A stretch of 64,000 bases of DNA from a virus (lineage: Duplodnaviria; Caudoviricetes). The stretch's first letter is position 1; each line of letters begins with the position of its first letter. This document shows positions 1 through 64,000 of this stretch, in pieces. The stretch is from IMG/VR virus record IMGVR_UViG_3300031994_000067, positions 1-64,000 of that record, one strand, 5' to 3'. The translations under genes were made by a program, and so were the position numbers. The notes below the pieces were generated by a model that saw nothing but the letters and a program-made list of their open reading frames with translations, had not been told where the DNA came from and ran no database searches.

Positions 1-16
1 GCTAAATTGGTTTGTC

Positions 17-256
17 TTACCAGGCGACGTGTTTGACGTAGACGCCACCATCTTGATCGATGCGCGCCATAATTGTCACGTCGTGAACTGTGCCGATTGC
101 GAAGACTTTGTACACGCCGGGGACGCGAACAGGCGTGAGCATAGCGTCTGCCCAGTGAGGGTAGACTGCTTTTGCTACCGCCAAAACTTTCGCTTCGTCG
201 GTGTTTGCCATCTGCGCGACAGCTTCGCCGACCTTGTTTTCTTCGACATACGTCAT
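17..256 (-). CDS. Small early hypothetical protein
   Basis: ORF with AAGGAGG RBS before the ATG at 256, downstream of the TATATATTAT motif (342-351) and the conserved leader. Confidence 0.75.
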   Translation of the reverse strand: MTYVEENKVGEAVAQMANTDEAKVLAVAKAVYPHWADAMLTPVRVPGVYKVFAIGTVHDVTIMARIDQDGGVYVKHVAW

Positions 257-341
257 GATAAACATCCTCCTTAAAGATGTGTGGATCGTAGGTTTTCGTC
301 AATTTAGTACAAGAGATCCTACTAAACTCTCATACACCACG

Positions 342-351
342 ATAATATATA
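342..351 (-). promoter_or_regulatory. Putative early promoter TATATATTAT (one of 12 copies)
   Basis: Exact 10-mer in the sense orientation upstream of genes at 342, 8452, 10528, 12034, 24064, 24632, 28004, 49815, 52736, 58517, 59966 and 60516. Confidence 0.75.
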
Positions 352-424
352 TTCATAGGTGGGGGTAATGTCAGATTGTAAAATCGTCACAAAGGAGGGG
401 TTTCGAATCCCTCCTATAAAACGC

Positions 425-1600
425 TTATTGTTTGCTAACCTGCTGGATAGTGAATACCATAAACGAATACAGAGCTCGTCTGAAATTATTCAGTGTGCCT
501 ATTCGATTAGTTTTCTTATAGTGCGCCGAATATTTATTCAACCACTTATCCAGTATAACCTTGATTTTGATAACGTTCTCATTGGTAGTATTGGCTTGTC
601 CATATAACTCTCCACAGAAGAAATAGAAATCATTCGACCCTATCAACTCTTTACGGTGATGAGTTTCAAATATGAAGATATAGATCAGCGAAGAAACCAT
701 ATACTTTATATCCCCACGATTTTCGTTATCACCACAAAGATTTATCGCTGTATTACGAAGCTCATTTACACTAATGGCACAAGATTTGGCTGCCAAAGTA
801 ACCAATTTCATATCAGGTCCTTCCGTAGCCAATTTTAACACAACCGCATTAGCGATACGTTCGATGATAATTGAATCGTTTTCGGTCATTCTGAAATCAT
901 CCGGGTCATTAGAATCTTCGGTCTCGTTCATATAGGACCCCTTCTTCTCATTCTCATAGAATAAGATTGCAATTTTCTTAATAAGAGAATTCAGTCTGGT
1001 CTTATACGCATGAACATAATCCGTGATATCTTTATCAGTTCCTCGAATGATATTTTTCAGATAAGTCTGATTGCACAAGAAAGTCGTTTCCAATAAAGCG
1101 TGGTAGAAAGTTTCTGTGTTTCTAACCTTGAACTTATTTGACAAATTGGCGATGGTATAATCCATGACATTCTTATTTGGCTCATATTTGAAATATTTTG
1201 CGTGAAGGGTTGGATAGAATGATAAAGTGAAGTACGTTACCATCGCTTTCATCATTCGTTCATCTTTCTTGATAGCGAAATGTCTTATGCAGAAAACTGA
1301 TAATGAGTTAAAAGGGTTATTCATTATCTGCCACTGACCTTTGATATAAGTAGATTCTTTGAGAATCAATTTAACTTCTTCGGGATTTATTCCAAGGATA
1401 TTGTAGAACTTCGTATATTCATCGTCCATAAAGAATGTCCGATATACCGGACCTGATGTAGACAACTTAGCAACATTTTTGTCGATGTATTGACCGATGA
1501 GTTCTTCGAGGGCACTAACTGTTTTTGGGCTGCTAAGAGCAGCTCGAACTTTAGGCTCGAGTTTGTGCAAAAGCACTGAATTATCCGCCATTTCGTCCAT
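425..1600 (-). CDS. Hypothetical protein (391 aa), possibly virion-associated
   Basis: Long ORF with AGAAAGGA RBS; no motif recognised. Confidence 0.7.
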   Translation of the reverse strand: MDEMADNSVLLHKLEPKVRAALSSPKTVSALEELIGQYIDKNVAKLSTSGPVYRTFFMDDEYTKFYNILGINPEEVKLILKESTYIKGQWQIMNNPFNSLSVFCIRHFAIKKDERMMKAMVTYFTLSFYPTLHAKYFKYEPNKNVMDYTIANLSNKFKVRNTETFYHALLETTFLCNQTYLKNIIRGTDKDITDYVHAYKTRLNSLIKKIAILFYENEKKGSYMNETEDSNDPDDFRMTENDSIIIERIANAVVLKLATEGPDMKLVTLAAKSCAISVNELRNTAINLCGDNENRGDIKYMVSSLIYIFIFETHHRKELIGSNDFYFFCGELYGQANTTNENVIKIKVILDKWLNKYSAHYKKTNRIGTLNNFRRALYSFMVFTIQQVSKQ

Positions 1601-1671
1601 CCTTTCTATCGTTTGTTATCCATTTGTCTCGGGTCATCACAAAGCAATAAAAACAGAAAGGAGAATAACCG

Positions 1672-2826
1672 ATGTTATGGACTCCAACTCACAACTTCAA
1701 ACTTCCGAAACAACCAGTTATGGAAGAATACTACGGTACTCCAACAAATATCGCCAAAGCATTGATATACTTAACAAAAATCGTTGACGATATAAACAAA
1801 AGTACGGAACTCGAACTTATAAAAGCTGATTACATTAGCTGGAAAGAAAATCTTGAGATTCAAAAGCTCTTCGAAAGAGAGTTTGGATTTAAAGAACAAT
1901 ATATATACTGGTTAAACGAAACGGTTCCAAACGCATATACTATTGTAGGAGGAACTATCATCAACTCAAATCCTGGTATCACTTCAAACTTTTTTAAAGA
2001 CAAAAAAGCTAAATATTATGACAATCGACACAGTTATATCTGTAATGTAACTGTCATAACCGCTCTTGTCAAAAATATGCAGTTAACTCCTCGTGAAACA
2101 ATGGGAATAATACTCCACGAAATTGGTCACAATTTCGATAATTTGTGGACTACCGCGATTTCTTGGATTACTCATACATTGTTCGGCGGATTTCTCATTG
2201 GTGAAGTGTTAAGATATATATTTAGATGGGAACTTGAGGGCAAAGCGTTGATGCAAAAACATTTTCCAGTATTTTTCAGAGTGCTAGATTTGTTAACCAC
2301 TATGCCTTACCACCTTAACGTCATAAATGTTCCTAATATTACATTAATGAGAGAAATAATAGCAGGTGCTTTACCATTGAGTCTGATAACCGGAACCAGA
2401 TCGGAATACTTCGCAGATTCATTCGCTGCAAAGTATGGTTTCGGTCCTGATTTGGCGACTGCTACTGCAAAATTTAGCGATGCGAGAAAATCTGGTGGAT
2501 ATGCCAAAAGAGCAGTTTATCAAGTCCCAATTCTTAGGACAATGCTAGATATAGTTAACGGACCGATAGAACTCTTTTTACAAATATTCGACCCTCATCC
2601 AACTGATGAAAACCGTGTGTTGTCAATACGACAAAATCTAGTAAACGATCTGAATGATCCCGATGTACCAAAAAATTTCAAACCAGAAATACGCAGGCAA
2701 ATTGAAACTATTGATAATCGAATAAAAATGGATCAAGAAAATGCCATCGAATCTGGACTGTATTTTCAAGCTCTACGAAAATTTGTCACTTACAACTGTC
2801 CGCTCAAAGACTTCTACCACAGATAA
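1672..2826 (+). CDS. Zinc metallopeptidase-like protein (HExxH)
   Basis: IILHEIGH, downstream EYFADSFA and C-terminal DPHP, a pattern like M48-type peptidases; late-type promoter CACA-N6-TA at 1638-1649. Confidence 0.6.
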   Translation: MLWTPTHNFKLPKQPVMEEYYGTPTNIAKALIYLTKIVDDINKSTELELIKADYISWKENLEIQKLFEREFGFKEQYIYWLNETVPNAYTIVGGTIINSNPGITSNFFKDKKAKYYDNRHSYICNVTVITALVKNMQLTPRETMGIILHEIGHNFDNLWTTAISWITHTLFGGFLIGEVLRYIFRWELEGKALMQKHFPVFFRVLDLLTTMPYHLNVINVPNITLMREIIAGALPLSLITGTRSEYFADSFAAKYGFGPDLATATAKFSDARKSGGYAKRAVYQVPILRTMLDIVNGPIELFLQIFDPHPTDENRVLSIRQNLVNDLNDPDVPKNFKPEIRRQIETIDNRIKMDQENAIESGLYFQALRKFVTYNCPLKDFYHR

Positions 2827-2837
2827 ACAAAAAAAAC

Positions 2838-2869
2838 TAGGGTGCTGACATGATTTGGTCAGCACCCTA
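2838..2869. terminator. Bidirectional intrinsic terminator
   Basis: 12-bp stem TAGGGTGCTGAC/GTCAGCACCCTA between convergent genes, flanked by an A-tract. Confidence 0.7.
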
Positions 2870-2878
2870 TAACCGCGT

Positions 2879-5350
2879 TTATTTCTTGACGATTTTCACA
2901 ATGAGATCGCCTTTTTTGATCGGAATCAACTTATTGCCTTTACCCATTTTATACTGGGCTTCAACATCTATAATGTCGAATTCGAATGATCCTTCCTTCG
3001 TAACTGCAACGTATGTGTCTCTATCCGTGACTCCGTGTGCATACAGCATCATATCACCTTCACGCAAACCAGTAATGACATTGCTGTCTTTGTTACGGGC
3101 TTGACTATTGAGATTCTCGAGTTTGATTTTCTTAACATACCCTTTCATAGTCACAATCAGAAGGTATTCGTCTTTCGGTGACAAAATTACCGTATCGCGC
3201 ACATAATCGTTTTCATCAATCTCGATTGCCTTAACACCGATTGTATTCCTTGCTGTATCGGACACTGTGTCGGTGTGGTATCTAAGACCTTGACCCATAA
3301 ACGTAAATGTTATAATATCGCTGTCGTCATCGATATACTTGACAGAAATCAATGAGTCATCTTCGCGAATCTTTGCCCCGATGGAACTATTCTTCAATCC
3401 GACATATTCGCTGAATGCAGTCTTTTTAATGATACCACATTTGGTAGTAAACAAGAAGTATCCGTTGCTACCGGGTTTGAAATCAGGATGATACAACGAG
3501 CCATCTTCCCTGAGAATAAACACCGCAACTATAACCGCATTGTCAGATTTCGAGAATGTACTGATTGGATAACCGAGATGTGATAAATCGACACCTCGAA
3601 TTGTTTTTATCGGGATACAATGAACTCGTCCAATTGAATCAAAGACTAATAACGTATCGCGATTAAACACATTCACTTTGACTTCCATGGGAACATCATC
3701 GGCTGCTATTTTGCCTATATTCTTAACATTATTAGCGAGCTTCTTAATCATTCCTTTTGCGGTCACGATAATGGTGTGTTCAGTATTCGGAACGTAGCCT
3801 TTACCGGGAAGAGTTATGACTTTAGAACGTCTGGGTTCACCGTATTTCTCGATGCCTTCTCTTAACTCTTTAACGATGACTTTATCGATCTTCTTGGTAG
3901 TCTTAACCAAATCGATCAATTCTTCAATATCTTCAACGAGTTCGTCACGTTCTTTCTTGTATTTCTTCCGGATTCCTTTTACGTTTTCGTATTGTCGCAT
4001 ATTAGCAATCGCGTTCGCTTGAACTGTGTCGATATCATATTCAGAGATAAGATTCTGAATCAAATCATCGCGCGATTCGGAATCGCGAATTATCTTAATC
4101 GTTGTCGAATAATTGTCTTTGCTAAAGACCTCGAGCATCTCGTTTATTTGATGTACTCTAGCTTTCGATTCAACGATTTTGCGATGATAAAATCTGCGTT
4201 TGAAATCTCGTCTGTAAGCAATCCATTGTAACAAACACTGTTCGACAGAATACCGCTGAATACACAGGTCTGATGTGTTTTTGCTGTCGATTACAGCAAC
4301 CTGTGCTGAGAACGGTGCGCGCGTGCCGAGTTTTGTGCTATAAAGGAGTTCACGGACTTCGTCAAGGTTTACTTCAGGTTTGAAGCAAAGAGTTATCTTA
4401 ATAACCTCACCTTGACATTCGTTTTTCACCTTAGTGCAACCAACCAAAATTCCTTCTTCACGCATTTCATCGATTCCCTTAAAGAACGCTTCGGTGGTTC
4501 TCTGTGGAGGAAATGATTCTACTGTAAGCGTGTGAGCTTTTTCGTTTTTGGTTATAACTGATTGCATAGTAAAAGTATGAGACCGAACATCTTCATCCAA
4601 GAATCCTTCAAACTGCAATTTCTCGAATACTTCCGGCGAGTCAACGACGTAGCATCCGGTTGGAGAATCCGGAATCAAGTCTCTAAATCTCTTTTCCGGA
4701 TTCTGAATCAGATGTATTGTGTACTCCAGAATATCGTTAACGTTGTAAACCGGAATCTCTGTCGAATATCCCCAAGCTAATCCATCTCCACCATTGATAA
4801 ACAGATTTGGATATTTGGCTGGAAGATACAGTGGTTCGGTTCCATTATCGTCGAAGTTCGGTTTCATCTCAACCACCTTCTCATCGTAATCAGAGAAGAA
4901 GCAGTCGAGTGCATAATCCGACAAACGTGTTTTGAGATACCTAGCGTCCGCTTCTTTATCACCGAATCCAGCAGCAGAACCGTAATTCTCATCCAACGAG
5001 TCAATCATCGGAATCATTTTCTTCCAAGGTTGAGCCATCAAAATGATACAGTCGTAAATGCTGCTGTCACCATGTGGGTGAATCTTCATCGTTTCGGCAA
5101 TAGCGTTAGGCATCGTCGTAGGTTTTCCCTTAGCCGCTCGATAAATCGATGTAAGGGTTCTGCGAGCAACGGGTTTTAACCCGTCAATGATAAACGGAAG
5201 ATGACGAGCCATTACCATATTCGCACCATATATAGTTACGCGTTCTGTATTATACTCGCCAATGTTAACAGGAATGATTTTGGAAGATTTAGCGAAATCG
5301 CGCACATCTTTAACTCTTCCACCATTCCATTTAGTTCCGGATTTTTTCAC
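2879..5350 (-). CDS. gyrA: Type IIA topoisomerase (gyrase/topo IV) subunit A
   Basis: DGLKPVARR, HPHGDSSIY, catalytic ARYL and C-terminal pinwheel-like repeats. Confidence 0.93.
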   Translation of the reverse strand: MKKSGTKWNGGRVKDVRDFAKSSKIIPVNIGEYNTERVTIYGANMVMARHLPFIIDGLKPVARRTLTSIYRAAKGKPTTMPNAIAETMKIHPHGDSSIYDCIILMAQPWKKMIPMIDSLDENYGSAAGFGDKEADARYLKTRLSDYALDCFFSDYDEKVVEMKPNFDDNGTEPLYLPAKYPNLFINGGDGLAWGYSTEIPVYNVNDILEYTIHLIQNPEKRFRDLIPDSPTGCYVVDSPEVFEKLQFEGFLDEDVRSHTFTMQSVITKNEKAHTLTVESFPPQRTTEAFFKGIDEMREEGILVGCTKVKNECQGEVIKITLCFKPEVNLDEVRELLYSTKLGTRAPFSAQVAVIDSKNTSDLCIQRYSVEQCLLQWIAYRRDFKRRFYHRKIVESKARVHQINEMLEVFSKDNYSTTIKIIRDSESRDDLIQNLISEYDIDTVQANAIANMRQYENVKGIRKKYKKERDELVEDIEELIDLVKTTKKIDKVIVKELREGIEKYGEPRRSKVITLPGKGYVPNTEHTIIVTAKGMIKKLANNVKNIGKIAADDVPMEVKVNVFNRDTLLVFDSIGRVHCIPIKTIRGVDLSHLGYPISTFSKSDNAVIVAVFILREDGSLYHPDFKPGSNGYFLFTTKCGIIKKTAFSEYVGLKNSSIGAKIREDDSLISVKYIDDDSDIITFTFMGQGLRYHTDTVSDTARNTIGVKAIEIDENDYVRDTVILSPKDEYLLIVTMKGYVKKIKLENLNSQARNKDSNVITGLREGDMMLYAHGVTDRDTYVAVTKEGSFEFDIIDVEAQYKMGKGNKLIPIKKGDLIVKIVKK

Positions 5351-5361
5351 CTAACCACCTC

Positions 5362-7716
5362 CTATGAATCGATGTCGTCTTTATCGAGTTTGTATGTTTG
5401 TAAGAGGTCACGTCGCAAACTAGCGTCTGGTCCATGAAGTATCCTCATCATTTCCATATCTCGCTCGATGTCGTTAACGGTGAGTTGAATGAGTGAGCGT
5501 TTAATCGGATTCATCACGATATCCCAGAAAATCTTCGGAGGAATCGAACCCAACCCTTTCCAGCGGTGTTTTATCTCCAAATCATATTTACGGAGATTTC
5601 TGAGAATTGCACCAAGCGAAATATCCCGAATCCAAGTATCCGAATCGTTGTCTTTGTAGTCGAAGTAAATATTGTGGTTATTTTCCAAATAAGCGTCTGT
5701 AAGTTTACCAGACTTCGCTTCAAAGATGTCGTCGTGCATCAAGAACTGATATGCGCCTTTATAACTTCCATAGAACACAATACTCTTATCATTTTGCTCT
5801 TCGACTTTCATTTCTGGAAACGTTTTACGAAAATCCGCTATCGGATCTAATCCATCCATATGACCAACGATGAACTCGATTATATCCGGATGAACGAACT
5901 CGTGAGTATACAATTCTTTCAGAATATCCTCGTAGTTCTTGTTCTTAATCAGGAAATCGCTCATCTCTTTCGGTGTCATAATATGACCAGACCTTGTACG
6001 AATCTGAGCTTTCTTTACATAGCTCTTGACTTTCTCTTCGAAAAGTGCTGATTTAGATACGAGATAATCGAAATTTCCGTTACCTCTATCAATCATGTAT
6101 AACGGAGTTAATGCGACGTAAAGCATTCCCGCGTTAACAACTTCAGGCCAATGAAACAGAAAGAACGACGCAATACCGGAACTGATCTTCCAACCATCTA
6201 TATCGGCATCAGTCGAGATAATGTATCTTTTGTAACGGGATTTACGAATATCGAAATCTTTCCCGATACCTAAACCCGATACCTTTACCAATGTGGCATA
6301 TTCCGGATTTTGCATAATTTGTGCAGGAGACATGAACAACGCATTCGCTGTCACGCCTTTGAACGAAAGGGCAGCTTGAAATCTTGGATCTCTAGCTTTC
6401 ATTATGGAACCTTTAGCCGAAAGTCCCTCGATTAAGTAAAGCTCATTATAGTTGCTATCTTCTGTCGCATCGGAAAAGTTAGCCATCTTGTTTGACTTAA
6501 ACGAATCAATTCCGTGCATATCAGACTTTCTGATTTTAACAACATCCAATCTGGATTTAGCAACTTTCTTAAGATACCCTGCGATTTTAGCCACGACTTT
6601 GGGATGAACTTCGAGATATTCGGCAAGTTCTTTACCAATCATCGAACGTATCGGACTGAAGAGAGCCTTGTTTCCACATTTCTCTTTCTGCTGCCCGGCA
6701 TATCCCGGATACCGACACGAAAGATTTACGACCATTACCAAACCGGAACGACAATCATCATACGTTACCTCAAACTTCTTCTTATCGGTTGCGTTCAAAG
6801 TATCATTGACGAATTTGCTGAGAATCGAACCAATCGCAAGTCTTGCGCCAAGAACATGCTGACCACCTTCAATGGTATTAACACGGTTGACGAACGAGTC
6901 GCTTGTTTCTTCGATTTTCGTCGGGTCGAATGTAAATGCGACTTGAATCAAACCTATTTCGTCAGCTTTGCTAGAAGCTTCCAGAACTATCGGCTTAAAC
7001 AAGGTTTCTTCAGCTAACGACTCAGTATATTCGACAATACCGTTCTTATGTTTGAACTTGTATTTTTCCGGTGTGTCAGAACCTTTGCGAATGATTGTTA
7101 CATTGATAGGAATATCTTCCGTAATGTAAGACAATTTCTGCAGCCATTCGAGCAATGCGTCTGGGTCGATTTTGCAACTACCGAGAATCTCTTCAGACGG
7201 AATCATTGTAATTCTAGTGCCGTGCTTAACCTTCTTCGATTCAAATATCTTCTGTCCGAGAAATTTACCTTCGGAAAATTCGAATACGCCCTTTTCCGAT
7301 TTATCTTCAGATATCTGACGATGGATCGTAAACTTGAGATAATGCGACAAAGCATTTACGCAACACAATCCGACACCATTCTCACCAGCACTATTATCGC
7401 CGTTATCACGGTCAAATTTAGAGCCCGACTGAATCGTCGTAGAAACCATCACGACTTGTTCAAACGGTAAGCCGCGACCATTATCTGCTACTTCAATCAG
7501 GTTTTTGTTTTCGTCGAAAAGAACTTCGCAAGAATCACCTGGAGATTCAGGATTATTGTTTTCATCGAAGACGTTATCGATCAACTCTTGCACAAGATGT
7601 TTTGCTCCATCTGGTCCCTTGTAAGGGATATACATTCCAGTCTTTCTACGAATCTTCTCAACGTCGTCTTCAATATGACTGAAGACATCATCTTTGAAAA
7701 TTGATTTCTCTGCCAA
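5362..7716 (-). CDS. gyrB: Type IIA topoisomerase subunit B
   Basis: GHKL ATPase motifs (ELIDNVFDE, DNGRG, AGENGVG) and TOPRIM motifs (IEGLSA, TDADIDG, KGLG); TTG start. Confidence 0.93.
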   Translation of the reverse strand: MAEKSIFKDDVFSHIEDDVEKIRRKTGMYIPYKGPDGAKHLVQELIDNVFDENNNPESPGDSCEVLFDENKNLIEVADNGRGLPFEQVVMVSTTIQSGSKFDRDNGDNSAGENGVGLCCVNALSHYLKFTIHRQISEDKSEKGVFEFSEGKFLGQKIFESKKVKHGTRITMIPSEEILGSCKIDPDALLEWLQKLSYITEDIPINVTIIRKGSDTPEKYKFKHKNGIVEYTESLAEETLFKPIVLEASSKADEIGLIQVAFTFDPTKIEETSDSFVNRVNTIEGGQHVLGARLAIGSILSKFVNDTLNATDKKKFEVTYDDCRSGLVMVVNLSCRYPGYAGQQKEKCGNKALFSPIRSMIGKELAEYLEVHPKVVAKIAGYLKKVAKSRLDVVKIRKSDMHGIDSFKSNKMANFSDATEDSNYNELYLIEGLSAKGSIMKARDPRFQAALSFKGVTANALFMSPAQIMQNPEYATLVKVSGLGIGKDFDIRKSRYKRYIISTDADIDGWKISSGIASFFLFHWPEVVNAGMLYVALTPLYMIDRGNGNFDYLVSKSALFEEKVKSYVKKAQIRTRSGHIMTPKEMSDFLIKNKNYEDILKELYTHEFVHPDIIEFIVGHMDGLDPIADFRKTFPEMKVEEQNDKSIVFYGSYKGAYQFLMHDDIFEAKSGKLTDAYLENNHNIYFDYKDNDSDTWIRDISLGAILRNLRKYDLEIKHRWKGLGSIPPKIFWDIVMNPIKRSLIQLTVNDIERDMEMMRILHGPDASLRRDLLQTYKLDKDDIDS

Positions 7717-7773
7717 CTGCTACTCACATCCTTTCTTTAATCGCACGTCAAGCAGATTGTAATATACAAAAAA

Positions 7774-7844
7774 GCTAGAGTCGAAAGCGTGTAAGGAAGC
7801 CCACCGAGATAAACCCGGTGGGCTCCTTTTACGCTTACTCTAGC
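7774..7844. terminator. Long interrupted hairpin, probable terminator
   Basis: Nested stems GCTAGAG/CTCTAGC, AAGCGT/ACGCTT and AGCCCACCG/CGGTGGGCT. Confidence 0.55.
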
Positions 7845-7874
7845 ACATTCGTCGGCGCCGAGGAACAGGCTAGT

Positions 7875-8402
7875 TTACCATTTCTTGTCTTTCTTGCCGC
7901 CGCGACCCTTGCGGTCAAATGCCAGTGAATCCAAACCGATTTTGATTTCCCTCTTGCGCGCTTTTTCTTTGTCCTTCTTGTCTTTGCCGTGTGTCAGGAA
8001 TGCGCGCATGAATTCCTCGATGTTCGGCAATTGGAAACACATTTGCGCAGCAAAATCGCTGATTGCGCGCGACTTCTTCGAGTCCATATCGAGACCTGCA
8101 CGCTGCTTCAAAATTTCGCACGCATTCTTGACGGTTTCAATCGCTTCGCCGAGATTATCGAGACCTTCTTCAGGTTTTTCCTGTGAGAACATGCTGAGGT
8201 CAACTTCGGTACCGCAACGCGAGCATTTGTAAACGTGAGGTCTGCCGGTAGGTTGAAGCCGAGTTTTGCCGGACTTTTTGATGTGCTTGCAGTCGGCACG
8301 CATTTTGCGCTTCTTCAGCTTAACCTTCTTTTCCTCTTGCAGAAGATCGAGCATCTCGTCATCGAGCCCGTCCTTCTTTTTCTTATTTTTGTCTTTGCTC
8401 AT
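7875..8402 (-). CDS. Lys-rich early protein with a Cys/His (Zn-binding-like) motif
   Basis: GGAGG RBS; C-x2-H and C-x2-C residues; TATATATTAT at 8452-8461. Confidence 0.7.
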   Translation of the reverse strand: MSKDKNKKKKDGLDDEMLDLLQEEKKVKLKKRKMRADCKHIKKSGKTRLQPTGRPHVYKCSRCGTEVDLSMFSQEKPEEGLDNLGEAIETVKNACEILKQRAGLDMDSKKSRAISDFAAQMCFQLPNIEEFMRAFLTHGKDKKDKEKARKREIKIGLDSLAFDRKGRGGKKDKKW

Positions 8403-8474
8403 AGTTTTTGCCTCCTTCAAATGAGCACACAAGTTAACGTCATACGGGAGAATAATATATACTTCAAACTGTGT

Positions 8475-8768
8475 TTAAACATCGGTGCGATAATACTTCT
8501 TATCTTCTTCCTTTTCGACAAACACAATCGATTGAAGATTCTCATTCTCCTCGACACTATATTGAGGTGTGTACTGTTTGTTAATTGTAAACGGTTGCTG
8601 TTTCTTGTAGAAAATCCAAACGTCATCTTCTTCGTCCCATTTAACTTGTTCTTCCCAGGGGATTCCATATTTAATGTAGAAAAACTTACCGGAGTCAAAG
8701 ATGAATTGAATAACGTTTTTCATTCCGCCTCGTTTATCTATTTGACGAAGCCAGTTCTGCATTTCCAT
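8475..8768 (-). CDS. Hypothetical protein, tandem paralog 2
   Basis: 97 aa, aligns by eye without gaps to 8771-9064 (NWL..I.KRGG..N..QFIFD; DEEDDVWIFY; QPFTIN; LQSI.FVEK.EDK.YYR.DV). Confidence 0.8.
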   Translation of the reverse strand: MEMQNWLRQIDKRGGMKNVIQFIFDSGKFFYIKYGIPWEEQVKWDEEDDVWIFYKKQQPFTINKQYTPQYSVEENENLQSIVFVEKEEDKKYYRTDV

Positions 8769-8770
8769 GG

Positions 8771-9064
8771 CTACACGTCCCCTCGATAATAACGTTTGTC
8801 TTCAACCTTCTCAACGAAGATTATAGACTGCAAACCCTCATTAGCTTCGACGTGAATATCAGGGACACGTTTGCCATTAATAGTAAACGGTTGCTCCTTA
8901 TTATAGAAAATCCAAACGTCATCTTCTTCATCAACTTCGAATTGTTCTTCTATAGGAACATCCGGTTTGACATAATGGAAACGAGAGTTATCGAAGATAA
9001 ACTGTACGATGTTCTGCTTACCGCCACGCTTTTCAATGTGGTTAAGCCAATTCGCCATATCCAT
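8771..9064 (-). CDS. Hypothetical protein, tandem paralog 1
   Basis: 97 aa paralog of 8475-8768. Confidence 0.8.
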   Translation of the reverse strand: MDMANWLNHIEKRGGKQNIVQFIFDNSRFHYVKPDVPIEEQFEVDEEDDVWIFYNKEQPFTINGKRVPDIHVEANEGLQSIIFVEKVEDKRYYRGDV

Positions 9065-9276
9065 CAGCGTTTCCTCCTTTTCTTCGATTTTTTCTTACCA
9101 CCATGAGTAAATCCAAAACGCTCTCTGATAATTCTGACTTGGTCTTCAAGAATTTCTTTAGCGAATCTTGCTCTACGACGCTTATTAACAGACTTACCAG
9201 TAGAGACATTGGAATCTCTATAATTGTTTGTATAGGAACGCCTAGAACATAATTCAGAACCGAACTTCAAATCCAT
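9064..9276 (-). CDS. Small basic protein
   Basis: AAGGAG RBS before the ATG at 9276; Arg/Lys-rich. Confidence 0.6.
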   Translation of the reverse strand: MDLKFGSELCSRRSYTNNYRDSNVSTGKSVNKRRRARFAKEILEDQVRIIRERFGFTHGGKKKSKKRRKR

Positions 9277-9289
9277 TTCGATTCTCCTT

Positions 9290-10474
9290 TCATATAGCAA
9301 TAATTAATTTATTTATGGCTCTAGAGCACCCAACATAAAGCCACTTAGAGTAGAAGTCTTTACCTCTGTGAAGGTTCTCATTTATCAATAACACACTGTC
9401 GTATTGTGAACCTTGTGCCAAGTGACAAGTTATCGCATAACCATACTCAAATTTATCAAAAGAAGACTGGTAATTACGTTTGGTGAGATAATCCAAATGA
9501 AGATATTTCCAGTCAATAGGAATGGAATGAAAACATTTATCTTTGACAAAATCCGGTCGGAAGTCAATATCCAGAGTCCTCTTATTAAAGGACTCATAAT
9601 CAATATCTTGAACGTATCCGATCATTCCATTTATCAGAAAGATGTTATCGTCCAGACGACGAGACCAATTATTCTCCCGACATATCATCTTTTCACCTAA
9701 GGCAATGTCGCCTTCCATGTGATAGATGTTTTTCCGGATATAATGATTCAATTTCTCACGAGTATTATTGTAACCACAAATGATAACTTCGCTGTTCCTG
9801 ATAATATCCTCATGTTTCAGAATAGTCTCTTGTGGTACTATAAACACTCTATCTTGGTAAGAACCGCATTTGAATTCGTCCCATCGATGTTCTCTTGCCA
9901 ATGTAGCAAAATGAATTATTGGATTCTCTTCAGCCTGCCTCATTATCTGAGTCAACACCACATCAGGATGTTTAAGACAAGCTGGAGATCCAAATACTGG
10001 GGGAAGTTGATGTAAATCTCCCAGTACAATAATTGGTTTACCGAAACTTTTCAAATCATTAAAGAGTTTTTCGTCTACCATAGAACCTTCATCCACAATA
10101 ATGACTTTGATGTTATCGGGCAATTTGTCTTTCTTGATAAATTTCTTCGTCATAACTACCATATCATCAACCATAACGAATTTACCATTTTTATCCAACT
10201 TAGGAACGTCAATGCATTCGTATATAGCCGAGTGGATGGTTCTAGCCGGTAGACCTCTCATAGATAATACCATAGCGGCTTTTCCTACAAAAGCCACGTA
10301 AAGACCTTCATCAACCGAAATATTGCAAGCTTCTAATATCCACCTAACTAAGGTAGTTTTTCCTGTACCTGCAAATCCAGCGATTTCGAATACTTGTTTC
10401 TTACGTTTCTTAAACCATTTAACCCCTTTTGTTATGGCTTCAGATTGTTGTTCGTTTGGGGTGATACATTCCAC
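9290..10474 (-). CDS. SF1B (Dda/RecD2-like) DNA helicase
   Basis: Walker A GFAGTGKT, IIVDEGSMV, GDLHQLPPV, LTQIMRQ, YAITCHLAQGSQYD. Confidence 0.9.
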   Translation of the reverse strand: MECITPNEQQSEAITKGVKWFKKRKKQVFEIAGFAGTGKTTLVRWILEACNISVDEGLYVAFVGKAAMVLSMRGLPARTIHSAIYECIDVPKLDKNGKFVMVDDMVVMTKKFIKKDKLPDNIKVIIVDEGSMVDEKLFNDLKSFGKPIIVLGDLHQLPPVFGSPACLKHPDVVLTQIMRQAEENPIIHFATLAREHRWDEFKCGSYQDRVFIVPQETILKHEDIIRNSEVIICGYNNTREKLNHYIRKNIYHMEGDIALGEKMICRENNWSRRLDDNIFLINGMIGYVQDIDYESFNKRTLDIDFRPDFVKDKCFHSIPIDWKYLHLDYLTKRNYQSSFDKFEYGYAITCHLAQGSQYDSVLLINENLHRGKDFYSKWLYVGCSRAINKLIIAI

Positions 10475-10527
10475 ACAAACACTTCCTTTTATAAAAACGA
10501 TAATCTGACATCGCCCACCCTCCTAAG

Positions 10528-10626
10528 TATATATTATCGTGGTGTATAGGAGTTTAGTAGGAGTTCTCTTGTACTAAATTGCGAAAACCTACGATCCTGC
10601 CATACCTTTAAAAGGAGGTAATAATT
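10528..10626 (+). promoter_or_regulatory. Conserved structured early 5'-leader (one of 4 copies)
   Basis: TTTAGTAGGA...TACTAAA...AAACCTACGATCC followed by an RBS-overlapping hairpin; also at 283-351(-), 59886-59975(-) and 60436-60525(-). Confidence 0.65.
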
Positions 10627-10965
10627 ATGGCAAAAATTTTCACTGCGGAAGAGATTCGTAAACGCCAAAAACTCAGCGGCAAAGTCCGCGAGGTTATCGA
10701 CGTAATTATGCGCTATATCGTCATGTCGGCCGACAATGGCGAAAGCGACATTTACATCAAGATCGACCGCGACGTTGTTGACGCAGTCACCGACAAGCTT
10801 AAGTCCAACGGGTTCATCGTCGAATATTATCCGCGCTATGGAAGCGCGTTTATTGGTTGGAAAGAATACGGCGGCGGCGAAGTCAACGACAAACAGACGG
10901 GCGAAAGCGCGAGCGGCAAGGCGAATGTCACCGACAAACAGACGGGCAACTTCAGCAAACAATAA
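10627..10965 (+). CDS. Small early hypothetical protein
   Basis: AAAGGAGG RBS; TATATATTAT (10528-10537) and conserved leader upstream; terminator at 10975-11009. Confidence 0.8.
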   Translation: MAKIFTAEEIRKRQKLSGKVREVIDVIMRYIVMSADNGESDIYIKIDRDVVDAVTDKLKSNGFIVEYYPRYGSAFIGWKEYGGGEVNDKQTGESASGKANVTDKQTGNFSKQ

Positions 10966-10974
10966 ATGGTTGCG

Positions 10975-11009
10975 ACCTGACGCATACATTTGCGCCAGGT
11001 TTTTTTTTT
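10975..11009 (+). terminator. Intrinsic terminator
   Basis: Stem ACCTGACGCA/TGCGCCAGGT followed by a long T-run. Confidence 0.75.
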
Positions 11010-11044
11010 CCTCAAAAGACTTAATACTAAAAGAGGTGATTATT

Positions 11045-11545
11045 ATGCCAGCAACTGCTAACATAAACCAATTCGAGTATTGTTATCTGGTTGAAGATAC
11101 CGAACCTACTGCTACAGAGATGAAGATTTACGTTCCGAAACTCATGGGATTGATTCCCATGGATAATACTCCTCAGGACGAATCTGTAATGGTTGACTGT
11201 GTCAAAAACACAAATAAAGGTGATGTGAATGGCAATGCAACCACACAAGGGTACATTGTGGCTAAAGTGCAAGACACTTACTCTCACGAGCATAAACATC
11301 ATAACTGTCCAGACAATTGTCCGAATGAGTCTCATGAAAATGATTGTGGTAAGAGTTCATCTATTCTCAAAGTTTGCAAGCATTTTCATCATGACCACCA
11401 CTTCCCACATAAAGATGATTACGGTATGATTCCTGCAGGGGCTCAATTAATCTGTTGTATCATGGATCATAACATCAAAGATATTATCATCACGAGAATG
11501 TGGTGCAAATTCAGTGATTCGACAGAGATAACGAGGAGGGATTAA
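11045..11545 (+). CDS. Putative baseplate hub/spike-like virion protein with a His/Cys-rich segment
   Basis: GAGGTG RBS before the ATG at 11045; N-terminal KIYVPKLM resembles gp5-type OB-fold spikes; HEHKHH and HFHHDHH segments. Confidence 0.45.
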   Translation: MPATANINQFEYCYLVEDTEPTATEMKIYVPKLMGLIPMDNTPQDESVMVDCVKNTNKGDVNGNATTQGYIVAKVQDTYSHEHKHHNCPDNCPNESHENDCGKSSSILKVCKHFHHDHHFPHKDDYGMIPAGAQLICCIMDHNIKDIIITRMWCKFSDSTEITRRD

Positions 11546-11546
11546 C

Positions 11547-11984
11547 GTGGCTATCACCACAATCCCGTTACAAATATCTCAAGGTAAGACTCTCAATATT
11601 TCAAATGCACGTTTACATTCACACAAAGTATTGTCGGTTGATAATGATAAGATAGTAATCAATTTCTTGAGCAGATTGACTAACTATCAATATCCATTAT
11701 CTCCAAGAATCAAGATGCTTCAATTAACCAATGACCAATATCGAAAATATCGTTATCGTCCGAAAACATTATCGTTTGATTTATATGGGACGATAGAACT
11801 CGGAACTGCTCTTATGCGGATTAACGGATGTGTGTCGATGTCAGAATTCAACTTTTACAAGCTCAAAGTGTTCGACCAGAGTATTGTAGATGCTCTCATC
11901 GAAGTAATGAACAAAGAAAAGGAACGAATCACGTTAAACAATTCCGAAGTGAATAACGATATTAAAGCCAGTATTTTCGACTAA
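11547..11984 (+). CDS. Putative baseplate wedge protein (gp53/LysM-like)
   Basis: YRPKTLSFDLYGT...LMRING pattern resembling gp53-like wedge proteins. Confidence 0.5.
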   Translation: MAITTIPLQISQGKTLNISNARLHSHKVLSVDNDKIVINFLSRLTNYQYPLSPRIKMLQLTNDQYRKYRYRPKTLSFDLYGTIELGTALMRINGCVSMSEFNFYKLKVFDQSIVDALIEVMNKEKERITLNNSEVNNDIKASIFD

Positions 11985-12132
11985 ACTAGGGTTAGAGATT
12001 TTATTCTCTAACCCATTTAAACACGTTTTCACCTATATATTATCTTCTTAGAAAGTGAATTGAATACAGTCTTAATTGCTCGAAATTAGACTGAACTAAA
12101 TTATTCATATATGAGAAGTAGGTGAAAATAAC

Positions 12133-12297
12133 GTGCCGAAAAAGTGGAGTATTAAGGACACCGAGGTTATCAAACCTTGGTATCCTCAAGTTGCTTCAGC
12201 GAATACTCTCAAAGATGCTCGCCAGAAGATCGCAAATCCGATGGTAAGAGCGTTCCTGAATGCGACCGGCTTATCGCCGGCAAAACTTCTGAAGTGA
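12133..12297 (+). CDS. 54-aa early protein below the ORF-track cutoff
   Basis: GTG start after TAGGTG RBS (MPKKWSIKDTEVIKPWYPQVASANTLKDARQKIANPMVRAFLNATGLSPAKLLK); TATATATTAT at 12034-12043; hairpin plus T-tract at about 12329-12360. Confidence 0.6.
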   Translation: MPKKWSIKDTEVIKPWYPQVASANTLKDARQKIANPMVRAFLNATGLSPAKLLK

Positions 12298-12376
12298 ACC
12301 TTAACCCCTCACTTTAGAAGAAAAAAGTTTCAGGTTCGAGCACCTGATTCTTTTTTTTGTATATCTGTTACGAGTT

Positions 12377-14077
12377 CTATTTTTTAGTGGCATAGTTGTC
12401 GACTCCTGCACAGAATTTTGAAAGTTCGTCATCAGGAACCGCACTCATAACATCTATCCGTTTACGTGTAGTCGTCTTACCCTTTCGAGCACTTTCTTCT
12501 TTCGCATCTTTCTTGAGCCCAATCGACATACTGTTGATAGCCACAGATTGCGGCAACATAACATCTTCAATCAAACGTATCTTATCATTATCCGCAAATG
12601 GTTGATTGAAATACGTTCGACCTTCAGATTTATCAGCATATCTTATTTTAACTAACTTAAATGTGAGATAATACTGACCGCTCTCCTTATGACGTTCGAT
12701 GTTTATTATACAAACCCAGTCGCTATTCTCGATTAAATCCCAGCAATTCGCCACATTAGTAGCTCCCATAAATTTAGCTAAATCTTCTTTGGATTGCGTC
12801 ATTGCTTGTTCAACCACTTGGTTTCCGGCGCGGTTTATTTGCATTGCCGTAATAACTGGAATATCCAAATTCTCAGCAAGATTCTTCAATTCGCTAGAGC
12901 AATTTTTCAACTCGATTCGTTCATCACCATGACCAGATTCAGCAGCTCTGACCCTCTTAATATAGTCCACAATTAACGCAATAACTTCAGCTCCACCCAT
13001 CTCAATGTCTTCAATTAACCCATATATATCATTCGTGTCAATCTCTCTATCATTACGATATTCAATCCGAATATTAACACGATTTTCCATACTGATAGTC
13101 ATTCCACCCGTAGTCTTAAGTTCATTTATGACTTGGATCGGAGACATCTGTTCCATATCTTCGCCAGGAACTACCATTGCGAATAAACGTTCAACAGTCT
13201 CAGCTATGGAATTTTCTGTGGTTAATAAGAGAACTGTCGGAATGGCATCTGGATTTCTTCTGGGCTGAACGTTATAATTCAGAGTTTTAAACCATTTAGC
13301 TATCGATAAAAGCAAGCCGGATTTGAAATTTCCTGTGCGAGCCAAAAACATATACAACTTTCCGGACATAAAACCGGGAGATAATATTCCGTTTAAAGCT
13401 CGCAATCCTGTAGTAAATCGACGGGACTTATCTTTGAGTTTATTCACTATATCCGTAACTGAAGATTCAAATAACCCATCTTCCAATGTAAATGAGTTTG
13501 AATCTACTGAATCTTGTGACGACCGCATTTCAGCTAATAAGTGTGTTACATCTTCTCTTATAGTATTAACTGCGTCTTCATAGCTGTCAACTCTGGTAGC
13601 ATCTATCTTCTCGAAATCTTGCATGAGAAGGTCTCTATAGAAGATGATGTACGCGTATTTCAAACGATCCGTCACCGCTTTGTTAATCCATTGAATTTCT
13701 TTTTCTTGGAGCTTCGCGTATAAGTCCAATCCGTCTACGATTTTGCGAAACCCCTCTGTATTTTTCACGTGTAAACAATATGAGGCGATGACATTGATAT
13801 TAGTCATGCCTCTCTGTAATCTTGCTTCAAGCATTAAGCGTATAAAACATATCAAATCATATAACCTAACATCAGATTCATACATCGTGATGTCAATTAT
13901 TTCCATGAGTTTTTGTAAATTGATGTAGTTCGTTCGGTTTATCGAAGGTGAATCCGACGCCACATATCCCACGAACATTTCCAGCATTAGTTTGTCGAAT
14001 TTGATTTGTACCTTGCGGTCTACCTTCCCGAACTTATCACGCTTCCGCTTGATTCCACCAGCGTATTTTAAGCTCAT
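12377..14077 (-). CDS. DnaB-like replicative helicase
   Basis: Walker A-like ARTGNFKS, Walker B LIVDYI, TAMQINR; preceded by LSPGFMSG. Confidence 0.85.
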   Translation of the reverse strand: MSLKYAGGIKRKRDKFGKVDRKVQIKFDKLMLEMFVGYVASDSPSINRTNYINLQKLMEIIDITMYESDVRLYDLICFIRLMLEARLQRGMTNINVIASYCLHVKNTEGFRKIVDGLDLYAKLQEKEIQWINKAVTDRLKYAYIIFYRDLLMQDFEKIDATRVDSYEDAVNTIREDVTHLLAEMRSSQDSVDSNSFTLEDGLFESSVTDIVNKLKDKSRRFTTGLRALNGILSPGFMSGKLYMFLARTGNFKSGLLLSIAKWFKTLNYNVQPRRNPDAIPTVLLLTTENSIAETVERLFAMVVPGEDMEQMSPIQVINELKTTGGMTISMENRVNIRIEYRNDREIDTNDIYGLIEDIEMGGAEVIALIVDYIKRVRAAESGHGDERIELKNCSSELKNLAENLDIPVITAMQINRAGNQVVEQAMTQSKEDLAKFMGATNVANCWDLIENSDWVCIINIERHKESGQYYLTFKLVKIRYADKSEGRTYFNQPFADNDKIRLIEDVMLPQSVAINSMSIGLKKDAKEESARKGKTTTRKRIDVMSAVPDDELSKFCAGVDNYATKK

Positions 14078-14121
14078 AGACCTCGACCTTTCTTCACATT
14101 ATCTTTATTGCCTCGTCTACC

Positions 14122-15243
14122 TCACTTCAACTTTAAAATGGTTTCGATTCTTTCAACTGAAACATCACTCTTATCTCTCACCTTGATGAACTTACTAATC
14201 TTCTCGGGTCGCGAAATATTACTATCAAATACGAACTTGTATTTCTCCATTAAATCGTCAAGTTTCTTCTCTTGCTCAACCTGTTTAATAACTTCAGTTT
14301 TGTCAACAATCTGGAGTTTATATTCTGGTTTCTTCGAGTAGTATTCGCGGAGAAAAGATGTTATATAAGCGTAATCGTGTTCACCAGATAAGATCACCGT
14401 AATTCTCAAGTGGTCTTTCAATAAGACCTTCATTTCATTAACGAATTTCTCTGGGTTATCATTATACTCATGAATATCTGTAACGACCACAGTATCGTAC
14501 CGTTCTGCCAGAGTATTTTCAATAAATTCGTTTGCAAACGTTCCATCATCTTTGATTAGTGTAACGAGAAAACCTTTCGGAGATTCTTCACCGTAAACCC
14601 AACGAGAAAAACTTCCGACATAAGTAATCTTGTCACGAATCGAGCATCTCGTGTGGATATGTCCGAAAATGATCGGTCCCTTACAAATATCACACATCTT
14701 CTTAGAATCAAACACCGGAGCTTTAGACAACGTGATTGCGCTCTCTTGCTTAGATGCGGTAAATGCGGTCTCTCGAAACATTCCATGTCCGAATATTACA
14801 TCATAGGTCTGACCGAAATAATCTGAGTAAAATTCGTCTACATTTTTCATATATTCTTCCGGAAGGTACAAAATACGGTAGCCATTGATCTCTTCTTCGG
14901 CTACCGTATCAAATATCCTCAGGTCAATATCTTCACGTTTCTCAAATATTCTAAAGTTTTCCAGCTGATTGTTATCGTGTGATGAAGTTCCCTTAATGAT
15001 TCGAATGTAACGTATTCCGCGATATGTAGCGACAGCTAATAGATTGGACATAAATTCCATCGATAACTTCGCTGAATATGAGTTAAACGATACAATCGAA
15101 TGATAAAAATCTCCCGCGATTACAACCATATCAAGTTCGTGAGTTTTCAGATACCCTAAGAAAATTGAGTTGAGTTGCTCATACAGTTTATCAGGTTTAA
15201 CCGCGTTGAAATGAACGTCTGCTAATGTTGCTATTCTCAACAT
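14122..15243 (-). CDS. SbcD/Mre11-like nuclease
   Basis: Metallophosphoesterase motifs DVH, GDFYH, GTSSHD, GH and GHIH. Confidence 0.85.
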   Translation of the reverse strand: MLRIATLADVHFNAVKPDKLYEQLNSIFLGYLKTHELDMVVIAGDFYHSIVSFNSYSAKLSMEFMSNLLAVATYRGIRYIRIIKGTSSHDNNQLENFRIFEKREDIDLRIFDTVAEEEINGYRILYLPEEYMKNVDEFYSDYFGQTYDVIFGHGMFRETAFTASKQESAITLSKAPVFDSKKMCDICKGPIIFGHIHTRCSIRDKITYVGSFSRWVYGEESPKGFLVTLIKDDGTFANEFIENTLAERYDTVVVTDIHEYNDNPEKFVNEMKVLLKDHLRITVILSGEHDYAYITSFLREYYSKKPEYKLQIVDKTEVIKQVEQEKKLDDLMEKYKFVFDSNISRPEKISKFIKVRDKSDVSVERIETILKLK

Positions 15244-15254
15244 AAGGCATTACC

Positions 15255-15896
15255 TCACCAATAAACTTCATTTGCAATTTTGTTCCACGATGTGTAAAGC
15301 TCAAACGCCTGTTGAAATACAGGAATGAAGTGTTTCTCCATATCCTTCTTATTGATGAACTTGTAGATCTCTTCTTTGCGCATAGTGATTACTCCGAATG
15401 CCTGTACTCTTTCATAAGTTTCCGGCATCAATTCTTGTAACAATAACGCATATCCCGCAAGCTGCACGAAGAAGTCGTGATATACTTTTTTAGCAGTTTT
15501 GTAATCGATTACTGTAAGTGCACCGTCAACTTCACCTATGGCATCAATCGTTCCACCAAATCTTTCACCAACCAAAGATTGTTCATGAGCAAAAACCTTG
15601 TAATGATGATTTTCAGCCCATACCATAAAACGTTTAAACATATCAATCGATTCTTTGAAATGGGTTCCACCAACTTGCTTGCCAGACATGTAGTCTTCGA
15701 CCATTTTGTGGAAATCTGTACCGATACTCGCTCGTTCATCAAGAAACTGTTCGTATCCCACATTATTGAGTCCGAGCATATTCGCCCACTTAGCAAGTCC
15801 TGGTTTGTTCATAATTCCTATGATTGTAGTAACGGAAGGAACTCTGACACCGGTTGGATTGGTGTAAATATGATTGCCATTTTCAGTTTCCATCAT
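15255..15896 (-). CDS. PD-(D/E)xK (Cas4/RecB-like) exonuclease
   Basis: PSVTT, GTDFH, GTIDA, IDYKT and QLAGY motifs. Confidence 0.8.
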   Translation of the reverse strand: MMETENGNHIYTNPTGVRVPSVTTIIGIMNKPGLAKWANMLGLNNVGYEQFLDERASIGTDFHKMVEDYMSGKQVGGTHFKESIDMFKRFMVWAENHHYKVFAHEQSLVGERFGGTIDAIGEVDGALTVIDYKTAKKVYHDFFVQLAGYALLLQELMPETYERVQAFGVITMRKEEIYKFINKKDMEKHFIPVFQQAFELYTSWNKIANEVYW

Positions 15897-16016
15897 AGCC
15901 AATGTTATCACTTTCCTTTCTTTTCGGCAATAAACCAATTATGTTTCTTATAATGCAGTCTTTAATTAGGTTCATTATAACGCCTTTCACAACTTTCTAA
16001 AAGGAGGAAGATTGTT

Positions 16017-16697
16017 ATGCTTATGACTGCTGAAGATTACCTTAACTTGGTAACTGTGAATAAAGACATTCAACTCGGCAAGTATGTGCCTGATTATTCG
16101 ATGGCTCTTTTCAGAGATGTTCTCGAAAATCGAATCGGCGAAACATTCCAAATCAAACAATGTCGAGAAATGTTCGACGCTATTTATGAGCATCTCGATA
16201 AGACTGGAACGATAAACTTTACCAATGTCGAGATTCACTTTGCGATTCAACCGGAATCTATGGTTCAATACGTAAGTCCGTATAATAAGAATTATAAAGT
16301 CGGCAATACCGCAAAGTTTATTCATGAAAAAATTGTTTGGGTTTACAGACCAGAAGCCGTTCATGCGGGCTACATCAACGAAACTACTTACACCGATAGC
16401 AACGGAAAACGCGAAAACAATTCTCACAAATTCGGTACTGTAGATGAAATGTGGAATGTCGTGGTTCTTCATACTCACGAGAAGAATGATACGTCAAAAG
16501 AACACACAGAATTCTCAACGATTCATATCGCTATTTACTATCCCGTCAGCAAAATATTCTTCAAAGAAATATCTGATCTCTACCATGCAAGACAAATCAC
16601 TCAGAAAAGAATCGAAGAGAATCGTCAGACGATGCTGACTAAATCGAAGAAGATTAAAAAGCCTAGGTTCAAGTTAAAACATCACAAAACGAAATGA
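16017..16697 (+). CDS. Hypothetical protein
   Basis: AAAGGAGG RBS; late-type promoter at 15988-15999. Confidence 0.7.
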   Translation: MLMTAEDYLNLVTVNKDIQLGKYVPDYSMALFRDVLENRIGETFQIKQCREMFDAIYEHLDKTGTINFTNVEIHFAIQPESMVQYVSPYNKNYKVGNTAKFIHEKIVWVYRPEAVHAGYINETTYTDSNGKRENNSHKFGTVDEMWNVVVLHTHEKNDTSKEHTEFSTIHIAIYYPVSKIFFKEISDLYHARQITQKRIEENRQTMLTKSKKIKKPRFKLKHHKTK

Positions 16698-16790
16698 AAT
16701 CATTTGAGGCGAGTGTTCGTAACTCAACGAATACTCGCCATTATGCACGAAAAAGACAAAGTGATAAAAACAGAAAGGATGAGGACTGAT

Positions 16791-17729
16791 ATGATGCAGA
16801 ATATGAAGTCGCTTCGAGATACATTTATCTTTTCTCAGATGAATGAAGGCGGCTATATAGATAAAAAACTGGAATTGTTTATGAATCCAAATTCGGCTAT
16901 TGTGGCTACAAGTTCGATGCTCGAAGAACCTCTGATGCGTATCAATAAGACCTTTAAATACCCGGCTAAGATGGCGGTATTAGAAGGTTTCAAAAACGGT
17001 GCATTGGTTCCACTGGTTCTTCAAAAAGGTGTCAACGATAGAATGCCTATATCGATTCCGTTCTTGGTTAATAAAGACAGAACTAAGGCATTGGTATTCA
17101 TTGACAACTATGCCCAACCAAATAGTCAAGGTGACATAAACATCGACCACAAGAAGCTGTATTGTCTCATGGAAAGTGCATATTTTGCGTTGCAGGGAAT
17201 TCCGAGAAACAACAGCATCATTATCAACAAAGGTAGCCTTATCTGGGCTCACATTTTCACAAAAGTTCTCAATAAGAAGTTCGCTTTAAATACGGATAAA
17301 AATGCGCTTAACAAAGTCATTTTCCTCGCCAGCAAGTATTTCTTAACCAATATTATCGGAATGAAAGACCAGAACACCGTTTTCAATTATGCGCTGAAAA
17401 ATTGCAACTCTGCTACTGAAATCTTGATGAAAGATATTGATGCGGAGTTTACACCAGATACATTTGAGAACATAGCTACGTTTCTCACTAAACTTGCTAA
17501 CGTTCCTTTCAAATTCGTATCTGGTTTCGAAAAGATTACGGTGCGAGATTACATTTCGTCTTTCGCTGAAATGTATGGTCAATCCACTCTCTTTGCTCTG
17601 GAAACATTAGAGTATTTCGTATTCATGATTTCTTCTGTCGTAATCGGAGCATATCTGAATAACCAAACTACTCTCGAAGATATGGTGGATACAGATGGAG
17701 CCAAATTATACTTTGAATTGGGGAGGTGA
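16791..17729 (+). CDS. Probable virion structural protein
   Basis: Long ORF with RBS; late promoter GACA-N6-TA at 16755-16766; start reassigned from 16704. Confidence 0.6.
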   Translation: MMQNMKSLRDTFIFSQMNEGGYIDKKLELFMNPNSAIVATSSMLEEPLMRINKTFKYPAKMAVLEGFKNGALVPLVLQKGVNDRMPISIPFLVNKDRTKALVFIDNYAQPNSQGDINIDHKKLYCLMESAYFALQGIPRNNSIIINKGSLIWAHIFTKVLNKKFALNTDKNALNKVIFLASKYFLTNIIGMKDQNTVFNYALKNCNSATEILMKDIDAEFTPDTFENIATFLTKLANVPFKFVSGFEKITVRDYISSFAEMYGQSTLFALETLEYFVFMISSVVIGAYLNNQTTLEDMVDTDGAKLYFELGR

Positions 17730-17735
17730 GTAGAA

Positions 17736-20594
17736 GTGGACAATTACACCAGAGAAACTGTTAATCCGCTGATTGTAGAAGGTAAAGTTGATTTGGAAAC
17801 AGTCGGAGAAACTTTGGAAGACCTGAAGAAATTTGCTTATTCATATCTCTTTGACCTTCAGAAAGACATTGTCGGATTTCGTAAACTTCATTTGAAATAT
17901 GAAGACTTTGATGTCAAACGGGATTTCATCTTCACACATATAGACTTGAATAAAATCATGCAGTATAACGTATCGATTCCGTTCATTCATCACAATAACA
18001 GACTCAAGTTCCGTCGCAGTAAGTTGTACAATGTTTCGATAACCAATGATGACATCGAAGAAAACCGCGACCTCTTTGTGTATTCATACTTCGTATTCAT
18101 CAATGGGTATCTCGATTATAGTGCGAGACTTAAATGTCGTGAAGAACTTACTTCGGTTTGTCTTCGTAAAGAAGCAATGACACCCAAATTACGCGAACAG
18201 TTTAAACCCGGAACGGACATCGATATTCTTTTCTTGCCTGATATCGGAATTGAAACTCTTGAAGCGACAAAAGAAGATTTGGAAACAAACTCGCTTACGT
18301 TTAAAACCAGCAGCACAATCAAGTTCCGAGATCATGTATATGCGTTCGTTAGTTGTGGCGATAGTTTGGTTAAGATGTACCAAACAGAAGTCATTGATGG
18401 AAAAGTGGTAGTTCCAGAAGAATCTATCGCTGAATATGAAGATGATGATGTGATCAAGATTATGATCACGATTCTTCCAAACTTCCACGAGCAAAAAGTT
18501 TGTGAACCCGGCATTGATTACTTCGAAAATTCAGTAACTCCGATGCCGGTGCCTGCTGAAAACATTCTCACATTGACTAAAAATGAGGATGGGAGTTTCA
18601 GATTCGATAACGGAATTGACATCGAGAAGAAATACCCAAATGTTTTCAAACTTCCGGAAGGTCATACGGATACAATCTATGCAAACATCTATTACTGGCA
18701 AAATAGTAGTAACAGCCATCTTAAACATGGATTTGATACTGATATTTATGCCACTGCAATAAATATCCTTGACGAATATAGGAATGGAACCATTAATGAA
18801 AACATCGATAAATATATTCCGTTCTTGTACGATTACGACCTTACAAACTTCCATAAATCACACGATAAAGATCATCAAATTGAGTCTGTCGTCTATAAAG
18901 TCAACAGACTCTTTGAAACGTTTAAACTCTGGAGTTTTGCTTCTCAGCTGTATTACGAGAATCTTAGCAAAGAAATCAACGGATATATCATCGATACCAC
19001 CAGGCTTAATATGCGTGAGAAAGTTCGTCGAAATAACCGTCAAGAAATTCGTTTTGAAGGTCACTATCAGGACTTTAAAGAAGACCGTTATCTCTTCATC
19101 TTTGTTAACAAAATCAGCAATAGACCTCTCCCATACAAATATTGGATTGATGGGGTACATTATATTCCTGATGAAGTTTATCGAGATGGTGCTCTTGAAT
19201 ACGTATATATCCCGTGCTCTCTATTTAAAGAAACCGGATCTAGAATCGAAATTGAAAAGAGTAACGATGTAGCGTGGAAAACTAGTTTCATACCTAGCGA
19301 TGAAGGAAACATTATCGATTTGAGACTTGGTAAAGGCGTTATTCCGGTACATTCGTTGTTCGTGGTAAACCAAAATCACGAATTTATAGACCCGTCAAAA
19401 TACAAACTCGTCGTCTCTAAGAACGGTAAAGAAATTGGAGAACCTAGCGGAAACAGCAAACTCTTGCTCACTGAAAATCATGTCGTTAAGTTCTTCCCGA
19501 TCGATGAAAATCTCAAGGGTAATAAAGTTACCATTGGTTACTACGAAAGACCGATTCAATACGAAGTTGATCTCAATCAACTCAATTTCATGATGCGAAA
19601 CGTGAATTATCAGCATCATATCAATAACATCAAACCCAAGTCGAACTGTATTCGTGTGTTCCGTGAAGGTCGTTTACTTCCTCAATGCATGTATACAGTA
19701 ACACCTCCGGATAAATTGAGTGATGAATGGAAAATCGACCTTGATGGATTTGGTTCATTCTATTCGTACCAAGTTGATTACATTCCGGAAGGTTACAATG
19801 AAATCTACTCGCAAGAAACTGTAAACGAAAAAGGCATTGTTGACCTCGCAGGAAAAATCGACAAGCCGTTCAGCGTTAAATACTTCGACGTTTATATCAA
19901 CGGGTACAGATTACTCCCGAATCAAATCAAGAAATTATCTGACTTCACTATTCAAATTTCAGATGTTAACACTCTTCATAATCTTTATATCTATGAAAAA
20001 GATGTTACTACCGATGGTCTCTATTCTCTCGAACTTGAAGACGCTCAGAAGTTCTTAGCGGAGCAACTCATCGAACACGACGAAGAATTCATAGAGAAAA
20101 TCAAGGAACACATCAAAGATATTATTGAGGATCAAGACATCACCGATATTACAGATATTGACAATGCTATCAAGATTATCTTCAACGAGCTTATCGATTT
20201 CATCGAAAAAGGTGGAGTTCTTTCCACAATGGAAATCACTGATTACATCTATATCAAGTATCGCAGTTTCTTCGAAAGTGATGAAGTATTCTTCATCGAC
20301 CCGAATAAAATCTATGATGACTTGAATGAAGAAGATGAAGTTTACTATATTGCTCCGAGAAGACCTGAAGAAATTCCGAATATCAACGACCCGAAATATG
20401 TTGAAGAATTCGGTAAACTCATGAAAGTTTTGTCCGCAGGAAAATTCATTGACCCGAATGGTGAACGCGAATCTCTTGGTAAAGGATTCGATGATGTTGA
20501 GGAAGATTCAGCTGATGATGTGCTTATGGTTTCTGGTAACTATTACACAAAACGTTACAAATCAGAAGCGAAAAACCTCAATACAAATAATTAA
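17736..20594 (+). CDS. Large probable virion structural protein (952 aa)
   Basis: Long beta-rich, acidic ORF in a late operon; no catalytic motif seen. Confidence 0.6.
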   Translation: MDNYTRETVNPLIVEGKVDLETVGETLEDLKKFAYSYLFDLQKDIVGFRKLHLKYEDFDVKRDFIFTHIDLNKIMQYNVSIPFIHHNNRLKFRRSKLYNVSITNDDIEENRDLFVYSYFVFINGYLDYSARLKCREELTSVCLRKEAMTPKLREQFKPGTDIDILFLPDIGIETLEATKEDLETNSLTFKTSSTIKFRDHVYAFVSCGDSLVKMYQTEVIDGKVVVPEESIAEYEDDDVIKIMITILPNFHEQKVCEPGIDYFENSVTPMPVPAENILTLTKNEDGSFRFDNGIDIEKKYPNVFKLPEGHTDTIYANIYYWQNSSNSHLKHGFDTDIYATAINILDEYRNGTINENIDKYIPFLYDYDLTNFHKSHDKDHQIESVVYKVNRLFETFKLWSFASQLYYENLSKEINGYIIDTTRLNMREKVRRNNRQEIRFEGHYQDFKEDRYLFIFVNKISNRPLPYKYWIDGVHYIPDEVYRDGALEYVYIPCSLFKETGSRIEIEKSNDVAWKTSFIPSDEGNIIDLRLGKGVIPVHSLFVVNQNHEFIDPSKYKLVVSKNGKEIGEPSGNSKLLLTENHVVKFFPIDENLKGNKVTIGYYERPIQYEVDLNQLNFMMRNVNYQHHINNIKPKSNCIRVFREGRLLPQCMYTVTPPDKLSDEWKIDLDGFGSFYSYQVDYIPEGYNEIYSQETVNEKGIVDLAGKIDKPFSVKYFDVYINGYRLLPNQIKKLSDFTIQISDVNTLHNLYIYEKDVTTDGLYSLELEDAQKFLAEQLIEHDEEFIEKIKEHIKDIIEDQDITDITDIDNAIKIIFNELIDFIEKGGVLSTMEITDYIYIKYRSFFESDEVFFIDPNKIYDDLNEEDEVYYIAPRRPEEIPNINDPKYVEEFGKLMKVLSAGKFIDPNGERESLGKGFDDVEEDSADDVLMVSGNYYTKRYKSEAKNLNTNN

Positions 20595-20649
20595 ATTTAA
20601 TCATTCGGTTAAACTGTCTTCAGGAAAAAGGTCGAGAATAATTTATTTT

Positions 20650-20671
20650 AGCGCTAACTTCGGTTAGCGCT
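20650..20671 (+). terminator. Terminator hairpin with UUCG loop
   Basis: AGCGCTAAC-TTCG-GTTAGCGCT. Confidence 0.65.
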
Positions 20672-20731
20672 ATCTTTCGTTTTCACGGTTTTTCTCACAG
20701 CTTTATAATCTGAATAAAGGAGGCAGCGGTA

Positions 20732-22663
20732 ATGGCAATATTTACCACCGAATGGAAAAATGTGGCGCGAGAAAAAATCAAAATGTCACGTCCAGACTTA
20801 TCCGATAAAGAAATCGATACATATCTGGATAATGTCATTGAAACTCGTATGACGAATCCACCATGCGAACTCGACAATAACTATTGCAATAAAACAATTA
20901 GCAGCAATCTTTTAGCGATATATGATTGGATTACCACATCCAAACCAATAATTGGTGGTTATGGAGTTCTTTTCAGAAACCAACAGCAATCCATCAATAA
21001 CATTGCGAAAATGATTGCAAAGTTTTTGGAAACACGTTCAGCTATTAAGACGAGAATGAAACAGAACCTCGAACTTTATGGACCCGATAGTTACGAATAT
21101 AAACAAGACGACAGGCTTCAGGGTGCGGAAAAAGTTAACGCAAACGCGTGTTATGGAGCAGGTGGCTCTTCGGTTTCGTTCTCTTATAATCTTTATGCGG
21201 CAGCGGCTACGACAGCAACTGCCCAATCGTTAATCAGCACAGCTTGCGCAGCATTTGAGTCTTTCATGACTAATAATACCAAATTCTATGATTTAGATGA
21301 AATTCTCACATTCATTCAGAACGTTTGTAATGAGAAAACTAAACTTGGATTTGATGGTATCAAAATGCGGAGTCTTTCAGAAGTCAGAAGAAAACTTCTT
21401 GCAGGGTGTTTCAATCCGGAAAAGATTAATGTGAAACATCTCGATTCTGTTCTTGAGAATCTCACTGTTGAAGAATTGACTCGAATCTTCTACAAGAATA
21501 ATATCTTCATATTCACAGTCTCTTGTCAGGAGGTAATGAAGCGACTTCGGAAGATAATGCGAAATACTGAATCGTTCAGAGCTCCGGAAAAGAAATTCAT
21601 AACACCAGAACTCGATAAAGAATTGAAAAAAGTCTGGAAGTATTATAGGGAATTTGTGCATTACAACCATCCAACCTATAACCGAATCTTCAGACTTAAG
21701 ACATCACCTCGTAAATCGGTGTTGGTCATAGATACAGATTCCAATATGATTCTTATTCGAGACTGGATTGATATGATTCTCGAAGCATTTGTAGATTCGG
21801 ACATCGAACGGTCTAAAGAGGAAAACATTTATACTGCGGCTTCACTGATTGGAGTGTTCATCAGTTATATGATTCGAGATACACTCGATTTGTATTGTAA
21901 GAACGCGAATGTCCCACAAGAATTCTGGAAACGAATCGATATGAAAAACGAGTTCTTCTTCGAAACGTTAATAACCAGCACGGTCAAGAAGAACTATATG
22001 GGAAAAATGCTTCTGCGTGAAGGAAGACCTATGAACGGAAAGATTGATATCAAAGGTCTCAGTTTCGTCAAATCCGGAATCAGTGAAGAAATCGGCGAAT
22101 ACATGAAGAGTATTATCAAGAACGATATAATGGGAGAAAAGATTAACTTCAGAGGAGTTCTTCATAAACTCAACGATTTAGCTAACACGATTCGAGATAG
22201 TCTTCTCTCTGGCAATCCGACTTTCACAAAACCGATGGCGGTTAAAGACTTCACGATGTATAGAGACCCGTTAAGTGAAATGGGAATACGTGCGGTATTG
22301 TGTCACAACTATGTGTATCCAGAAGACCCAATTCAACTTCCTGATCACATTCGTGCAATCAAAGTCAAGATGACCAAAAAGAAAGACATTGAATCTCTGA
22401 GTTCTTCTCATCCAGTAATTTACGAACGCATAATCTCAAACATGTTTGAAAATTCGAATCCGAGATTAACTAAGGGCGTCAATTCCATAGCGATTCCACA
22501 AACAATGGAAAAAATTCCGGATTGGATAATTCCATACATCGACATCGACACAATCGTCGAAGATAATATGAAATCTTTCTTTCCGGTATTGAAAGCTCTT
22601 GGATTTGAGATAATTAACACACGATCTAACAACACAATGTTTTCTAACATAATTCAGCTCTAA
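20732..22663 (+). CDS. Family-B DNA polymerase, C-terminal (palm/thumb) subunit of a split enzyme
   Basis: Motif B KVNANACYG, motif C IDTDS and KKNY...IKGL; no exonuclease domain or motif A in this ORF. Confidence 0.8.
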   Translation: MAIFTTEWKNVAREKIKMSRPDLSDKEIDTYLDNVIETRMTNPPCELDNNYCNKTISSNLLAIYDWITTSKPIIGGYGVLFRNQQQSINNIAKMIAKFLETRSAIKTRMKQNLELYGPDSYEYKQDDRLQGAEKVNANACYGAGGSSVSFSYNLYAAAATTATAQSLISTACAAFESFMTNNTKFYDLDEILTFIQNVCNEKTKLGFDGIKMRSLSEVRRKLLAGCFNPEKINVKHLDSVLENLTVEELTRIFYKNNIFIFTVSCQEVMKRLRKIMRNTESFRAPEKKFITPELDKELKKVWKYYREFVHYNHPTYNRIFRLKTSPRKSVLVIDTDSNMILIRDWIDMILEAFVDSDIERSKEENIYTAASLIGVFISYMIRDTLDLYCKNANVPQEFWKRIDMKNEFFFETLITSTVKKNYMGKMLLREGRPMNGKIDIKGLSFVKSGISEEIGEYMKSIIKNDIMGEKINFRGVLHKLNDLANTIRDSLLSGNPTFTKPMAVKDFTMYRDPLSEMGIRAVLCHNYVYPEDPIQLPDHIRAIKVKMTKKKDIESLSSSHPVIYERIISNMFENSNPRLTKGVNSIAIPQTMEKIPDWIIPYIDIDTIVEDNMKSFFPVLKALGFEIINTRSNNTMFSNIIQL

Positions 22664-22674
22664 AAGGGAAAAAG

Positions 22675-22710
22675 AATCCCGTGCGAAATATATGAAATTC
22701 GCACGGGATT
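22675..22710. terminator. Bidirectional terminator
   Basis: Stem AATCCCGTGCGAA/TTCGCACGGGATT between convergent genes. Confidence 0.7.
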
Positions 22711-22728
22711 ATAAATCCGATTTTTCTT

Positions 22729-22950
22729 TTAGCGCTTGATGAACGGATGCGGTGTGCCGGGCGGAATATCGCCGGGGACAAATGTGTTGCGATTGAGATA
22801 GGACTCGGATCCGCAAATATCGCATTTGACGACGATGTTGTCCCGGATAACGGGATGGTCCGGATCGACGCCGATTGCTTTAAGCGCGAGCTCACGGCAA
22901 ACAGGGCAGCGAGACTTTTCAAGTTTGACTTGGGTTGTGTACTCCAGCAT
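22729..22950 (-). CDS. Small zinc-ribbon protein
   Basis: CPVC and CDIC pairs; GAGGAG RBS. Confidence 0.65.
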   Translation of the reverse strand: MLEYTTQVKLEKSRCPVCRELALKAIGVDPDHPVIRDNIVVKCDICGSESYLNRNTFVPGDIPPGTPHPFIKR

Positions 22951-23992
22951 TTTCTTTCTCCTCCACAGTCCTCTTCCTAATGATAGGAAGATGATTCAAG
23001 TTGACGACGATTTCATCGTTATCTTTAATAAGAATGTCGTCGCCGCTGTTGGTGAATTTGAAAGTATATTTACCTTCGTAAACTTTCTTTGCGATTTTGC
23101 AAACCGAATCGATGTCTTGCTCAAGAACGTAGAAGCATCCATATTTGTCAAAATGCCCAATTCCTTCTTGAAGACAAGCTACGGCAACAAATCCGCCGAA
23201 ACGAGAAGATTTGTAATCGTCGCCGAACGGATCGCAGTCATAATAATGCGAGTTCAGTTTCGAGAGAGGTTTCAATATTTTCCACTTTTCGTCACCGGAT
23301 CTGGTTGGTGCAAATATCACTTCGATACCTTTCTCTTCGAGATGCGTTGTGAGCAAGAAAGGTACCAATTCGTAAGCGTCGCTGATTGTAGCCACGATTG
23401 TGCTTCTGACATGAATGTCGCCCTTGTGAGATTTGACGTATTTTGTCATCGCCTGTTCTATTCCGCGGCTGTAAACGTTTTGTATGACACGCACGATTCG
23501 ATCTCCGCTTAAATCGTCTTCCGTGAAGAATCCCTTTTTGACGAGTTTATTGCAAGTCTCGTAATTCTCACGGAAATTTTTGACGATTGCTTGAGCGAGA
23601 ACAAGTTTGTCCTCTGTCATCGGTGCATCCGGAAAGAACATTTTGAAGACGATTTTCTCCATGACGTTCATGTCCGCGATGTTTAACCGCTCAACTTCAC
23701 CGGTTGCAAATGAAACGATCGCCACGTCGCCGGTTTTAAAATCGCGATACACTTCATTGCATTTTGCGCCGATTTTTTCGCTGCCGTTGATAACGTCGTC
23801 AGGTTTCCCGTAGTAACCGTGAATCAATCCGAAATTTGTGTCGTTTCTGAACGAATCACTCCAATGATCTCTGTTGAGATACTCGTAGATGTGAGAACGT
23901 GTGAGTGAGAACAGAACCGGAACAGTTTCGGAGGAATCGATATCACCAAACAGAAAAACCAACCGAACGTCGGCATTTCCATACCTCTTCAT
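22919..23992 (-). CDS. Early hypothetical protein (357 aa)
   Basis: AAGGAG RBS; TATATATTAT at 24064-24073. Confidence 0.7.
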   Translation of the reverse strand: MKRYGNADVRLVFLFGDIDSSETVPVLFSLTRSHIYEYLNRDHWSDSFRNDTNFGLIHGYYGKPDDVINGSEKIGAKCNEVYRDFKTGDVAIVSFATGEVERLNIADMNVMEKIVFKMFFPDAPMTEDKLVLAQAIVKNFRENYETCNKLVKKGFFTEDDLSGDRIVRVIQNVYSRGIEQAMTKYVKSHKGDIHVRSTIVATISDAYELVPFLLTTHLEEKGIEVIFAPTRSGDEKWKILKPLSKLNSHYYDCDPFGDDYKSSRFGGFVAVACLQEGIGHFDKYGCFYVLEQDIDSVCKIAKKVYEGKYTFKFTNSGDDILIKDNDEIVVNLNHLPIIRKRTVEEKENAGVHNPSQT

Positions 23993-24073
23993 GAGGCATC
24001 TCCTCCTTTAAAATGTGAAACGATTTATCCGTAATCGAAGTCATAGTGACCTCAATCACGGATATAATATATA

Positions 24074-24595
24074 TCAGAAATTTCTCCTAAATAATTCGCC
24101 TTTAAGACCTTCGGATTTAGTAACCCAATCTTTTAATCCGGCATTAGCGCAAGCCGGTTCACAAAGCGCACAAGGTTTCGCCTCAATAAATCTTCCGGTA
24201 ACACAATCGTATCCTACCAGATAAAGAGTTGCACCTTTCAAATCTGTAGGATTACCACGGATTAACGCATTCATTTCGCTGTGAATAGCACGACAAAGTT
24301 CGTATCTTTCTCCATGCGGAACATTGAGTTTCTCTCTGAAACATCCTTCATCAAGACAATGTGGCGAACCCGTCGGAGGACCGTTGTACCCAGCAGAAAT
24401 GATATGGTTGTCCTTCACAATAACCGATCCGTATTTGCGACGAATGCATGTGGAACGTAGGGAAACGACCGCCGCAATTAACAGAAAATAATCGTCCCAA
24501 CTAATCCGTTCATCAGATTTAGTCGGAAGATTCATCTGATAAAAGATATTGAAATGAGCAGTCTTCAAATTTGAAAAATCCGGCATCGAAATCAC
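24074..24595 (-). CDS. dCMP deaminase (ComEB-like)
   Basis: RSTC, SAGYNG, HSEMNAL and PCALC zinc motifs. Confidence 0.9.
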   Translation of the reverse strand: MISMPDFSNLKTAHFNIFYQMNLPTKSDERISWDDYFLLIAAVVSLRSTCIRRKYGSVIVKDNHIISAGYNGPPTGSPHCLDEGCFREKLNVPHGERYELCRAIHSEMNALIRGNPTDLKGATLYLVGYDCVTGRFIEAKPCALCEPACANAGLKDWVTKSEGLKGELFRRNF

Positions 24596-24685
24596 TCCCT
24601 TTCATTACAGAAGTGTGTCTGAGCGATTAAATATATATTATAGCTGAGACACAATCAGTAATTGTATCTGAAAGGAGTTGGTTCT

Positions 24686-26146
24686 ATGAATGACCTTGAC
24701 AATATGGAACGTCTGGTTCCCGAGATTGTCATGAGTGACTTTGGACCTAGGCTTGTAGTTGTTAACTGGGACACTGCGTGCGCGGTCCAGATGTTCACGG
24801 GAAAAGGTTTTCCAATCAGAAAACGCAAATCGTTCGACAATAAACAGAAGAAATACATCGACGGAATTCATTCGCCGCTGTTCGGAAGTTCGTGGGAAGA
24901 CGAGGATGCGTTTAAAGACCGCTTCAGTTGTGAATGCGGCTATCGCCAAGGGACGATTTATGAAGGTGAGATTTGTCCTGAATGCGGTACGCGGGTCGGG
25001 TATGTCGATGTAGACTTGGAGAAGTTCGGATGGATTCAGTTAAACACGCGTTACAAGATAATCAATCCGGCGATGTATGCGTTACTTCAAAAATTCATCG
25101 GCAAAACAACGCTCGACAAAATGCTTCGGTGGGATAAAGAAATGGATACAAACGCCCATTATATCGATACTGCTAATCCGAAAGATAAGTGGGTGTCGAT
25201 AGGTCTCACCGGATTCTACAAACACTTCACCGAAATAATGGAACACTTTTACCAAAAGCGGAAGAAGTATGAAAATTATTACTGGGAAATTCTTAAGAAA
25301 TGGGATTGTGTCTTTGCCAGTAATATTCCGGTCTATTCATCAGTACTCAGACCGATTTTCACTTCACCTGCGGAGTACCATTACACCAAAGCGGAACAAG
25401 CTTACAACGTCATCACCGGTTGCATGAACAAACTCAACCAATACAAAGGCGAGATCGATGAGACCAATATCGAGGCAATAAACAGTCTCTTGTATCAGAT
25501 TCAAACGAAGATACTTGACATCGATGAAATCGTCTTCAAAGCGCTAGACAAAAAGACCGGTCATATACACGATGCGATATTCGGAGGTCGCATGGATTTC
25601 TCGGCGCGCGACGTTATTGTTCCGAATCCGACACTTAGGGCAGATGAAATAATTCTGTCTTACCTTGCGGTGTTGGAGCTTTACAAACTGGAGATAATCA
25701 ACTTAATAGTGAAGATTCATGGTTGCACATATACTGTGGCTCTGAAATATTGGTTCGATGCACATCTCCAGTTCAGTCCGTTCGTTTACGAGATCATGGA
25801 ATACTTGCGCGAAAACTCGAAAAATGGAATGATCTGTTTAATCAATCGCAATCCAACCATAGATTTCGGGTCATTCATTTGCGTAAGAATCGTCGGTATC
25901 ACGAAGAGTTACGATAACATGACCATGTCGATTCCAATACAGGTGCTCGGAAAATTGAATGCGGATTTCGATGGCGACAATCTTAACATTTTCAGCCTGA
26001 AGACGAATCACTTGAAAAAGACATTTAATCGAATTCTTAACCCGACGAAATCAATGTTCATCTCAAGAAACGACGGATTCCTTGATAATCAAAACTTTTT
26101 GAAGAAGGATCAGTTCATCGGATTACATGCGTTCTGTACAATGTAA
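24686..26146 (+). CDS. Multisubunit RNA polymerase beta'-like subunit (N-terminal/catalytic part), likely non-virion RNAP
   Basis: Zn finger CECG...CPEC, GGRMDFSAR.VI, NRNPTI and catalytic NADFDGD; early motif at 24632-24641. Confidence 0.92.
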   Translation: MNDLDNMERLVPEIVMSDFGPRLVVVNWDTACAVQMFTGKGFPIRKRKSFDNKQKKYIDGIHSPLFGSSWEDEDAFKDRFSCECGYRQGTIYEGEICPECGTRVGYVDVDLEKFGWIQLNTRYKIINPAMYALLQKFIGKTTLDKMLRWDKEMDTNAHYIDTANPKDKWVSIGLTGFYKHFTEIMEHFYQKRKKYENYYWEILKKWDCVFASNIPVYSSVLRPIFTSPAEYHYTKAEQAYNVITGCMNKLNQYKGEIDETNIEAINSLLYQIQTKILDIDEIVFKALDKKTGHIHDAIFGGRMDFSARDVIVPNPTLRADEIILSYLAVLELYKLEIINLIVKIHGCTYTVALKYWFDAHLQFSPFVYEIMEYLRENSKNGMICLINRNPTIDFGSFICVRIVGITKSYDNMTMSIPIQVLGKLNADFDGDNLNIFSLKTNHLKKTFNRILNPTKSMFISRNDGFLDNQNFLKKDQFIGLHAFCTM

Positions 26147-26242
26147 TAAAGACAACCCTTTTGAATTATTCACATTTTCGCGGCACATTTATAGCCGCAT
26201 ATTTTTTCCGCTTTTTACATTGATTTAAAGGTGGTGATATAA

Positions 26243-27532
26243 ATGGTTCAATTAGGTAATCACGCTATCTATGCCCCATCAATGGCATATACTGTCGGAA
26301 ATGTAGTGTTTAAGACAACCAATCTTGTAAAAAACCTGTTCGGGAAAAATTTCTTCAAGCATGTTCATATAGATACTAGAATGGCATATACCGAATTTGC
26401 TATAAACTCAAATAAAGAATTCATTCACAAAAACAAACCTGTTCTCGGTATCAAGCCTGTGATAGAACTGTTAAACGATGACATATTTCTGTCGGGTTCT
26501 TATCTTACAACCAATATGTTTCCTATGACCTTTGATAACATCGGTGGAGGTAATTTCAACTTTATACCATTTTTCGCCGATAGAAAGAATGGTAACTCTG
26601 CCGGTTATCTATTAGACAGAATCAGAATTGGGTTTGGGATATTTATGAACTTCAATACGGTCGTTGAACAAATGAACATGTTTTCCATATTGACATCGAT
26701 GTGGACTCAAGAAAAACAAATTCCGAGAAAGACTGCAATCGAGATTCATTTACCTAAACCGTTACTACAAATGATTTCCGTCGATAGTGGAGTTCCTATG
26801 AGGGACGAAAATGGTTCAGTTGAGAAATTCTTGGATTACATGAATAAGCATTGCAGTAGACCAATAACATATCAAATGAAACCTTCGTCCGGTAACGATG
26901 AATTTTTCATGTATTATCCGTTGACTATCGAATATACTCCGACAGATTATTCGATGGATTCTGTTGAAAAAATTGGTCAAACAATACATTCTGCACCAAT
27001 CACATTCACACTTACAGCAGAATTTAACACGATTCAATTGTTTGACTATGCTCCACCGAGAGGAAAAGAAATGAATCTTGATGCGTACGATATTTCGATT
27101 GAAGATAGAACGAATAATGGTTTGGGCAAATTCATGGTACCGATATGTACGTTCGACAATCTTTTTAACGAAAGAAACGATGAAGGTTGGAGATTCTTTA
27201 CTACCCGTATGTATAAAGTCGATCATGAACCGGGTCAAACGGAAGACAGGCTCGATCTGAAAGAGTTGTTTAAGAACACCAATATCAAAGAAATCATCGA
27301 ATACCACAATAAGTATGGAATCGATAATCACATCTTCTTCAATATACAGGTTTGGGGTTTGGACAAACAACTCAAAGAGGGCAGAGATTATGACTTCGAT
27401 TTCAATACATTGACGTTGATTACAAAGAAACTTAATAAACGAATAACCTATAGATTCGTCATATACATTGACGACGGTTATATCAATGATTTAGTTGTTA
27501 AATTGCGTCCCGAAGAATTCACTTATAGATAA
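26243..27532 (+). CDS. Probable virion structural protein
   Basis: Late promoter TACA-N6-TA at 26216-26227; long ORF. Confidence 0.55.
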   Translation: MVQLGNHAIYAPSMAYTVGNVVFKTTNLVKNLFGKNFFKHVHIDTRMAYTEFAINSNKEFIHKNKPVLGIKPVIELLNDDIFLSGSYLTTNMFPMTFDNIGGGNFNFIPFFADRKNGNSAGYLLDRIRIGFGIFMNFNTVVEQMNMFSILTSMWTQEKQIPRKTAIEIHLPKPLLQMISVDSGVPMRDENGSVEKFLDYMNKHCSRPITYQMKPSSGNDEFFMYYPLTIEYTPTDYSMDSVEKIGQTIHSAPITFTLTAEFNTIQLFDYAPPRGKEMNLDAYDISIEDRTNNGLGKFMVPICTFDNLFNERNDEGWRFFTTRMYKVDHEPGQTEDRLDLKELFKNTNIKEIIEYHNKYGIDNHIFFNIQVWGLDKQLKEGRDYDFDFNTLTLITKKLNKRITYRFVIYIDDGYINDLVVKLRPEEFTYR

Positions 27533-27535
27533 GAG

Positions 27536-27949
27536 GTGATAATGATGATACTCGGAACAGGAATACATCTGATTTCGGCAGATTGTGATAATAATCGCAC
27601 ATTGTTTACACTTGGGGATATGGTGACCGTTAAGAAAAGAGATTACCTTGTCGATAATGGTTATACCGAATATACCGGAAGAATCGATTCCATTCTTGTT
27701 AATACAAACGAAATAAGACTGGATATTTCACAAACAAACGATAGTAATTATGTCACTATTGGATTCGGTCAGATTATGGAAATCGAACGATATATAGACC
27801 CAGATGCTGAAATTGGAGACGATGACGAGGTAACATTTGACATGAAAACGAAACGCATGATAATGGAAACCATTCCATCAATGCTTCAAGAGATTTTGGT
27901 TAAACTTTCAGCAATCCAATCTAACTGCGAAAAATGTCACGAAGAATGA
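27536..27949 (+). CDS. Hypothetical protein
   Basis: ORF directly downstream of 26243-27532 with GAGGTG RBS. Confidence 0.6.
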   Translation: MIMMILGTGIHLISADCDNNRTLFTLGDMVTVKKRDYLVDNGYTEYTGRIDSILVNTNEIRLDISQTNDSNYVTIGFGQIMEIERYIDPDAEIGDDDEVTFDMKTKRMIMETIPSMLQEILVKLSAIQSNCEKCHEE

Positions 27950-28063
27950 AACAACCTAATGGGTATGACGCTCAGTCATACCCATTTTAATATCTTTTTT
28001 CTTTATATATTATATACGAGTACAAAAGGTTTTAATCACGCTATGCACTTAAGGGGTGATTCT

Positions 28064-30079
28064 ATGAAAGTGATTGACCGAGAACTCAGTTGGTTAAGTT
28101 TTAACTACAGATGTTTGGATAATGCGGCAAGAAGTAACAATCCTTTGCTCGAACGTCTGAACTTCTTGGGAATAACAGATTCCAACTTGAGTGAATTCAT
28201 CTCGGTCAGATTTTCTTATGTACTCGGAGGGTTTCTGAGTAACAAGAAGATTCTGGATGACTTGGGTAAAAAGAACTTTGAAAAGAAGTACGAAAACCTG
28301 TTAGAAGGAATCCTCGAGTTCAAAAATGAACAGTATGTCGTATATCGGTCATTGATGAAAAGTTTGAAAGAAGAACTTGGAGTCGTACTGATAGACGATT
28401 ATGACGAACTTCCGAGTAAACACAAGAAATTCTGCGAGAAATATTTCGAAGAAAACGTTCTACCGCTGTTGACGCCAGTGGCATACGATTCGACCAAAGA
28501 ACTTCCCGTGTTGGCTGATGACGAGTTGCACTTCTTGATTCAAGTTTCTGATAAGAAGAAGTCGGCAATCTGTCTTATGGCTGTTCCGAAACAAGTCGAA
28601 CGGGTCGTGCAACTCAGCGATAAAAAGTTCGTTCTGGTCGAAGAACTCATCGGTCACAACATCCATCGACTTTTCGTTGGGAAACATATAGAGGGATTCG
28701 TTCAATTCAAGACCTATCGTTATATTTCGAATATCGAGATTGACGAAGAAGAATTTATCTTGGATAAGGTTAAGCGTTACCTGACTGAACGAGACCTCTC
28801 GAACAACGCGGTGTTTCTCGATGTAAGAGCGTCCAAGAAAGACCAAGACTTAGTCAAGGTTTTATATAAACTCATGGACGTTTACAAGAGACACATTTTC
28901 GTCACACCTCGACCGTTACTTCTGAACTTCCTGAGTTCGCGGTTTTATGAAGACCCGAAATATCAATACAAACCGTTTAAGCCTCAGGAAGTCAATGAAG
29001 TCATCGGCGACAGAGGTATCATGAAATACCTTCAGAAAGAGGATCTGCTTATTCATCATCCGTACGAGTCCTTCGAAACGATTATCGACCTAATCAGGGA
29101 AGCTGCGGAAGATTCGGAAGTCATTTCGATTAAGCAGACTCTTTATCGTGTTTCGTCTAATCACTCTGCATTGATAAAAGAGTTGTGCAAAGCGTCACAA
29201 AATGGCAAGAACGTCGTAGTGATGTTGGAGTTAAAAGCACGATTCAGTGAGAAGAAAAATATCTCGCTTATTGAAACTCTCAAATCTGCCGGGGTGACAA
29301 TCGTCTATGGTTTCACAAATTTGAAGGTTCATTCCAAACTTCTGATAATCATGAAGAAGACGAAAAAAGAACTTCGCATTTTCTCTCACATTGGCACAGG
29401 AAATTATAATGAAGAGACCGCGAAGATTTACACAGACATTTCGTTCTTAACTTCGAACAAGAAGATTGGAAAAGAACTGAACGATTTATTCAACATGATT
29501 TCGGGGTTTTCAGCGCCTGGAAAAACAGAGCACATTTATTACTCCCCGAAGGGAATTCGTTCACAATTGTGCAAACTTATAAAGCGTGAGATCGCACATG
29601 CAAAAGACGGTAACGACGCGCATGTATGGATTAAGGTCAACGCCATCTGCGATAAAGAAATGATTGAAATCATTTACGAAGCCGCGAAAAAAGGTGTCAA
29701 GTTTGACATTATCTGTCGCGGAATCTGTTCGATAGTGGCGACGAAAAACATCAAAATCAAATCGGTTGTCGGTCGGTATCTCGAACATTCCAGGATTTAC
29801 GGGTTTTACAATGATGGAAAACCGACATTGATGATCAGTAGCGCGGACTTGCTTACTCGAAACCTTGACCATCGCGTTGAACTGATGGTTCCAATCAAGG
29901 ATAAGAAATGCAAGAATAAACTCGCGAAAATCTTTGATGTTACATGGGACGACGAAAAAAACAGTTACTGGATGATGAGTGAAGATGGGAAATTTGCCCG
30001 TGCGCACGGCAAGAAGGATTGTCATCAAATGTTTATCGATCACAGTCTGGAATCCCTGAAAGCTCGAAAGAAAAAGTGA
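28064..30079 (+). CDS. ppk1: Polyphosphate kinase 1
   Basis: RELSWLSFN, ERLNFLGI..SNLSEF, HHPYESF, IKQTLYR, ELKARF, KVHSKL, GTGNYNE, GRYLEHSRIY and SADLLTRNLDHRVE; start reassigned to the ATG at 28064. Confidence 0.95.
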   Translation: MKVIDRELSWLSFNYRCLDNAARSNNPLLERLNFLGITDSNLSEFISVRFSYVLGGFLSNKKILDDLGKKNFEKKYENLLEGILEFKNEQYVVYRSLMKSLKEELGVVLIDDYDELPSKHKKFCEKYFEENVLPLLTPVAYDSTKELPVLADDELHFLIQVSDKKKSAICLMAVPKQVERVVQLSDKKFVLVEELIGHNIHRLFVGKHIEGFVQFKTYRYISNIEIDEEEFILDKVKRYLTERDLSNNAVFLDVRASKKDQDLVKVLYKLMDVYKRHIFVTPRPLLLNFLSSRFYEDPKYQYKPFKPQEVNEVIGDRGIMKYLQKEDLLIHHPYESFETIIDLIREAAEDSEVISIKQTLYRVSSNHSALIKELCKASQNGKNVVVMLELKARFSEKKNISLIETLKSAGVTIVYGFTNLKVHSKLLIIMKKTKKELRIFSHIGTGNYNEETAKIYTDISFLTSNKKIGKELNDLFNMISGFSAPGKTEHIYYSPKGIRSQLCKLIKREIAHAKDGNDAHVWIKVNAICDKEMIEIIYEAAKKGVKFDIICRGICSIVATKNIKIKSVVGRYLEHSRIYGFYNDGKPTLMISSADLLTRNLDHRVELMVPIKDKKCKNKLAKIFDVTWDDEKNSYWMMSEDGKFARAHGKKDCHQMFIDHSLESLKARKKK

Positions 30080-30085
30080 CCATAA

Positions 30086-30116
30086 AGGGTTGCGGATACA
30101 AAAAATCCGCAACCCT
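30086..30116. terminator. Bidirectional terminator
   Basis: Stem AGGGTTGCGGAT/ATCCGCAACCCT between convergent genes. Confidence 0.7.
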
Positions 30117-30126
30117 GTTTTTTCTT

Positions 30127-30522
30127 TCATTTTTTCTCATCTTCGGAATCATCTTTCGACTTATGAGCCGAATCCTTGGTGAGAGTTGTATGTAAATTCT
30201 TCAGACCAAGAAGCGTTTTCTTAAGTCCGTTTATTGTACATATTCGGCTGAATAACTCCCAGCCAATAACTCCGAGTATGAATGTGATCGCTATCTCCAA
30301 ATCATCGTTCAAATAACCTCTTGCCGCAAATATTAAAAAGGTGCTGAGAGTTGTTGATACAAAAATTCGTCTAATTTCGATCTTAGGTCTTGTTCCAGAA
30401 ACTGTATCGTATATATCTTTAACAAAAGCACCAATCATAGCTATCAAGAAATATGTTGCACCATCCAGAAAGAATATTGAAGATGTTTGGAGTTTGGCAT
30501 ACAATATTTCCATTAAATTCAC
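30127..30522 (-). CDS. Holin-like small membrane protein
   Basis: 131 aa with three hydrophobic segments and a charged C-tail; last gene of a late operon. Confidence 0.5.
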   Translation of the reverse strand: MNLMEILYAKLQTSSIFFLDGATYFLIAMIGAFVKDIYDTVSGTRPKIEIRRIFVSTTLSTFLIFAARGYLNDDLEIAITFILGVIGWELFSRICTINGLKKTLLGLKNLHTTLTKDSAHKSKDDSEDEKK

Positions 30523-30537
30523 CTACTTTTCGTGATT

Positions 30538-31566
30538 TCATGACTCATTGTCTTCGTCAGATTTGTTATCCGGATTTTCAGTTCCATGAAACACGACATT
30601 ATTGAATATCATCATGAAATACGTGAGTATCACTATCAAAATAACAGCGATTATCACGATAAAAGCATGTTCGATGAGAGACACCTTATTCTCATTAATC
30701 AACTTAGTTCTGAATACGTCAAACTTTTCAAGTTCACCGTAGTGTCTCGACATCAACTGTTCATAGAGATTGAACGTTTGAATCACGACGATCTTGTGAT
30801 TATTCGTCACTGTCCCTCTAACACTAATATCTTCGACTCCAAATATATCACCGGTGTCAGTTATATATGCTGGAGCTAGAAACTGTACATGTTTCAAACC
30901 TCCCACCCCATATTGCATATAAACTTCACGCAATGCATCTATGGAAGGACTCGAAGGCAATCTCGGCAATTTTTCATCAGTGATGTGATACATATGATGT
31001 TCCCAATAAACCATATTTGTGGAATGATTAAACAGCAAAGCCACCGCATTTTTTGACAATGACGGATTTACACTTCTGCTGTAAATCGAACCCCAATCAC
31101 TTTGACTTGAAGCTGTCGATGTAGACAAGTCCATGATTATACCCTTTCTGTTACATACAAAAAGATCGTTTTCATCATTATCGATTCTTTGAAAATAAAC
31201 TCCTTGTATGGACTGCTTAATTATCCTGAGATATTCCGGGTCGTCAATCTCTTGAGGGTGCTCAAATTCATACTTCATAATTTGCATGTCTGGGTATGCC
31301 AATTTAAGTTTCGACATTATATCTTCAGCGACAACTTTAGCCTGATTTCCTGCTGCAAGATAATCTTCGTATATGACCGCTTCGATGAAATTCCATTCCA
31401 GTTCCGCAACGTCTTTACTCACATCGTCTGCATTCTTCATATTGTGTATGAATATGGAGCGGAAGTTTCCAACGAATGCACACAATCCGATTAGAACCAC
31501 TAAAATGAAAAACGGAAATACCATGCGAAGAGTCTTAGAGCTAATTTTCTTTTCCATTTCCTTCAA
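30538..31566 (-). CDS. Two-TM membrane protein with a large extracytoplasmic (Cache-like?) domain
   Basis: N-terminal TM (VFPFFILVVLIGLCAFV), C-terminal TM (AFIVIIAVILIVILTYFMMIF) and a short cytoplasmic tail. Confidence 0.55.
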   Translation of the reverse strand: MKEMEKKISSKTLRMVFPFFILVVLIGLCAFVGNFRSIFIHNMKNADDVSKDVAELEWNFIEAVIYEDYLAAGNQAKVVAEDIMSKLKLAYPDMQIMKYEFEHPQEIDDPEYLRIIKQSIQGVYFQRIDNDENDLFVCNRKGIIMDLSTSTASSQSDWGSIYSRSVNPSLSKNAVALLFNHSTNMVYWEHHMYHITDEKLPRLPSSPSIDALREVYMQYGVGGLKHVQFLAPAYITDTGDIFGVEDISVRGTVTNNHKIVVIQTFNLYEQLMSRHYGELEKFDVFRTKLINENKVSLIEHAFIVIIAVILIVILTYFMMIFNNVVFHGTENPDNKSDEDNES

Positions 31567-31573
31567 CTCGCTT

Positions 31574-32194
31574 TCAGTCAGCGTAATCTCTTAAATCGAT
31601 TTCGTATAGCGAATCCGGACATGTGCAATCAGTAATACTATAAAGCATACTATCCACTATATTAGTGAGAAAGTAATCTCTATCAGTATTATACACCGAT
31701 AATGCTTCATATCCTAAACATAACGCGAGTATTACAGAAGGTATCGACTCTTCCCTCTTCATACCAATATCTTCTTCTTTCGAAATAGATTTTTCAAATA
31801 ATCGCTTTTCCTCTGTGGAATTATCAGTCATCTTGTCCAGCCGATTAACAAGACAACTCGATATCTCAAGAGACATACTTGAATTCTCCATGAAAAATTG
31901 AACTGCCGCCCAGCTATATTCTTTCTCCGGTTTAGTAATAACCCTTGAAGAAATGAATAAATCTGAGCCATACTCACAAGCATCTTTGTATGCTCGGGAG
32001 ATGTCAGGATTGTAAATCGTCTTGATATTCCCGCCCATACTTTTAAGCTTTGCAGTCAGATACTCGAGTATCTCTTGAGAGATGTTTTTGGCGATTACAT
32101 TTTCATCTTCTTCATCATCATGTATCTCGAGCCGATATTCGAATGGAATATCTATGATAATTCGTATGTCATTCAATGAATCTTCAAGTTCCAT
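31574..32194 (-). CDS. Amidase_3-like protein, apparently catalytically degenerate
   Basis: IIIDIP, E...A..I...L, SDLFISS and IPSVIL follow the Amidase_3 layout, but the Zn-ligand His residues and catalytic Glu are replaced. Confidence 0.45.
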   Translation of the reverse strand: MELEDSLNDIRIIIDIPFEYRLEIHDDEEDENVIAKNISQEILEYLTAKLKSMGGNIKTIYNPDISRAYKDACEYGSDLFISSRVITKPEKEYSWAAVQFFMENSSMSLEISSCLVNRLDKMTDNSTEEKRLFEKSISKEEDIGMKREESIPSVILALCLGYEALSVYNTDRDYFLTNIVDSMLYSITDCTCPDSLYEIDLRDYAD

Positions 32195-32296
32195 AACTAA
32201 TCTCCCCTTTCATTGTATTATCAGATTGTCACAAAGCGGCGTCAAGGGTGTGAAACATGAAGTTTCACACCCAATTTATATTCTAGCGAGTTGAAA

Positions 32297-32629
32297 TTAC
32301 TTAAACGTTTCCGAACCGCTTGCAAAAATTCCAACAACATCTGCTTTGGTTGTAGCAACTGCAATACTGTCGCCAGGTTCGAGCACCATGTACCATTCAT
32401 TACCAACCAGCAACGAATCTTTCGGAGCGATTTTTGTATCGATAAACGGAATATCGTTAATGTACAAAATGAATCCGACATCCGAGTTCTTGTCAGAATT
32501 ATGAACCATCAGTTCACGAACAACAGAAGCACCGTGTTTGCCGTCATTAGGAACCGTATAAATAGTGTTTTTAATCGCGGACACAGTTCCGCAGAAAAAC
32601 TTTTTCAGTGATGCGTATTCCATTATCAT
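32297..32629 (-). CDS. Small beta-rich probable virion protein
   Basis: ORF with AAAGGAGG RBS in the late operon. Confidence 0.55.
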   Translation of the reverse strand: MIMEYASLKKFFCGTVSAIKNTIYTVPNDGKHGASVVRELMVHNSDKNSDVGFILYINDIPFIDTKIAPKDSLLVGNEWYMVLEPGDSIAVATTKADVVGIFASGSETFK

Positions 32630-32640
32630 TTCCTCCTTTC

Positions 32641-32961
32641 TTACAGACCAAGTAAACGAGCGACATTGAAGTTATTTGTATTCGCAAGTGCCTCATACTG
32701 GCTATAGAGAATATTGCAGACTTTCCAGTCATCGATGTTAAACTCGCCGGTAATACCGTTATATTTCGCAACGAGAATAGAAGTCGCTCCATTTTCATAA
32801 GTATAAGTAATGCAATCTCCTGCGTTAAAAACCTCGTCTTCATTGTACTGTTTAGGAGGCTCATAATTTCCCCCATAGAGCACAGCCGTTTCAACTTGAT
32901 CGATAGTGAGGTGACGTTTAGTCACATCGGTCTGAATATTTCCCATAGATGTAAGTTTCAT
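32641..32961 (-). CDS. Hypothetical protein, probably virion
   Basis: ORF in the late operon with GGAGGTG RBS. Confidence 0.55.
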   Translation of the reverse strand: MKLTSMGNIQTDVTKRHLTIDQVETAVLYGGNYEPPKQYNEDEVFNAGDCITYTYENGATSILVAKYNGITGEFNIDDWKVCNILYSQYEALANTNNFNVARLLGL

Positions 32962-32967
32962 GATAAT

Positions 32968-33618
32968 TTACACCTCCTGGAACGCGATGAACAATGAATG
33001 CAGAATGATTTTATAATTAACCGCTTCATATTCACTCGGCAATGAGAATGATATCGATTTGATATGGAATTTAGTTTCAACGTCATCTGACAAGAAACCG
33101 ATATAATCAGGTTCAAACACTCTAGTGTTCAAATCCGTCACGGAATTAGTAACAGTAATTACCTTGTCCTCTTCGGTTTCTTCTTTATGAGCGAGACCTA
33201 TAGTCATTTTAACAATCGGGTCAATGTCGAAATTAATCAAACCAGTCTTGTTACTTACAACGTCAACGTCGAAGTAGAACTGGAAGAATTTCAATTTGTT
33301 AGAGGTTATGACAAGAGATTCCGGAGAATAAGATTTATCACTCTCGACCGCAAACGGACCGATATAATCACCGATATCGAGCTTGACAATCTCACCAGAA
33401 CGACCAACTGCCGACAGCGTGTTTTTGAAGTCAAAAAGGCTCTTCTTCAACTTGGAAATGTATTCGTAAGAGATGACTTTATCACTTGAATCTTCCGAGC
33501 CTTCATATGACTTAACTCCGAAAACACCGAGTTTCGAGTCAACCATAATCTCGCCGGGAAGAGCTTCTTTTTGTCTGCTAAATTCAATAGCCCCTACGCC
33601 CCATCTAGCTTTAGACAT
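32968..33618 (-). CDS. Probable virion protein
   Basis: Late promoter AACA-N6-TA at 33646-33657; AGGAAAGGA RBS. Confidence 0.6.
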   Translation of the reverse strand: MSKARWGVGAIEFSRQKEALPGEIMVDSKLGVFGVKSYEGSEDSSDKVISYEYISKLKKSLFDFKNTLSAVGRSGEIVKLDIGDYIGPFAVESDKSYSPESLVITSNKLKFFQFYFDVDVVSNKTGLINFDIDPIVKMTIGLAHKEETEEDKVITVTNSVTDLNTRVFEPDYIGFLSDDVETKFHIKSISFSLPSEYEAVNYKIILHSLFIAFQEV

Positions 33619-33645
33619 AGTTCTTCATTCCTTTCCTGAGTATTT

Positions 33646-33657
33646 TAAATGATTGTT
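33646..33657 (-). promoter_or_regulatory. Putative late/non-virion RNAP promoter NACA-N6-TA (representative copy)
   Basis: ACA-N6-TA shortly upstream of RBSs at 1638, 15988, 16755, 20696, 24606, 26216, 32219, 33646, 36286, 41314, 47355 and 53798. Confidence 0.65.
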
Positions 33658-33709
33658 TACAGGGCTGGATAAACCCAGCCCTGTGTTTTCACGTCAAATA
33701 ATGACAAAA

Positions 33710-35975
33710 TCAGACAAGCATTTTGTCTGGATTGATTTCGTTTAAATGCATTGATGAATCGTGAAAAGATTTCATCCCGAGATTAACGAAGTTCGAACCG
33801 ATTTTTGCTGCAGTAAGACCAACATTTGTAACTCCGAGTCTATATGGTAAATCTCCGAAACATACGTTGCAGATTTTCTCCGATGTACAGAACATCGGAC
33901 TGCGCATATGAACGTGTTTTCCAACGTATGATTTGATCGAAGACGCGGTAAGTTTTACAAGCTTTTTACCTTCCACAATATATCGGTCAATATAATCTTT
34001 GTAATTGCTATCGTCTATTAATAATTCGAGTGTCATTAACGAATGGCAGTCACTGCCTTTTGGACCAAGAACAATGTTTTGGTATTCGGCATAGAACCTC
34101 TTTACTGCATAACCCCCTCATATGTTCCCATAGGTTCGCTACTCCTATAGCGTTCTCTTATGAACTGCTTCGTATCACTACGAAGTTCAGACTATATCAT
34201 CACCTACTAATAGGTGCACCCCGTTTCGCTCCGCTTGGAGCTACTCACTTTCGTGATAGTCGTTGAACCTTATTCGAATATCTCAACACCTTCATCAATA
34301 TATGCGCTGTATTGTACAATAGATTCTTGAGTATCAACTTTCTTCTTCCTTTTATTGTACAACTCAGATGCCGCCCGCTTATTTAATCCCTGTTTCATGA
34401 TAATGTCAATTATTTCTTCCTTATCTTTTTCAGCAACAATCGCTCTATCAATCGAGTTGAAATATGAAGAATAATCCGGACGTTTCTTGTGTTTCGGAAG
34501 TTTCAGAATTTTCTCAAAGTTGTAATCTTGTGACACTTGAATCCATTCCCTACCATCAAGAATGTGCTTAACAGTCGATTTCGAAACGCTAGTTATCTTA
34601 GATATTTCAGAATATGAGTATGATGCTTCTTCGAGCAGACTACACACTTTTCGAATCGTATCTGCCGAGTATTTATTACTCGGATTTTCTTCACCGTCTT
34701 GAATCCTACACAACCCATTATCATGAGCATGTGTGTGTTCTCTTGAGCTGTGCACCATTCAAGATTTCCAATACGGTTGTCGGTTTTGATACAATTCAGA
34801 TGGTTCACTTGGGGAAGATTCTCGGGGTTCGGTATGAATGCTTTCGCAACTAATCTATGTATAGACTTGCAGTATTTCTTACCTTTGTGATGCATTCCTA
34901 CTCTGAGATAACCACGAGTCTCTACGGGTTTTATGGACTCACCAGTTTTGGAATTTCGAACATCGCCTTCGTCCGAAACTTCATAATTGGTCTCTTCACC
35001 ATCTATAATGATGCGCCTATATTCGGCCATAATAATCACCTCAATTAGATGTATTATGACTTGTGTAATGAAGATGTTTGATTCTAATCTTGGCTGCTGA
35101 TTGTCTCTATTAGAGAGTTTCCAGCAATTAGAGGTGTTTTCTTTATCGATCGCTCAATAAAGCCGCACGGGATCTCATACGGCAGTTCCGACTGATTTTG
35201 GATATTGACCAAGTATGACACCATTAGTAAACTCCGGGATGTTCTCCTTACGAAGACCTTCCGAAAAAGAGTTTGGTGCAATTTTATACTTGCCAGTTAC
35301 TGGGTCGAATACTGGTCCTCGAATTATGTTATTGCATTTATAATTATTATCGAAATTTCCACGTGCTCCCGAATCAAACAATTCCATTCCGGGATCACCT
35401 TTAAGCTCTTTCTTTGCTTCCTCTATCAATTCGCTTTCAATTTTAACCGCTTCAATAGCATCGCCTTCAGCGAGTTTATCAGCTTTCTCCTTCAATAACT
35501 TTTCCCGTTTAGCGATAACTCCCTTGAGAGGCACTATGGTTTTTTCTGTAAATGAACCACATACCATGGAATGAAGTGAAAGTATCCATTGAAGACGATT
35601 TTGATATTCAGCGTAATCGTTCAAATCGATTATATCGTTCTTCAATCCGTCGTTAATGTTATTCTCGAATTTTCCGAGAGATTTTTTGTCGAGTGGTGTA
35701 TTCCAGTAATCAGTGACATTTTCAAGCAAGTTTTCCACGATGAATTTATTGAAGATGAATAAGCCGACATTGGTGCGTTTGATATCTTCTCTATTGTGAC
35801 ATTCACCCTTTTTGAGAGAGAATTCATCCGACCAATTAAATCTGGGTTTTTCAATCTTCTTGGTTTCGGGATTATAATGTTGAACGAGATTCTGTTCGAT
35901 GAAATTACGATCTATATCGGTTTGTTTAAGCGAAATCAGAAAAGCTCTATCTTCTTGTGAAAGCATTTTCATCAC
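33710..35975 (-). CDS. RNA polymerase beta'-like C-terminal subunit, spliced: join(35975..35179, 34118..33710), 401 aa; likely virion RNAP
   Basis: Exon 1 has SGARG and EGL. Splicing GCC GT|A GGG GGT TAT restores the bridge-helix motif PKSVGTAVGGYAVKRF, followed by SDC and RSPMFC...C..C...MKSFH. Total 1206 nt is in frame. Confidence 0.88.
34119..35178 (-). mobile_element. Group I intron (IA2), 1060 nt, in the RNAP beta' gene
   Basis: P1 GCCGU/GCGGC with U.G; P AATTGCTGGAAA; Q AATCAGCAGCC; R GTTCAACGACTA; P7.1/P7.2 hairpins; S GATATAGTCT; ends GGAACATATG (omega-G at 34119). Confidence 0.92.
34270..35030 (-). pseudogene. Intron-encoded HNH homing endonuclease (NUMOD4/HNH_3-type), frameshifted
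   Basis: HRLVAKAF...VNHLNCIKTDN...NLEWCT in one frame continues as HAHDNGL...HTH in another; the shift lies in an (AC)n run at about 34730-34738. Confidence 0.8.
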
Positions 35976-36271
35976 TCCACGTCATGTTTGACACGGTCTG
36001 CAACTTCCGCTCTTTTTGCGTCATTAAAACGATCTAATGTGCTCAAATAACCGGTAATTCTCGCGATACGTTCGAACGGTTTATCTTTCGGACGAAAATC
36101 CATATCGATACAACCATTCTGATTCTTAACCAGCTTGATCTCAGCAATCGTATCACCGTTTGAATCTTCGCGGGCAAGTTTAATATACTCACGAATTTCC
36201 GCAGTAGACGGTTCGAAACCTTCAACAATGACATTGACTTCATCGACGACAAGTTCACGCATATTAATCAC
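35972..36271 (-). CDS. Stand-alone NrdD C-terminal (glycyl-radical motif) protein
   Basis: C-terminal half PFERIARITGYL..LDRFNDAKRAEVADRVKH matches the class III RNR radical motif; only 99 aa. Confidence 0.75.
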   Translation of the reverse strand: MINMRELVVDEVNVIVEGFEPSTAEIREYIKLAREDSNGDTIAEIKLVKNQNGCIDMDFRPKDKPFERIARITGYLSTLDRFNDAKRAEVADRVKHDVE

Positions 36272-36359
36272 TCCTTTAATTTAGTTAAAAAGGTGTTGAA
36301 AGACCTAGTGGAATATTCTTTTCCAACCAGGTCTTTCATATTTCAAGAACGATTCTTTG

Positions 36360-37226
36360 TCAATTTGTAAAGATTCTGTAACGGAATGTGATTTCCTTGT
36401 TCTCCAACATCTCGTTGCCGAAATTGAGTTTCGTAACCATTCCAACGTGTGAGTAGTCGTACTTACCGGATTCGTATTCGACTTTGATACCAGTACACAA
36501 AGCGATTGAATTGATTCTCGCTTTCTCAATTTCTCCAAGAAGATTAAAGTACTCACGTACATCTTTTTTGCTCAAGAAGAGATTGATTTCTGCAAAGACT
36601 TCAATGTTACTTTTGATAGTCGTGTTATAAACATCGGCTGTAACTTCAGTTCCATCTTCGTCATCAATACCATCGTCAAAATAAGCCTTGATAACAGGTT
36701 GCGTTTGGAATGCTTTGAGATAGTATGCAGTATTACCTTCTCCCAAATCTTTATGGAAGAAATACTTTTCTTTATCCGAAGCCGAAAGTTCACTCTCTAC
36801 AACACGGAACGGAACCATCTCCGTACTATTACCGTTGCTACCAATTTCACGTTCGAAAAAGTTGACAGCTTTAGTGGAACCGATTGTATCACCGCAACCA
36901 CCAATGCCAACACCCCAAAGACAAATAAAATGATCTTTAGGGATAATATCATCAACAGTGAAAACCGGATTATCGGTCATTATTCCCATTATAGAGTTCA
37001 AATCTTCAATTTGCAGAGATGCACGTACGTTCAAAAGTTTTTCAAGCACATAGATAGATCCGCCCAACACAACGTTGTTTTGTGCTTTGGAGAATAAGAT
37101 GTTCCCAAATTGGTCAACTGCGTCTATAGATGTGCGAAAAGTTTTATTTTGTTTGCCGGCGATAAGATCTTTTTTGATGCCAAGCTTATCATCGAGCTTT
37201 ATAAACTTCTGGTTCATGCTCGTCAC
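36360..37226 (-). CDS. Probable virion (baseplate/tail) protein
   Basis: Long ORF downstream of the 1338-aa gene in a late operon. Confidence 0.55.
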   Translation of the reverse strand: MTSMNQKFIKLDDKLGIKKDLIAGKQNKTFRTSIDAVDQFGNILFSKAQNNVVLGGSIYVLEKLLNVRASLQIEDLNSIMGIMTDNPVFTVDDIIPKDHFICLWGVGIGGCGDTIGSTKAVNFFEREIGSNGNSTEMVPFRVVESELSASDKEKYFFHKDLGEGNTAYYLKAFQTQPVIKAYFDDGIDDEDGTEVTADVYNTTIKSNIEVFAEINLFLSKKDVREYFNLLGEIEKARINSIALCTGIKVEYESGKYDYSHVGMVTKLNFGNEMLENKEITFRYRIFTN

Positions 37227-37266
37227 CCATTCCTTTCTTTCGCGTAATTTTAAGATTATGTCTTAC

Positions 37267-40200
37267 TCACGAAGCTCCCAGCTTAGTTAACGTCTCTTTG
37301 AAAGTAAACTTATCCGAAACATTTCGTTTCGAACTTCTTGTGAGAGACAATCTTGGGAATTCCAAATTCGTTCGATTAACCAAAAATCTGCTAATGTCAG
37401 TAGATAATCCGATATCAATGTCATATTCCACCTGAACTGATTTCATAGCGTCACGAAATTTCTCAGATACTGTCGAAATAACGTCTTTTGCAATCATTCT
37501 GTAGATGAAACTTTCGATATGAAGTTTTGAATTCGAATAAACTCCGGCGATAATCTTTTCGATTTTCTCCGTTAAGTCAGCTTTAACCGACTGAGTTATC
37601 GATAATTTCCATTCATCTGTATCAGCAAATTCCAGTATTTGAGATGTAAACCTCGTAACGTTCACATCAATATCATTCGCAATCGTTCTTGTGGATTTCA
37701 GTAACGCATCAATATAACGCGTTCTGTTAATAACATCAAATTTCTGAATATCTTTCTCGAAAAAGACTCCGGATACATCTCTACAATAATCCAGTGCTTT
37801 CAGTAGTTTATCTCGTTTAGCAGATAATACCTCGATATAAGTCTTATTCATTATCTGAAAGATGATCAAAAAGTTCTCTGCTAAATCAATCTTATCAACT
37901 ACAGATCTTCTGATTAATTCGGAAATTCTATCGTGGTGAGCCCTGTAAAAATCCGTTTTGATAATAGAATCGATTGATTCAGAATCTATCTTATTTATCA
38001 GTTTAACTTGTGAATCAGAGAGAAATCTGACAAATAAATCTCCGAGTTTTCCGATAAATTTGCTTACGGTTGCAGTTATCTTATTAACACTCGGACATAT
38101 CAACTCGACGCTATATACAGTAGATTTGAGGTAACTTGAAACTTCTGGAACCAATTCAGTCATAAGTTTCATATGATCACTTTCGGAAACGGAACCATTC
38201 ACGTAAACCAATCTATCGATAAACTTCATTACTTCGTCATCGATAAACCTAATAGATGATTCCCATTTATCCATCATCTTAGGTATAAGATTGGTCTTTA
38301 TTTCATCGCGTACAATCTGAATTGTTTCATCGTTGATATTGATCTTCTCGTCGATAATATATCGAACCATCATATCAACTATCTGATCGACAATAGTAAG
38401 TCTATGTTTGAGAATATTCTTAACCAAAGTCGTAAAAGCATCCGAATACTGATTCAAAATCCTTACCATAATCGTCATGCCAACGTCAGTCGTCATAGTT
38501 TCACGATTCACCAACTTCTCGCGAACCATAGCGACAATCATGTGGAGAAAACACTCTTTAAGATTCAGCTTGTTATCGTGAGTCATATCGACAGAAGCAT
38601 TGATATCATCGGAGTATTGATTGAGAAGCTTCTCCATTTTTTCTGCAAGTATTGTGACATCTAAACTTTCTGAAAAGATAAATTTATCGGAGAAATATAT
38701 CTTCGTCATGAAATCAGCAATAACATCACACAACCGAATTCTGTCAGAATCGGGAATACTCATAAGAATACTGAAATTGTCTGAATATTCTCCAAGAATT
38801 TTAGTACCAGCATCTGTTCGGATACAAGCAGACAAATCGTCTTTGATAGAGATATCACCATTAATCAAAAATTCGCCAACGAAATCAGAAATTTGCGTAA
38901 CAATTTTGATATAGTCTTTGTTATTCGGGTCAATGTCTAATGCCAAAGTATCAGCGTATTGATTAAGAATGTGCGAGCCTGTTCCTCCCATATCAATATA
39001 TTCTGCAAGACTATAATCAAGATTTAACTTGGACGATACGCTCGCAACCACGTAAGAATACAAGTCTTCTAAGAATTGAATCTTCTCTTTATCACTGAAT
39101 TCAATATCGACACCAGATATCGCATCATAATAATACTTAATAAAACCATCGTACATCCACCAAGTTATATCTGTTTGCCAAATCATGTCGAGAATCTTTA
39201 ACATATTGAAATATCTATCGTCGAATAAGTATAACAAACCTGCATGAGACAAATCGACCGTATATGACTTAAAGAAATTGATCAGTCTCAGAAGAACAAC
39301 TACCAATGCAGATGCATCAACTGCTGTATGAAGATATTTCAATTCGTTACATAAAGTTTCAAGTTTATATAACAGATGAATCATTATCTCATCAGTGTCT
39401 TTAACCGATGTAGTGTCGAAATCGTCCACGAAGAAATAGAGTTCAATATCGAGGTCTTTCAACAAATCAAAATAATCCGTCGCATAACTTCCATCATTTT
39501 TCTGATAGACTACCTCTTTATCTTCGACTACAAGAATCGAGTTATACAGTTTTTTGTAAGCTCTGTATACTTCAATATCTTTAGTAGATGCCATCTGCTC
39601 AACAATGAAATCCTTAAGAGCTTTGATATTATGGTAGATTCTATCAACGTCTTTATTGCTGGTGACTGTGAAATTCAGCATATATTGAATGACATCTTCA
39701 TCAAGATATTTGCTGTCGACTACATCAGCAATTATCTGAGCCATATCTGCATGAAAATTGAATCCATATACTGAAGCTACAGCGGCAGGTCTCAACGGAA
39801 TCTCTCCTGTGAAACCATAACGTTTACAGAAAAACGCACATAAAAAGATTATGAACGAATATAAATCGTGTGGTCTTGGAGAAATTTTTGGTGCTATCAA
39901 ATACACCTTACGAAACTCATCGTTGTTATCAATTACCATTCTGAAGAAATGATTTATCTCGTACATCATTGCCGTGATCTTAAACATGATATCGATACTG
40001 ATATACTTCGATTCTATGTAATTCAGACCAGCCGTATAAATCTTTTCACGAAGTTCATCATCGTCAACCCAGTAAATATCTCCCGAAGTCATATCGGTAT
40101 ATTCCATTCGATTAGTTCTATCAACCAATGCAGTGTTAATATCCTTAGACTTCAAATTGACTCTCTGGAAGTATATCTCAAACATCTTCTCATAATCAGG

Positions 40201-41283
40201 ACCTGATGTGATAGTGCCATCACCATTTACAACTGTCTTAGTAGGAAATATTGGTTTGCCTGTTACAGAACTATGAACATGATTCCGAACCAAAAGATAT
40301 TTGTAAATTGAGACATTAGTGAATCCGAACACTGCACATAAATCGAACAGAACTTTGTCAGACGATTTAAACGCAAGAAAGATATTGAGATTCTTAGCCA
40401 ATAATTTCATCTGGTCTATAGTCATATCTCCAATATACGGTATACTGTATGAATTAAACAGATACCTCAGTAACTGTGTATCATAAAAATCCCTCGTTAT
40501 ACCTTCACGAAATACGGAAGAAAATAAACGTTGGATTGCCATTATGAGAATACAGAATCCGATGAAGTTATCGTAATATTTGTAGCTTTTAGCGATATTC
40601 GGATTGTATATGGCAATCATATAATAATCACGTGCGTTATTGTAGAACTTCTTAAAGTCGAGCTGGATATTATCCGGATTAGTGGGACGACTGAAAAGGA
40701 GTTCATAATTCAACGCTTTTCTTGCCTTATAACAGTCGATTGATCTATCCCCGATATAATTCAGATACAATTTGTCCGGGTGAGCTTCAATCAACTTTGC
40801 CATTATTCCGGTAGACGCTAATCGACCAACACTACCAATATCCAATGAATGTACAGGGATATCAGTTCTAACATCAACCGTATTTTCAGGTGCATAGATG
40901 TAATCTGTATCATCTACATCGGGTAAACCCATAAGCATTCTATAATAATTATTTCGTTCGACGTAGTTTTCCAAGATATACTCTCTTTGCAATTTCAACA
41001 ATGCTGCTCGAATACCATAAGGTATTTTCTGTTTATCCAAATTATACTCGGTTATATTAGCAGGAGAAACGCCTGCTGCACGATAAACTTCATAATTGAA
41101 AGTGTTATACGAACTGAAATCATCGATTCCATCTTTAACCATTATATACATTTCGGCATCGCGCATTGTATCGACCGTTTCATACTTAGCCGCTTCGTTT
41201 CCTCGTTTAACGATCATAGAACGTAAAAGAGTTTTAAGTTCACGAATGAATATATCCATCTGCAAACCTTGATACATCATCAT
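37267..41283 (-). CDS. Large virion (baseplate/tail-associated) protein with ~57-aa repeats
   Basis: 1338 aa; late promoter at 41314-41325; (I/L)LNQYSD-like motif recurs at 57, 57 and 56 aa spacing. Confidence 0.6.
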   Translation of the reverse strand: MMMYQGLQMDIFIRELKTLLRSMIVKRGNEAAKYETVDTMRDAEMYIMVKDGIDDFSSYNTFNYEVYRAAGVSPANITEYNLDKQKIPYGIRAALLKLQREYILENYVERNNYYRMLMGLPDVDDTDYIYAPENTVDVRTDIPVHSLDIGSVGRLASTGIMAKLIEAHPDKLYLNYIGDRSIDCYKARKALNYELLFSRPTNPDNIQLDFKKFYNNARDYYMIAIYNPNIAKSYKYYDNFIGFCILIMAIQRLFSSVFREGITRDFYDTQLLRYLFNSYSIPYIGDMTIDQMKLLAKNLNIFLAFKSSDKVLFDLCAVFGFTNVSIYKYLLVRNHVHSSVTGKPIFPTKTVVNGDGTITSGPDYEKMFEIYFQRVNLKSKDINTALVDRTNRMEYTDMTSGDIYWVDDDELREKIYTAGLNYIESKYISIDIMFKITAMMYEINHFFRMVIDNNDEFRKVYLIAPKISPRPHDLYSFIIFLCAFFCKRYGFTGEIPLRPAAVASVYGFNFHADMAQIIADVVDSKYLDEDVIQYMLNFTVTSNKDVDRIYHNIKALKDFIVEQMASTKDIEVYRAYKKLYNSILVVEDKEVVYQKNDGSYATDYFDLLKDLDIELYFFVDDFDTTSVKDTDEIMIHLLYKLETLCNELKYLHTAVDASALVVVLLRLINFFKSYTVDLSHAGLLYLFDDRYFNMLKILDMIWQTDITWWMYDGFIKYYYDAISGVDIEFSDKEKIQFLEDLYSYVVASVSSKLNLDYSLAEYIDMGGTGSHILNQYADTLALDIDPNNKDYIKIVTQISDFVGEFLINGDISIKDDLSACIRTDAGTKILGEYSDNFSILMSIPDSDRIRLCDVIADFMTKIYFSDKFIFSESLDVTILAEKMEKLLNQYSDDINASVDMTHDNKLNLKECFLHMIVAMVREKLVNRETMTTDVGMTIMVRILNQYSDAFTTLVKNILKHRLTIVDQIVDMMVRYIIDEKININDETIQIVRDEIKTNLIPKMMDKWESSIRFIDDEVMKFIDRLVYVNGSVSESDHMKLMTELVPEVSSYLKSTVYSVELICPSVNKITATVSKFIGKLGDLFVRFLSDSQVKLINKIDSESIDSIIKTDFYRAHHDRISELIRRSVVDKIDLAENFLIIFQIMNKTYIEVLSAKRDKLLKALDYCRDVSGVFFEKDIQKFDVINRTRYIDALLKSTRTIANDIDVNVTRFTSQILEFADTDEWKLSITQSVKADLTEKIEKIIAGVYSNSKLHIESFIYRMIAKDVISTVSEKFRDAMKSVQVEYDIDIGLSTDISRFLVNRTNLEFPRLSLTRSSKRNVSDKFTFKETLTKLGAS

Positions 41284-41363
41284 ATCTCAAGCCCCTCCTT
41301 TCTTAGGCACAATTAACTAAATGTAAATCGCGTAAAAACTAGCGCAGAATCGAGGTGAGAAGA

Positions 41364-42014
41364 ATGGAAGACATAATTCATGTGAATAATGAATCTGCTG
41401 TAGTAAAGTCAAATCTTTTACCGTTTGAAATCAGCTATGAGAAAGATCAAAGTTTCTTCATGGTTTTAGAGAACTACGTATCGTTCATAAAGGGATGCGA
41501 GAATTTCATTAGACGTTCCAAAGATTATGTCAATTACGTAGCAACACTCAAAGAAATGGGATTGACACATTGTCAAGTTCTTGGAAACGTGGACAGTTCA
41601 CTTGGAATTCAAGGTCATGAAGTCAGTGTCGAAATGCATCACGGTCCGATATTTACACTATTCGATTACTGCAGTTGTCTTATAATGTATCTGTTGAAGA
41701 ATGATTATACAGTCAATACTCCAAGAATAGCAAAGATCATTATGAATGAGCATTGGGCTGGAAATATTCAAACTGTAATGTTATCGACCACAGTTCATCA
41801 AGCTGTAGATAGTGGCAAACTGTTCATAAGTCTCAATCAAGCCCATGGAAACCTCAATGCTTTTCTCAAGAAATATTCTGAGGGGTTAACTACTCATCAA
41901 TGCGAAAAAATAAACAAGTATATCGAACTCAGTAAGAAATATAAATCGACCGATAATGGTTTGTTCGATATCAAAGAAACCATACACGATTGGTCTAAAC
42001 GAAGAATTTACTGA
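41364..42014 (+). CDS. Hypothetical protein with HH/H motif, paralog of 53115-53789
   Basis: VEMHHGPIFTLFD...LSTTVHQ, compared with LEIHHEPFTLFD...LSYTVHQ. Confidence 0.7.
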   Translation: MEDIIHVNNESAVVKSNLLPFEISYEKDQSFFMVLENYVSFIKGCENFIRRSKDYVNYVATLKEMGLTHCQVLGNVDSSLGIQGHEVSVEMHHGPIFTLFDYCSCLIMYLLKNDYTVNTPRIAKIIMNEHWAGNIQTVMLSTTVHQAVDSGKLFISLNQAHGNLNAFLKKYSEGLTTHQCEKINKYIELSKKYKSTDNGLFDIKETIHDWSKRRIY

Positions 42015-42023
42015 AAAAACAAA

Positions 42024-42047
42024 GGGTGTCACGATACCGTGACACCC
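42024..42047. terminator. Bidirectional terminator
   Basis: GGGTGTCACG/CGTGACACCC stem between convergent genes. Confidence 0.7.
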
Positions 42048-42057
42048 ATAAATACGT

Positions 42058-42357
42058 TCAATTTCTGATTATACAGCTTAACAACTGATTTCCGTAAATG
42101 TCTTGATGATGACCGAGAATCCGGTACTCGATATTGACGTGGAGAAACTCACGTGCCAGTTCAGCGAGTCTGTTTTGTTTGAGATGTGGTGCAAGTGTTA
42201 CCTGCACAACCCATTTTATATCTTTCGGGTGAGTACTCATCGTTCGCCTGATTTGATCAAGTGCTGGTTTGTATTCTCCTGCGGCGTCTTCTTCCAAGCA
42301 TTTTTGATGCAGTAAGAACGTCCCGTAGTCGTCAAAGTTTGGTTTCAATTTATTCAA
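42058..42357 (-). CDS. Hypothetical protein
   Basis: 99-aa ORF overlapping the end of the MYG1-like gene. Confidence 0.55.
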   Translation of the reverse strand: MNKLKPNFDDYGTFLLHQKCLEEDAAGEYKPALDQIRRTMSTHPKDIKWVVQVTLAPHLKQNRLAELAREFLHVNIEYRILGHHQDIYGNQLLSCIIRN

Positions 42358-43375
42358 CTGGCATCATCGCCAAATCGCCAATTGCTGCGTTAACCGCCTG
42401 CATGACATGTTCAAACGTGTCCCATTTAGCCATGAACCCGGTCTTATGACAGAAAATTGCCCCATCAATTCCGGAAACTTTCGAAAGTTCTTCGCCACGC
42501 AATCCTTCCCATTTACTCGGAAGCGGGAATTTGATCTCGAACGAATTGGGTTCTTTCGGAATCGTTCTGAGGACGTATCCCTCTTTGGAAAGAGTATCCT
42601 CAAAAACGATGTAACGAATGAGTTCGCACAAATCGCGATTATTGAAGTAGAAGTCTTGCCACGGAATCGCTTTCTCGAAGAAGAGCACGTTTCTGAAATC
42701 CGGGTTAGTCCTCGATGTATAGAGAGCATCAGTAAAGACTTTCAAAGCATTTCCGTGTGCGACCGCTTCCCTGAAGACTCTGGCGAGAATTTGTTTAGTG
42801 ATGGTAACGCATATACCAAACATCTTATCAGAGTCATAGTTCTCTTCTTCAAATGCCGGATTGAAATTTTTAACCCAAGCGAGTTTGTGTTCGAGTACGT
42901 CGAGTTCCTGACCGTTATCCGCAGCCTCAATCGGGTAGAGAAGTTTTGTACGGACATATTCGAGAACTGCGTCGTTAAATTTCGCCGATTTATTGAAGAG
43001 AATGTCGAACACTTTTCCACAAGCCGCAAGCTTGATTCCATTTTCCGGGTAAACGCCGCTGTCCGTCTGATGATGGTCGAGGTAAAGAGTCTTCCCGTCA
43101 AATTCGTCGCAGTTGCCAACATCGACAACGAACTGCTTGTTTTCGATGTCTTCGATTTTGCGAGTGCGTTCACAGCGGATGACTTCGAATTTCATCTCTT
43201 TATTACCGTAAACGATGAAGAACGCTTCGATAAGAGCGACCGACATAACATCATCGGCATGCATGATGCCACCGTGAGTGACGATAGTGACTTTATCCGA
43301 CTTCTTGATGTCTTCGATGAACTCCAGAATGTCGACCATCTCTTCGTTGTTAAAGAGGTTAAGTTCAGTTCCCAT
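42350..43375 (-). CDS. MYG1-family (DHH-superfamily) exonuclease
   Basis: THGGIMHADD, VDVG, DHHQ, EAADNG and FCHKTGF. Confidence 0.85.
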   Translation of the reverse strand: MGTELNLFNNEEMVDILEFIEDIKKSDKVTIVTHGGIMHADDVMSVALIEAFFIVYGNKEMKFEVIRCERTRKIEDIENKQFVVDVGNCDEFDGKTLYLDHHQTDSGVYPENGIKLAACGKVFDILFNKSAKFNDAVLEYVRTKLLYPIEAADNGQELDVLEHKLAWVKNFNPAFEEENYDSDKMFGICVTITKQILARVFREAVAHGNALKVFTDALYTSRTNPDFRNVLFFEKAIPWQDFYFNNRDLCELIRYIVFEDTLSKEGYVLRTIPKEPNSFEIKFPLPSKWEGLRGEELSKVSGIDGAIFCHKTGFMAKWDTFEHVMQAVNAAIGDLAMMPVE

Positions 43376-43501
43376 AAATAAACCCTCCAATTCTGTGATT
43401 ACTAATAACGTTCGTTGCTCCGTAATAAATACGTGAAAATTAAACCATTAAATTGCGTATAAGACAAATACCTAAACTTATAATGAAAGGAATGGTCTAA
43501 A

Positions 43502-45061
43502 ATGGCTCGCATGATTAAAAATGTTAAGTCAATGACCCTTGGTGTAGATCTGGTGACAGTGTTCGAAAACGACACTAAAACAATCAGACCTTTCAAAATT
43601 GGAGATGTAGTGGAGAATCTTCGCTATGTTGATAATGGAGAAATTGTCATTGTGTCTGGTCGAATAACTGATCTCACTTATACCATGGCTACAAAACTCG
43701 CATGGAATAAGAAGACTCCGACCGATTCTCTCGCAAAAGACATGACGTTGGTTAACATCACTATCGATGCTTCTTCGGAATACAATTCAAAAATTGTTAC
43801 TATTCCGCTCAAAGAAGTTGTCGAGTTTGAAGAAGAGACTGGCGTCGCTCGCATGAAATTTGTTCCGTTCATCACATACGATATGGAACTTCATTATTCC
43901 GATTATCGAGTCGAAAGAGTTAGTGTTCAAAGCGGCGATAAATTTGATAACGTTCGCATTATCAACCCCGCAAATGTTGGTGTCGACTTCACCGGGAAAT
44001 ATCAAGTTATTGGATTCGCATATAATGTCGTTGGTGGTGTCATTAACGTCACTGGTATCGCATTCCATAATCTTGAAACTGATGAAAATTTGGTTACTGA
44101 TTTTGAGTATATCCTTGCTCTTAATGAGGTATATATCTACCAAATTAACAGTCCGGAAGCTATTGCTGAAGTTATCGGAAATCTTTCAGAAGGCGATACT
44201 ATTGAAATCAGTAACGTCGTCGATACTACTGGCAACGCGATCGTCATCAACAAACCTAACATCGAAATTGCTATGAATGATGCTATTACTACTGATGGCT
44301 CTAGCACATCGGGCATCCGTGTTACTAACGGTAGTCTTACACTCACCGGCAACGCTCAAGTTGTTAACAACACGGCATACGATAAGAATCATGGCAGCGG
44401 TGTCATTGGTGTCAAAGCTGGTGGCGAAATCATATTCAACGGCAGCGGTGTTTCTGCTGTTATTGAAGATGATCCTGTTAACAAAGGTCAATTCGGTGTA
44501 TGTGTCCATGACAATGGTAAAGTCACTGTTAATGACGGTATATTCGAGACTGGTTGGTATTGCATCTCTGGTAATGGTTCAACCACTAACGCAGATTCTG
44601 TTATCAAAATCAATGGTGGTGAATTCGTATCTGTTGCAGATTATGCGATTTATCACCCGCATCCTGGTAAACTCATCATCAATGGTGGTTCCTTCTCGGG
44701 TGCTGCAGGTGCGATTGCTGCTAACAACGGTATTATCGAGATCAACGGCGGTGAATTCTCAGTTCTTGGTGGTGGTAACACTGGAAACTGGAGCGATGGA
44801 ACCAGTGGTCTGCAAGATGTAGCTGTTAACCTCAACGCTAGGTATGGAGACATCACTTGCCGTATTACTGGCGGTATTTTCAATGCGACTGCGGCTGGTA
44901 CTATCTTGATTCAAACCGGTACGGCTCATAACGTCGATATTAAGATTTCCGGTGGTAAATTCTCTTCCAAACCCAACGTTGAATGGATTGCGGAAGGATA
45001 TTCAGTTTCAAACGAAGCAGATAGCGAAGGATATTACACCGTTACTAAGAACGAAGCGTGA
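43502..45061 (+). CDS. Virion protein with a C-terminal beta-helix-like repeat domain
   Basis: Repeated I.I(N/T)GG.F units; AAAGGA RBS; terminator at 45083-45110. Confidence 0.6.
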   Translation: MARMIKNVKSMTLGVDLVTVFENDTKTIRPFKIGDVVENLRYVDNGEIVIVSGRITDLTYTMATKLAWNKKTPTDSLAKDMTLVNITIDASSEYNSKIVTIPLKEVVEFEEETGVARMKFVPFITYDMELHYSDYRVERVSVQSGDKFDNVRIINPANVGVDFTGKYQVIGFAYNVVGGVINVTGIAFHNLETDENLVTDFEYILALNEVYIYQINSPEAIAEVIGNLSEGDTIEISNVVDTTGNAIVINKPNIEIAMNDAITTDGSSTSGIRVTNGSLTLTGNAQVVNNTAYDKNHGSGVIGVKAGGEIIFNGSGVSAVIEDDPVNKGQFGVCVHDNGKVTVNDGIFETGWYCISGNGSTTNADSVIKINGGEFVSVADYAIYHPHPGKLIINGGSFSGAAGAIAANNGIIEINGGEFSVLGGGNTGNWSDGTSGLQDVAVNLNARYGDITCRITGGIFNATAAGTILIQTGTAHNVDIKISGGKFSSKPNVEWIAEGYSVSNEADSEGYYTVTKNEA

Positions 45062-45169
45062 GCTTATAAACTGACGAAAAACAGGAGATTCCTAATATAG
45101 GGAATCTCCTTTAGTGCGTTTAAAATTTTTTAAACTGACATTACATAAGGGGAAGGAAGTGTTTACCAA

Positions 45170-45709
45170 ATGAGTATAGAATACGGAATGACATTACTTA
45201 CTATAATCGGAATATTCGGTGGAATGATCTATTGTGGAAAAAATATATTCAATAGACTTCTTGAACACCACAAAGAAATCACCAAGATAAAGTCTGAGGC
45301 TATAAAAAATGCGATGATTAATTCCGCCGATGTTATTTCAAGCGGTATTCTGGATGCTACGTCTGGAATAGTAAATACATTCGGCAAAGATTACATTCTT
45401 GCCACAAAGGTCATGAATACTTCATTAAACGACCACATGAATGCGTTGAATCAACTCATATCGACCGAATTCTATAATGCAATTTTGCTTCCAAGAGCAG
45501 GAACGGTAAATAAACCACCGATTGAAGATGTTAAAGCCAGTACAGATATGATTGCGAATCGAATTCTTTCTGGATTGGAACCGGAATTCTTTAATATATT
45601 CAAGGCACATGGAATATCTGAAGAATTTATCATGGGTTACATAACCCGCGAGTTATTTGCCAAACTTATTGAATTCACAAGAACCAACAGAAAAAAGGAA
45701 ACGATATAA
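45170..45709 (+). CDS. Protein with an N-terminal TM segment
   Basis: Hydrophobic MTLLTIIGIFGGMIYC followed by a helical soluble region. Confidence 0.6.
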   Translation: MSIEYGMTLLTIIGIFGGMIYCGKNIFNRLLEHHKEITKIKSEAIKNAMINSADVISSGILDATSGIVNTFGKDYILATKVMNTSLNDHMNALNQLISTEFYNAILLPRAGTVNKPPIEDVKASTDMIANRILSGLEPEFFNIFKAHGISEEFIMGYITRELFAKLIEFTRTNRKKETI

Positions 45710-45747
45710 AGCCGAGTTTAGGGTGACGAGGAAAACTCGTCACCCGT

Positions 45748-46524
45748 TTAAACCAAAATTTGATACATCGGAATTATGTAATGCGTATAGTTGTATGATA
45801 TATCGAGATACTTCAAATCGAGATTGAAGTCTGTATAACCCAAAGTGTTTTCCATTATTGCTATTCGAGCTATTGGTCTAAAGAGAGATTGATTATTCAA
45901 TTCTCTATAATATCCTGATTCAAGTTTCTTATTTCGATAAGCAACAGCAACTTCTTTGATAAACTCAAGTTGTTTAGATGTATTGGATAGTCTCAGAAGA
46001 TTAACATACTCGGTTATCAAGTCAAGCATATAATCTCGATGTAATGGCAGTAATTCGTCTTTGATTCCTTTGCACGCCAATTCATCTTCTCCAATATAGA
46101 ATTCGCAGTCATTCAGATAGATATAAGAATGAAACGTGTGCTTTGGAACAAACTCAATGTATTTACCAAACCGAAGATGTTCATAACGTTTACCAATAAT
46201 GAAAATTGCGTCTTTCTTAATAGAGAGGATGTCATCATCAGTAACGTTGTTATATCTGAAAAAAGCTTCTCTACATTTTGCAAACCCTTCTTTGAGTTTT
46301 TCGGAGAGAGTTTTATCTTCCCGCTGAAGTTTTCCTATTGCAACATGTCGTTCTTTCTTATCAAGTTCTTCCAATTCGCGTATTTTTTCTTCAGGCAATA
46401 AACCGAATTGTTTACAGATATTAAATCCTGCCGATCTTATATCGTATTCAATAACTCCTTCACCTGCGATATATTGAATCGCTTTATTGGTATAAAGAGT
46501 CCGTTCATGGAGTATTGATGACAT
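45748..46524 (-). CDS. Polymerase palm-like protein (divergent family B?)
   Basis: IEYDIRSAGF (motif A-like) and ILSIKKDAIF (motif C-like). Confidence 0.4.
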   Translation of the reverse strand: MSSILHERTLYTNKAIQYIAGEGVIEYDIRSAGFNICKQFGLLPEEKIRELEELDKKERHVAIGKLQREDKTLSEKLKEGFAKCREAFFRYNNVTDDDILSIKKDAIFIIGKRYEHLRFGKYIEFVPKHTFHSYIYLNDCEFYIGEDELACKGIKDELLPLHRDYMLDLITEYVNLLRLSNTSKQLEFIKEVAVAYRNKKLESGYYRELNNQSLFRPIARIAIMENTLGYTDFNLDLKYLDISYNYTHYIIPMYQILV

Positions 46525-46852
46525 TATCGTACCACTTCTTTCCCCATTTCCATAACCACTTCTTAAATTTCATCAAATCATATACGGCGAATTTAATCAT
46601 GTACACTATTATACATATTCCCATTAACAGCCAAAGTATTGTGAGAGCTTTATCTTGATGAGAAAATACTGCCACACCTTTAAACACAGCAAAACCTATT
46701 GCTATTACAGCAACCAGAGGAACCGAAAAGTATGCTAATCCAACAATCACAGGAACCAGTAATTTTGCCAATATAAACGGGATATATACTACAACCGCTA
46801 TACCACCGAATATATAACCTAGAATTTTCTTCATTTTTTCCATACGATTCAT
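46505..46852 (-). CDS. Small membrane protein
   Basis: Two or three hydrophobic segments. Confidence 0.6.
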   Translation of the reverse strand: MNRMEKMKKILGYIFGGIAVVVYIPFILAKLLVPVIVGLAYFSVPLVAVIAIGFAVFKGVAVFSHQDKALTILWLLMGICIIVYMIKFAVYDLMKFKKWLWKWGKKWYDNVINTP

Positions 46853-46915
46853 CTCCCTTATTTAACGTCGTCAAACAGGTAGAAGCCTACAGCAGCTTCT
46901 ACCTGTATTTTGCGT

Positions 46916-47338
46916 TCAAATAATCTTAGGGTCGGGATACATCTGAACTACTATCCCATCCGTCGCAATTTGTCTCGCAGTCAATCCCACCGATTTAATC
47001 TCTCCACCATTATCACGGAACGTAAAGGAAATCATCGAACGAGTACATTTCACAATTATTCCGTGAATGATATTGATAGAATCAGGTTTCTTATGATAAG
47101 CAAAAATCACTCTGCCGGGTTCAAATACTTCCGGATTCACAATGCGAAATTCATAAGGTTGCATTGACCTCGGAATATCGTTTTTAGCAACAATCATAGG
47201 TTGAGGATAATTGTATTTATCAGTTACCGTGCAATGGAAATGATCTTTATCACATTCGTACATCAGACGGTAAATCTTTCCGTTCATCTTAAACGCGTCA
47301 TTTGTATTCAAGAATCGCTCAATCTGCAAATCGATCAT
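46916..47338 (-). CDS. Hypothetical protein
   Basis: AAAGGAGG RBS; CACA-N6-TA at 47355-47366. Confidence 0.65.
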   Translation of the reverse strand: MIDLQIERFLNTNDAFKMNGKIYRLMYECDKDHFHCTVTDKYNYPQPMIVAKNDIPRSMQPYEFRIVNPEVFEPGRVIFAYHKKPDSINIIHGIIVKCTRSMISFTFRDNGGEIKSVGLTARQIATDGIVVQMYPDPKII

Positions 47339-47409
47339 TTTACATTCCTCCTTTTATAAAACTGTGAGAAAAAACAAGCTGGAGACAAACTCTCCAGCTC
47401 AACGGATAT

Positions 47410-47916
47410 TTATCCGAGTATTTCAATCGACTCATCGAATTTATTCATCATTTGCGCCACGTGTTTATCAAATTTCTCCCGAGTCTCTTTGTCGAACTTC
47501 TTATTCTTGCCCGCGTAGTTTTTGTATTTCACCACATATTTTTTCGGGATTTCGAGATTCTCGATAATGAAATGACGCAAGAATTTCGGATACAACATCT
47601 CGCTCTCCATCTTGGAATAGCACATGAATGTCACTTCCGAATCGATTCCGTCTGACGCAATTATCTCAAGGTTGAGAAAATGGCAGATGCGCGGCGACGA
47701 AAGAAAGCGATAATAATTCTCGCGGTATTTTTGTTTGTCGCCAGTGTTGCAATAACAGGTAAACGCACTAACCGGCGGAAGCAACCATGAACCGTCGGCC
47801 ATTCCGGGAACTTCCAGAAGGTCGCTTGAAATCGCGAGATACTTGGCGTTCTCTTGGTATTGTTTCATGCATTCCTCGAGTTCGCCAGATTCAACGAAAA
47901 CCAGCAAATTAACCAA
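47410..47916 (-). CDS. Hypothetical protein in the early kinase operon
   Basis: GGAGG RBS; coupled to the kinase gene. Confidence 0.65.
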   Translation of the reverse strand: MVNLLVFVESGELEECMKQYQENAKYLAISSDLLEVPGMADGSWLLPPVSAFTCYCNTGDKQKYRENYYRFLSSPRICHFLNLEIIASDGIDSEVTFMCYSKMESEMLYPKFLRHFIIENLEIPKKYVVKYKNYAGKNKKFDKETREKFDKHVAQMMNKFDESIEILG

Positions 47917-58544: not shown

Positions 58545-59497
58545 GGGGTGCGTTAGAAACTCAAAGAAGGTTTTCAATTAAGTTTCTAACTGCTACCCAA
58601 ATGACCAAACCCTTGGCTGTCCGACTCCCTTGATTCGCGGAGGCTAACAATTCGAAAATTGCGCCGAACTATCTCAGATATACAAGTCCAATGCACTACA
58701 TTGAACGAGTCAATACGGACGATTGCTGCCCGGATATGCTGGAATGCGTCTATATACCACTAGGCTCTCAGCGTTCCCCCAGCGATCAAATCTGGGTTAG
58801 GAGCCACAAACGTGCTTTGATGGAATAGACTTCACGGATACTTTTTTGCGTAAGCGAATTCATCATATGAACCCTCTGACCATAGCGCGGTCCTGTCGTG
58901 TTCAAAGAACGCCAATTATGTTTGTATATCGTCTGGCGGGATTCCACGGAAGCTATCTGTCTGTCATTACAACAGGTTTAAGTCAGACCTCTTGGATAGG
59001 GCGGTACTCGGAATTATCACAACCCAATCGGCCACGCTACTCTACTGACACCGTTTCCATACTGAAGTTCGTTAGAATCAATAATAAGAAAAATTCTTTA
59101 AACCAGTCGTGGGTGAAATTTTCACGCCTCCTCAACAAGTTGCGGCGAAATACCGACTTCAATCGCAAACCTTTAAACCTCCTCCATCTATAATAGAATT
59201 TCTCAGAGGAAAAAGTTCCTGTCTAAACCACTACATGACATTTTAAAACGTCCTGCGCGGTATATATGTCCATAGGTAATCTAGGAAAACGCCACCCTCA
59301 CCCGTCACGTATTTTCCGACCGTATCCCTCTACCGGCTTCTTCTGAGCACTCAAGTTCTTTGCCGTTATTCCGCTGGTTAATCAATGACTAGGCAGGGAC
59401 TGTTATTAACCTTACACATAGTGTAAGTAAGTGAATGCCCAATCTGGAATAAACCAGATTTCTGATATATAGGTATAATTCCTCCGCAATCTCAATC
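58545..59497 (-). ncRNA. Candidate large (~950 nt) highly structured non-coding RNA
   Basis: No credible ORF. Long-range helices 59481-59495 with 58630-58643 and 59461-59469 with about 58670-58678; many local hairpins; G.U pairs read correctly on the minus strand. Confidence 0.6.
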
Positions 59498-59643
59498 ATG
59501 TAACCTGACGCGAAGCGGGGTGTTTTAGCGTTAGCCATCAACCACATATAGTCGTGTTAATAGGTTGTGTTTCAAAATCGAAGAAAAAAAACGCGCCGTA
59601 TATTTTGATAACGACGCTGATGAGGCAATGCCTCCTCTCTTAA

Positions 59644-59883
59644 TCAATATGCGCGACGATGTGTGTGACGACGTGTGCGATTTGCGTAGCGATGTGCGCA
59701 GTATGCAACCACGCACTCCACCAGCACTCTCTGAGAGAGCGCGTTCGCCACATCTTCAAATACGACTTCTCCGCTTTTGTCGAGACCGACAACGACCGGT
59801 CGGCCATCGACACCGTATGATATGTCAGCGACAATTTCGTTGTCGCCGACAACGACGAGATATTCGTCTTCAAACTTCATCAT
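59644..59883 (-). CDS. Small early hypothetical protein
   Basis: ATG at 59883 follows the repeated promoter/leader cassette. Confidence 0.65.
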   Translation of the reverse strand: MMKFEDEYLVVVGDNEIVADISYGVDGRPVVVGLDKSGEVVFEDVANALSQRVLVECVVAYCAHRYANRTRRHTHRRAY

Positions 59884-59885
59884 TC

Positions 59886-59975
59886 TTATCTCCGTCCTTT
59901 CAAAACGGATCGTAGGTTTCTTCATATCAGTAGTGAGTAATCCTACTTAACTCTTCTACGCGGATATAATATATA
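59886..59975 (-). repeat. 90-bp direct repeat, copy 1 (early promoter plus structured leader plus RBS)
   Basis: Identical to 60436-60525. Confidence 0.95.
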
Positions 59976-60117
59976 AATATGGGAGAGGGTAATATCGGAT
60001 TAAAAATCTCGTCCATACAATAAATTAGAGAAAAAAAGAACCCGCCCGTCAGACAACATGACGGTACCGGGCGCGAGATTGTTGCCGGTAGTTGCCCTAG
60101 GGCGGGGTGTGGGCATT

Positions 60118-60432
60118 TTAGTTGAATTTAACCCACCAGTCTGTCATTTCCACATCACCGGTCTTGGTATCGACACGGTACGTGAAAATGACCTTGTTGT
60201 ACTCGACGAACGGAGAACCATTGGGATAGCAGTCTGTTCCCTTACAGGTCACTCCGCTTGCGACCAACGTGGCAGTTCCGACGCCGGGCTTGCCGTAATT
60301 GAGGCTGACGCTAATCACGGCATATGACATATCATCACAGCTGCTGCCGTAATGTATGTTTCCGTTCGTCGCGTCGAGTTCGATTTGCGCAGCAATAGTT
60401 TTCTTTGCGCGCTTAACGTTGAAGTGTGTCAT
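60118..60432 (-). CDS. Small early hypothetical protein
   Basis: ATG at 60432 follows the repeated cassette. Confidence 0.7.
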   Translation of the reverse strand: MTHFNVKRAKKTIAAQIELDATNGNIHYGSSCDDMSYAVISVSLNYGKPGVGTATLVASGVTCKGTDCYPNGSPFVEYNKVIFTYRVDTKTGDVEMTDWWVKFN

Positions 60433-60435
60433 TAG

Positions 60436-60525
60436 TTATCTCCGTCCTTTCAAAACGGATCGTAGGTTTCTTCATATCAGTAGTGAGTAATCCTACTTAA
60501 CTCTTCTACGCGGATATAATATATA
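60436..60525 (-). repeat. 90-bp direct repeat, copy 2
   Basis: Identical to 59886-59975. Confidence 0.95.
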
Positions 60526-60542
60526 CTTGAAAAGCAAAGCTA

Positions 60543-60575
60543 TAGCGGACTGAATCAATTTGATTCAGTCCGCTA
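60543..60575. terminator. Terminator hairpin after the RNAP beta gene
   Basis: TAGCGGACTGAATCAA/TTGATTCAGTCCGCTA palindromic stem. Confidence 0.65.
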
Positions 60576-60584
60576 AATGCCGTT

Positions 60585-63500
60585 TTAATAGAGATCGTCT
60601 TTAGGTTTGAAGCTTGGATTATCTTTTTGATACATCTCAAGCCACCTACGTTTTAATTCGACGATAACTTTATTTCCGTACATTGTGCAAAAGATTGATG
60701 GGGTCATACGTGCTAACACACCCGCTGGTGCGAAAGTTGACGAAATTTCTTCATCAGGTCTATCTATTGAATATGGTTCTTGTCCTTTTGCGATGAGCTC
60801 CAGTAATCTTCGCATAGGTTCGCTAATCCTATGCCGTTCTATTATGAACTGCTACATGTCTCCATGTAAGCTGAGACTATATCATCATCTCATAGAGATG
60901 TCTCCCATTTCACTCCGCTTGGAGCTACGCCTTTCGGCTAGTCGTTGAACGTTCTAAAAAATCTCGATTCCTTCATCAATATAGACAGTATTTTGTACAA
61001 TAGAAAGATTGGTGTCAACTATTTTCTTCCTGGTTCTATACAATTTTTTCGCAACTTTTTTAGGAACACCTTTTTCAATAAGAGTTTTAACAATCTTCTT
61101 CTTAGACGTTCCACAAATAATTGCTCTGTCTATAGAGTTGAAATAAGTTCTATAAACCACAAACGAATTCGCAAATTTCAAATTCAAACCTTCAGTAAGA
61201 TATTTATAAACACTTTTTGACTTAATTTTTGATATGGTATCATTAGATACACCGGTTAAATCAGAAATTTCGCTCCGCGTATAATCACCAGTTTCTAACA
61301 ATTCGATCACTTTCTTTATATTGGCGATCTTATATTTGTTATTATGGTGATCTTCACCTTTAGGGAGAGATATGAGATTATTATCATATGCGTGCTGAAT
61401 ATTCTCAGATTTTGTACACCATTCAAGATTTTCTAATCGGTTATCTGTTTTAATACCATTTTTATGATTAACATCAGGAAAATTTTCGGGATTTGGTACA
61501 AACGCTTCCATAATCAATCTGTGAACAAATTTATGCACAGTTTTACGTTTGATATACATACTGTATCTCAAATACCCATGTTTACTTAAAAACGGTTTAA
61601 GAAAATGACCAGTTTTTAAGTTTTGTAATCTCCCATCTCTGTATATCATATAATTCGTGAGTTTGGAATTGACGTATACAACTTTTCGATCGTCACTATC
61701 CACAAATATCACTTCTCTCATCAAAAAATTAAGAATGTGTTTAGTGGTTAATAGAAATGAGTCTTTAGTTTCGCTGCGGATTGTCTCTATTCTCACTCTT
61801 TTTACCATACCTGAGTAGTTAATTCAGCCGCGTAATACATTACTGCTTACGTTTGGTAAATGAGACCTAACGAGATGTTCCCGCAATTAAGGAGATTCTA
61901 ATATGTAGTCACCTACATATAGGGTCAGTATAGGCCGTTTACATACTTCCAAATATCTTCGCATAGGTTCGCTAATCCTATGCCGTTCTCTTATGAACTG
62001 CTCTACGTCTCCGCAGAAGTTGAGACTATATCATCATCCATATAGGATGTCCCCCATTTCGCTCCGCTTGGAGCTACTCGCTTTCGCGATAGTCGTTGAA
62101 CGTTCCTTCTATAAGAAGGCTTCGCTGCTGATTATCTTTATCTTACCGATTTTTACACTTGGTACGATAAGCATATCAAGACTTCCCAGCAATTAAAGGA
62201 ATTTTATCAATGTTGATTTCTCAACAAAGCCACTATTTGTGTTAATGGCTGTAAAATGGACCAATTTATCCAATAACTTCACATAGGTTCGCTAATCCTA
62301 TGCCGCTACTTAGCTGCTGCATGTCACCATGCAGATGAGACTATATCTTCACCTCAGAGAGGTGTCTCCCATTTCGCTCCGCTTGGAGCTACTCGCTTTC
62401 GCGATAGTCGTTGAACCTTCCTATTACAGGCTTGGCTGCTGATTGTCTCATAATGAGAGTTTCCAGCAATTAGAGAGATTCATATCCGTGATCACTCACG
62501 GATCGGGCAATAAATTTACCTACATCAAGATAGTCCTTGTATTTGATGAAAAATTTAATCAGAACGCCAAGATGAACTTTAACACCCATGATCTTTCCAT
62601 CTTCTCCACCGTCAACAACCACAGCCTTTTCACTGAATTCCAGACCGTTGACATCTCCACCACGTCTCTTAATCTCAGCTTCCTGTGCTCTAAGTCTGGC
62701 AAAATAAGCATCGACGATCTTCTTCAAAGACGGAGAAAGTTCTTTAGGTTCGACGGTTGTGTATATTCGTATATCTTCAATCACTCCAGCATACTTGGAT
62801 TTAACCGGAATTTTACCCATAAGCGTGATTTCTTCTTTCAACTCTTTACCAATGTTAGCCAACATCTTGTTGAATGAAGCGTCCTGAGATGAATTATCGT
62901 ATATAATCAGTGGGTCATTTACATTTACCTGCTGACCTATTTTGACGATGTAATCAACATTCGAGTTCATTCCAACTATAGCTTCTGCTTCCATACATAC
63001 TTCAGTTCCTAACTTCTTCGAAAGTTTATCCGTAACGAAATTACCATCTTCGAAGCTGGTATATGTAGCCATGCAAGCCACTTTAGTAAGAGTTCCTATG
63101 TTGAATCGTACACCTTCAGCCGGAGAACTCGAAAAGTATCTTTCGTTATATGCAAGAACAGAATTTTTCTTAAAATAAGTTCCCGGTTTAAGTGCGTCTG
63201 TATTCATCTTACTGGGCAGGTAAAACCCACCTGCTCCATTTTTGACGACTTTTGAATTAGCGTTAATAACTTGACGTTTCAATTTTCCTTGGAGATTCTT
63301 ATATTCGATTACAATAACCCCGGTCTTATCGTCTCGTGAAATTACCTTACCATCATCTTTCGCTACTATACAGAAATCAGTAGAAAGATGATAAGGTAAA
63401 ACTTTTTCAGCACCATTTGATATTAGTACCGGAGACGCATGTTCTACGGGGATGATGTGCTTGCTTTGTTTGACAGCCATTGAGACACGAATCTGATCAT

Positions 63501-63752
63501 CCCGATTCAATCCTGGGGTAAGCATTTCAGCCATACTAAAAATATTAGAATCATCCAAATCTCGTTCATCCGAAGGTTTTACATACCCACGACCATTGAC
63601 CACGTTCGGGTTTATAGTCAAACTTTTGGTGATGCCGACATTAGCATCTGGAGATTGCGGAATTGCTATAACTCCAACCATGCTCTTGTCGTAACATCTA
63701 CGTTTCAATGTGTAGGCCTCTTTCAAATTTGTCCCGCTGGGTGTTGTGTTCA
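60585..63752 (-). CDS. RNA polymerase beta-like subunit (C-terminal part, 5' end outside the window), spliced from exons ~63752..62518, 62270..62245, 61949..61934 and 60800..60585
   Basis: SPDANVGI, QSKH and FEDG motifs; splicing gives YLDVG|DKLVHFTAM|KYVNG|ELIAKGQEP...GVLARMTPS, which aligns without gaps to bacterial [25 protein letters not shown]...GVPSRMN. Confidence 0.85.
60801..61933 (-). mobile_element. Group I intron (IA2) with an HNH endonuclease, ~1133 nt
   Basis: P2 ATATGTAG-GTGA-CTACATAT; P AATTGCGGG; Q AATCCGCAG; R GTTCAACGACTA; S GATATAGTCT; ends CGAAGATTACTG; 5' boundary uncertain by 1 nt or more. Confidence 0.88.
60954..61721 (-). CDS. Intron-encoded HNH homing endonuclease (intact)
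   Basis: HRLIMEAF...VNHKNGIKTDN...NLEWCT..ENIQH plus a C-terminal HTH. The ORF-track start at 61808 lies inside the ribozyme core, so the ATG at 61721 is preferred. Confidence 0.85.
   Translation of the reverse strand: MREVIFVDSDDRKVVYVNSKLTNYMIYRDGRLQNLKTGHFLKPFLSKHGYLRYSMYIKRKTVHKFVHRLIMEAFVPNPENFPDVNHKNGIKTDNRLENLEWCTKSENIQHAYDNNLISLPKGEDHHNNKYKIANIKKVIELLETGDYTRSEISDLTGVSNDTISKIKSKSVYKYLTEGLNLKFANSFVVYRTYFNSIDRAIICGTSKKKIVKTLIEKGVPKKVAKKLYRTRKKIVDTNLSIVQNTVYIDEGIEIF
61950..62244 (-). mobile_element. Group I intron (IA2), ORF-less, 295 nt
   Basis: P1 AGCCAU/GUGGCU with U.G; P2 TGTTGA-GAAA-TCAACA; P, Q, R and S present; ends CGAAGATATTTG. Confidence 0.88.
62271..62517 (-). mobile_element. 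Group I intron (IA2), ORF-less, 247 nt
   Basis: P1 GGU/GCC; 6-bp P10 (GATAAA with TTTATT); P, Q, R and S present; P9 CTGCATG-GTGA-CATGCAG as recalled for the T4 td intron; restores the GDK motif. Confidence 0.92.
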
Positions 63753-64000
63753 CATAGGTTCGCTAATCCTATATCGCTCTTTTAAGAGCTGCTGTGAGTC
63801 CCCCCACAGACCAGACTATATCTTCACCTCTATGAGGTGTTCCCTGTTTCGCTCCGCTTGGAGCTACTCACTTTCGTGATAGTCGTTGAACCTTCCTTCT
63901 AATATAGAAGGCTTGGCTGCTGATTGTCTCTATTCTACCGATTGTTACACTTTGGTACGGTAGACCTAACGAGAGTTTCCAGCAATTAAGGGAATTTTTG
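63753..64000 (-). mobile_element. Group I intron (IA2), 3' part; 5' end beyond the window
   Basis: P AATTGCTGGAAA, Q AATCAGCAGCC, R, P7.1/P7.2, S and P9-P9.2 all present; exact 3' splice site uncertain (63733-63753). Confidence 0.88.

Follow-up and report, generated by a model that had tools for sequence, protein, structure and literature searches.

A repeated promoter-plus-leader module probably heads early ORFan cassettes in an uncultured jumbo phage related to AR9

Short repeated units with an early promoter are known from the T4-type phages RB49 and phi1, where they were described as promoter-early stem-loop (PeSL) regulatory cassettes (Arbiol et al. 2010, PMC2839356). These units flank small, non-essential ORFan genes (PMC2839356), and the differences between related genomes begin at the units, which behave as recombination joints. 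A second point of comparison is offered by the early transcription units of the AR9/PBS1 phages (Lavysh et al. 2017, PMC5312081). The early promoters of the AR9 virion RNA polymerase follow the consensus AAATATATATTAT-(6N)-G+1 (PMC5312081), and the AR9 paper mentions an unexplained motif predicted in early-transcript 5' UTRs (PMC5312081).

The repeat analyzed here resembles the PeSL units in being short, in carrying an early promoter, in its association with small ORFan genes and in marking the points where genomes begin to differ. However, the PeSL promoter is sigma70-like and that of the present module is of the phage virion-polymerase type. Furthermore, the terminator stem-loop is part of the PeSL unit, whereas here the terminators lie outside the conserved unit, and the present module is conserved 53 nt into the transcript, where it includes an invariant 13-mer. 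With the AR9/PBS1 units, the module shares the TATATATTAT-N6-G core, its spacing and the polymerase family. Unlike the window phage, AR9 has no copy of the leader, as established by an nhmmer search of its genome with a profile of the 53-nt leader core.

The window, that is, the whole stretch of DNA that was analyzed, is 64,000 nucleotides long and corresponds to positions 1-64,000 of the record IMGVR_UViG_3300031994_000067 (G000, 79 kb). Its source is an uncultured giant (jumbo) phage of the sheep gut, a distant relative of AR9 and phiR1-37. Among its genes are several that are typical of phiKZ/AR9-type jumbo phages: those for a divergent family-B DNA polymerase (divDNApol), a divergent DnaB (divDNAB), gyrase, PPK1 and a fragment of the RNA polymerase beta' subunit. 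This fragment (RNA_pol_Rpb1_2, 24662-26146) is 30-34% identical to the beta' subunits of the Yersinia phage phiR1-37 and of the Bacillus phages AR9, PBS1 and vB_BpuM-BpSp, and the window phage has the split multisubunit RNA polymerase of the phiKZ/AR9 kind. No nucleotide similarity to deposited phages was detected by blastn against INPHARED.

Four exact copies of the 13-mer AAACCTACGATCC are present in the window, at 283-295 (minus strand), 10585-10597 (plus), 59907-59919 (minus) and 60457-60469 (minus). Each begins 41 nt past the start predicted by TATATATTAT-N6-G, behind an exact TATATATTAT promoter (342-, 10528+, 59966- and 60516-, respectively), so that the recurrent promoter-linked motif reported in a first-pass annotation of this DNA was found as described. 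No additional 13-mer site was found when two mismatches were tolerated in the window, or one mismatch over the entire 79-kb record. When the 53-nt core was used as a profile, nhmmer gave E-values of 1e-13 to 1e-17, and the matches were located solely behind the leader promoters and were always complete copies. Owing to these E-values and to the exclusive linkage to promoters, the repeat is beyond chance.

The first-pass annotation had confined the motif to 283-351. Its core was recovered, but these boundaries were too narrow, as the conserved unit extends from about -42 to +53 (~100 bp). It consists of the upstream element TCYGAYAT at -40 to -33 with a C-rich tract behind it, the promoter, a nearly invariant first block (block 1, +1 to +20), about 20 nt of variable sequence and the 13-mer (+41 to +53). 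The upstream element occupies the same position in 11 of 11 leader promoters, and TC.G..AT is invariant.

In copy 1 (minus strand), the upstream element TCTGACAT is located at 368-375 and the promoter core at 342-351, with the predicted start G at 335. Block 1, GUAUGAGAGUUUAGUAGGAU, covers 316-335 and includes the 5' arm of helix P1 (327-335) and GUAGG (318-322). The variable middle (296-315) contains the 3' arm of P1, CUCUUGUAC (307-315), and the 3' arm UACUAAA of an alternative hairpin (303-309). The exact 13-mer (283-295) is followed by a ribosome-site hairpin predicted by folding (ACAUCUUU/GAGGAUGU, 262-280), whose occlusion is no greater than background, and by the cargo gene (17-256), which encodes a 79-aa ORFan (MTYVEENK...). 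In copy 2 (plus strand), the upstream element (10504-10511) and the promoter core (10528-10537) precede the leader core (10544-10597, with block 1 at 10544-10563). The predicted hairpin UGCCAU.../...AUGGCA (10598-10632) encloses both ribosome site and start codon of a 112-aa ORFan gene (10627-10965), and a terminator hairpin with a 10-T run completes the cassette at 11010.

The two remaining copies are close to each other on the minus strand. In copy 3, the upstream element TCCGATAT (59992-59999) and the promoter core (59966-59975) are followed by the leader core (59907-59959, with block 1 at 59940-59959). The 5' arm of the next hairpin, UCCGUUUU/AGGACGGA (59891-59909), starts within the 13-mer, and the cargo gene codes for a 79-aa ORFan (59644-59883), its terminator reaching 59580. 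In copy 4, a degenerate upstream element, TCCGCTAT (60542-60549), lies inside a hairpin ahead of the promoter core (60516-60525). The leader core (60457-60509) has the same sequence as that of copy 3 and the cargo is a 104-aa ORFan (60118-60432), with a terminator extending to 60030.

The collection of leaders from this genome and its relatives, as the first-pass annotation had advised, gave 11 distinct leaders in three classes: the four of the window and seven in two contigs that overlap each other, G001 (81 kb) and G002 (75 kb). In the window, class A comprises the copies at 283 and 10585, and class B those at 59907 and 60457. The latter two do not differ anywhere between promoter and ribosome site (about 85 nt) and were therefore counted as one sequence. 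No further carrier was found in IMG/VR pattern scans, in a protein-based scan, in JGI metagenomes, in GTDB genomes or by blastn against INPHARED; the other pattern-scan matches across these databases were chance matches. The leader family is thus small and is carried by two independent genomes only.

Conservation within the leader is uneven. Between classes A and B, 16 of the 19 columns of block 1 are identical, versus 8 of 22 in the middle part. The 13-mer is invariant at 13 of 13 positions in all three classes, whereas its flanks are only ~36-43% identical between class A and classes B/C. When both blocks were taken together, 29 of 32 positions were identical between classes A and B, against the 8 of 22 of the middle (Fisher p = 3.5e-5, with block limits drawn after inspection of the alignment). 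Altogether, the four sites are very probably copies of one ~100-bp promoter-plus-leader module that heads self-contained early-gene cassettes.

Nine different ORFan genes were found behind the 11 leaders, each of them monocistronic with its own promoter and terminator. None of the nine proteins matched Pfam; in PHROG, eight had no match and one weakly matched two families of unknown function. That the downstream ORFs are unrelated small proteins, as proposed earlier, was borne out, and since all of them are ORFans, the label "host takeover" is a guess. A hairpin with a T-run is located ~30-90 nt 3' of each cargo gene, and the terminator sequences differ. Only for copy 4 does a terminator lie directly upstream of the module.

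Comparison with G002 revealed how the cassettes are embedded. Positions 1-391 of the window are 95% identical to 11742-11353 of G002, where the cargo protein of copy 1 has a 96% identical counterpart, and positions 10502-10652 are 86% identical to 3799-3651. Beyond these cassettes, no DNA or protein similarity between the window's record and G002 was detected. In both genomes, the two shared cassettes point outward around a central segment, and these segments are non-homologous: that of the window's record (10 kb) contains gyrase and other genes, that of G002 (7.5 kb) a sigma70_r4 protein and others. Because the homology between these otherwise unrelated phage DNAs ends at the upstream edge of the module, the modules were considered as mosaic joints. 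The module shows in this way how new genes join the early programme by recombination.

The window contains 12 exact TATATATTAT sites, every one of them 5' of an ORF, and a G is found at the seventh base after the motif in 10 of them, including the four copies. As judged from their sequence, the leader promoters belong to the AR9 type of virion-RNAP early promoters. By analogy with AR9, transcription is predicted to start at 335, 10544, 59959 and 60509. Conservation between classes begins exactly at this predicted +1 G, and the six preceding bases differ (CGTGGT, ATCCGC, ATACGC), which supports the placement of the start. Both the upstream element and the leader are missing from other early promoters, among them those of the RNAP subunit, of PPK1 and of the gyrase operon. 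A sigma70 promoter was also considered and rejected: a scan gave no sites at the leader promoters, and the -35-like word CTGACA varies between copies (CCGATA, CCGACA).

Our preferred explanation, held tentatively and at a little less than an even chance, is that the module-headed early cassettes carry an mRNA leader that acts in cis on stability or translation. An action of the leader at the RNA level, as such, is somewhat more probable than not. Transcription from the virion-RNAP-type promoter would start at the G seven bases past TATATATTAT, and the transcribed blocks would then work in cis on the RNA. The first bases (GUA followed by K, then GAG) would pair with CUC...(G/C)UAC to form a helix from +1 in all classes. 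The loop of this helix would present GUAGG, which may pair with CCUAC of the 13-mer to give an H-type pseudoknot at the 5' end, with an A-rich linker after it. This structure would most likely shield the 5' terminus and set the translation of the short early messages. In addition, the 13-mer may be read by a trans-acting factor (protein, RNase or ribosome), as is suggested by its full invariance. The specific pseudoknot and 5'-shield mechanism is itself rather doubtful.

Two features favour RNA over DNA as the level of action. First, the spacing between the blocks differs by 3 nt among the copies (core lengths 52-55), which is easier to reconcile with a flexible RNA linker than with a DNA operator of two sites. 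Second, the +1 helix contains G.U pairs, which are meaningful in sense-strand RNA only.

The pairing potential was then compared across the classes. The +1 helix can form in all three, with +1 to +4 (GUAU or GUAG) facing GUAC or CUAC, and GAG facing CUC. For the +1 to +4 helix together with GUAGG:CCUAC, 100% of the alignment cells pair. One compensatory pair was observed in the +1 helix, at columns 4/28 (U.G in the seven class A copies, G:C in the four of classes B/C), in a test that covers three independent classes only and in which all other pairs are invariant. Two GA/AG purine swaps opposite UU preserve the pairing of this helix. The hairpins listed in the first-pass annotation do exist (TTTAGTA/TACTAAA in two copies, AGTAG/CTACT in the two others), but the compensatory change falls in a helix that had not been proposed there. 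The competing hairpin AGUA:UACU, with its extensions, pairs in 85% of the cells and shows no compensation; in energy it matches or surpasses the +1 helix, and it dominates the predicted ensemble in 5 of the 11 copies. The complementarity of GTAGG and CCTAC, also noted earlier, is kept in every copy. The GGA(T) that had been regarded as conserved is not, since class C reads AGTAGGC in place of AGTAGGA. RNAalifold retained only GUAGG:CCUAC, with a covariation term of 0. With a single compensatory event and a GUAGG:CCUAC pairing that never varies, neither helix is proven.

A helix of 8-9 bp at +1 and a GUAGG:CCUAC helix of 5 bp, with three loops of 2-4, 1-4 and ~14 nt in every class, could coexist. 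A 5'-terminal H-type pseudoknot is thus possibly formed: it is sterically feasible and allowed by the pairing potential, and it is treated here as a putative, modelled structure. The predicted folds are not alike across the leader classes. A general shielding of early-transcript 5' ends in the window phage was rejected, as these ends are not more often paired than random G-starting sites (mean 0.33 versus 0.41 for this background).

The 5' stabilisers of Gram-positive mRNAs, such as the cryIIIA STAB-SD, the polypurine element of SP82 early RNA and the 5' stem-loops of ermC and aprE, protect the downstream RNA from 5'-dependent decay by a terminal stem-loop or by a non-initiating SD-like sequence. 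Block 1 offers both the +1 helix and a word of this type, (U)AGGA(G) at +15 to +20 (AGGAG in six copies, AGGA in three, AGG in two, and weak in class C), for which the next AUG or UUG is 15 nt off. However, the SD-like word is degenerate, and we know of no 5' stabiliser with a second invariant block 40 nt downstream. A Gram-positive-type, ribosome-binding 5' stabiliser may reasonably be taken as a partial analogue of the leader. The AR9 early UTRs, which were read directly, are mostly 26-50 nt long and have no common 13-mer. The long ones have an SD-like AGGAG ~15-25 nt from the 5' end, near which block 1 carries its own, and sometimes a mini-ORF. The leader of T4 gene 32 has a pseudoknot at its 5' end and, from there to the ribosome site, an A-rich stretch free of structure, and its translation is controlled by a protein. 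There, however, the structure is proven and a single autoregulated gene is concerned, whereas the present leader is found ahead of many unrelated genes and its structure is predicted. In giant phages with their own RNA polymerases, a wave of small, unknown genes is expressed in the first minutes, and a portable promoter-plus-leader unit with an invariant 13-mer would be a handle on its control. Used as bait, this unit might lead to the factor that recognises it, and it tells which ORFans are of the earliest class.

Among the other explanations, the one that fares best, although unlikely, is that the 13-mer and block 1 form an RNA operator for a sequence-specific factor, either a translational repressor or an endoribonuclease, structure being of little importance. 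Such a factor would shut off, process or mark the early ORFan messages jointly, in the manner of T4 RegA and RegB, which act on early mRNAs. The invariance of the 13-mer between diverged flanks extends to bases (AAA, G, A) that are needed by no proposed helix. Furthermore, the 13-mer is predicted to be mostly single-stranded in class A (unpaired 0.54-0.88 in six of seven copies) and is located 18-29 nt 5' of the start codon, where a ribosome footprint has its 5' edge. It is confined to the ORFan cassettes and absent from the early promoters of the RNAP subunit, PPK1 and gyrase. GATC is the most avoided tetramer of these phages (O/E 0.39), and every 13-mer retains it. On the other hand, no candidate factor emerged, and the k-mers of the 13-mer are not avoided in coding strands in the way expected of a nuclease target, the palindrome GATC being the only exception; an avoided-nuclease target was rejected on this ground. 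A search for an antisense partner of the 13-mer at no less than 12/13 (G.U allowed) in ~235 kb gave only the leaders' own opposite strand. The operator is compatible with the cis-acting leader preferred above and does not exclude it.

A stronger version holds that the 13-mer is the recognition tag of a dedicated factor, acting in trans and brought in or made as infection begins, and that mobile ORFan cassettes join one post-transcriptional regulon through this tag. We regard it as improbable. If it is true, the cassette messages would be processed, protected or shut off together throughout the phage.

Some of the conservation belongs to the DNA level or stems from shared descent, since the upstream element lies outside the transcript. 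In a further reading, the whole module would be the enlarged promoter or operator of a special class of early promoters; a regulator would bind block 1 and the 13-mer, or the polymerase would sense them. The conservation of the leader is indeed shared by TCYGAYAT and the C-rich tract, and AR9 has CCGTATTAAA at the position of the upstream element in about 9 of 41 early promoters (PMC5312081). In addition, GTAGG/CCTAC is an inverted repeat, and the GATC of the 13-mer is a methylation/restriction site. Yet other early promoters, in AR9 (PMC5312081) as in the window phage, function without downstream conservation, and the two features that favour RNA, the 3-bp difference in half-site spacing and the G.U pairs, tell against a DNA operator. 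A purely DNA-level role is quite unlikely.

An absence of any leader function has a similarly small chance. The repeat would then have been spread and homogenised by recombination, and only the promoter and the ribosome site would matter. The identity of copies 3 and 4 and the end of intergenome homology at the module edges agree with this. Moreover, variant patches (loop GGATC/GGAGTT, TTGACG/TTGCG) are scattered as a mosaic over copies and genomes, and DNA contigs assembled from the gut sequencing runs end at the repeat. However, the two blocks were kept while the intervening 20 nt diverged to near-random identity, conversion tracts of 13 nt are implausible, and GATC was retained against its avoidance. 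This unevenness inside the module argues against pure gene conversion, although conversion and selection are not cleanly separable as long as only two independent genomes carry the module.

The first-pass annotation had favoured a ligand- or protein-responsive translational switch or an antitermination element, and the comparison gave this proposal no support apart from the complementarity itself. Some pairings do exclude each other (AGUA:UACU competes with the +1 helix, and CUAC with CCUAC for GUAGG), the UCC of the 13-mer pairs with the ribosome-site GGA in classes B and C, and no Rfam 15 family fits the leader, in agreement with the earlier remark that the motif is not a known one. Only three group I introns passed in the window, and the best models for positions 150-450 were snoRNAs (E = 6-8.5, 13-15 bits). 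However, no covariation backs an aptamer, the folding z-scores of the four leaders are ordinary (-0.04, -2.5, -1.2 and -1.4), and the core is just 53 nt long, half of it variable. The ribosome-site hairpins ACATC/GATGT, TACCT/AGGTA and TCCGT/ACGGA, which had been described as overlapping or enclosing the Shine-Dalgarno, are present, but the ribosome site is as accessible as elsewhere (mean unpaired 0.41 for leader genes versus 0.42 for 112 other genes, p = 0.5).

The put RNA of HK022 (putL/putR), by which the polymerase is made to read through terminators, is likewise a conserved cis-acting RNA at the start of early transcripts. In the window phage, by contrast, the leader folds weakly. Attenuation or antitermination is unlikely because no leader contains a terminator and because, with a promoter and a terminator for every single cassette, an antiterminator would have nothing to act on. 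A riboswitch-like switch or a put/nut-like element is therefore very improbable.

Equally remote is a second promoter for a non-virion polymerase in the middle and 3' bases, by which the genes would be transcribed early and late: AR9 has early and late promoters in tandem ahead of continuously expressed genes (PMC5312081), GTACTAAAT is present in class A leaders and other genes show an enrichment of ACTAAA 19-27 nt 5' of their start codons, but classes B and C carry ACTGAT or ACTAAG instead, the motif of the leaders is farther from the start codon (47-53 nt), and the 13-mer occurs nowhere else at 12/13 or better in ~235 kb that must include late genes.

Several further candidates were tried and rejected. 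The tblastn match of an antisense ORF over the leader is an artefact of leader conservation, and the inter-block indels break its frame. A CsrA-type role of the GGA sites is contradicted by the GGC in the class C loop, and a hammerhead-like CUGA...GAAA in class B is lacking in class A and unsupported by Rfam. A uORF or leader peptide was discarded as well, because 3 of the 11 leaders are put out of frame by a 1-nt indel (RKPTI versus TKTYD) and no SD is found at a usable distance; an AUG or UUG is conserved 6 nt ahead of the 13-mer. Finally, sheep and goat gut sequencing runs, whose contigs leave out 58.8-60.8 kb, contain the window phage; three of them are metatranscriptome runs.

An upstream element, TCYGAYAT, is common to the promoters of the leader family, where it occupies positions -40 to -33 relative to the predicted start (368-375 on the minus strand, 10504-10511 on the plus strand and 59992-59999 on the minus strand). 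At the matching distance, CCGTATTAAA is present in about 9 of the 41 AR9 early promoters compiled in Table S2 of the AR9 paper, which does not discuss such an element. From the sequences compared, TCYGAYAT and CCGTATTAAA may represent a conserved upstream element marking a promoter subclass.

In two phages, the same outward-facing pair of cassettes (early promoter, leader, small gene and terminator) flanks unrelated DNA. In the window, the enclosed segment (391-10502) carries gyrase A/B and other genes, whereas the corresponding segment of L091, a stretch of the related 75-kb contig G002, encodes, among other products, a protein with sigma70 region 4 and one of 718 aa (L091:3815-11353). Class A cassettes also have a 3' unit in common, either the complete GCAACC-N5-GGTTGC or just the second half of it, and near-identical terminators come after this unit. 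Unit and terminator were located at 10966-11010 (plus strand) in the window, and at L091:11727-11790 (plus strand) and L091:2960-3031 (minus strand).

Two predicted early transcripts outside the leader family also open with a hairpin. The one driven by the promoter at 24064-24073 (minus strand) begins at +1 with a perfect 11-bp hairpin (24033-24057, minus strand), and GUAG...CUAC opens the transcript whose predicted start lies at 77572 (plus strand) of G000, the window's own 79-kb record. From these two cases, 5'-terminal hairpins are predicted to occur sporadically beyond the leader family.

ACTAAA is present 19-27 nt 5' of the start codon in at least eight genes that lack an early promoter, for example at 11026 (plus strand), 36285 (minus strand) and 55068 (minus strand) in the window and at L093:20475 (plus strand; G002 60475). 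This hexamer was matched 14 times in 176 upstream windows, versus 4-8 times for control hexamers. It may serve the second polymerase as a promoter or start motif, or else act as a ribosome-site enhancer.

Tetramers were counted on the coding strands of G000 and G002 (window 1-64000 and L091-L095). GATC was the rarest relative to expectation (263 observed versus 678 expected, O/E 0.39), and this under-representation suggests that a GATC-specific restriction system exerts pressure on these phages. Despite this avoidance on coding strands, GATC is present in every copy of the invariant 13-mer.

Between the terminator of the third cassette and the next early promoter (58517-58526), long ORFs are almost absent over about 950 nt (58545-59497, minus strand). 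The early promoter at 28004-28013 is immediately followed by a full-length polyphosphate kinase 1 gene (27959-30079, plus strand). Finally, three group I introns, all on the minus strand and within 2 kb, passed the Rfam gathering score (62001-62254, 62317-62527 and 63792-64000); an HNH endonuclease ORF (60954-61808, minus strand) adjoins them.

What the first reader, a model, noticed from the sequence alone, without database searches (positions are those of the whole stretch)
58545..59497. ~950-nt ORF-free region folding as one large ornate RNA
Seen (minus strand): the 5' segment TTGAGATTGCGGAGG (59495-59481) pairs with CCTCCGCGAATCAA (58643-58630), giving 9 bp plus 4 bp across ~850 nt. Nested inside, TATATCAGA pairs with TCTGAGATA. 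Local hairpins include AATCTGG/CCAGATT (59441-59460), CTTACAC/GTGTAAG (59411-59427), CAATT-TTCG-AATTG (58648-58661), GACGTTT/AAATGTC, GGCTC..CCCAG/CTGGG..GAGCC, and a terminal 10-bp GTTAGAAACT/AGTTTCTAAC stem. G.U pairs favour the minus strand. It has no group I P/Q/R/S, group II domain V or tRNA-like end. Established: phage-associated giant ncRNAs of unknown function exist (GOLLD ~800 nt, ROOL ~600 nt). Inference: a member of such a class or a new one, in an otherwise gene-dense genome.
Basis: partly seen in the sequence, partly recalled or inferred. Interest (0 to 1): 0.8.

Follow-up and report, generated by a model that had tools for sequence, protein, structure and literature searches.

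The report
New 1-kb structured RNA, jumbo phage
The gene-free kilobase in this uncultivated giant phage is very probably a gene for a roughly 1,000-base folded non-coding RNA that matches no catalogued RNA family; its sequence is better conserved than the neighbouring protein genes, but its function and its expression are still untested.

Summary
The window is part of a 79-kb fragment of an AR9-like jumbo phage. It has a split multisubunit RNA polymerase, group I introns and 12 copies of the AR9-type early promoter TATATATTAT.

**What is there**
- Window 59547-58546 (minus strand) has no ORF that is conserved in relatives, under any genetic code tried.
- It has no Rfam match, even at E<=10.
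- I found the same element in two metagenomic clades (seven distinct sequences, about 78% identity between clades), always upstream of a 168-aa gene, a Tmk-like gene and ThyX.
- Blocks of it are 89-95% identical between clades, against 41-87% in the flanking genes.
- Indels are not multiples of three.
- 24 base pairs carry compensatory double changes, against 9.7+-3.5 in column-shuffled alignments.
- 23 variable pairs pass through G.U, which fits the minus strand only.
- A perfect AR9-type late promoter (AACA-N6-TA) places the start at about 59547. A covarying 20-bp stem ends the element at 58546.

**What did not hold**
- The fold energy of the single sequence is no better than chance.
- Transcription is inferred, not observed.
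- The function is unknown. My best guess is a trans-acting late scaffold or RNP RNA.

This scan has noted other large late RNAs in other jumbo phages. I could show no relation between them and this one.

The parts
59548..59575 (-). Conserved promoter block; AACA (59558-59555), N6, TA (59548-59547) matches the AR9-type late promoter, and the same bases also contain TATG.
   Evidence: Nearly invariant (one substitution) across all 7 homologues, directly after non-homologous upstream genes and their terminators. The AR9 late consensus is AACA-(6N)-TA/G with the last base as the start (PMC5312081). ACA-N6-TA is present in 18 of 34 upstream regions of this window, against 3.6+-1.8 in shuffles. No sigma-70-like site on this strand.
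58546..59547 (-). Predicted RNA, about 1,002 nt, from the inferred start (59547) to the foot of the terminal stem (58546).
   Evidence: Homologous over its whole length in 7 distinct sequences. No conserved ORF. No Rfam match. Consensus fold of 239 pairs, 24 of them with compensatory changes. Both ends are inferred, not measured.
59288..59532 (-). 5' domain closed by a long-range helix (59532-59503 with 59310-59288); holds hairpins H7, H8, H9 and H10-12.
   Evidence: The closing helix has one double change (GC to UG) and four GC/GU or UA/UG one-sided changes. H10-12 (59365-59317) has 5 compensatory pairs.
59441..59460 (-).
   Evidence: Three versions keep the stem: TCTGG/CCAGA, TCTAACC/GGTTAGA and TCTGAC/GTCAGA.
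59411..59427 (-).
   Evidence: CTTACA/TGTAAG becomes CTTGCA/TGCAAG in L027. L003 and L022 have a different hairpin of another length here.
59269..59286 (-). Invariant hairpin UCCUAG-AUUAC-CUAUGGA inside a 43-nt invariant block.
   Evidence: No substitution in 7 sequences. The resemblance to the 11-nt tetraloop receptor is my own reading and is untested.
59156..59234 (-). Variable expansion segment 1.
   Evidence: Length and sequence differ between clades (8-, 5- and 15-nt indels), but each version can form its own hairpin, for example CCTC..GAGG versus CTCCC..GGGAG.
59053..59112 (-). Variable expansion segment 2 (60 nt in the window, about 35 nt in L016, about 18 nt in clade B).
   Evidence: Alignment A3, columns 458-517.
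58891..59140 (-). Central domain: helices 59140-59133/58898-58891 and 59131-59126/58953-58948 enclose hairpins H21-H29.
   Evidence: Mostly invariant. One compensatory pair in H26 (UA to CG) and several GC/GU changes.
58664..58890 (-). 3' core, the most conserved part (about 95% identity between clades); includes a 52-nt stretch with no change in 7 sequences.
   Evidence: Identity profile. H34 CCCAG/CTGGG becomes CCAGG/CCTGG. Its own fold energy is not unusual, z +0.5.
58647..58662 (-).
   Evidence: A-U becomes G-C in clade B.
58546..58598 (-). Terminal 20-bp stem H39: probable 3' end or terminator stem.
   Evidence: Four compensatory pairs and A-U to G.U changes among 4 variants. It is followed by UUUAACUCGUUUUUU, so it is not a textbook intrinsic terminator.
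58517..58526 (-). TATATATTAT early-type promoter of the next gene (173 aa); marks the downstream limit of the element.
   Evidence: 12 copies in the window against 0.25 expected. AR9 early consensus AAATATATATTAT-(6N)-G.
58630..58643 (-).

Best explanation
An independent gene for a non-coding RNA of about 1.0 kb, read from the minus strand.

**Shown**
- The stretch carries no conserved reading frame.
- Its core is held more constant than the flanking protein genes.
- About a dozen hairpins are maintained by compensatory and G.U-mediated substitutions that work only on the minus strand.

**Inferred**
- The phage's non-virion RNA polymerase starts at about 59547 from an AR9-type late promoter (AACA-N6-TA).
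- The transcript ends at, or is protected by, the covarying 20-bp stem at 58598-58546, just before the early promoter of the next gene.

**Proposed mechanism (not shown)**
- The RNA acts in trans late in infection through its folded shape. It would be a scaffold or the RNA part of a ribonucleoprotein, or possibly a self-assembling RNA like GOLLD and ROOL. It would not act by coding or by simple antisense pairing.
- The invariant, weakly paired 3' core would be the functional surface, and the variable hairpins would be tolerated expansion segments.
For: - **Homologues.** Found in two clades, in many independent assemblies, always in the same place.
- **Conservation.** RNA blocks are 89-95% identical between clades, against 41-87% for the adjacent coding sequence, including ThyX.
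- **Not coding.** Indels of 1, 2, 5 and 8 nt; both window ORFs are broken in relatives.
- **Consensus fold.** 239 pairs, 99% of cells paired, 24 pairs with double changes. Slid-partner controls give 1-3. RNAalifold re-run on column-shuffled alignments gives 9.7+-3.5, maximum 19. Local pairs: 23 against 6.2+-2.9. Consensus energy z -3.0, 0 of 40 shuffles as good.
- **Strand.** Alifold energy -201.9 against -167.2 kcal/mol. 23 variable pairs include a G.U state, and 17 G.U pairs are invariant.
- **Promoter.** Exact AACA-N6-TA in a block nearly invariant across all homologues. The related ACA-N6-TA is enriched upstream of this phage's genes.
- **Fine-scale pattern.** Invariant cores alternate with variable hairpin tips, within clades as well as between them.
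Against:
- Only two closely related clades are available, so there are few independent events.
- A hold-out test failed. A structure predicted from one clade did not keep changed pairs in the other clade better than slid controls did (38 of 92 against 28-43). The global fold is therefore not established, and only 66 pairs are shared by the two clade-specific folds.
- All long-range helices are invariant, so they are untested.
- Single-sequence energies are ordinary.
- A sister lineage whose neighbouring protein is 67% identical lacks the RNA at this site, so it is not indispensable.
- The 3' stem is not a canonical terminator, so read-through into the next operon is possible.
- Nothing tested here speaks to the trans-acting scaffold mechanism.
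Confidence: 0.55

Rival explanations
1. It is a long structured 5' leader, not a free-standing RNA. The late promoter at 59558-59547 would give the downstream operon (173-aa gene, Tmk-like, ThyX, NrdG-like) its late expression. This would sit on top of the operon's own early promoter, as described for 'continuously expressed' AR9 genes. The kilobase in between would stabilise, process or regulate that mRNA in cis.
For: AR9 genes expressed throughout infection carry both an early and a late promoter (PMC5312081). The terminal stem is followed by UUUAACUCG before the U run and was not called as a terminator. The element is always immediately upstream of the same gene in clades A and B.
Against: A 1-kb leader whose core is more conserved than the genes it serves would be unusual. 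The positionally equivalent ORF-free regions in L012 and L032 end in textbook hairpin-plus-U terminators in front of the early promoter. The sister lineage expresses the same operon without it.
Confidence: 0.2
2. It is a catalytic RNA or a relic of a mobile ribozyme. For example, a very divergent intron that lost its exons, or a new self-processing ribozyme, in a genome already rich in group I introns.
For: Three group I introns lie 2.5-4.5 kb away. The invariant, weakly paired core is the kind of pattern seen in ribozyme active sites.
Against: The same Rfam search that scores the neighbouring introns at 80-101 bits finds nothing here at E<=10, for group I, group II or the small ribozymes. The upstream genes are unrelated among homologues and have their own terminators, so there are no exons. 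No reverse transcriptase is present in the 79-kb record.
Confidence: 0.07
3. It works as DNA: a replication origin, a packaging site or a cluster of protein-binding sites. The hairpins would be incidental or cruciform.
For: Long invariant blocks without strong folding energy. It is the largest non-coding interval in the window.
Against: The substitutions keep pairs through G.U, which would be A-C mismatches on the other strand or in a cruciform. There are no iterons or direct repeats. There is no GC-skew turn and no change of gene orientation. The region is richer in GC than the genome, 43.9% against 39.4%.
Confidence: 0.06
4. It has no function of its own. The high identity of some blocks would reflect recent recombination between the two phage clades (mosaicism), or a decaying gene, and the covariation would be a product of selecting pairs on a small alignment.
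For: Phage genomes are mosaics. There are only two clades. The hold-out test gave no enrichment. The covariation energy term alone is not above the shuffled alignments (z 0.9).
Against: Conserved and variable segments alternate about ten times within 1 kb, and the variable ones coincide with hairpin tips. That is not the pattern of one or two recombination joints. The number of compensatory pairs exceeds all 40 column-shuffled alignments after the same selection. No frame is kept, so it is not a recently dead gene.
Confidence: 0.08

Closest known systems
GOLLD and ROOL RNAs (large 'ornate' RNAs of phages and prophages; Rfam families; RNA-only assemblies by cryo-EM, bioRxiv 10.1101/2024.12.08.627333 / PMC12286853)
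   Same: Size class (0.6-1 kb), carried by phages, non-coding, many conserved hairpins around invariant cores, function unknown.
   Different: No match to either covariance model, even at E<=10. No tRNA genes nearby. The carrier is an AR9-like jumbo phage. Multimer formation is untested.
Late transcription units of Bacillus phage AR9 (non-virion RNA polymerase; promoter AACA-(6N)-TA/G; PMC5312081)
   Same: Exact promoter motif in front of the element. The phage also uses the AR9-type early motif TATATATTAT. Its RNA polymerase beta is 32-36% identical to those of PBS1, Staphylococcus S6-like phages and phiR1-37.
   Different: The AR9 paper's text does not contain the word 'noncoding', and I found no report of such an RNA there. 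The start site here is inferred, not mapped.
phi29 prohead (packaging) RNA
   Same: A phage-encoded RNA that works as a folded structural part of a phage machine. It is an example of the mechanism I propose. (From general knowledge; not tested here.)
   Different: About 170 nt and multimeric on the portal. No sequence or structural similarity was found or expected.
Other large late RNAs noted earlier by this scan in uncultivated AR9-like and other jumbo phages (e1-5496382, e1-5634252, e1-5635735)
   Same: ORF-free 0.3-0.8 kb, late-type promoter, no Rfam family, function unknown.
   Different: Found on other DNA. Look-ups by sequence returned no shared words with this element or with the positional analogues L032 and L012. 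No relation is shown.

Membership tests
GOLLD RNA (Rfam 15) | Significant match to the family covariance model | tested here: not met
   No match at the gathering score or at E<=10 in the window region, and none at E<=1 in homologue L003.
ROOL RNA (Rfam 15) | Significant match to the family covariance model | tested here: not met
   Same searches, no match.
GOLLD / ROOL | Usual neighbourhood of tRNA genes (typical, not strictly defining; from general knowledge) | tested here: not met
   ARAGORN finds no tRNA in the 64-kb window.
Group I intron | Match to the catalytic-core model (RF00028) | tested here: not met
   The model finds three introns at 62001-62527 and 63792-64000 with 80-101 bits, but nothing in 58200-59900 at E<=10.
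Group I / group II intron | Interrupts a gene: homologous exons on both sides | tested here: not met
   The upstream genes differ among homologues (93, 129, 156, 103, 111, 105 and 152 aa, no shared family), and each ends in its own terminator.
Group II intron / retroelement RNA | Domain V or D1-D4 models; an associated reverse transcriptase | tested here: not met
   No Rfam match at E<=10. No RVT_1 in the 79-kb record, which is only about 32% of a genome.
AR9-type late transcription unit | AACA-(6N)-TA/G immediately upstream of the 5' end | tested here: met
   AACA CGACTA TA at 59558-59547, invariant in 7 homologues. The ACA-N6-TA class is enriched upstream of genes in this window.
AR9-type late transcription unit | Transcript 5' end at the last base of the motif, appearing late in infection | not testable with these tools
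The phage is uncultivated.
Structured non-coding RNA gene (generic criteria) | No conserved reading frame | tested here: met
Structured non-coding RNA gene (generic criteria) | Base pairs maintained by compensatory change beyond a null model | tested here: met
   24 pairs against 9.7+-3.5 in column-shuffled alignments (0 of 40 as high); local pairs 23 against 6.2+-2.9. The hold-out test across clades gave no enrichment, so support holds for local hairpins and not for the global fold.

The most novel reading that the evidence does not exclude
This may be one representative of a hidden, fast-evolving set of kilobase-sized late RNAs that AR9-like jumbo phages keep at a fixed genomic position. That position is downstream of the RNA polymerase beta gene and upstream of the 168-aa/Tmk/ThyX block. 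Lineages whose neighbouring proteins are only 28-47% identical have ORF-free stretches of 765-980 nt at or near the same place, each ending in front of an early promoter; two of the three were read and end in a terminator. If these are true homologues or functional equivalents, the phages carry a conserved large RNA machine (a ribozyme, RNA cage or RNP) needed late in infection, with no counterpart among known RNA classes.
Probability: 0.2. Interest if true: 0.85.

Novelty: new variant of a known kind. Interest (0 to 1): 0.62.

Why it matters
Bacterial and phage RNAs above 500 nt with conserved architecture are rare. Each class found so far (RNase P, group I and II introns, OLE, GOLLD, ROOL, HEARO) turned out to be a ribozyme, an RNP core or a remarkable RNA-only assembly.

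A kilobase RNA under stronger constraint than thymidylate synthase, in phages that bring their own transcription machinery, would be a new entry in that short list. It would also be a defined target: the element has clear boundaries and a predicted promoter. Its natural variants already show which hairpins tolerate change.

The value is limited for now by the narrow distribution, the uncultivated host and phage, and the lack of expression data.

Tried and rejected
- **Other genetic codes** (4, TAG=Q, TAA=Q): no long frame.
- **Rfam at loose thresholds**: only chance-level hits, such as mir-567 and snoZ157.
- **BLASTN against 50,697 phage records**: nothing.
- **Exact 20-23-mers of the invariant core** in IMG/VR and JGI metagenome contigs: nothing.
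- **Protein-anchored scans** of IMG/VR and JGI with the 173-aa, Tmk-like and ThyX proteins, alone or as alignments: one distant locus, without the element.
- **Homology between this RNA and the positional ORF-free regions of L012/L030 and L032-34**: negative with every method tried. These were nhmmer with the family profile, BLASTN, shared k-mers, and a covariance model of the 3' core with filters on and off.
- **Hold-out covariation test** between clades: no enrichment.
rejected on comparative grounds.
- **Internal repeats or an array**: none.
- **Origin-like GC-skew turn**: none.
- **Reverse transcriptase in the record**: none.
- **Annotation of the neighbouring small proteins** (Pfam, PHROGs, ESM Atlas): nothing useful.
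- **Strict AACA-N6-TA as a genome-wide motif**: not enriched (3 of 34). Only the relaxed ACA-N6-TA is enriched.

Full report
**Setting**

The window is the first 64 kb of a 79-kb IMG/VR virus record estimated to be about 32% complete.
- It encodes gyrase, a divergent family-B polymerase, a DnaB-like helicase, PPK1, ThyX and pieces of a multisubunit RNA polymerase.
- It has three group I introns at 62001-62527 and 63792-64000.
- The RNA polymerase beta piece is 32-36% identical to those of Staphylococcus S6-like phages, Yersinia phiR1-37, Listeria LPJP1 and Bacillus PBS1.
- The decamer TATATATTAT occurs 12 times, against 0.25 expected. This is the core of the AR9 early promoter AAATATATATTAT-(6N)-G (PMC5312081).

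The phage is therefore a deep relative of the AR9/PBS1 group.

**The observation**

The region is the largest interval without a long ORF in the window.
- Two ORFs are listed by table 11: 52 aa at 59389-59547 on the minus strand and 115 aa at 58846-59193 on the plus strand. Both are destroyed by 1-nt indels in relatives.
- Reassigning any stop codon opens nothing.
- Rfam 15 gives no match at the gathering scores. At E<=10 it gives only noise, while scoring the neighbouring introns at 80-101 bits.
- The fold energy of the single sequence is unremarkable: z -1.0 on the minus strand, -1.5 on the plus strand, and +0.5 for the most conserved 283 nt.

One sequence alone therefore cannot show structure.

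**Homologues**

The downstream 173-aa protein has three relatives at 91, 71 and 67% identity. Their clusters have members on many Logan and ENA contigs. Fetching those contigs gave the following:
- the full ORF-free region in clade A (window, L016, L017, L018, L019, L020, L021; 90-100% identical);
- the full ORF-free region in clade B (L003, L022-L024, L027; 90-95% among themselves, 77-80% to clade A);
- no such region in the 67% lineage (L005-L008), which has an AT-rich spacer and a divergent gene at this site.

Homology starts about 28 nt upstream of 59547, right after unrelated upstream genes and their terminators. It runs through to the next gene's early promoter.

**Constraint**

In 100-nt bins, window against L003 is 89-95% identical in four RNA blocks. 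The adjacent coding sequence is 41-87% identical, with ThyX as the maximum. Window against L016 is 94-99% in most RNA bins, against 63-95% in most coding bins.

Conserved blocks alternate about ten times with short variable segments that carry indels of 1, 2, 5, 8 and 25-42 nt. This pattern fits selection on an RNA better than one or two recombination joints.

**Structure**

RNAalifold on seven distinct sequences gives 239 pairs in 39 helices (alignment A3; column 1 = 59547).
- 99.0% of cells are paired.
- 24 pairs have changes on both sides. Sliding the 3' partners by 1-3 columns leaves 1-3 such pairs.
- RNAalifold itself selects for covariation, so I re-ran it on 40 alignments whose columns were shuffled within classes of equal gap and conservation pattern:

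| Measure | Observed | Shuffled alignments |
|---|---|---|
| Compensatory pairs | 24 | 9.7+-3.5 (max 19) |
| Local compensatory pairs (span <60 nt) | 23 | 6.2+-2.9 (max 13) |
| Consensus energy (kcal/mol) | -201.9 | -175.6+-8.8 |

- The covariation energy term alone is not exceptional (z 0.9).
- The reverse-complement alignment folds worse (-167.2 kcal/mol, 17 compensatory pairs).
- 23 variable pairs include a G.U state, and 17 G.U pairs are invariant. The RNA strand is therefore the minus strand.

Well-supported helices, in window coordinates:
- H7, 59460-59441, in three versions
- H8, 59427-59411
- H10-12, 59365-59317, five compensatory pairs
- H17, 59219-59208
- H26, 58974-58962
- H34, within 58802-58775
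- H38, 58662-58647
- H39, 58598-58546, four compensatory pairs
- the 5'-domain closing helix, 59532-59503 with 59310-59288

**Limits of the structure**

A hold-out test did not work. I predicted a structure from one clade and asked whether changed pairs stay paired in the other clade. The result was 38 of 92 kept, against 28-43 of about 95 with slid partners. The two clade-specific folds share only 66 pairs.

The overall architecture is therefore not established. All long-range helices are invariant and so untested.

It is 9/9 in the window, 8/9 in L016-19 (the C-to-A change is uncompensated) and 6/9 in clade B. The nested stem is 5/9 in clade B. The consensus fold instead pairs 58643-58636 with 59259-59252, where the C-to-A change falls on a bulge. 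It pairs 58678-58664 with 58890-58875, and the 5' end 59544-59533 with 58626-58614.

**Transcription signals (inferred)**

- 59558-59547 reads AACA-CGACTA-TA. This is the AR9 late consensus AACA-(6N)-TA/G, whose last base is the start. The same bases contain TATG, the phiKZ late motif cited in that paper.
- The block is nearly invariant across all homologues, with one substitution.
- The relaxed form ACA-N6-TA is present in 18 of 34 upstream regions of this window, against 3.6+-1.8 in shuffles. The strict form is not enriched.
- No sigma-70-like site lies on this strand.
- At the 3' end, the covarying 20-bp stem is followed by UUUAACUCGUUUUUU and then the next gene's TATATATTAT. It is not a canonical terminator, so read-through cannot be excluded.
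- Expression could not be tested.

**Wider distribution**

More distant lineages were found through the Tmk-like protein, at 42-49% identity.
- The P0006 contig has a 970-nt gene gap directly upstream of its 168-aa gene. No DNA was available for it.
- L032-34 have a 765-nt gap upstream of a 164-aa homologue (28% identity, E 7e-19).
- L012 and L030 have an ORF-free region of about 830 nt, three genes upstream of the 175-aa homologue (29% identity).
- The L012 and L032 regions end in clear hairpin-plus-U terminators followed by TATATATTAT, and they have no Rfam match.
- L009 has no such gap.

None of these regions resembles the window RNA by nhmmer, BLASTN, k-mers or a covariance model of the 3' core. 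Their available copies are identical, so covariation could not be tested. Whether they are diverged homologues, analogues or unrelated is open.

**Interpretation**

That this is a conserved, structured, non-coding RNA gene on the minus strand I hold at about 0.8.

How it works is inference. The combination of a late promoter, an invariant weakly paired core and tolerated expansion hairpins points to an RNA that acts through its three-dimensional shape late in infection: a scaffold, an RNP component or an RNA-only assembly. There is no partner gene that travels with it.

The main rival is a structured leader that gives the downstream nucleotide-metabolism operon late expression. Ribozyme, DNA-element and no-function readings are less likely, for the reasons given under rivals.

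**Novelty**

I found no Rfam family, and no paper in the held library, describing such an RNA in AR9-like phages.

Earlier notes of this scan describe other large late RNAs in other jumbo phages. Look-ups by sequence show no link to them. It is a new class within the loose group of large phage-borne structured RNAs.

Noticed in passing
L032:8725-9420; L012:3367-4200 (and L030); contig of P0006 (no DNA): ORF-free stretches of 765-980 nt at or near the same genomic position in more distant AR9-like lineages. The two that could be read (L032, L012) end in a canonical terminator followed by TATATATTAT. They are richer in GC than their loci (43-46% against 36-44%), have no Rfam match and show no detectable similarity to the window RNA.
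   Followed up: partly
L028:1536-2369 versus L027:2973-3947: A contig otherwise identical to L027 lacks 168 nt of the RNA (alignment A3 columns 567-735), with a 2-nt CG microhomology at the joint. The deletion cuts through conserved helices. It is either a defective variant or an assembly artefact.
   Followed up: partly
L007:310-779 (also L005, L006, L008): The sister lineage (neighbouring protein 67% identical) has no RNA here. It keeps ACACCCCTGTTTCGCGTTTTTT just upstream of the gene, which resembles both the 5' box (ACACCCCGCTTCGCG, 59524-59510) and the 3' box (GCACCCC...CGTTTTTT, 58552-58529) of the window element. This may be a footprint of loss.
   Followed up: no
window 59600-60520 and the equivalent slots in L003, L016, L018, L019, L022, L027: The slot just upstream of the RNA holds a different small ORFan in almost every relative (93, 129, 156, 103, 111, 105, 152 aa; no Pfam or PHROG hit). 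Each has the early promoter and leader motif and its own terminator. It looks like a hot spot for accessory early genes.
   Followed up: partly
L032:8018-8511: A 495-nt gap between a 1688-aa gene and a 70-aa ORF begins AATTGCGGGGACGAACTCGCTAGGTC. This closely resembles AATTGCGGGAACATCTCGTTAGGTC in the window's intron region upstream of the HNH gene start at 61808. It is probably a group I intron before the last exon, although Rfam's model did not reach its gathering score there.
   Followed up: no
window 12034-12360 (+): The second ORF-free gap (11985-12376) is not an RNA gene. It holds an early promoter (12034), a 54-codon ORF starting with GTG at 12134 and a terminator at about 12330-12360.
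   Followed up: partly
window, 34 upstream regions: ACA-N6-TA occurs in 18 of 34 intergenic upstream regions (3.6 expected), usually after a T-rich stretch and 15-30 nt before the AAAGGAGG ribosome-binding site. This is probably the phage's late-promoter consensus, a relaxed form of the AR9 motif.
   Followed up: partly
window 57968-58489 (-): The 173-aa protein (weak RecG_N-like hit) is the constant downstream neighbour of the ORF-free region in three lineages, but it also exists without it. No family, PHROG or Atlas lead was found.
   Followed up: partly

Follow-up and report, generated by a model that had tools for sequence, protein, structure and literature searches.

The 42-nt stretch that encodes the two catalytic-loop lysines of a virion RNA polymerase (RNAP) beta-like subunit is, as sequence comparison confirms, cut by three predicted group I introns into two micro-exons of 26 and 16 nt. 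The stretch lies on the minus strand of the window, i.e. the whole DNA analysed, which comprises bases 1-64000 of a 79,081-bp IMG/VR virus contig rated ~32% complete by CheckV. We suggest that this part of the minus strand carries the 3' portion of the subunit gene of a jumbo phage related to AR9 and that the introns in it are selfish elements; to this explanation as a whole, including the selfish-intron account, we assign a probability of roughly 0.85. The features are as follows, in window coordinates and in the direction of transcription.

63742..64000, minus strand: 3' part of intron I1, which is 292 nt long and spans 64033-63742 of the parent contig; placed by RF00028 (100.2 bits at 63792-64043, minus strand, on the whole contig) and by relatives
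62518..63741, minus strand: exon A, with 408 codons of the beta-like subunit; 90% nucleotide identity to contig L030
62271..62517, minus strand: intron I2, 247 nt, without ORF; RF00028 101.2 bits at 62317-62527, minus strand
62245..62270, minus strand: micro-exon B, 26 nt: codons for DKLVHFTA and the first two bases of a Met codon
61950..62244, minus strand: intron I3, 295 nt, without ORF; RF00028 96.4 bits at 62001-62254, minus strand
61934..61949, minus strand: micro-exon C, 16 nt: third base of that Met codon and codons for KYVNG
60801..61933, minus strand: intron I4, 1133 nt, with an endonuclease ORF in the P6 loop
60954..61808, minus strand: HNH endonuclease ORF, 855 nt; longest frame 284 aa, true start uncertain
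60585..60800, minus strand: exon D, 71 codons plus stop, the C-terminus of the subunit
60544..60574, minus strand: 13-bp hairpin, 10 nt past the stop codon, read from the sequence

The hairpin is probably the transcript end. It is retained with two compensatory pair changes in the intron-less contig L030 described below, and it was not called by a scan for consensus terminators. Further downstream, two small ORFs (59644-59925 and 60118-60470, minus strand) share nearly the same start/leader of ~40 nt encoding MKKPTIRFERTEI, which may be a repeated leader or a regulatory element.

Gene identity and the spliced frame

In tblastn searches exon A matched the beta subunits of Staphylococcus SA1, Yersinia phiR1-37 and Listeria LPJP1 with E values of 1e-55 to 1e-64, matches to the virion RNAP beta of SA1, phiR1-37, AR9 and PBS1 gave E values of 1e-46 to 1e-62, and exon D matched the beta subunits of AR9, PBS1 and Staphylococcus jumbo phages; among annotated proteins, the best relatives are virion RNAP beta subunits from jumbo phages that are AR9/PBS1-like or infect Staphylococcus. 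When six intron-less relatives were combined in a profile, it retrieved bacterial RNAP beta chains from PDB (E 2e-11), and Pfam alone reported no domain in the exons.

The signature of the catalytic loop, GDK followed by seven residues and K, appears only once exons A, B and C are joined. In the profile alignment the corresponding GDK-i-a-y-f-t-a-l-K of the relatives runs gap-free with the beta motif of bacteria and plastids, in agreement with the sequence-only reading that had led to this analysis and that had aligned the spliced peptide without gaps to the bacterial GDK...K motif. On this alignment the two lysines are the counterparts of the bacterial beta pair, and each lies, as had also been proposed, on a micro-exon of its own, one on exon B and the other on exon C. 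In E. coli beta the pair is K1065 and K1073. Here, as in all phage relatives, aromatic plus small residues stand where the cellular motif has Arg-His.

The exon upstream of I1 (parent contig 64034-70834, minus strand) is open over 2,267 codons, and its resemblance to RNAP beta is confined to the final ~270. In relatives, whose proteins measure 1,444-1,866 aa, the part in front contains Pfam domains of the M23 peptidase, acetyltransferase, Nudix and transglutaminase-like types. On the opposite strand of the parent contig lies a 1,200-codon ORF (71739-75338, plus strand) with a match, over 72753-73349, to residues 415-615 of beta in SA1 and LPJP1; it may encode the N-terminal half of a split beta or, alternatively, the beta of a second polymerase.

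Joined by script, exons A, B, C and D give a predicted spliced sequence of 1,482 nt. A protein search with exon D found closer relatives, among them P0001, which is encoded on the 1,970-nt Logan contig L030 and to the C-terminus of which exon D is 99% identical. The joined exons align with L030:28-1509 over their whole length without a gap; identity is 90.3% in nucleotides and 97.0% in protein, and the codon differences comprise 117 synonymous and 15 non-synonymous changes. Exon B has 24 of its 26 nt as in L030 and encodes an identical peptide; exon C has 11 of 16 nt as in L030, with the mismatches clustered beside the I4 site, and differs in one residue. Together, these peptide matches and the 117:15 codon changes exclude chance as an explanation of the spliced frame. 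The micro-exons of 26 and 16 nt and the spliced peptide first read from the sequence are exact and gap-free with L030, and the further claim that four splicing events, counting that of the upstream intron, would be needed for one mRNA is in line with the collinearity of the four exons with intron-less L030 and with the prediction of I1 upstream.

The spliced frame is likewise gap-free against the beta subunits of SA1, phiR1-37 and LPJP1 and against the last AR9 exon, each of which has exactly 14 residues between the flanks. The intron-less P0001-P0008 and L014-L016 have the same 14 residues or near variants: the motif of L030 is GDKLVHFTAMKYVNSE, P0002, P0003 and P0004 have this motif with Ala instead of Ser, and P0005, P0006 and P0008 have near variants of it. 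In about ten other intron-less relatives the sequence is GDKLVHFTAMKYVN-x-E or a near variant. In the segment of exon C, L030 reads MKYVNS, and P0005 and P0023 read VNGE. The homologues do match DKLVHFTAMKYVN, the outcome on which the sequence-only reading had made its spliced frame depend. Searching IMG/VR with a degenerate DNA pattern for the 14-residue peptide yielded no allele free of introns, one being obtained later by the protein search, and locus scans of IMG/VR and of metagenomes gave relatives at 40-44% identity only.

Boundaries and ribozyme structure of the introns

The positions originally proposed for the three introns (62517-62271, 62244-61950 and 61933-60801) all hold by Rfam, P1 and end bases. 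The gathering score of RF00028 is 50 bits; the 3' core of I4 scores 42.8 bits (60852-61011, minus strand), which is under the gathering score because the 855-nt ORF splits the intron, and with the ORF removed the I4 core aligns with I1-I3 at 68-75% identity. Rfam matches to a plastid 3'UTR and to mir-891 were set aside as chance matches to hairpins.

I1-I4 are paralogues, belong to the phage IA type of group I introns and have P7.1/P7.2. Identity between the copies is 68-78%, and their RNAalifold consensus contains P2-P6, P7.1, P7.2, P8 and P9 and comprises 65 pairs, with compensatory double changes in 23. All four introns share the P7 strands GACUA and UAGUC without any change, and the guide sequence differs in each intron and matches its own exon in P1 folds. 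Judged by covariation and guide sequences, the four introns are maintained ribozymes and not decaying repeats or assembly duplicates. A megablast search against phage records matched 106 nt of the I4 core, at 82% identity, to intron-like DNA in phiNIT1 and other Bacillus phages; besides this match the region had no near relative in these records.

At the 5' splice site of I2, small folds place U62518 opposite G in a 5-bp P1 (GGU/AA with UUGCC), the last base is G62271, and the guide sequence forms a 6-bp P10 with the first six bases of exon B, GAUAAA. In I3, U62245 is opposite G in a P1 of 8 bp (6 bp on the exon side; -8.6 kcal/mol) and the last base is G61950; G61949 was rejected as the last base because a stop codon would then be reached. 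In I1 the 5' splice site follows U64034, which is paired with G. I4 ends in G60801 and has its 5' splice site after C61934, which is opposite A rather than being a U opposite G, in a weak P1 that has, apart from this C-A mismatch, two G-C pairs and a single C-G pair (-0.6 kcal/mol). A P10 was looked for in I3 and I4, and none was found. In short, I1, I2 and I3 have the U-G pair at the 5' splice site and I4 does not, and I2, I3 and I4 end in G, with I1 being the exception by homology.

The I4 junction was set by the relatives as Gly, Ser or Ala followed by Glu. Joining C61933 with G60800 would give Gly-Gln and joining U61932 with A60799 would give Gly-Leu, and both candidates were rejected as all intron-less relatives have Glu or Asp; none of the alternative U-G splice sites for I4 yields the conserved frame. 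An AGUAUG/UAUACU helix was likewise rejected as the P1 of I4, as it puts the G of the wobble pair on the exon side. Intron-less L030 reads TCT at the I4 5' splice site (window 61927-61937), so that a U would be available there. Separate ORFs ending in ...GYESL or starting with MRRLL..., considered as split genes, are read-through into intron sequence.

For the 3' end of I1, the intron-less P0003 and P0004 read TDKG and then directly PSGTNL, which makes A63742 the last base of the intron; the nearest in-frame G (63751) would insert Asn-Thr-Thr. The tail with its final A is also present in the 90%-identical contig L030, and because L030 keeps the same tail this A is not a read error. The I1-related intron in L031 ends in G. 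Given the weak non-canonical P1 of I4 and the apparent terminal A of I1, the efficiency of full four-fold splicing is uncertain.

The product of the ORF in I4 matches Pfam HNH_3 (PF13392) at residues 93-136 with 45.7 bits against a cut-off of 24.8, and NUMOD4 and HTH_7 weakly. It has no significant similarity to the g190 endonuclease of AR9, and the intron of L033 carries an ORF whose C-terminus resembles it. Elsewhere in the window, a fifth group I intron-like element (~34040-35190, minus strand; RF00028 31 bits, below the cut-off) sits between two ORFs that resemble parts of an RNAP beta'-like gene, and holds a paralogue of the I4 HNH protein that is split in two overlapping frames and apparently frameshifted.

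Intron insertions in the 42-nt segment among relatives

With the relatives counted, there are six insertion positions within 43 nt.

Site 0: this phage, I2
Site 3, after the Asp codon: L032 and L033
Site 15: L031, with an intron 92% identical to I1 of this phage
Site 16: L009 and others of a sister clade at ~42% identity, with an intron of 443-456 nt or ~1,250 nt
Site 26: this phage, I3
Site 42: this phage, I4

Since introns occupy three further positions (3, 15 and 16) in relatives, the 42-nt segment appears to be a homing hot spot. The occupied sites in relatives stand beside intron-free alleles with identical flanking protein. In the sister clade the intron is present in about half of the contigs and absent from the other half, and the peptide downstream of site 16 is identical in L014 and in the carriers of the L009 type. 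The close similarity of the site-15 intron of L031 to I1, which here lies ~1.2 kb upstream, indicates that introns moved between sites. Moreover, exon nucleotides near the I4 site and near the L009 site diverge more than elsewhere with the protein kept, and this raised divergence is what homing co-conversion would leave.

At its gathering threshold Rfam found nothing in the sister loci, and at a relaxed threshold the L009 insertion scored 26 bits. A further group I match in the sister clade (L017:1196-1536, 36.8 bits) lies far upstream of the GDK segment, so that phages of this clade carry several introns near or in the gene. No relatives with the same three introns as this phage were found.

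Probable selfish nature of the introns, rival readings and known systems

We suggest that each ribozyme would fold alone, bind its upstream exon via P1 and excise itself, presumably by guanosine-initiated two-step transesterification, and that the four excisions would give a translatable mRNA. The elements within the micro-exons are separate, comprising bases 1-6 of exon B (I2 P10), bases 21-26 of exon B (I3 P1) and bases 14-16 of exon C (I4 P1); because they do not overlap, no order of splicing seems to be forced. The introns themselves would be selfish homing elements: co-infecting relatives with an intron-less allele would have it nicked by the HNH protein of I4, and I2 and I3, which lack an ORF and lie no more than 68 nt from where I4 is inserted, may hitch-hike by being co-converted with I4. 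Conservation of its DNA, together with the lethality of an imprecise loss, would make the motif a hot spot.

Alternatively, the cassette may go beyond tolerated parasites, either because partial splicing or joint skipping of the micro-exons (with loss of 14 residues and both lysines) times or limits active polymerase, or because I4 and I1 are working introns with non-canonical sites that are helped by neighbouring ribozymes or phage factors. We regard this as unlikely. Quite improbable in our estimate is the proposal that the tri-intron cassette is regulatory, with ordered, slow or alternative splicing setting the amount or timing of the polymerase or making a variant subunit. Exon skipping with phage group I introns has been published for Twort orf142 and SIOphi (PMC11878797), skipping both micro-exons would remove 42 nt in frame together with both lysines, the near-identical cores of adjoining introns could mispair, and the weak P1 of I4 could be rate-limiting. 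However, skipping B or C singly would shift the frame, the 6-bp P10 of I2 is specific to exon B, and non-overlapping elements in the micro-exons impose no order. Moreover, the near relatives L030, P0003 and P0004 do without these introns, so the gene needs no such control, and occupancy varies among relatives as expected of selfish elements. Selfish accumulation is a simpler reading than a regulatory role.

A disabled gene, in which one or more introns (e.g. I4 or I1) no longer splice and the micro-exons are relics, would fit with the weak, non-canonical P1 of I4, with the apparent A at the end of I1 and with the origin of the contig as a metagenomic fragment of unknown viability. We consider it very unlikely given that every exon is open and in frame, that the excess of synonymous over non-synonymous differences to L030 includes the micro-exons, that the helices of all four cores are kept by compensatory changes and that the A-ending tail of I1 is kept in L030, which argues for function or at least tolerance. 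The least probable reading, in which repeated introns in a metagenome contig led to a chimeric assembly and the tandem array exists in no single genome, hardly fits with copies too divergent at 68-78% identity for an assembler to collapse or swap, with guide sequences that each fit their own exon and with micro-exons that restore the conserved frame exactly.

Three ribozymes in 42 coding bases are probably among the densest packings of self-splicing introns in a phage gene. The locus would be a natural system for asking what spacing between group I ribozymes still permits folding, how introns get from one site to another nearby, and how the active-site codons of polymerases become targets of homing endonucleases when jumbo phages compete. 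Annotation of such genes must include a search for exons of 16 to 26 bases, as otherwise the polymerase gene is called broken.

The sequence-only reading had called this architecture very unusual for a phage, which is overstated given the five introns and the deduced exons of 78 and 11 nt in AR9 g189 and the published small exons between phage introns (PMC11878797). AR9 g189 (KU878088.1), the gene for the virion RNAP beta, is annotated as a join of six pieces; by Rfam it contains five group I introns, one with an HNH gene, and our own reading of its sequence gives 78 nt for exon 2 and 11 nt for exon 3 (record 152162-152172). At all three junctions around these exons the intron begins after a U and has G as its last base, and splicing there gives a frame that aligns with SA1 without gaps. 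AR9 g189 is homologous to the gene described here (35-40% protein identity) and likewise has several group I introns close together, and its 11-nt exon 3 stands between an ORF-less intron and the HNH intron. The AR9 introns, however, lie ~400 codons upstream (the SA1 946-1111 region) and the GDK...K segment of AR9 is uninterrupted; three introns fall within 42 nt here versus 89 nt in AR9, there are two consecutive micro-exons here, and one 5' splice site here is without a U-G pair, unlike the AR9 junctions that were read. Splitting of this gene by several close group I introns is thus already documented in AR9, and the present case is a new and very dense example of it at a new place, the GDK...K loop.

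Several group I introns in one gene are also known from other phages. According to PMC11878797, multi-intron genes with small exons include the phiNIT1 ribonucleotide reductase and SIOphi genes, Bastille-like phages have a small exon between two introns together with exon skipping, and exon skipping had been reported earlier for Twort orf142 (Landthaler & Shub 1999, cited therein). The Twort, phiNIT1 and SIOphi cases resemble the present one in having several IA-type group I introns in one essential gene with a small exon between two of them, and differ in that they concern other genes in other phage families and in that splicing is experimental there and deduced from sequence here.

A further related system is PhiPA3 gp210, a virion RNAP subunit gene in which the HNH endonuclease of an intron nicks the intron-less allele of a competitor and confers a competitive advantage (PMC11620839). 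PhiPA3 gp210 differs in having a single intron, in encoding a different subunit with the intron by conserved aspartates, and in belonging to a nucleus-forming Pseudomonas phage, and the endonuclease of I4 is a prediction. Both have an HNH endonuclease in a group I intron beside catalytic residues in the virion RNAP gene of a jumbo phage, and the PhiPA3 case shows that an endonuclease in such a gene can also harm a competitor (PMC11620839).
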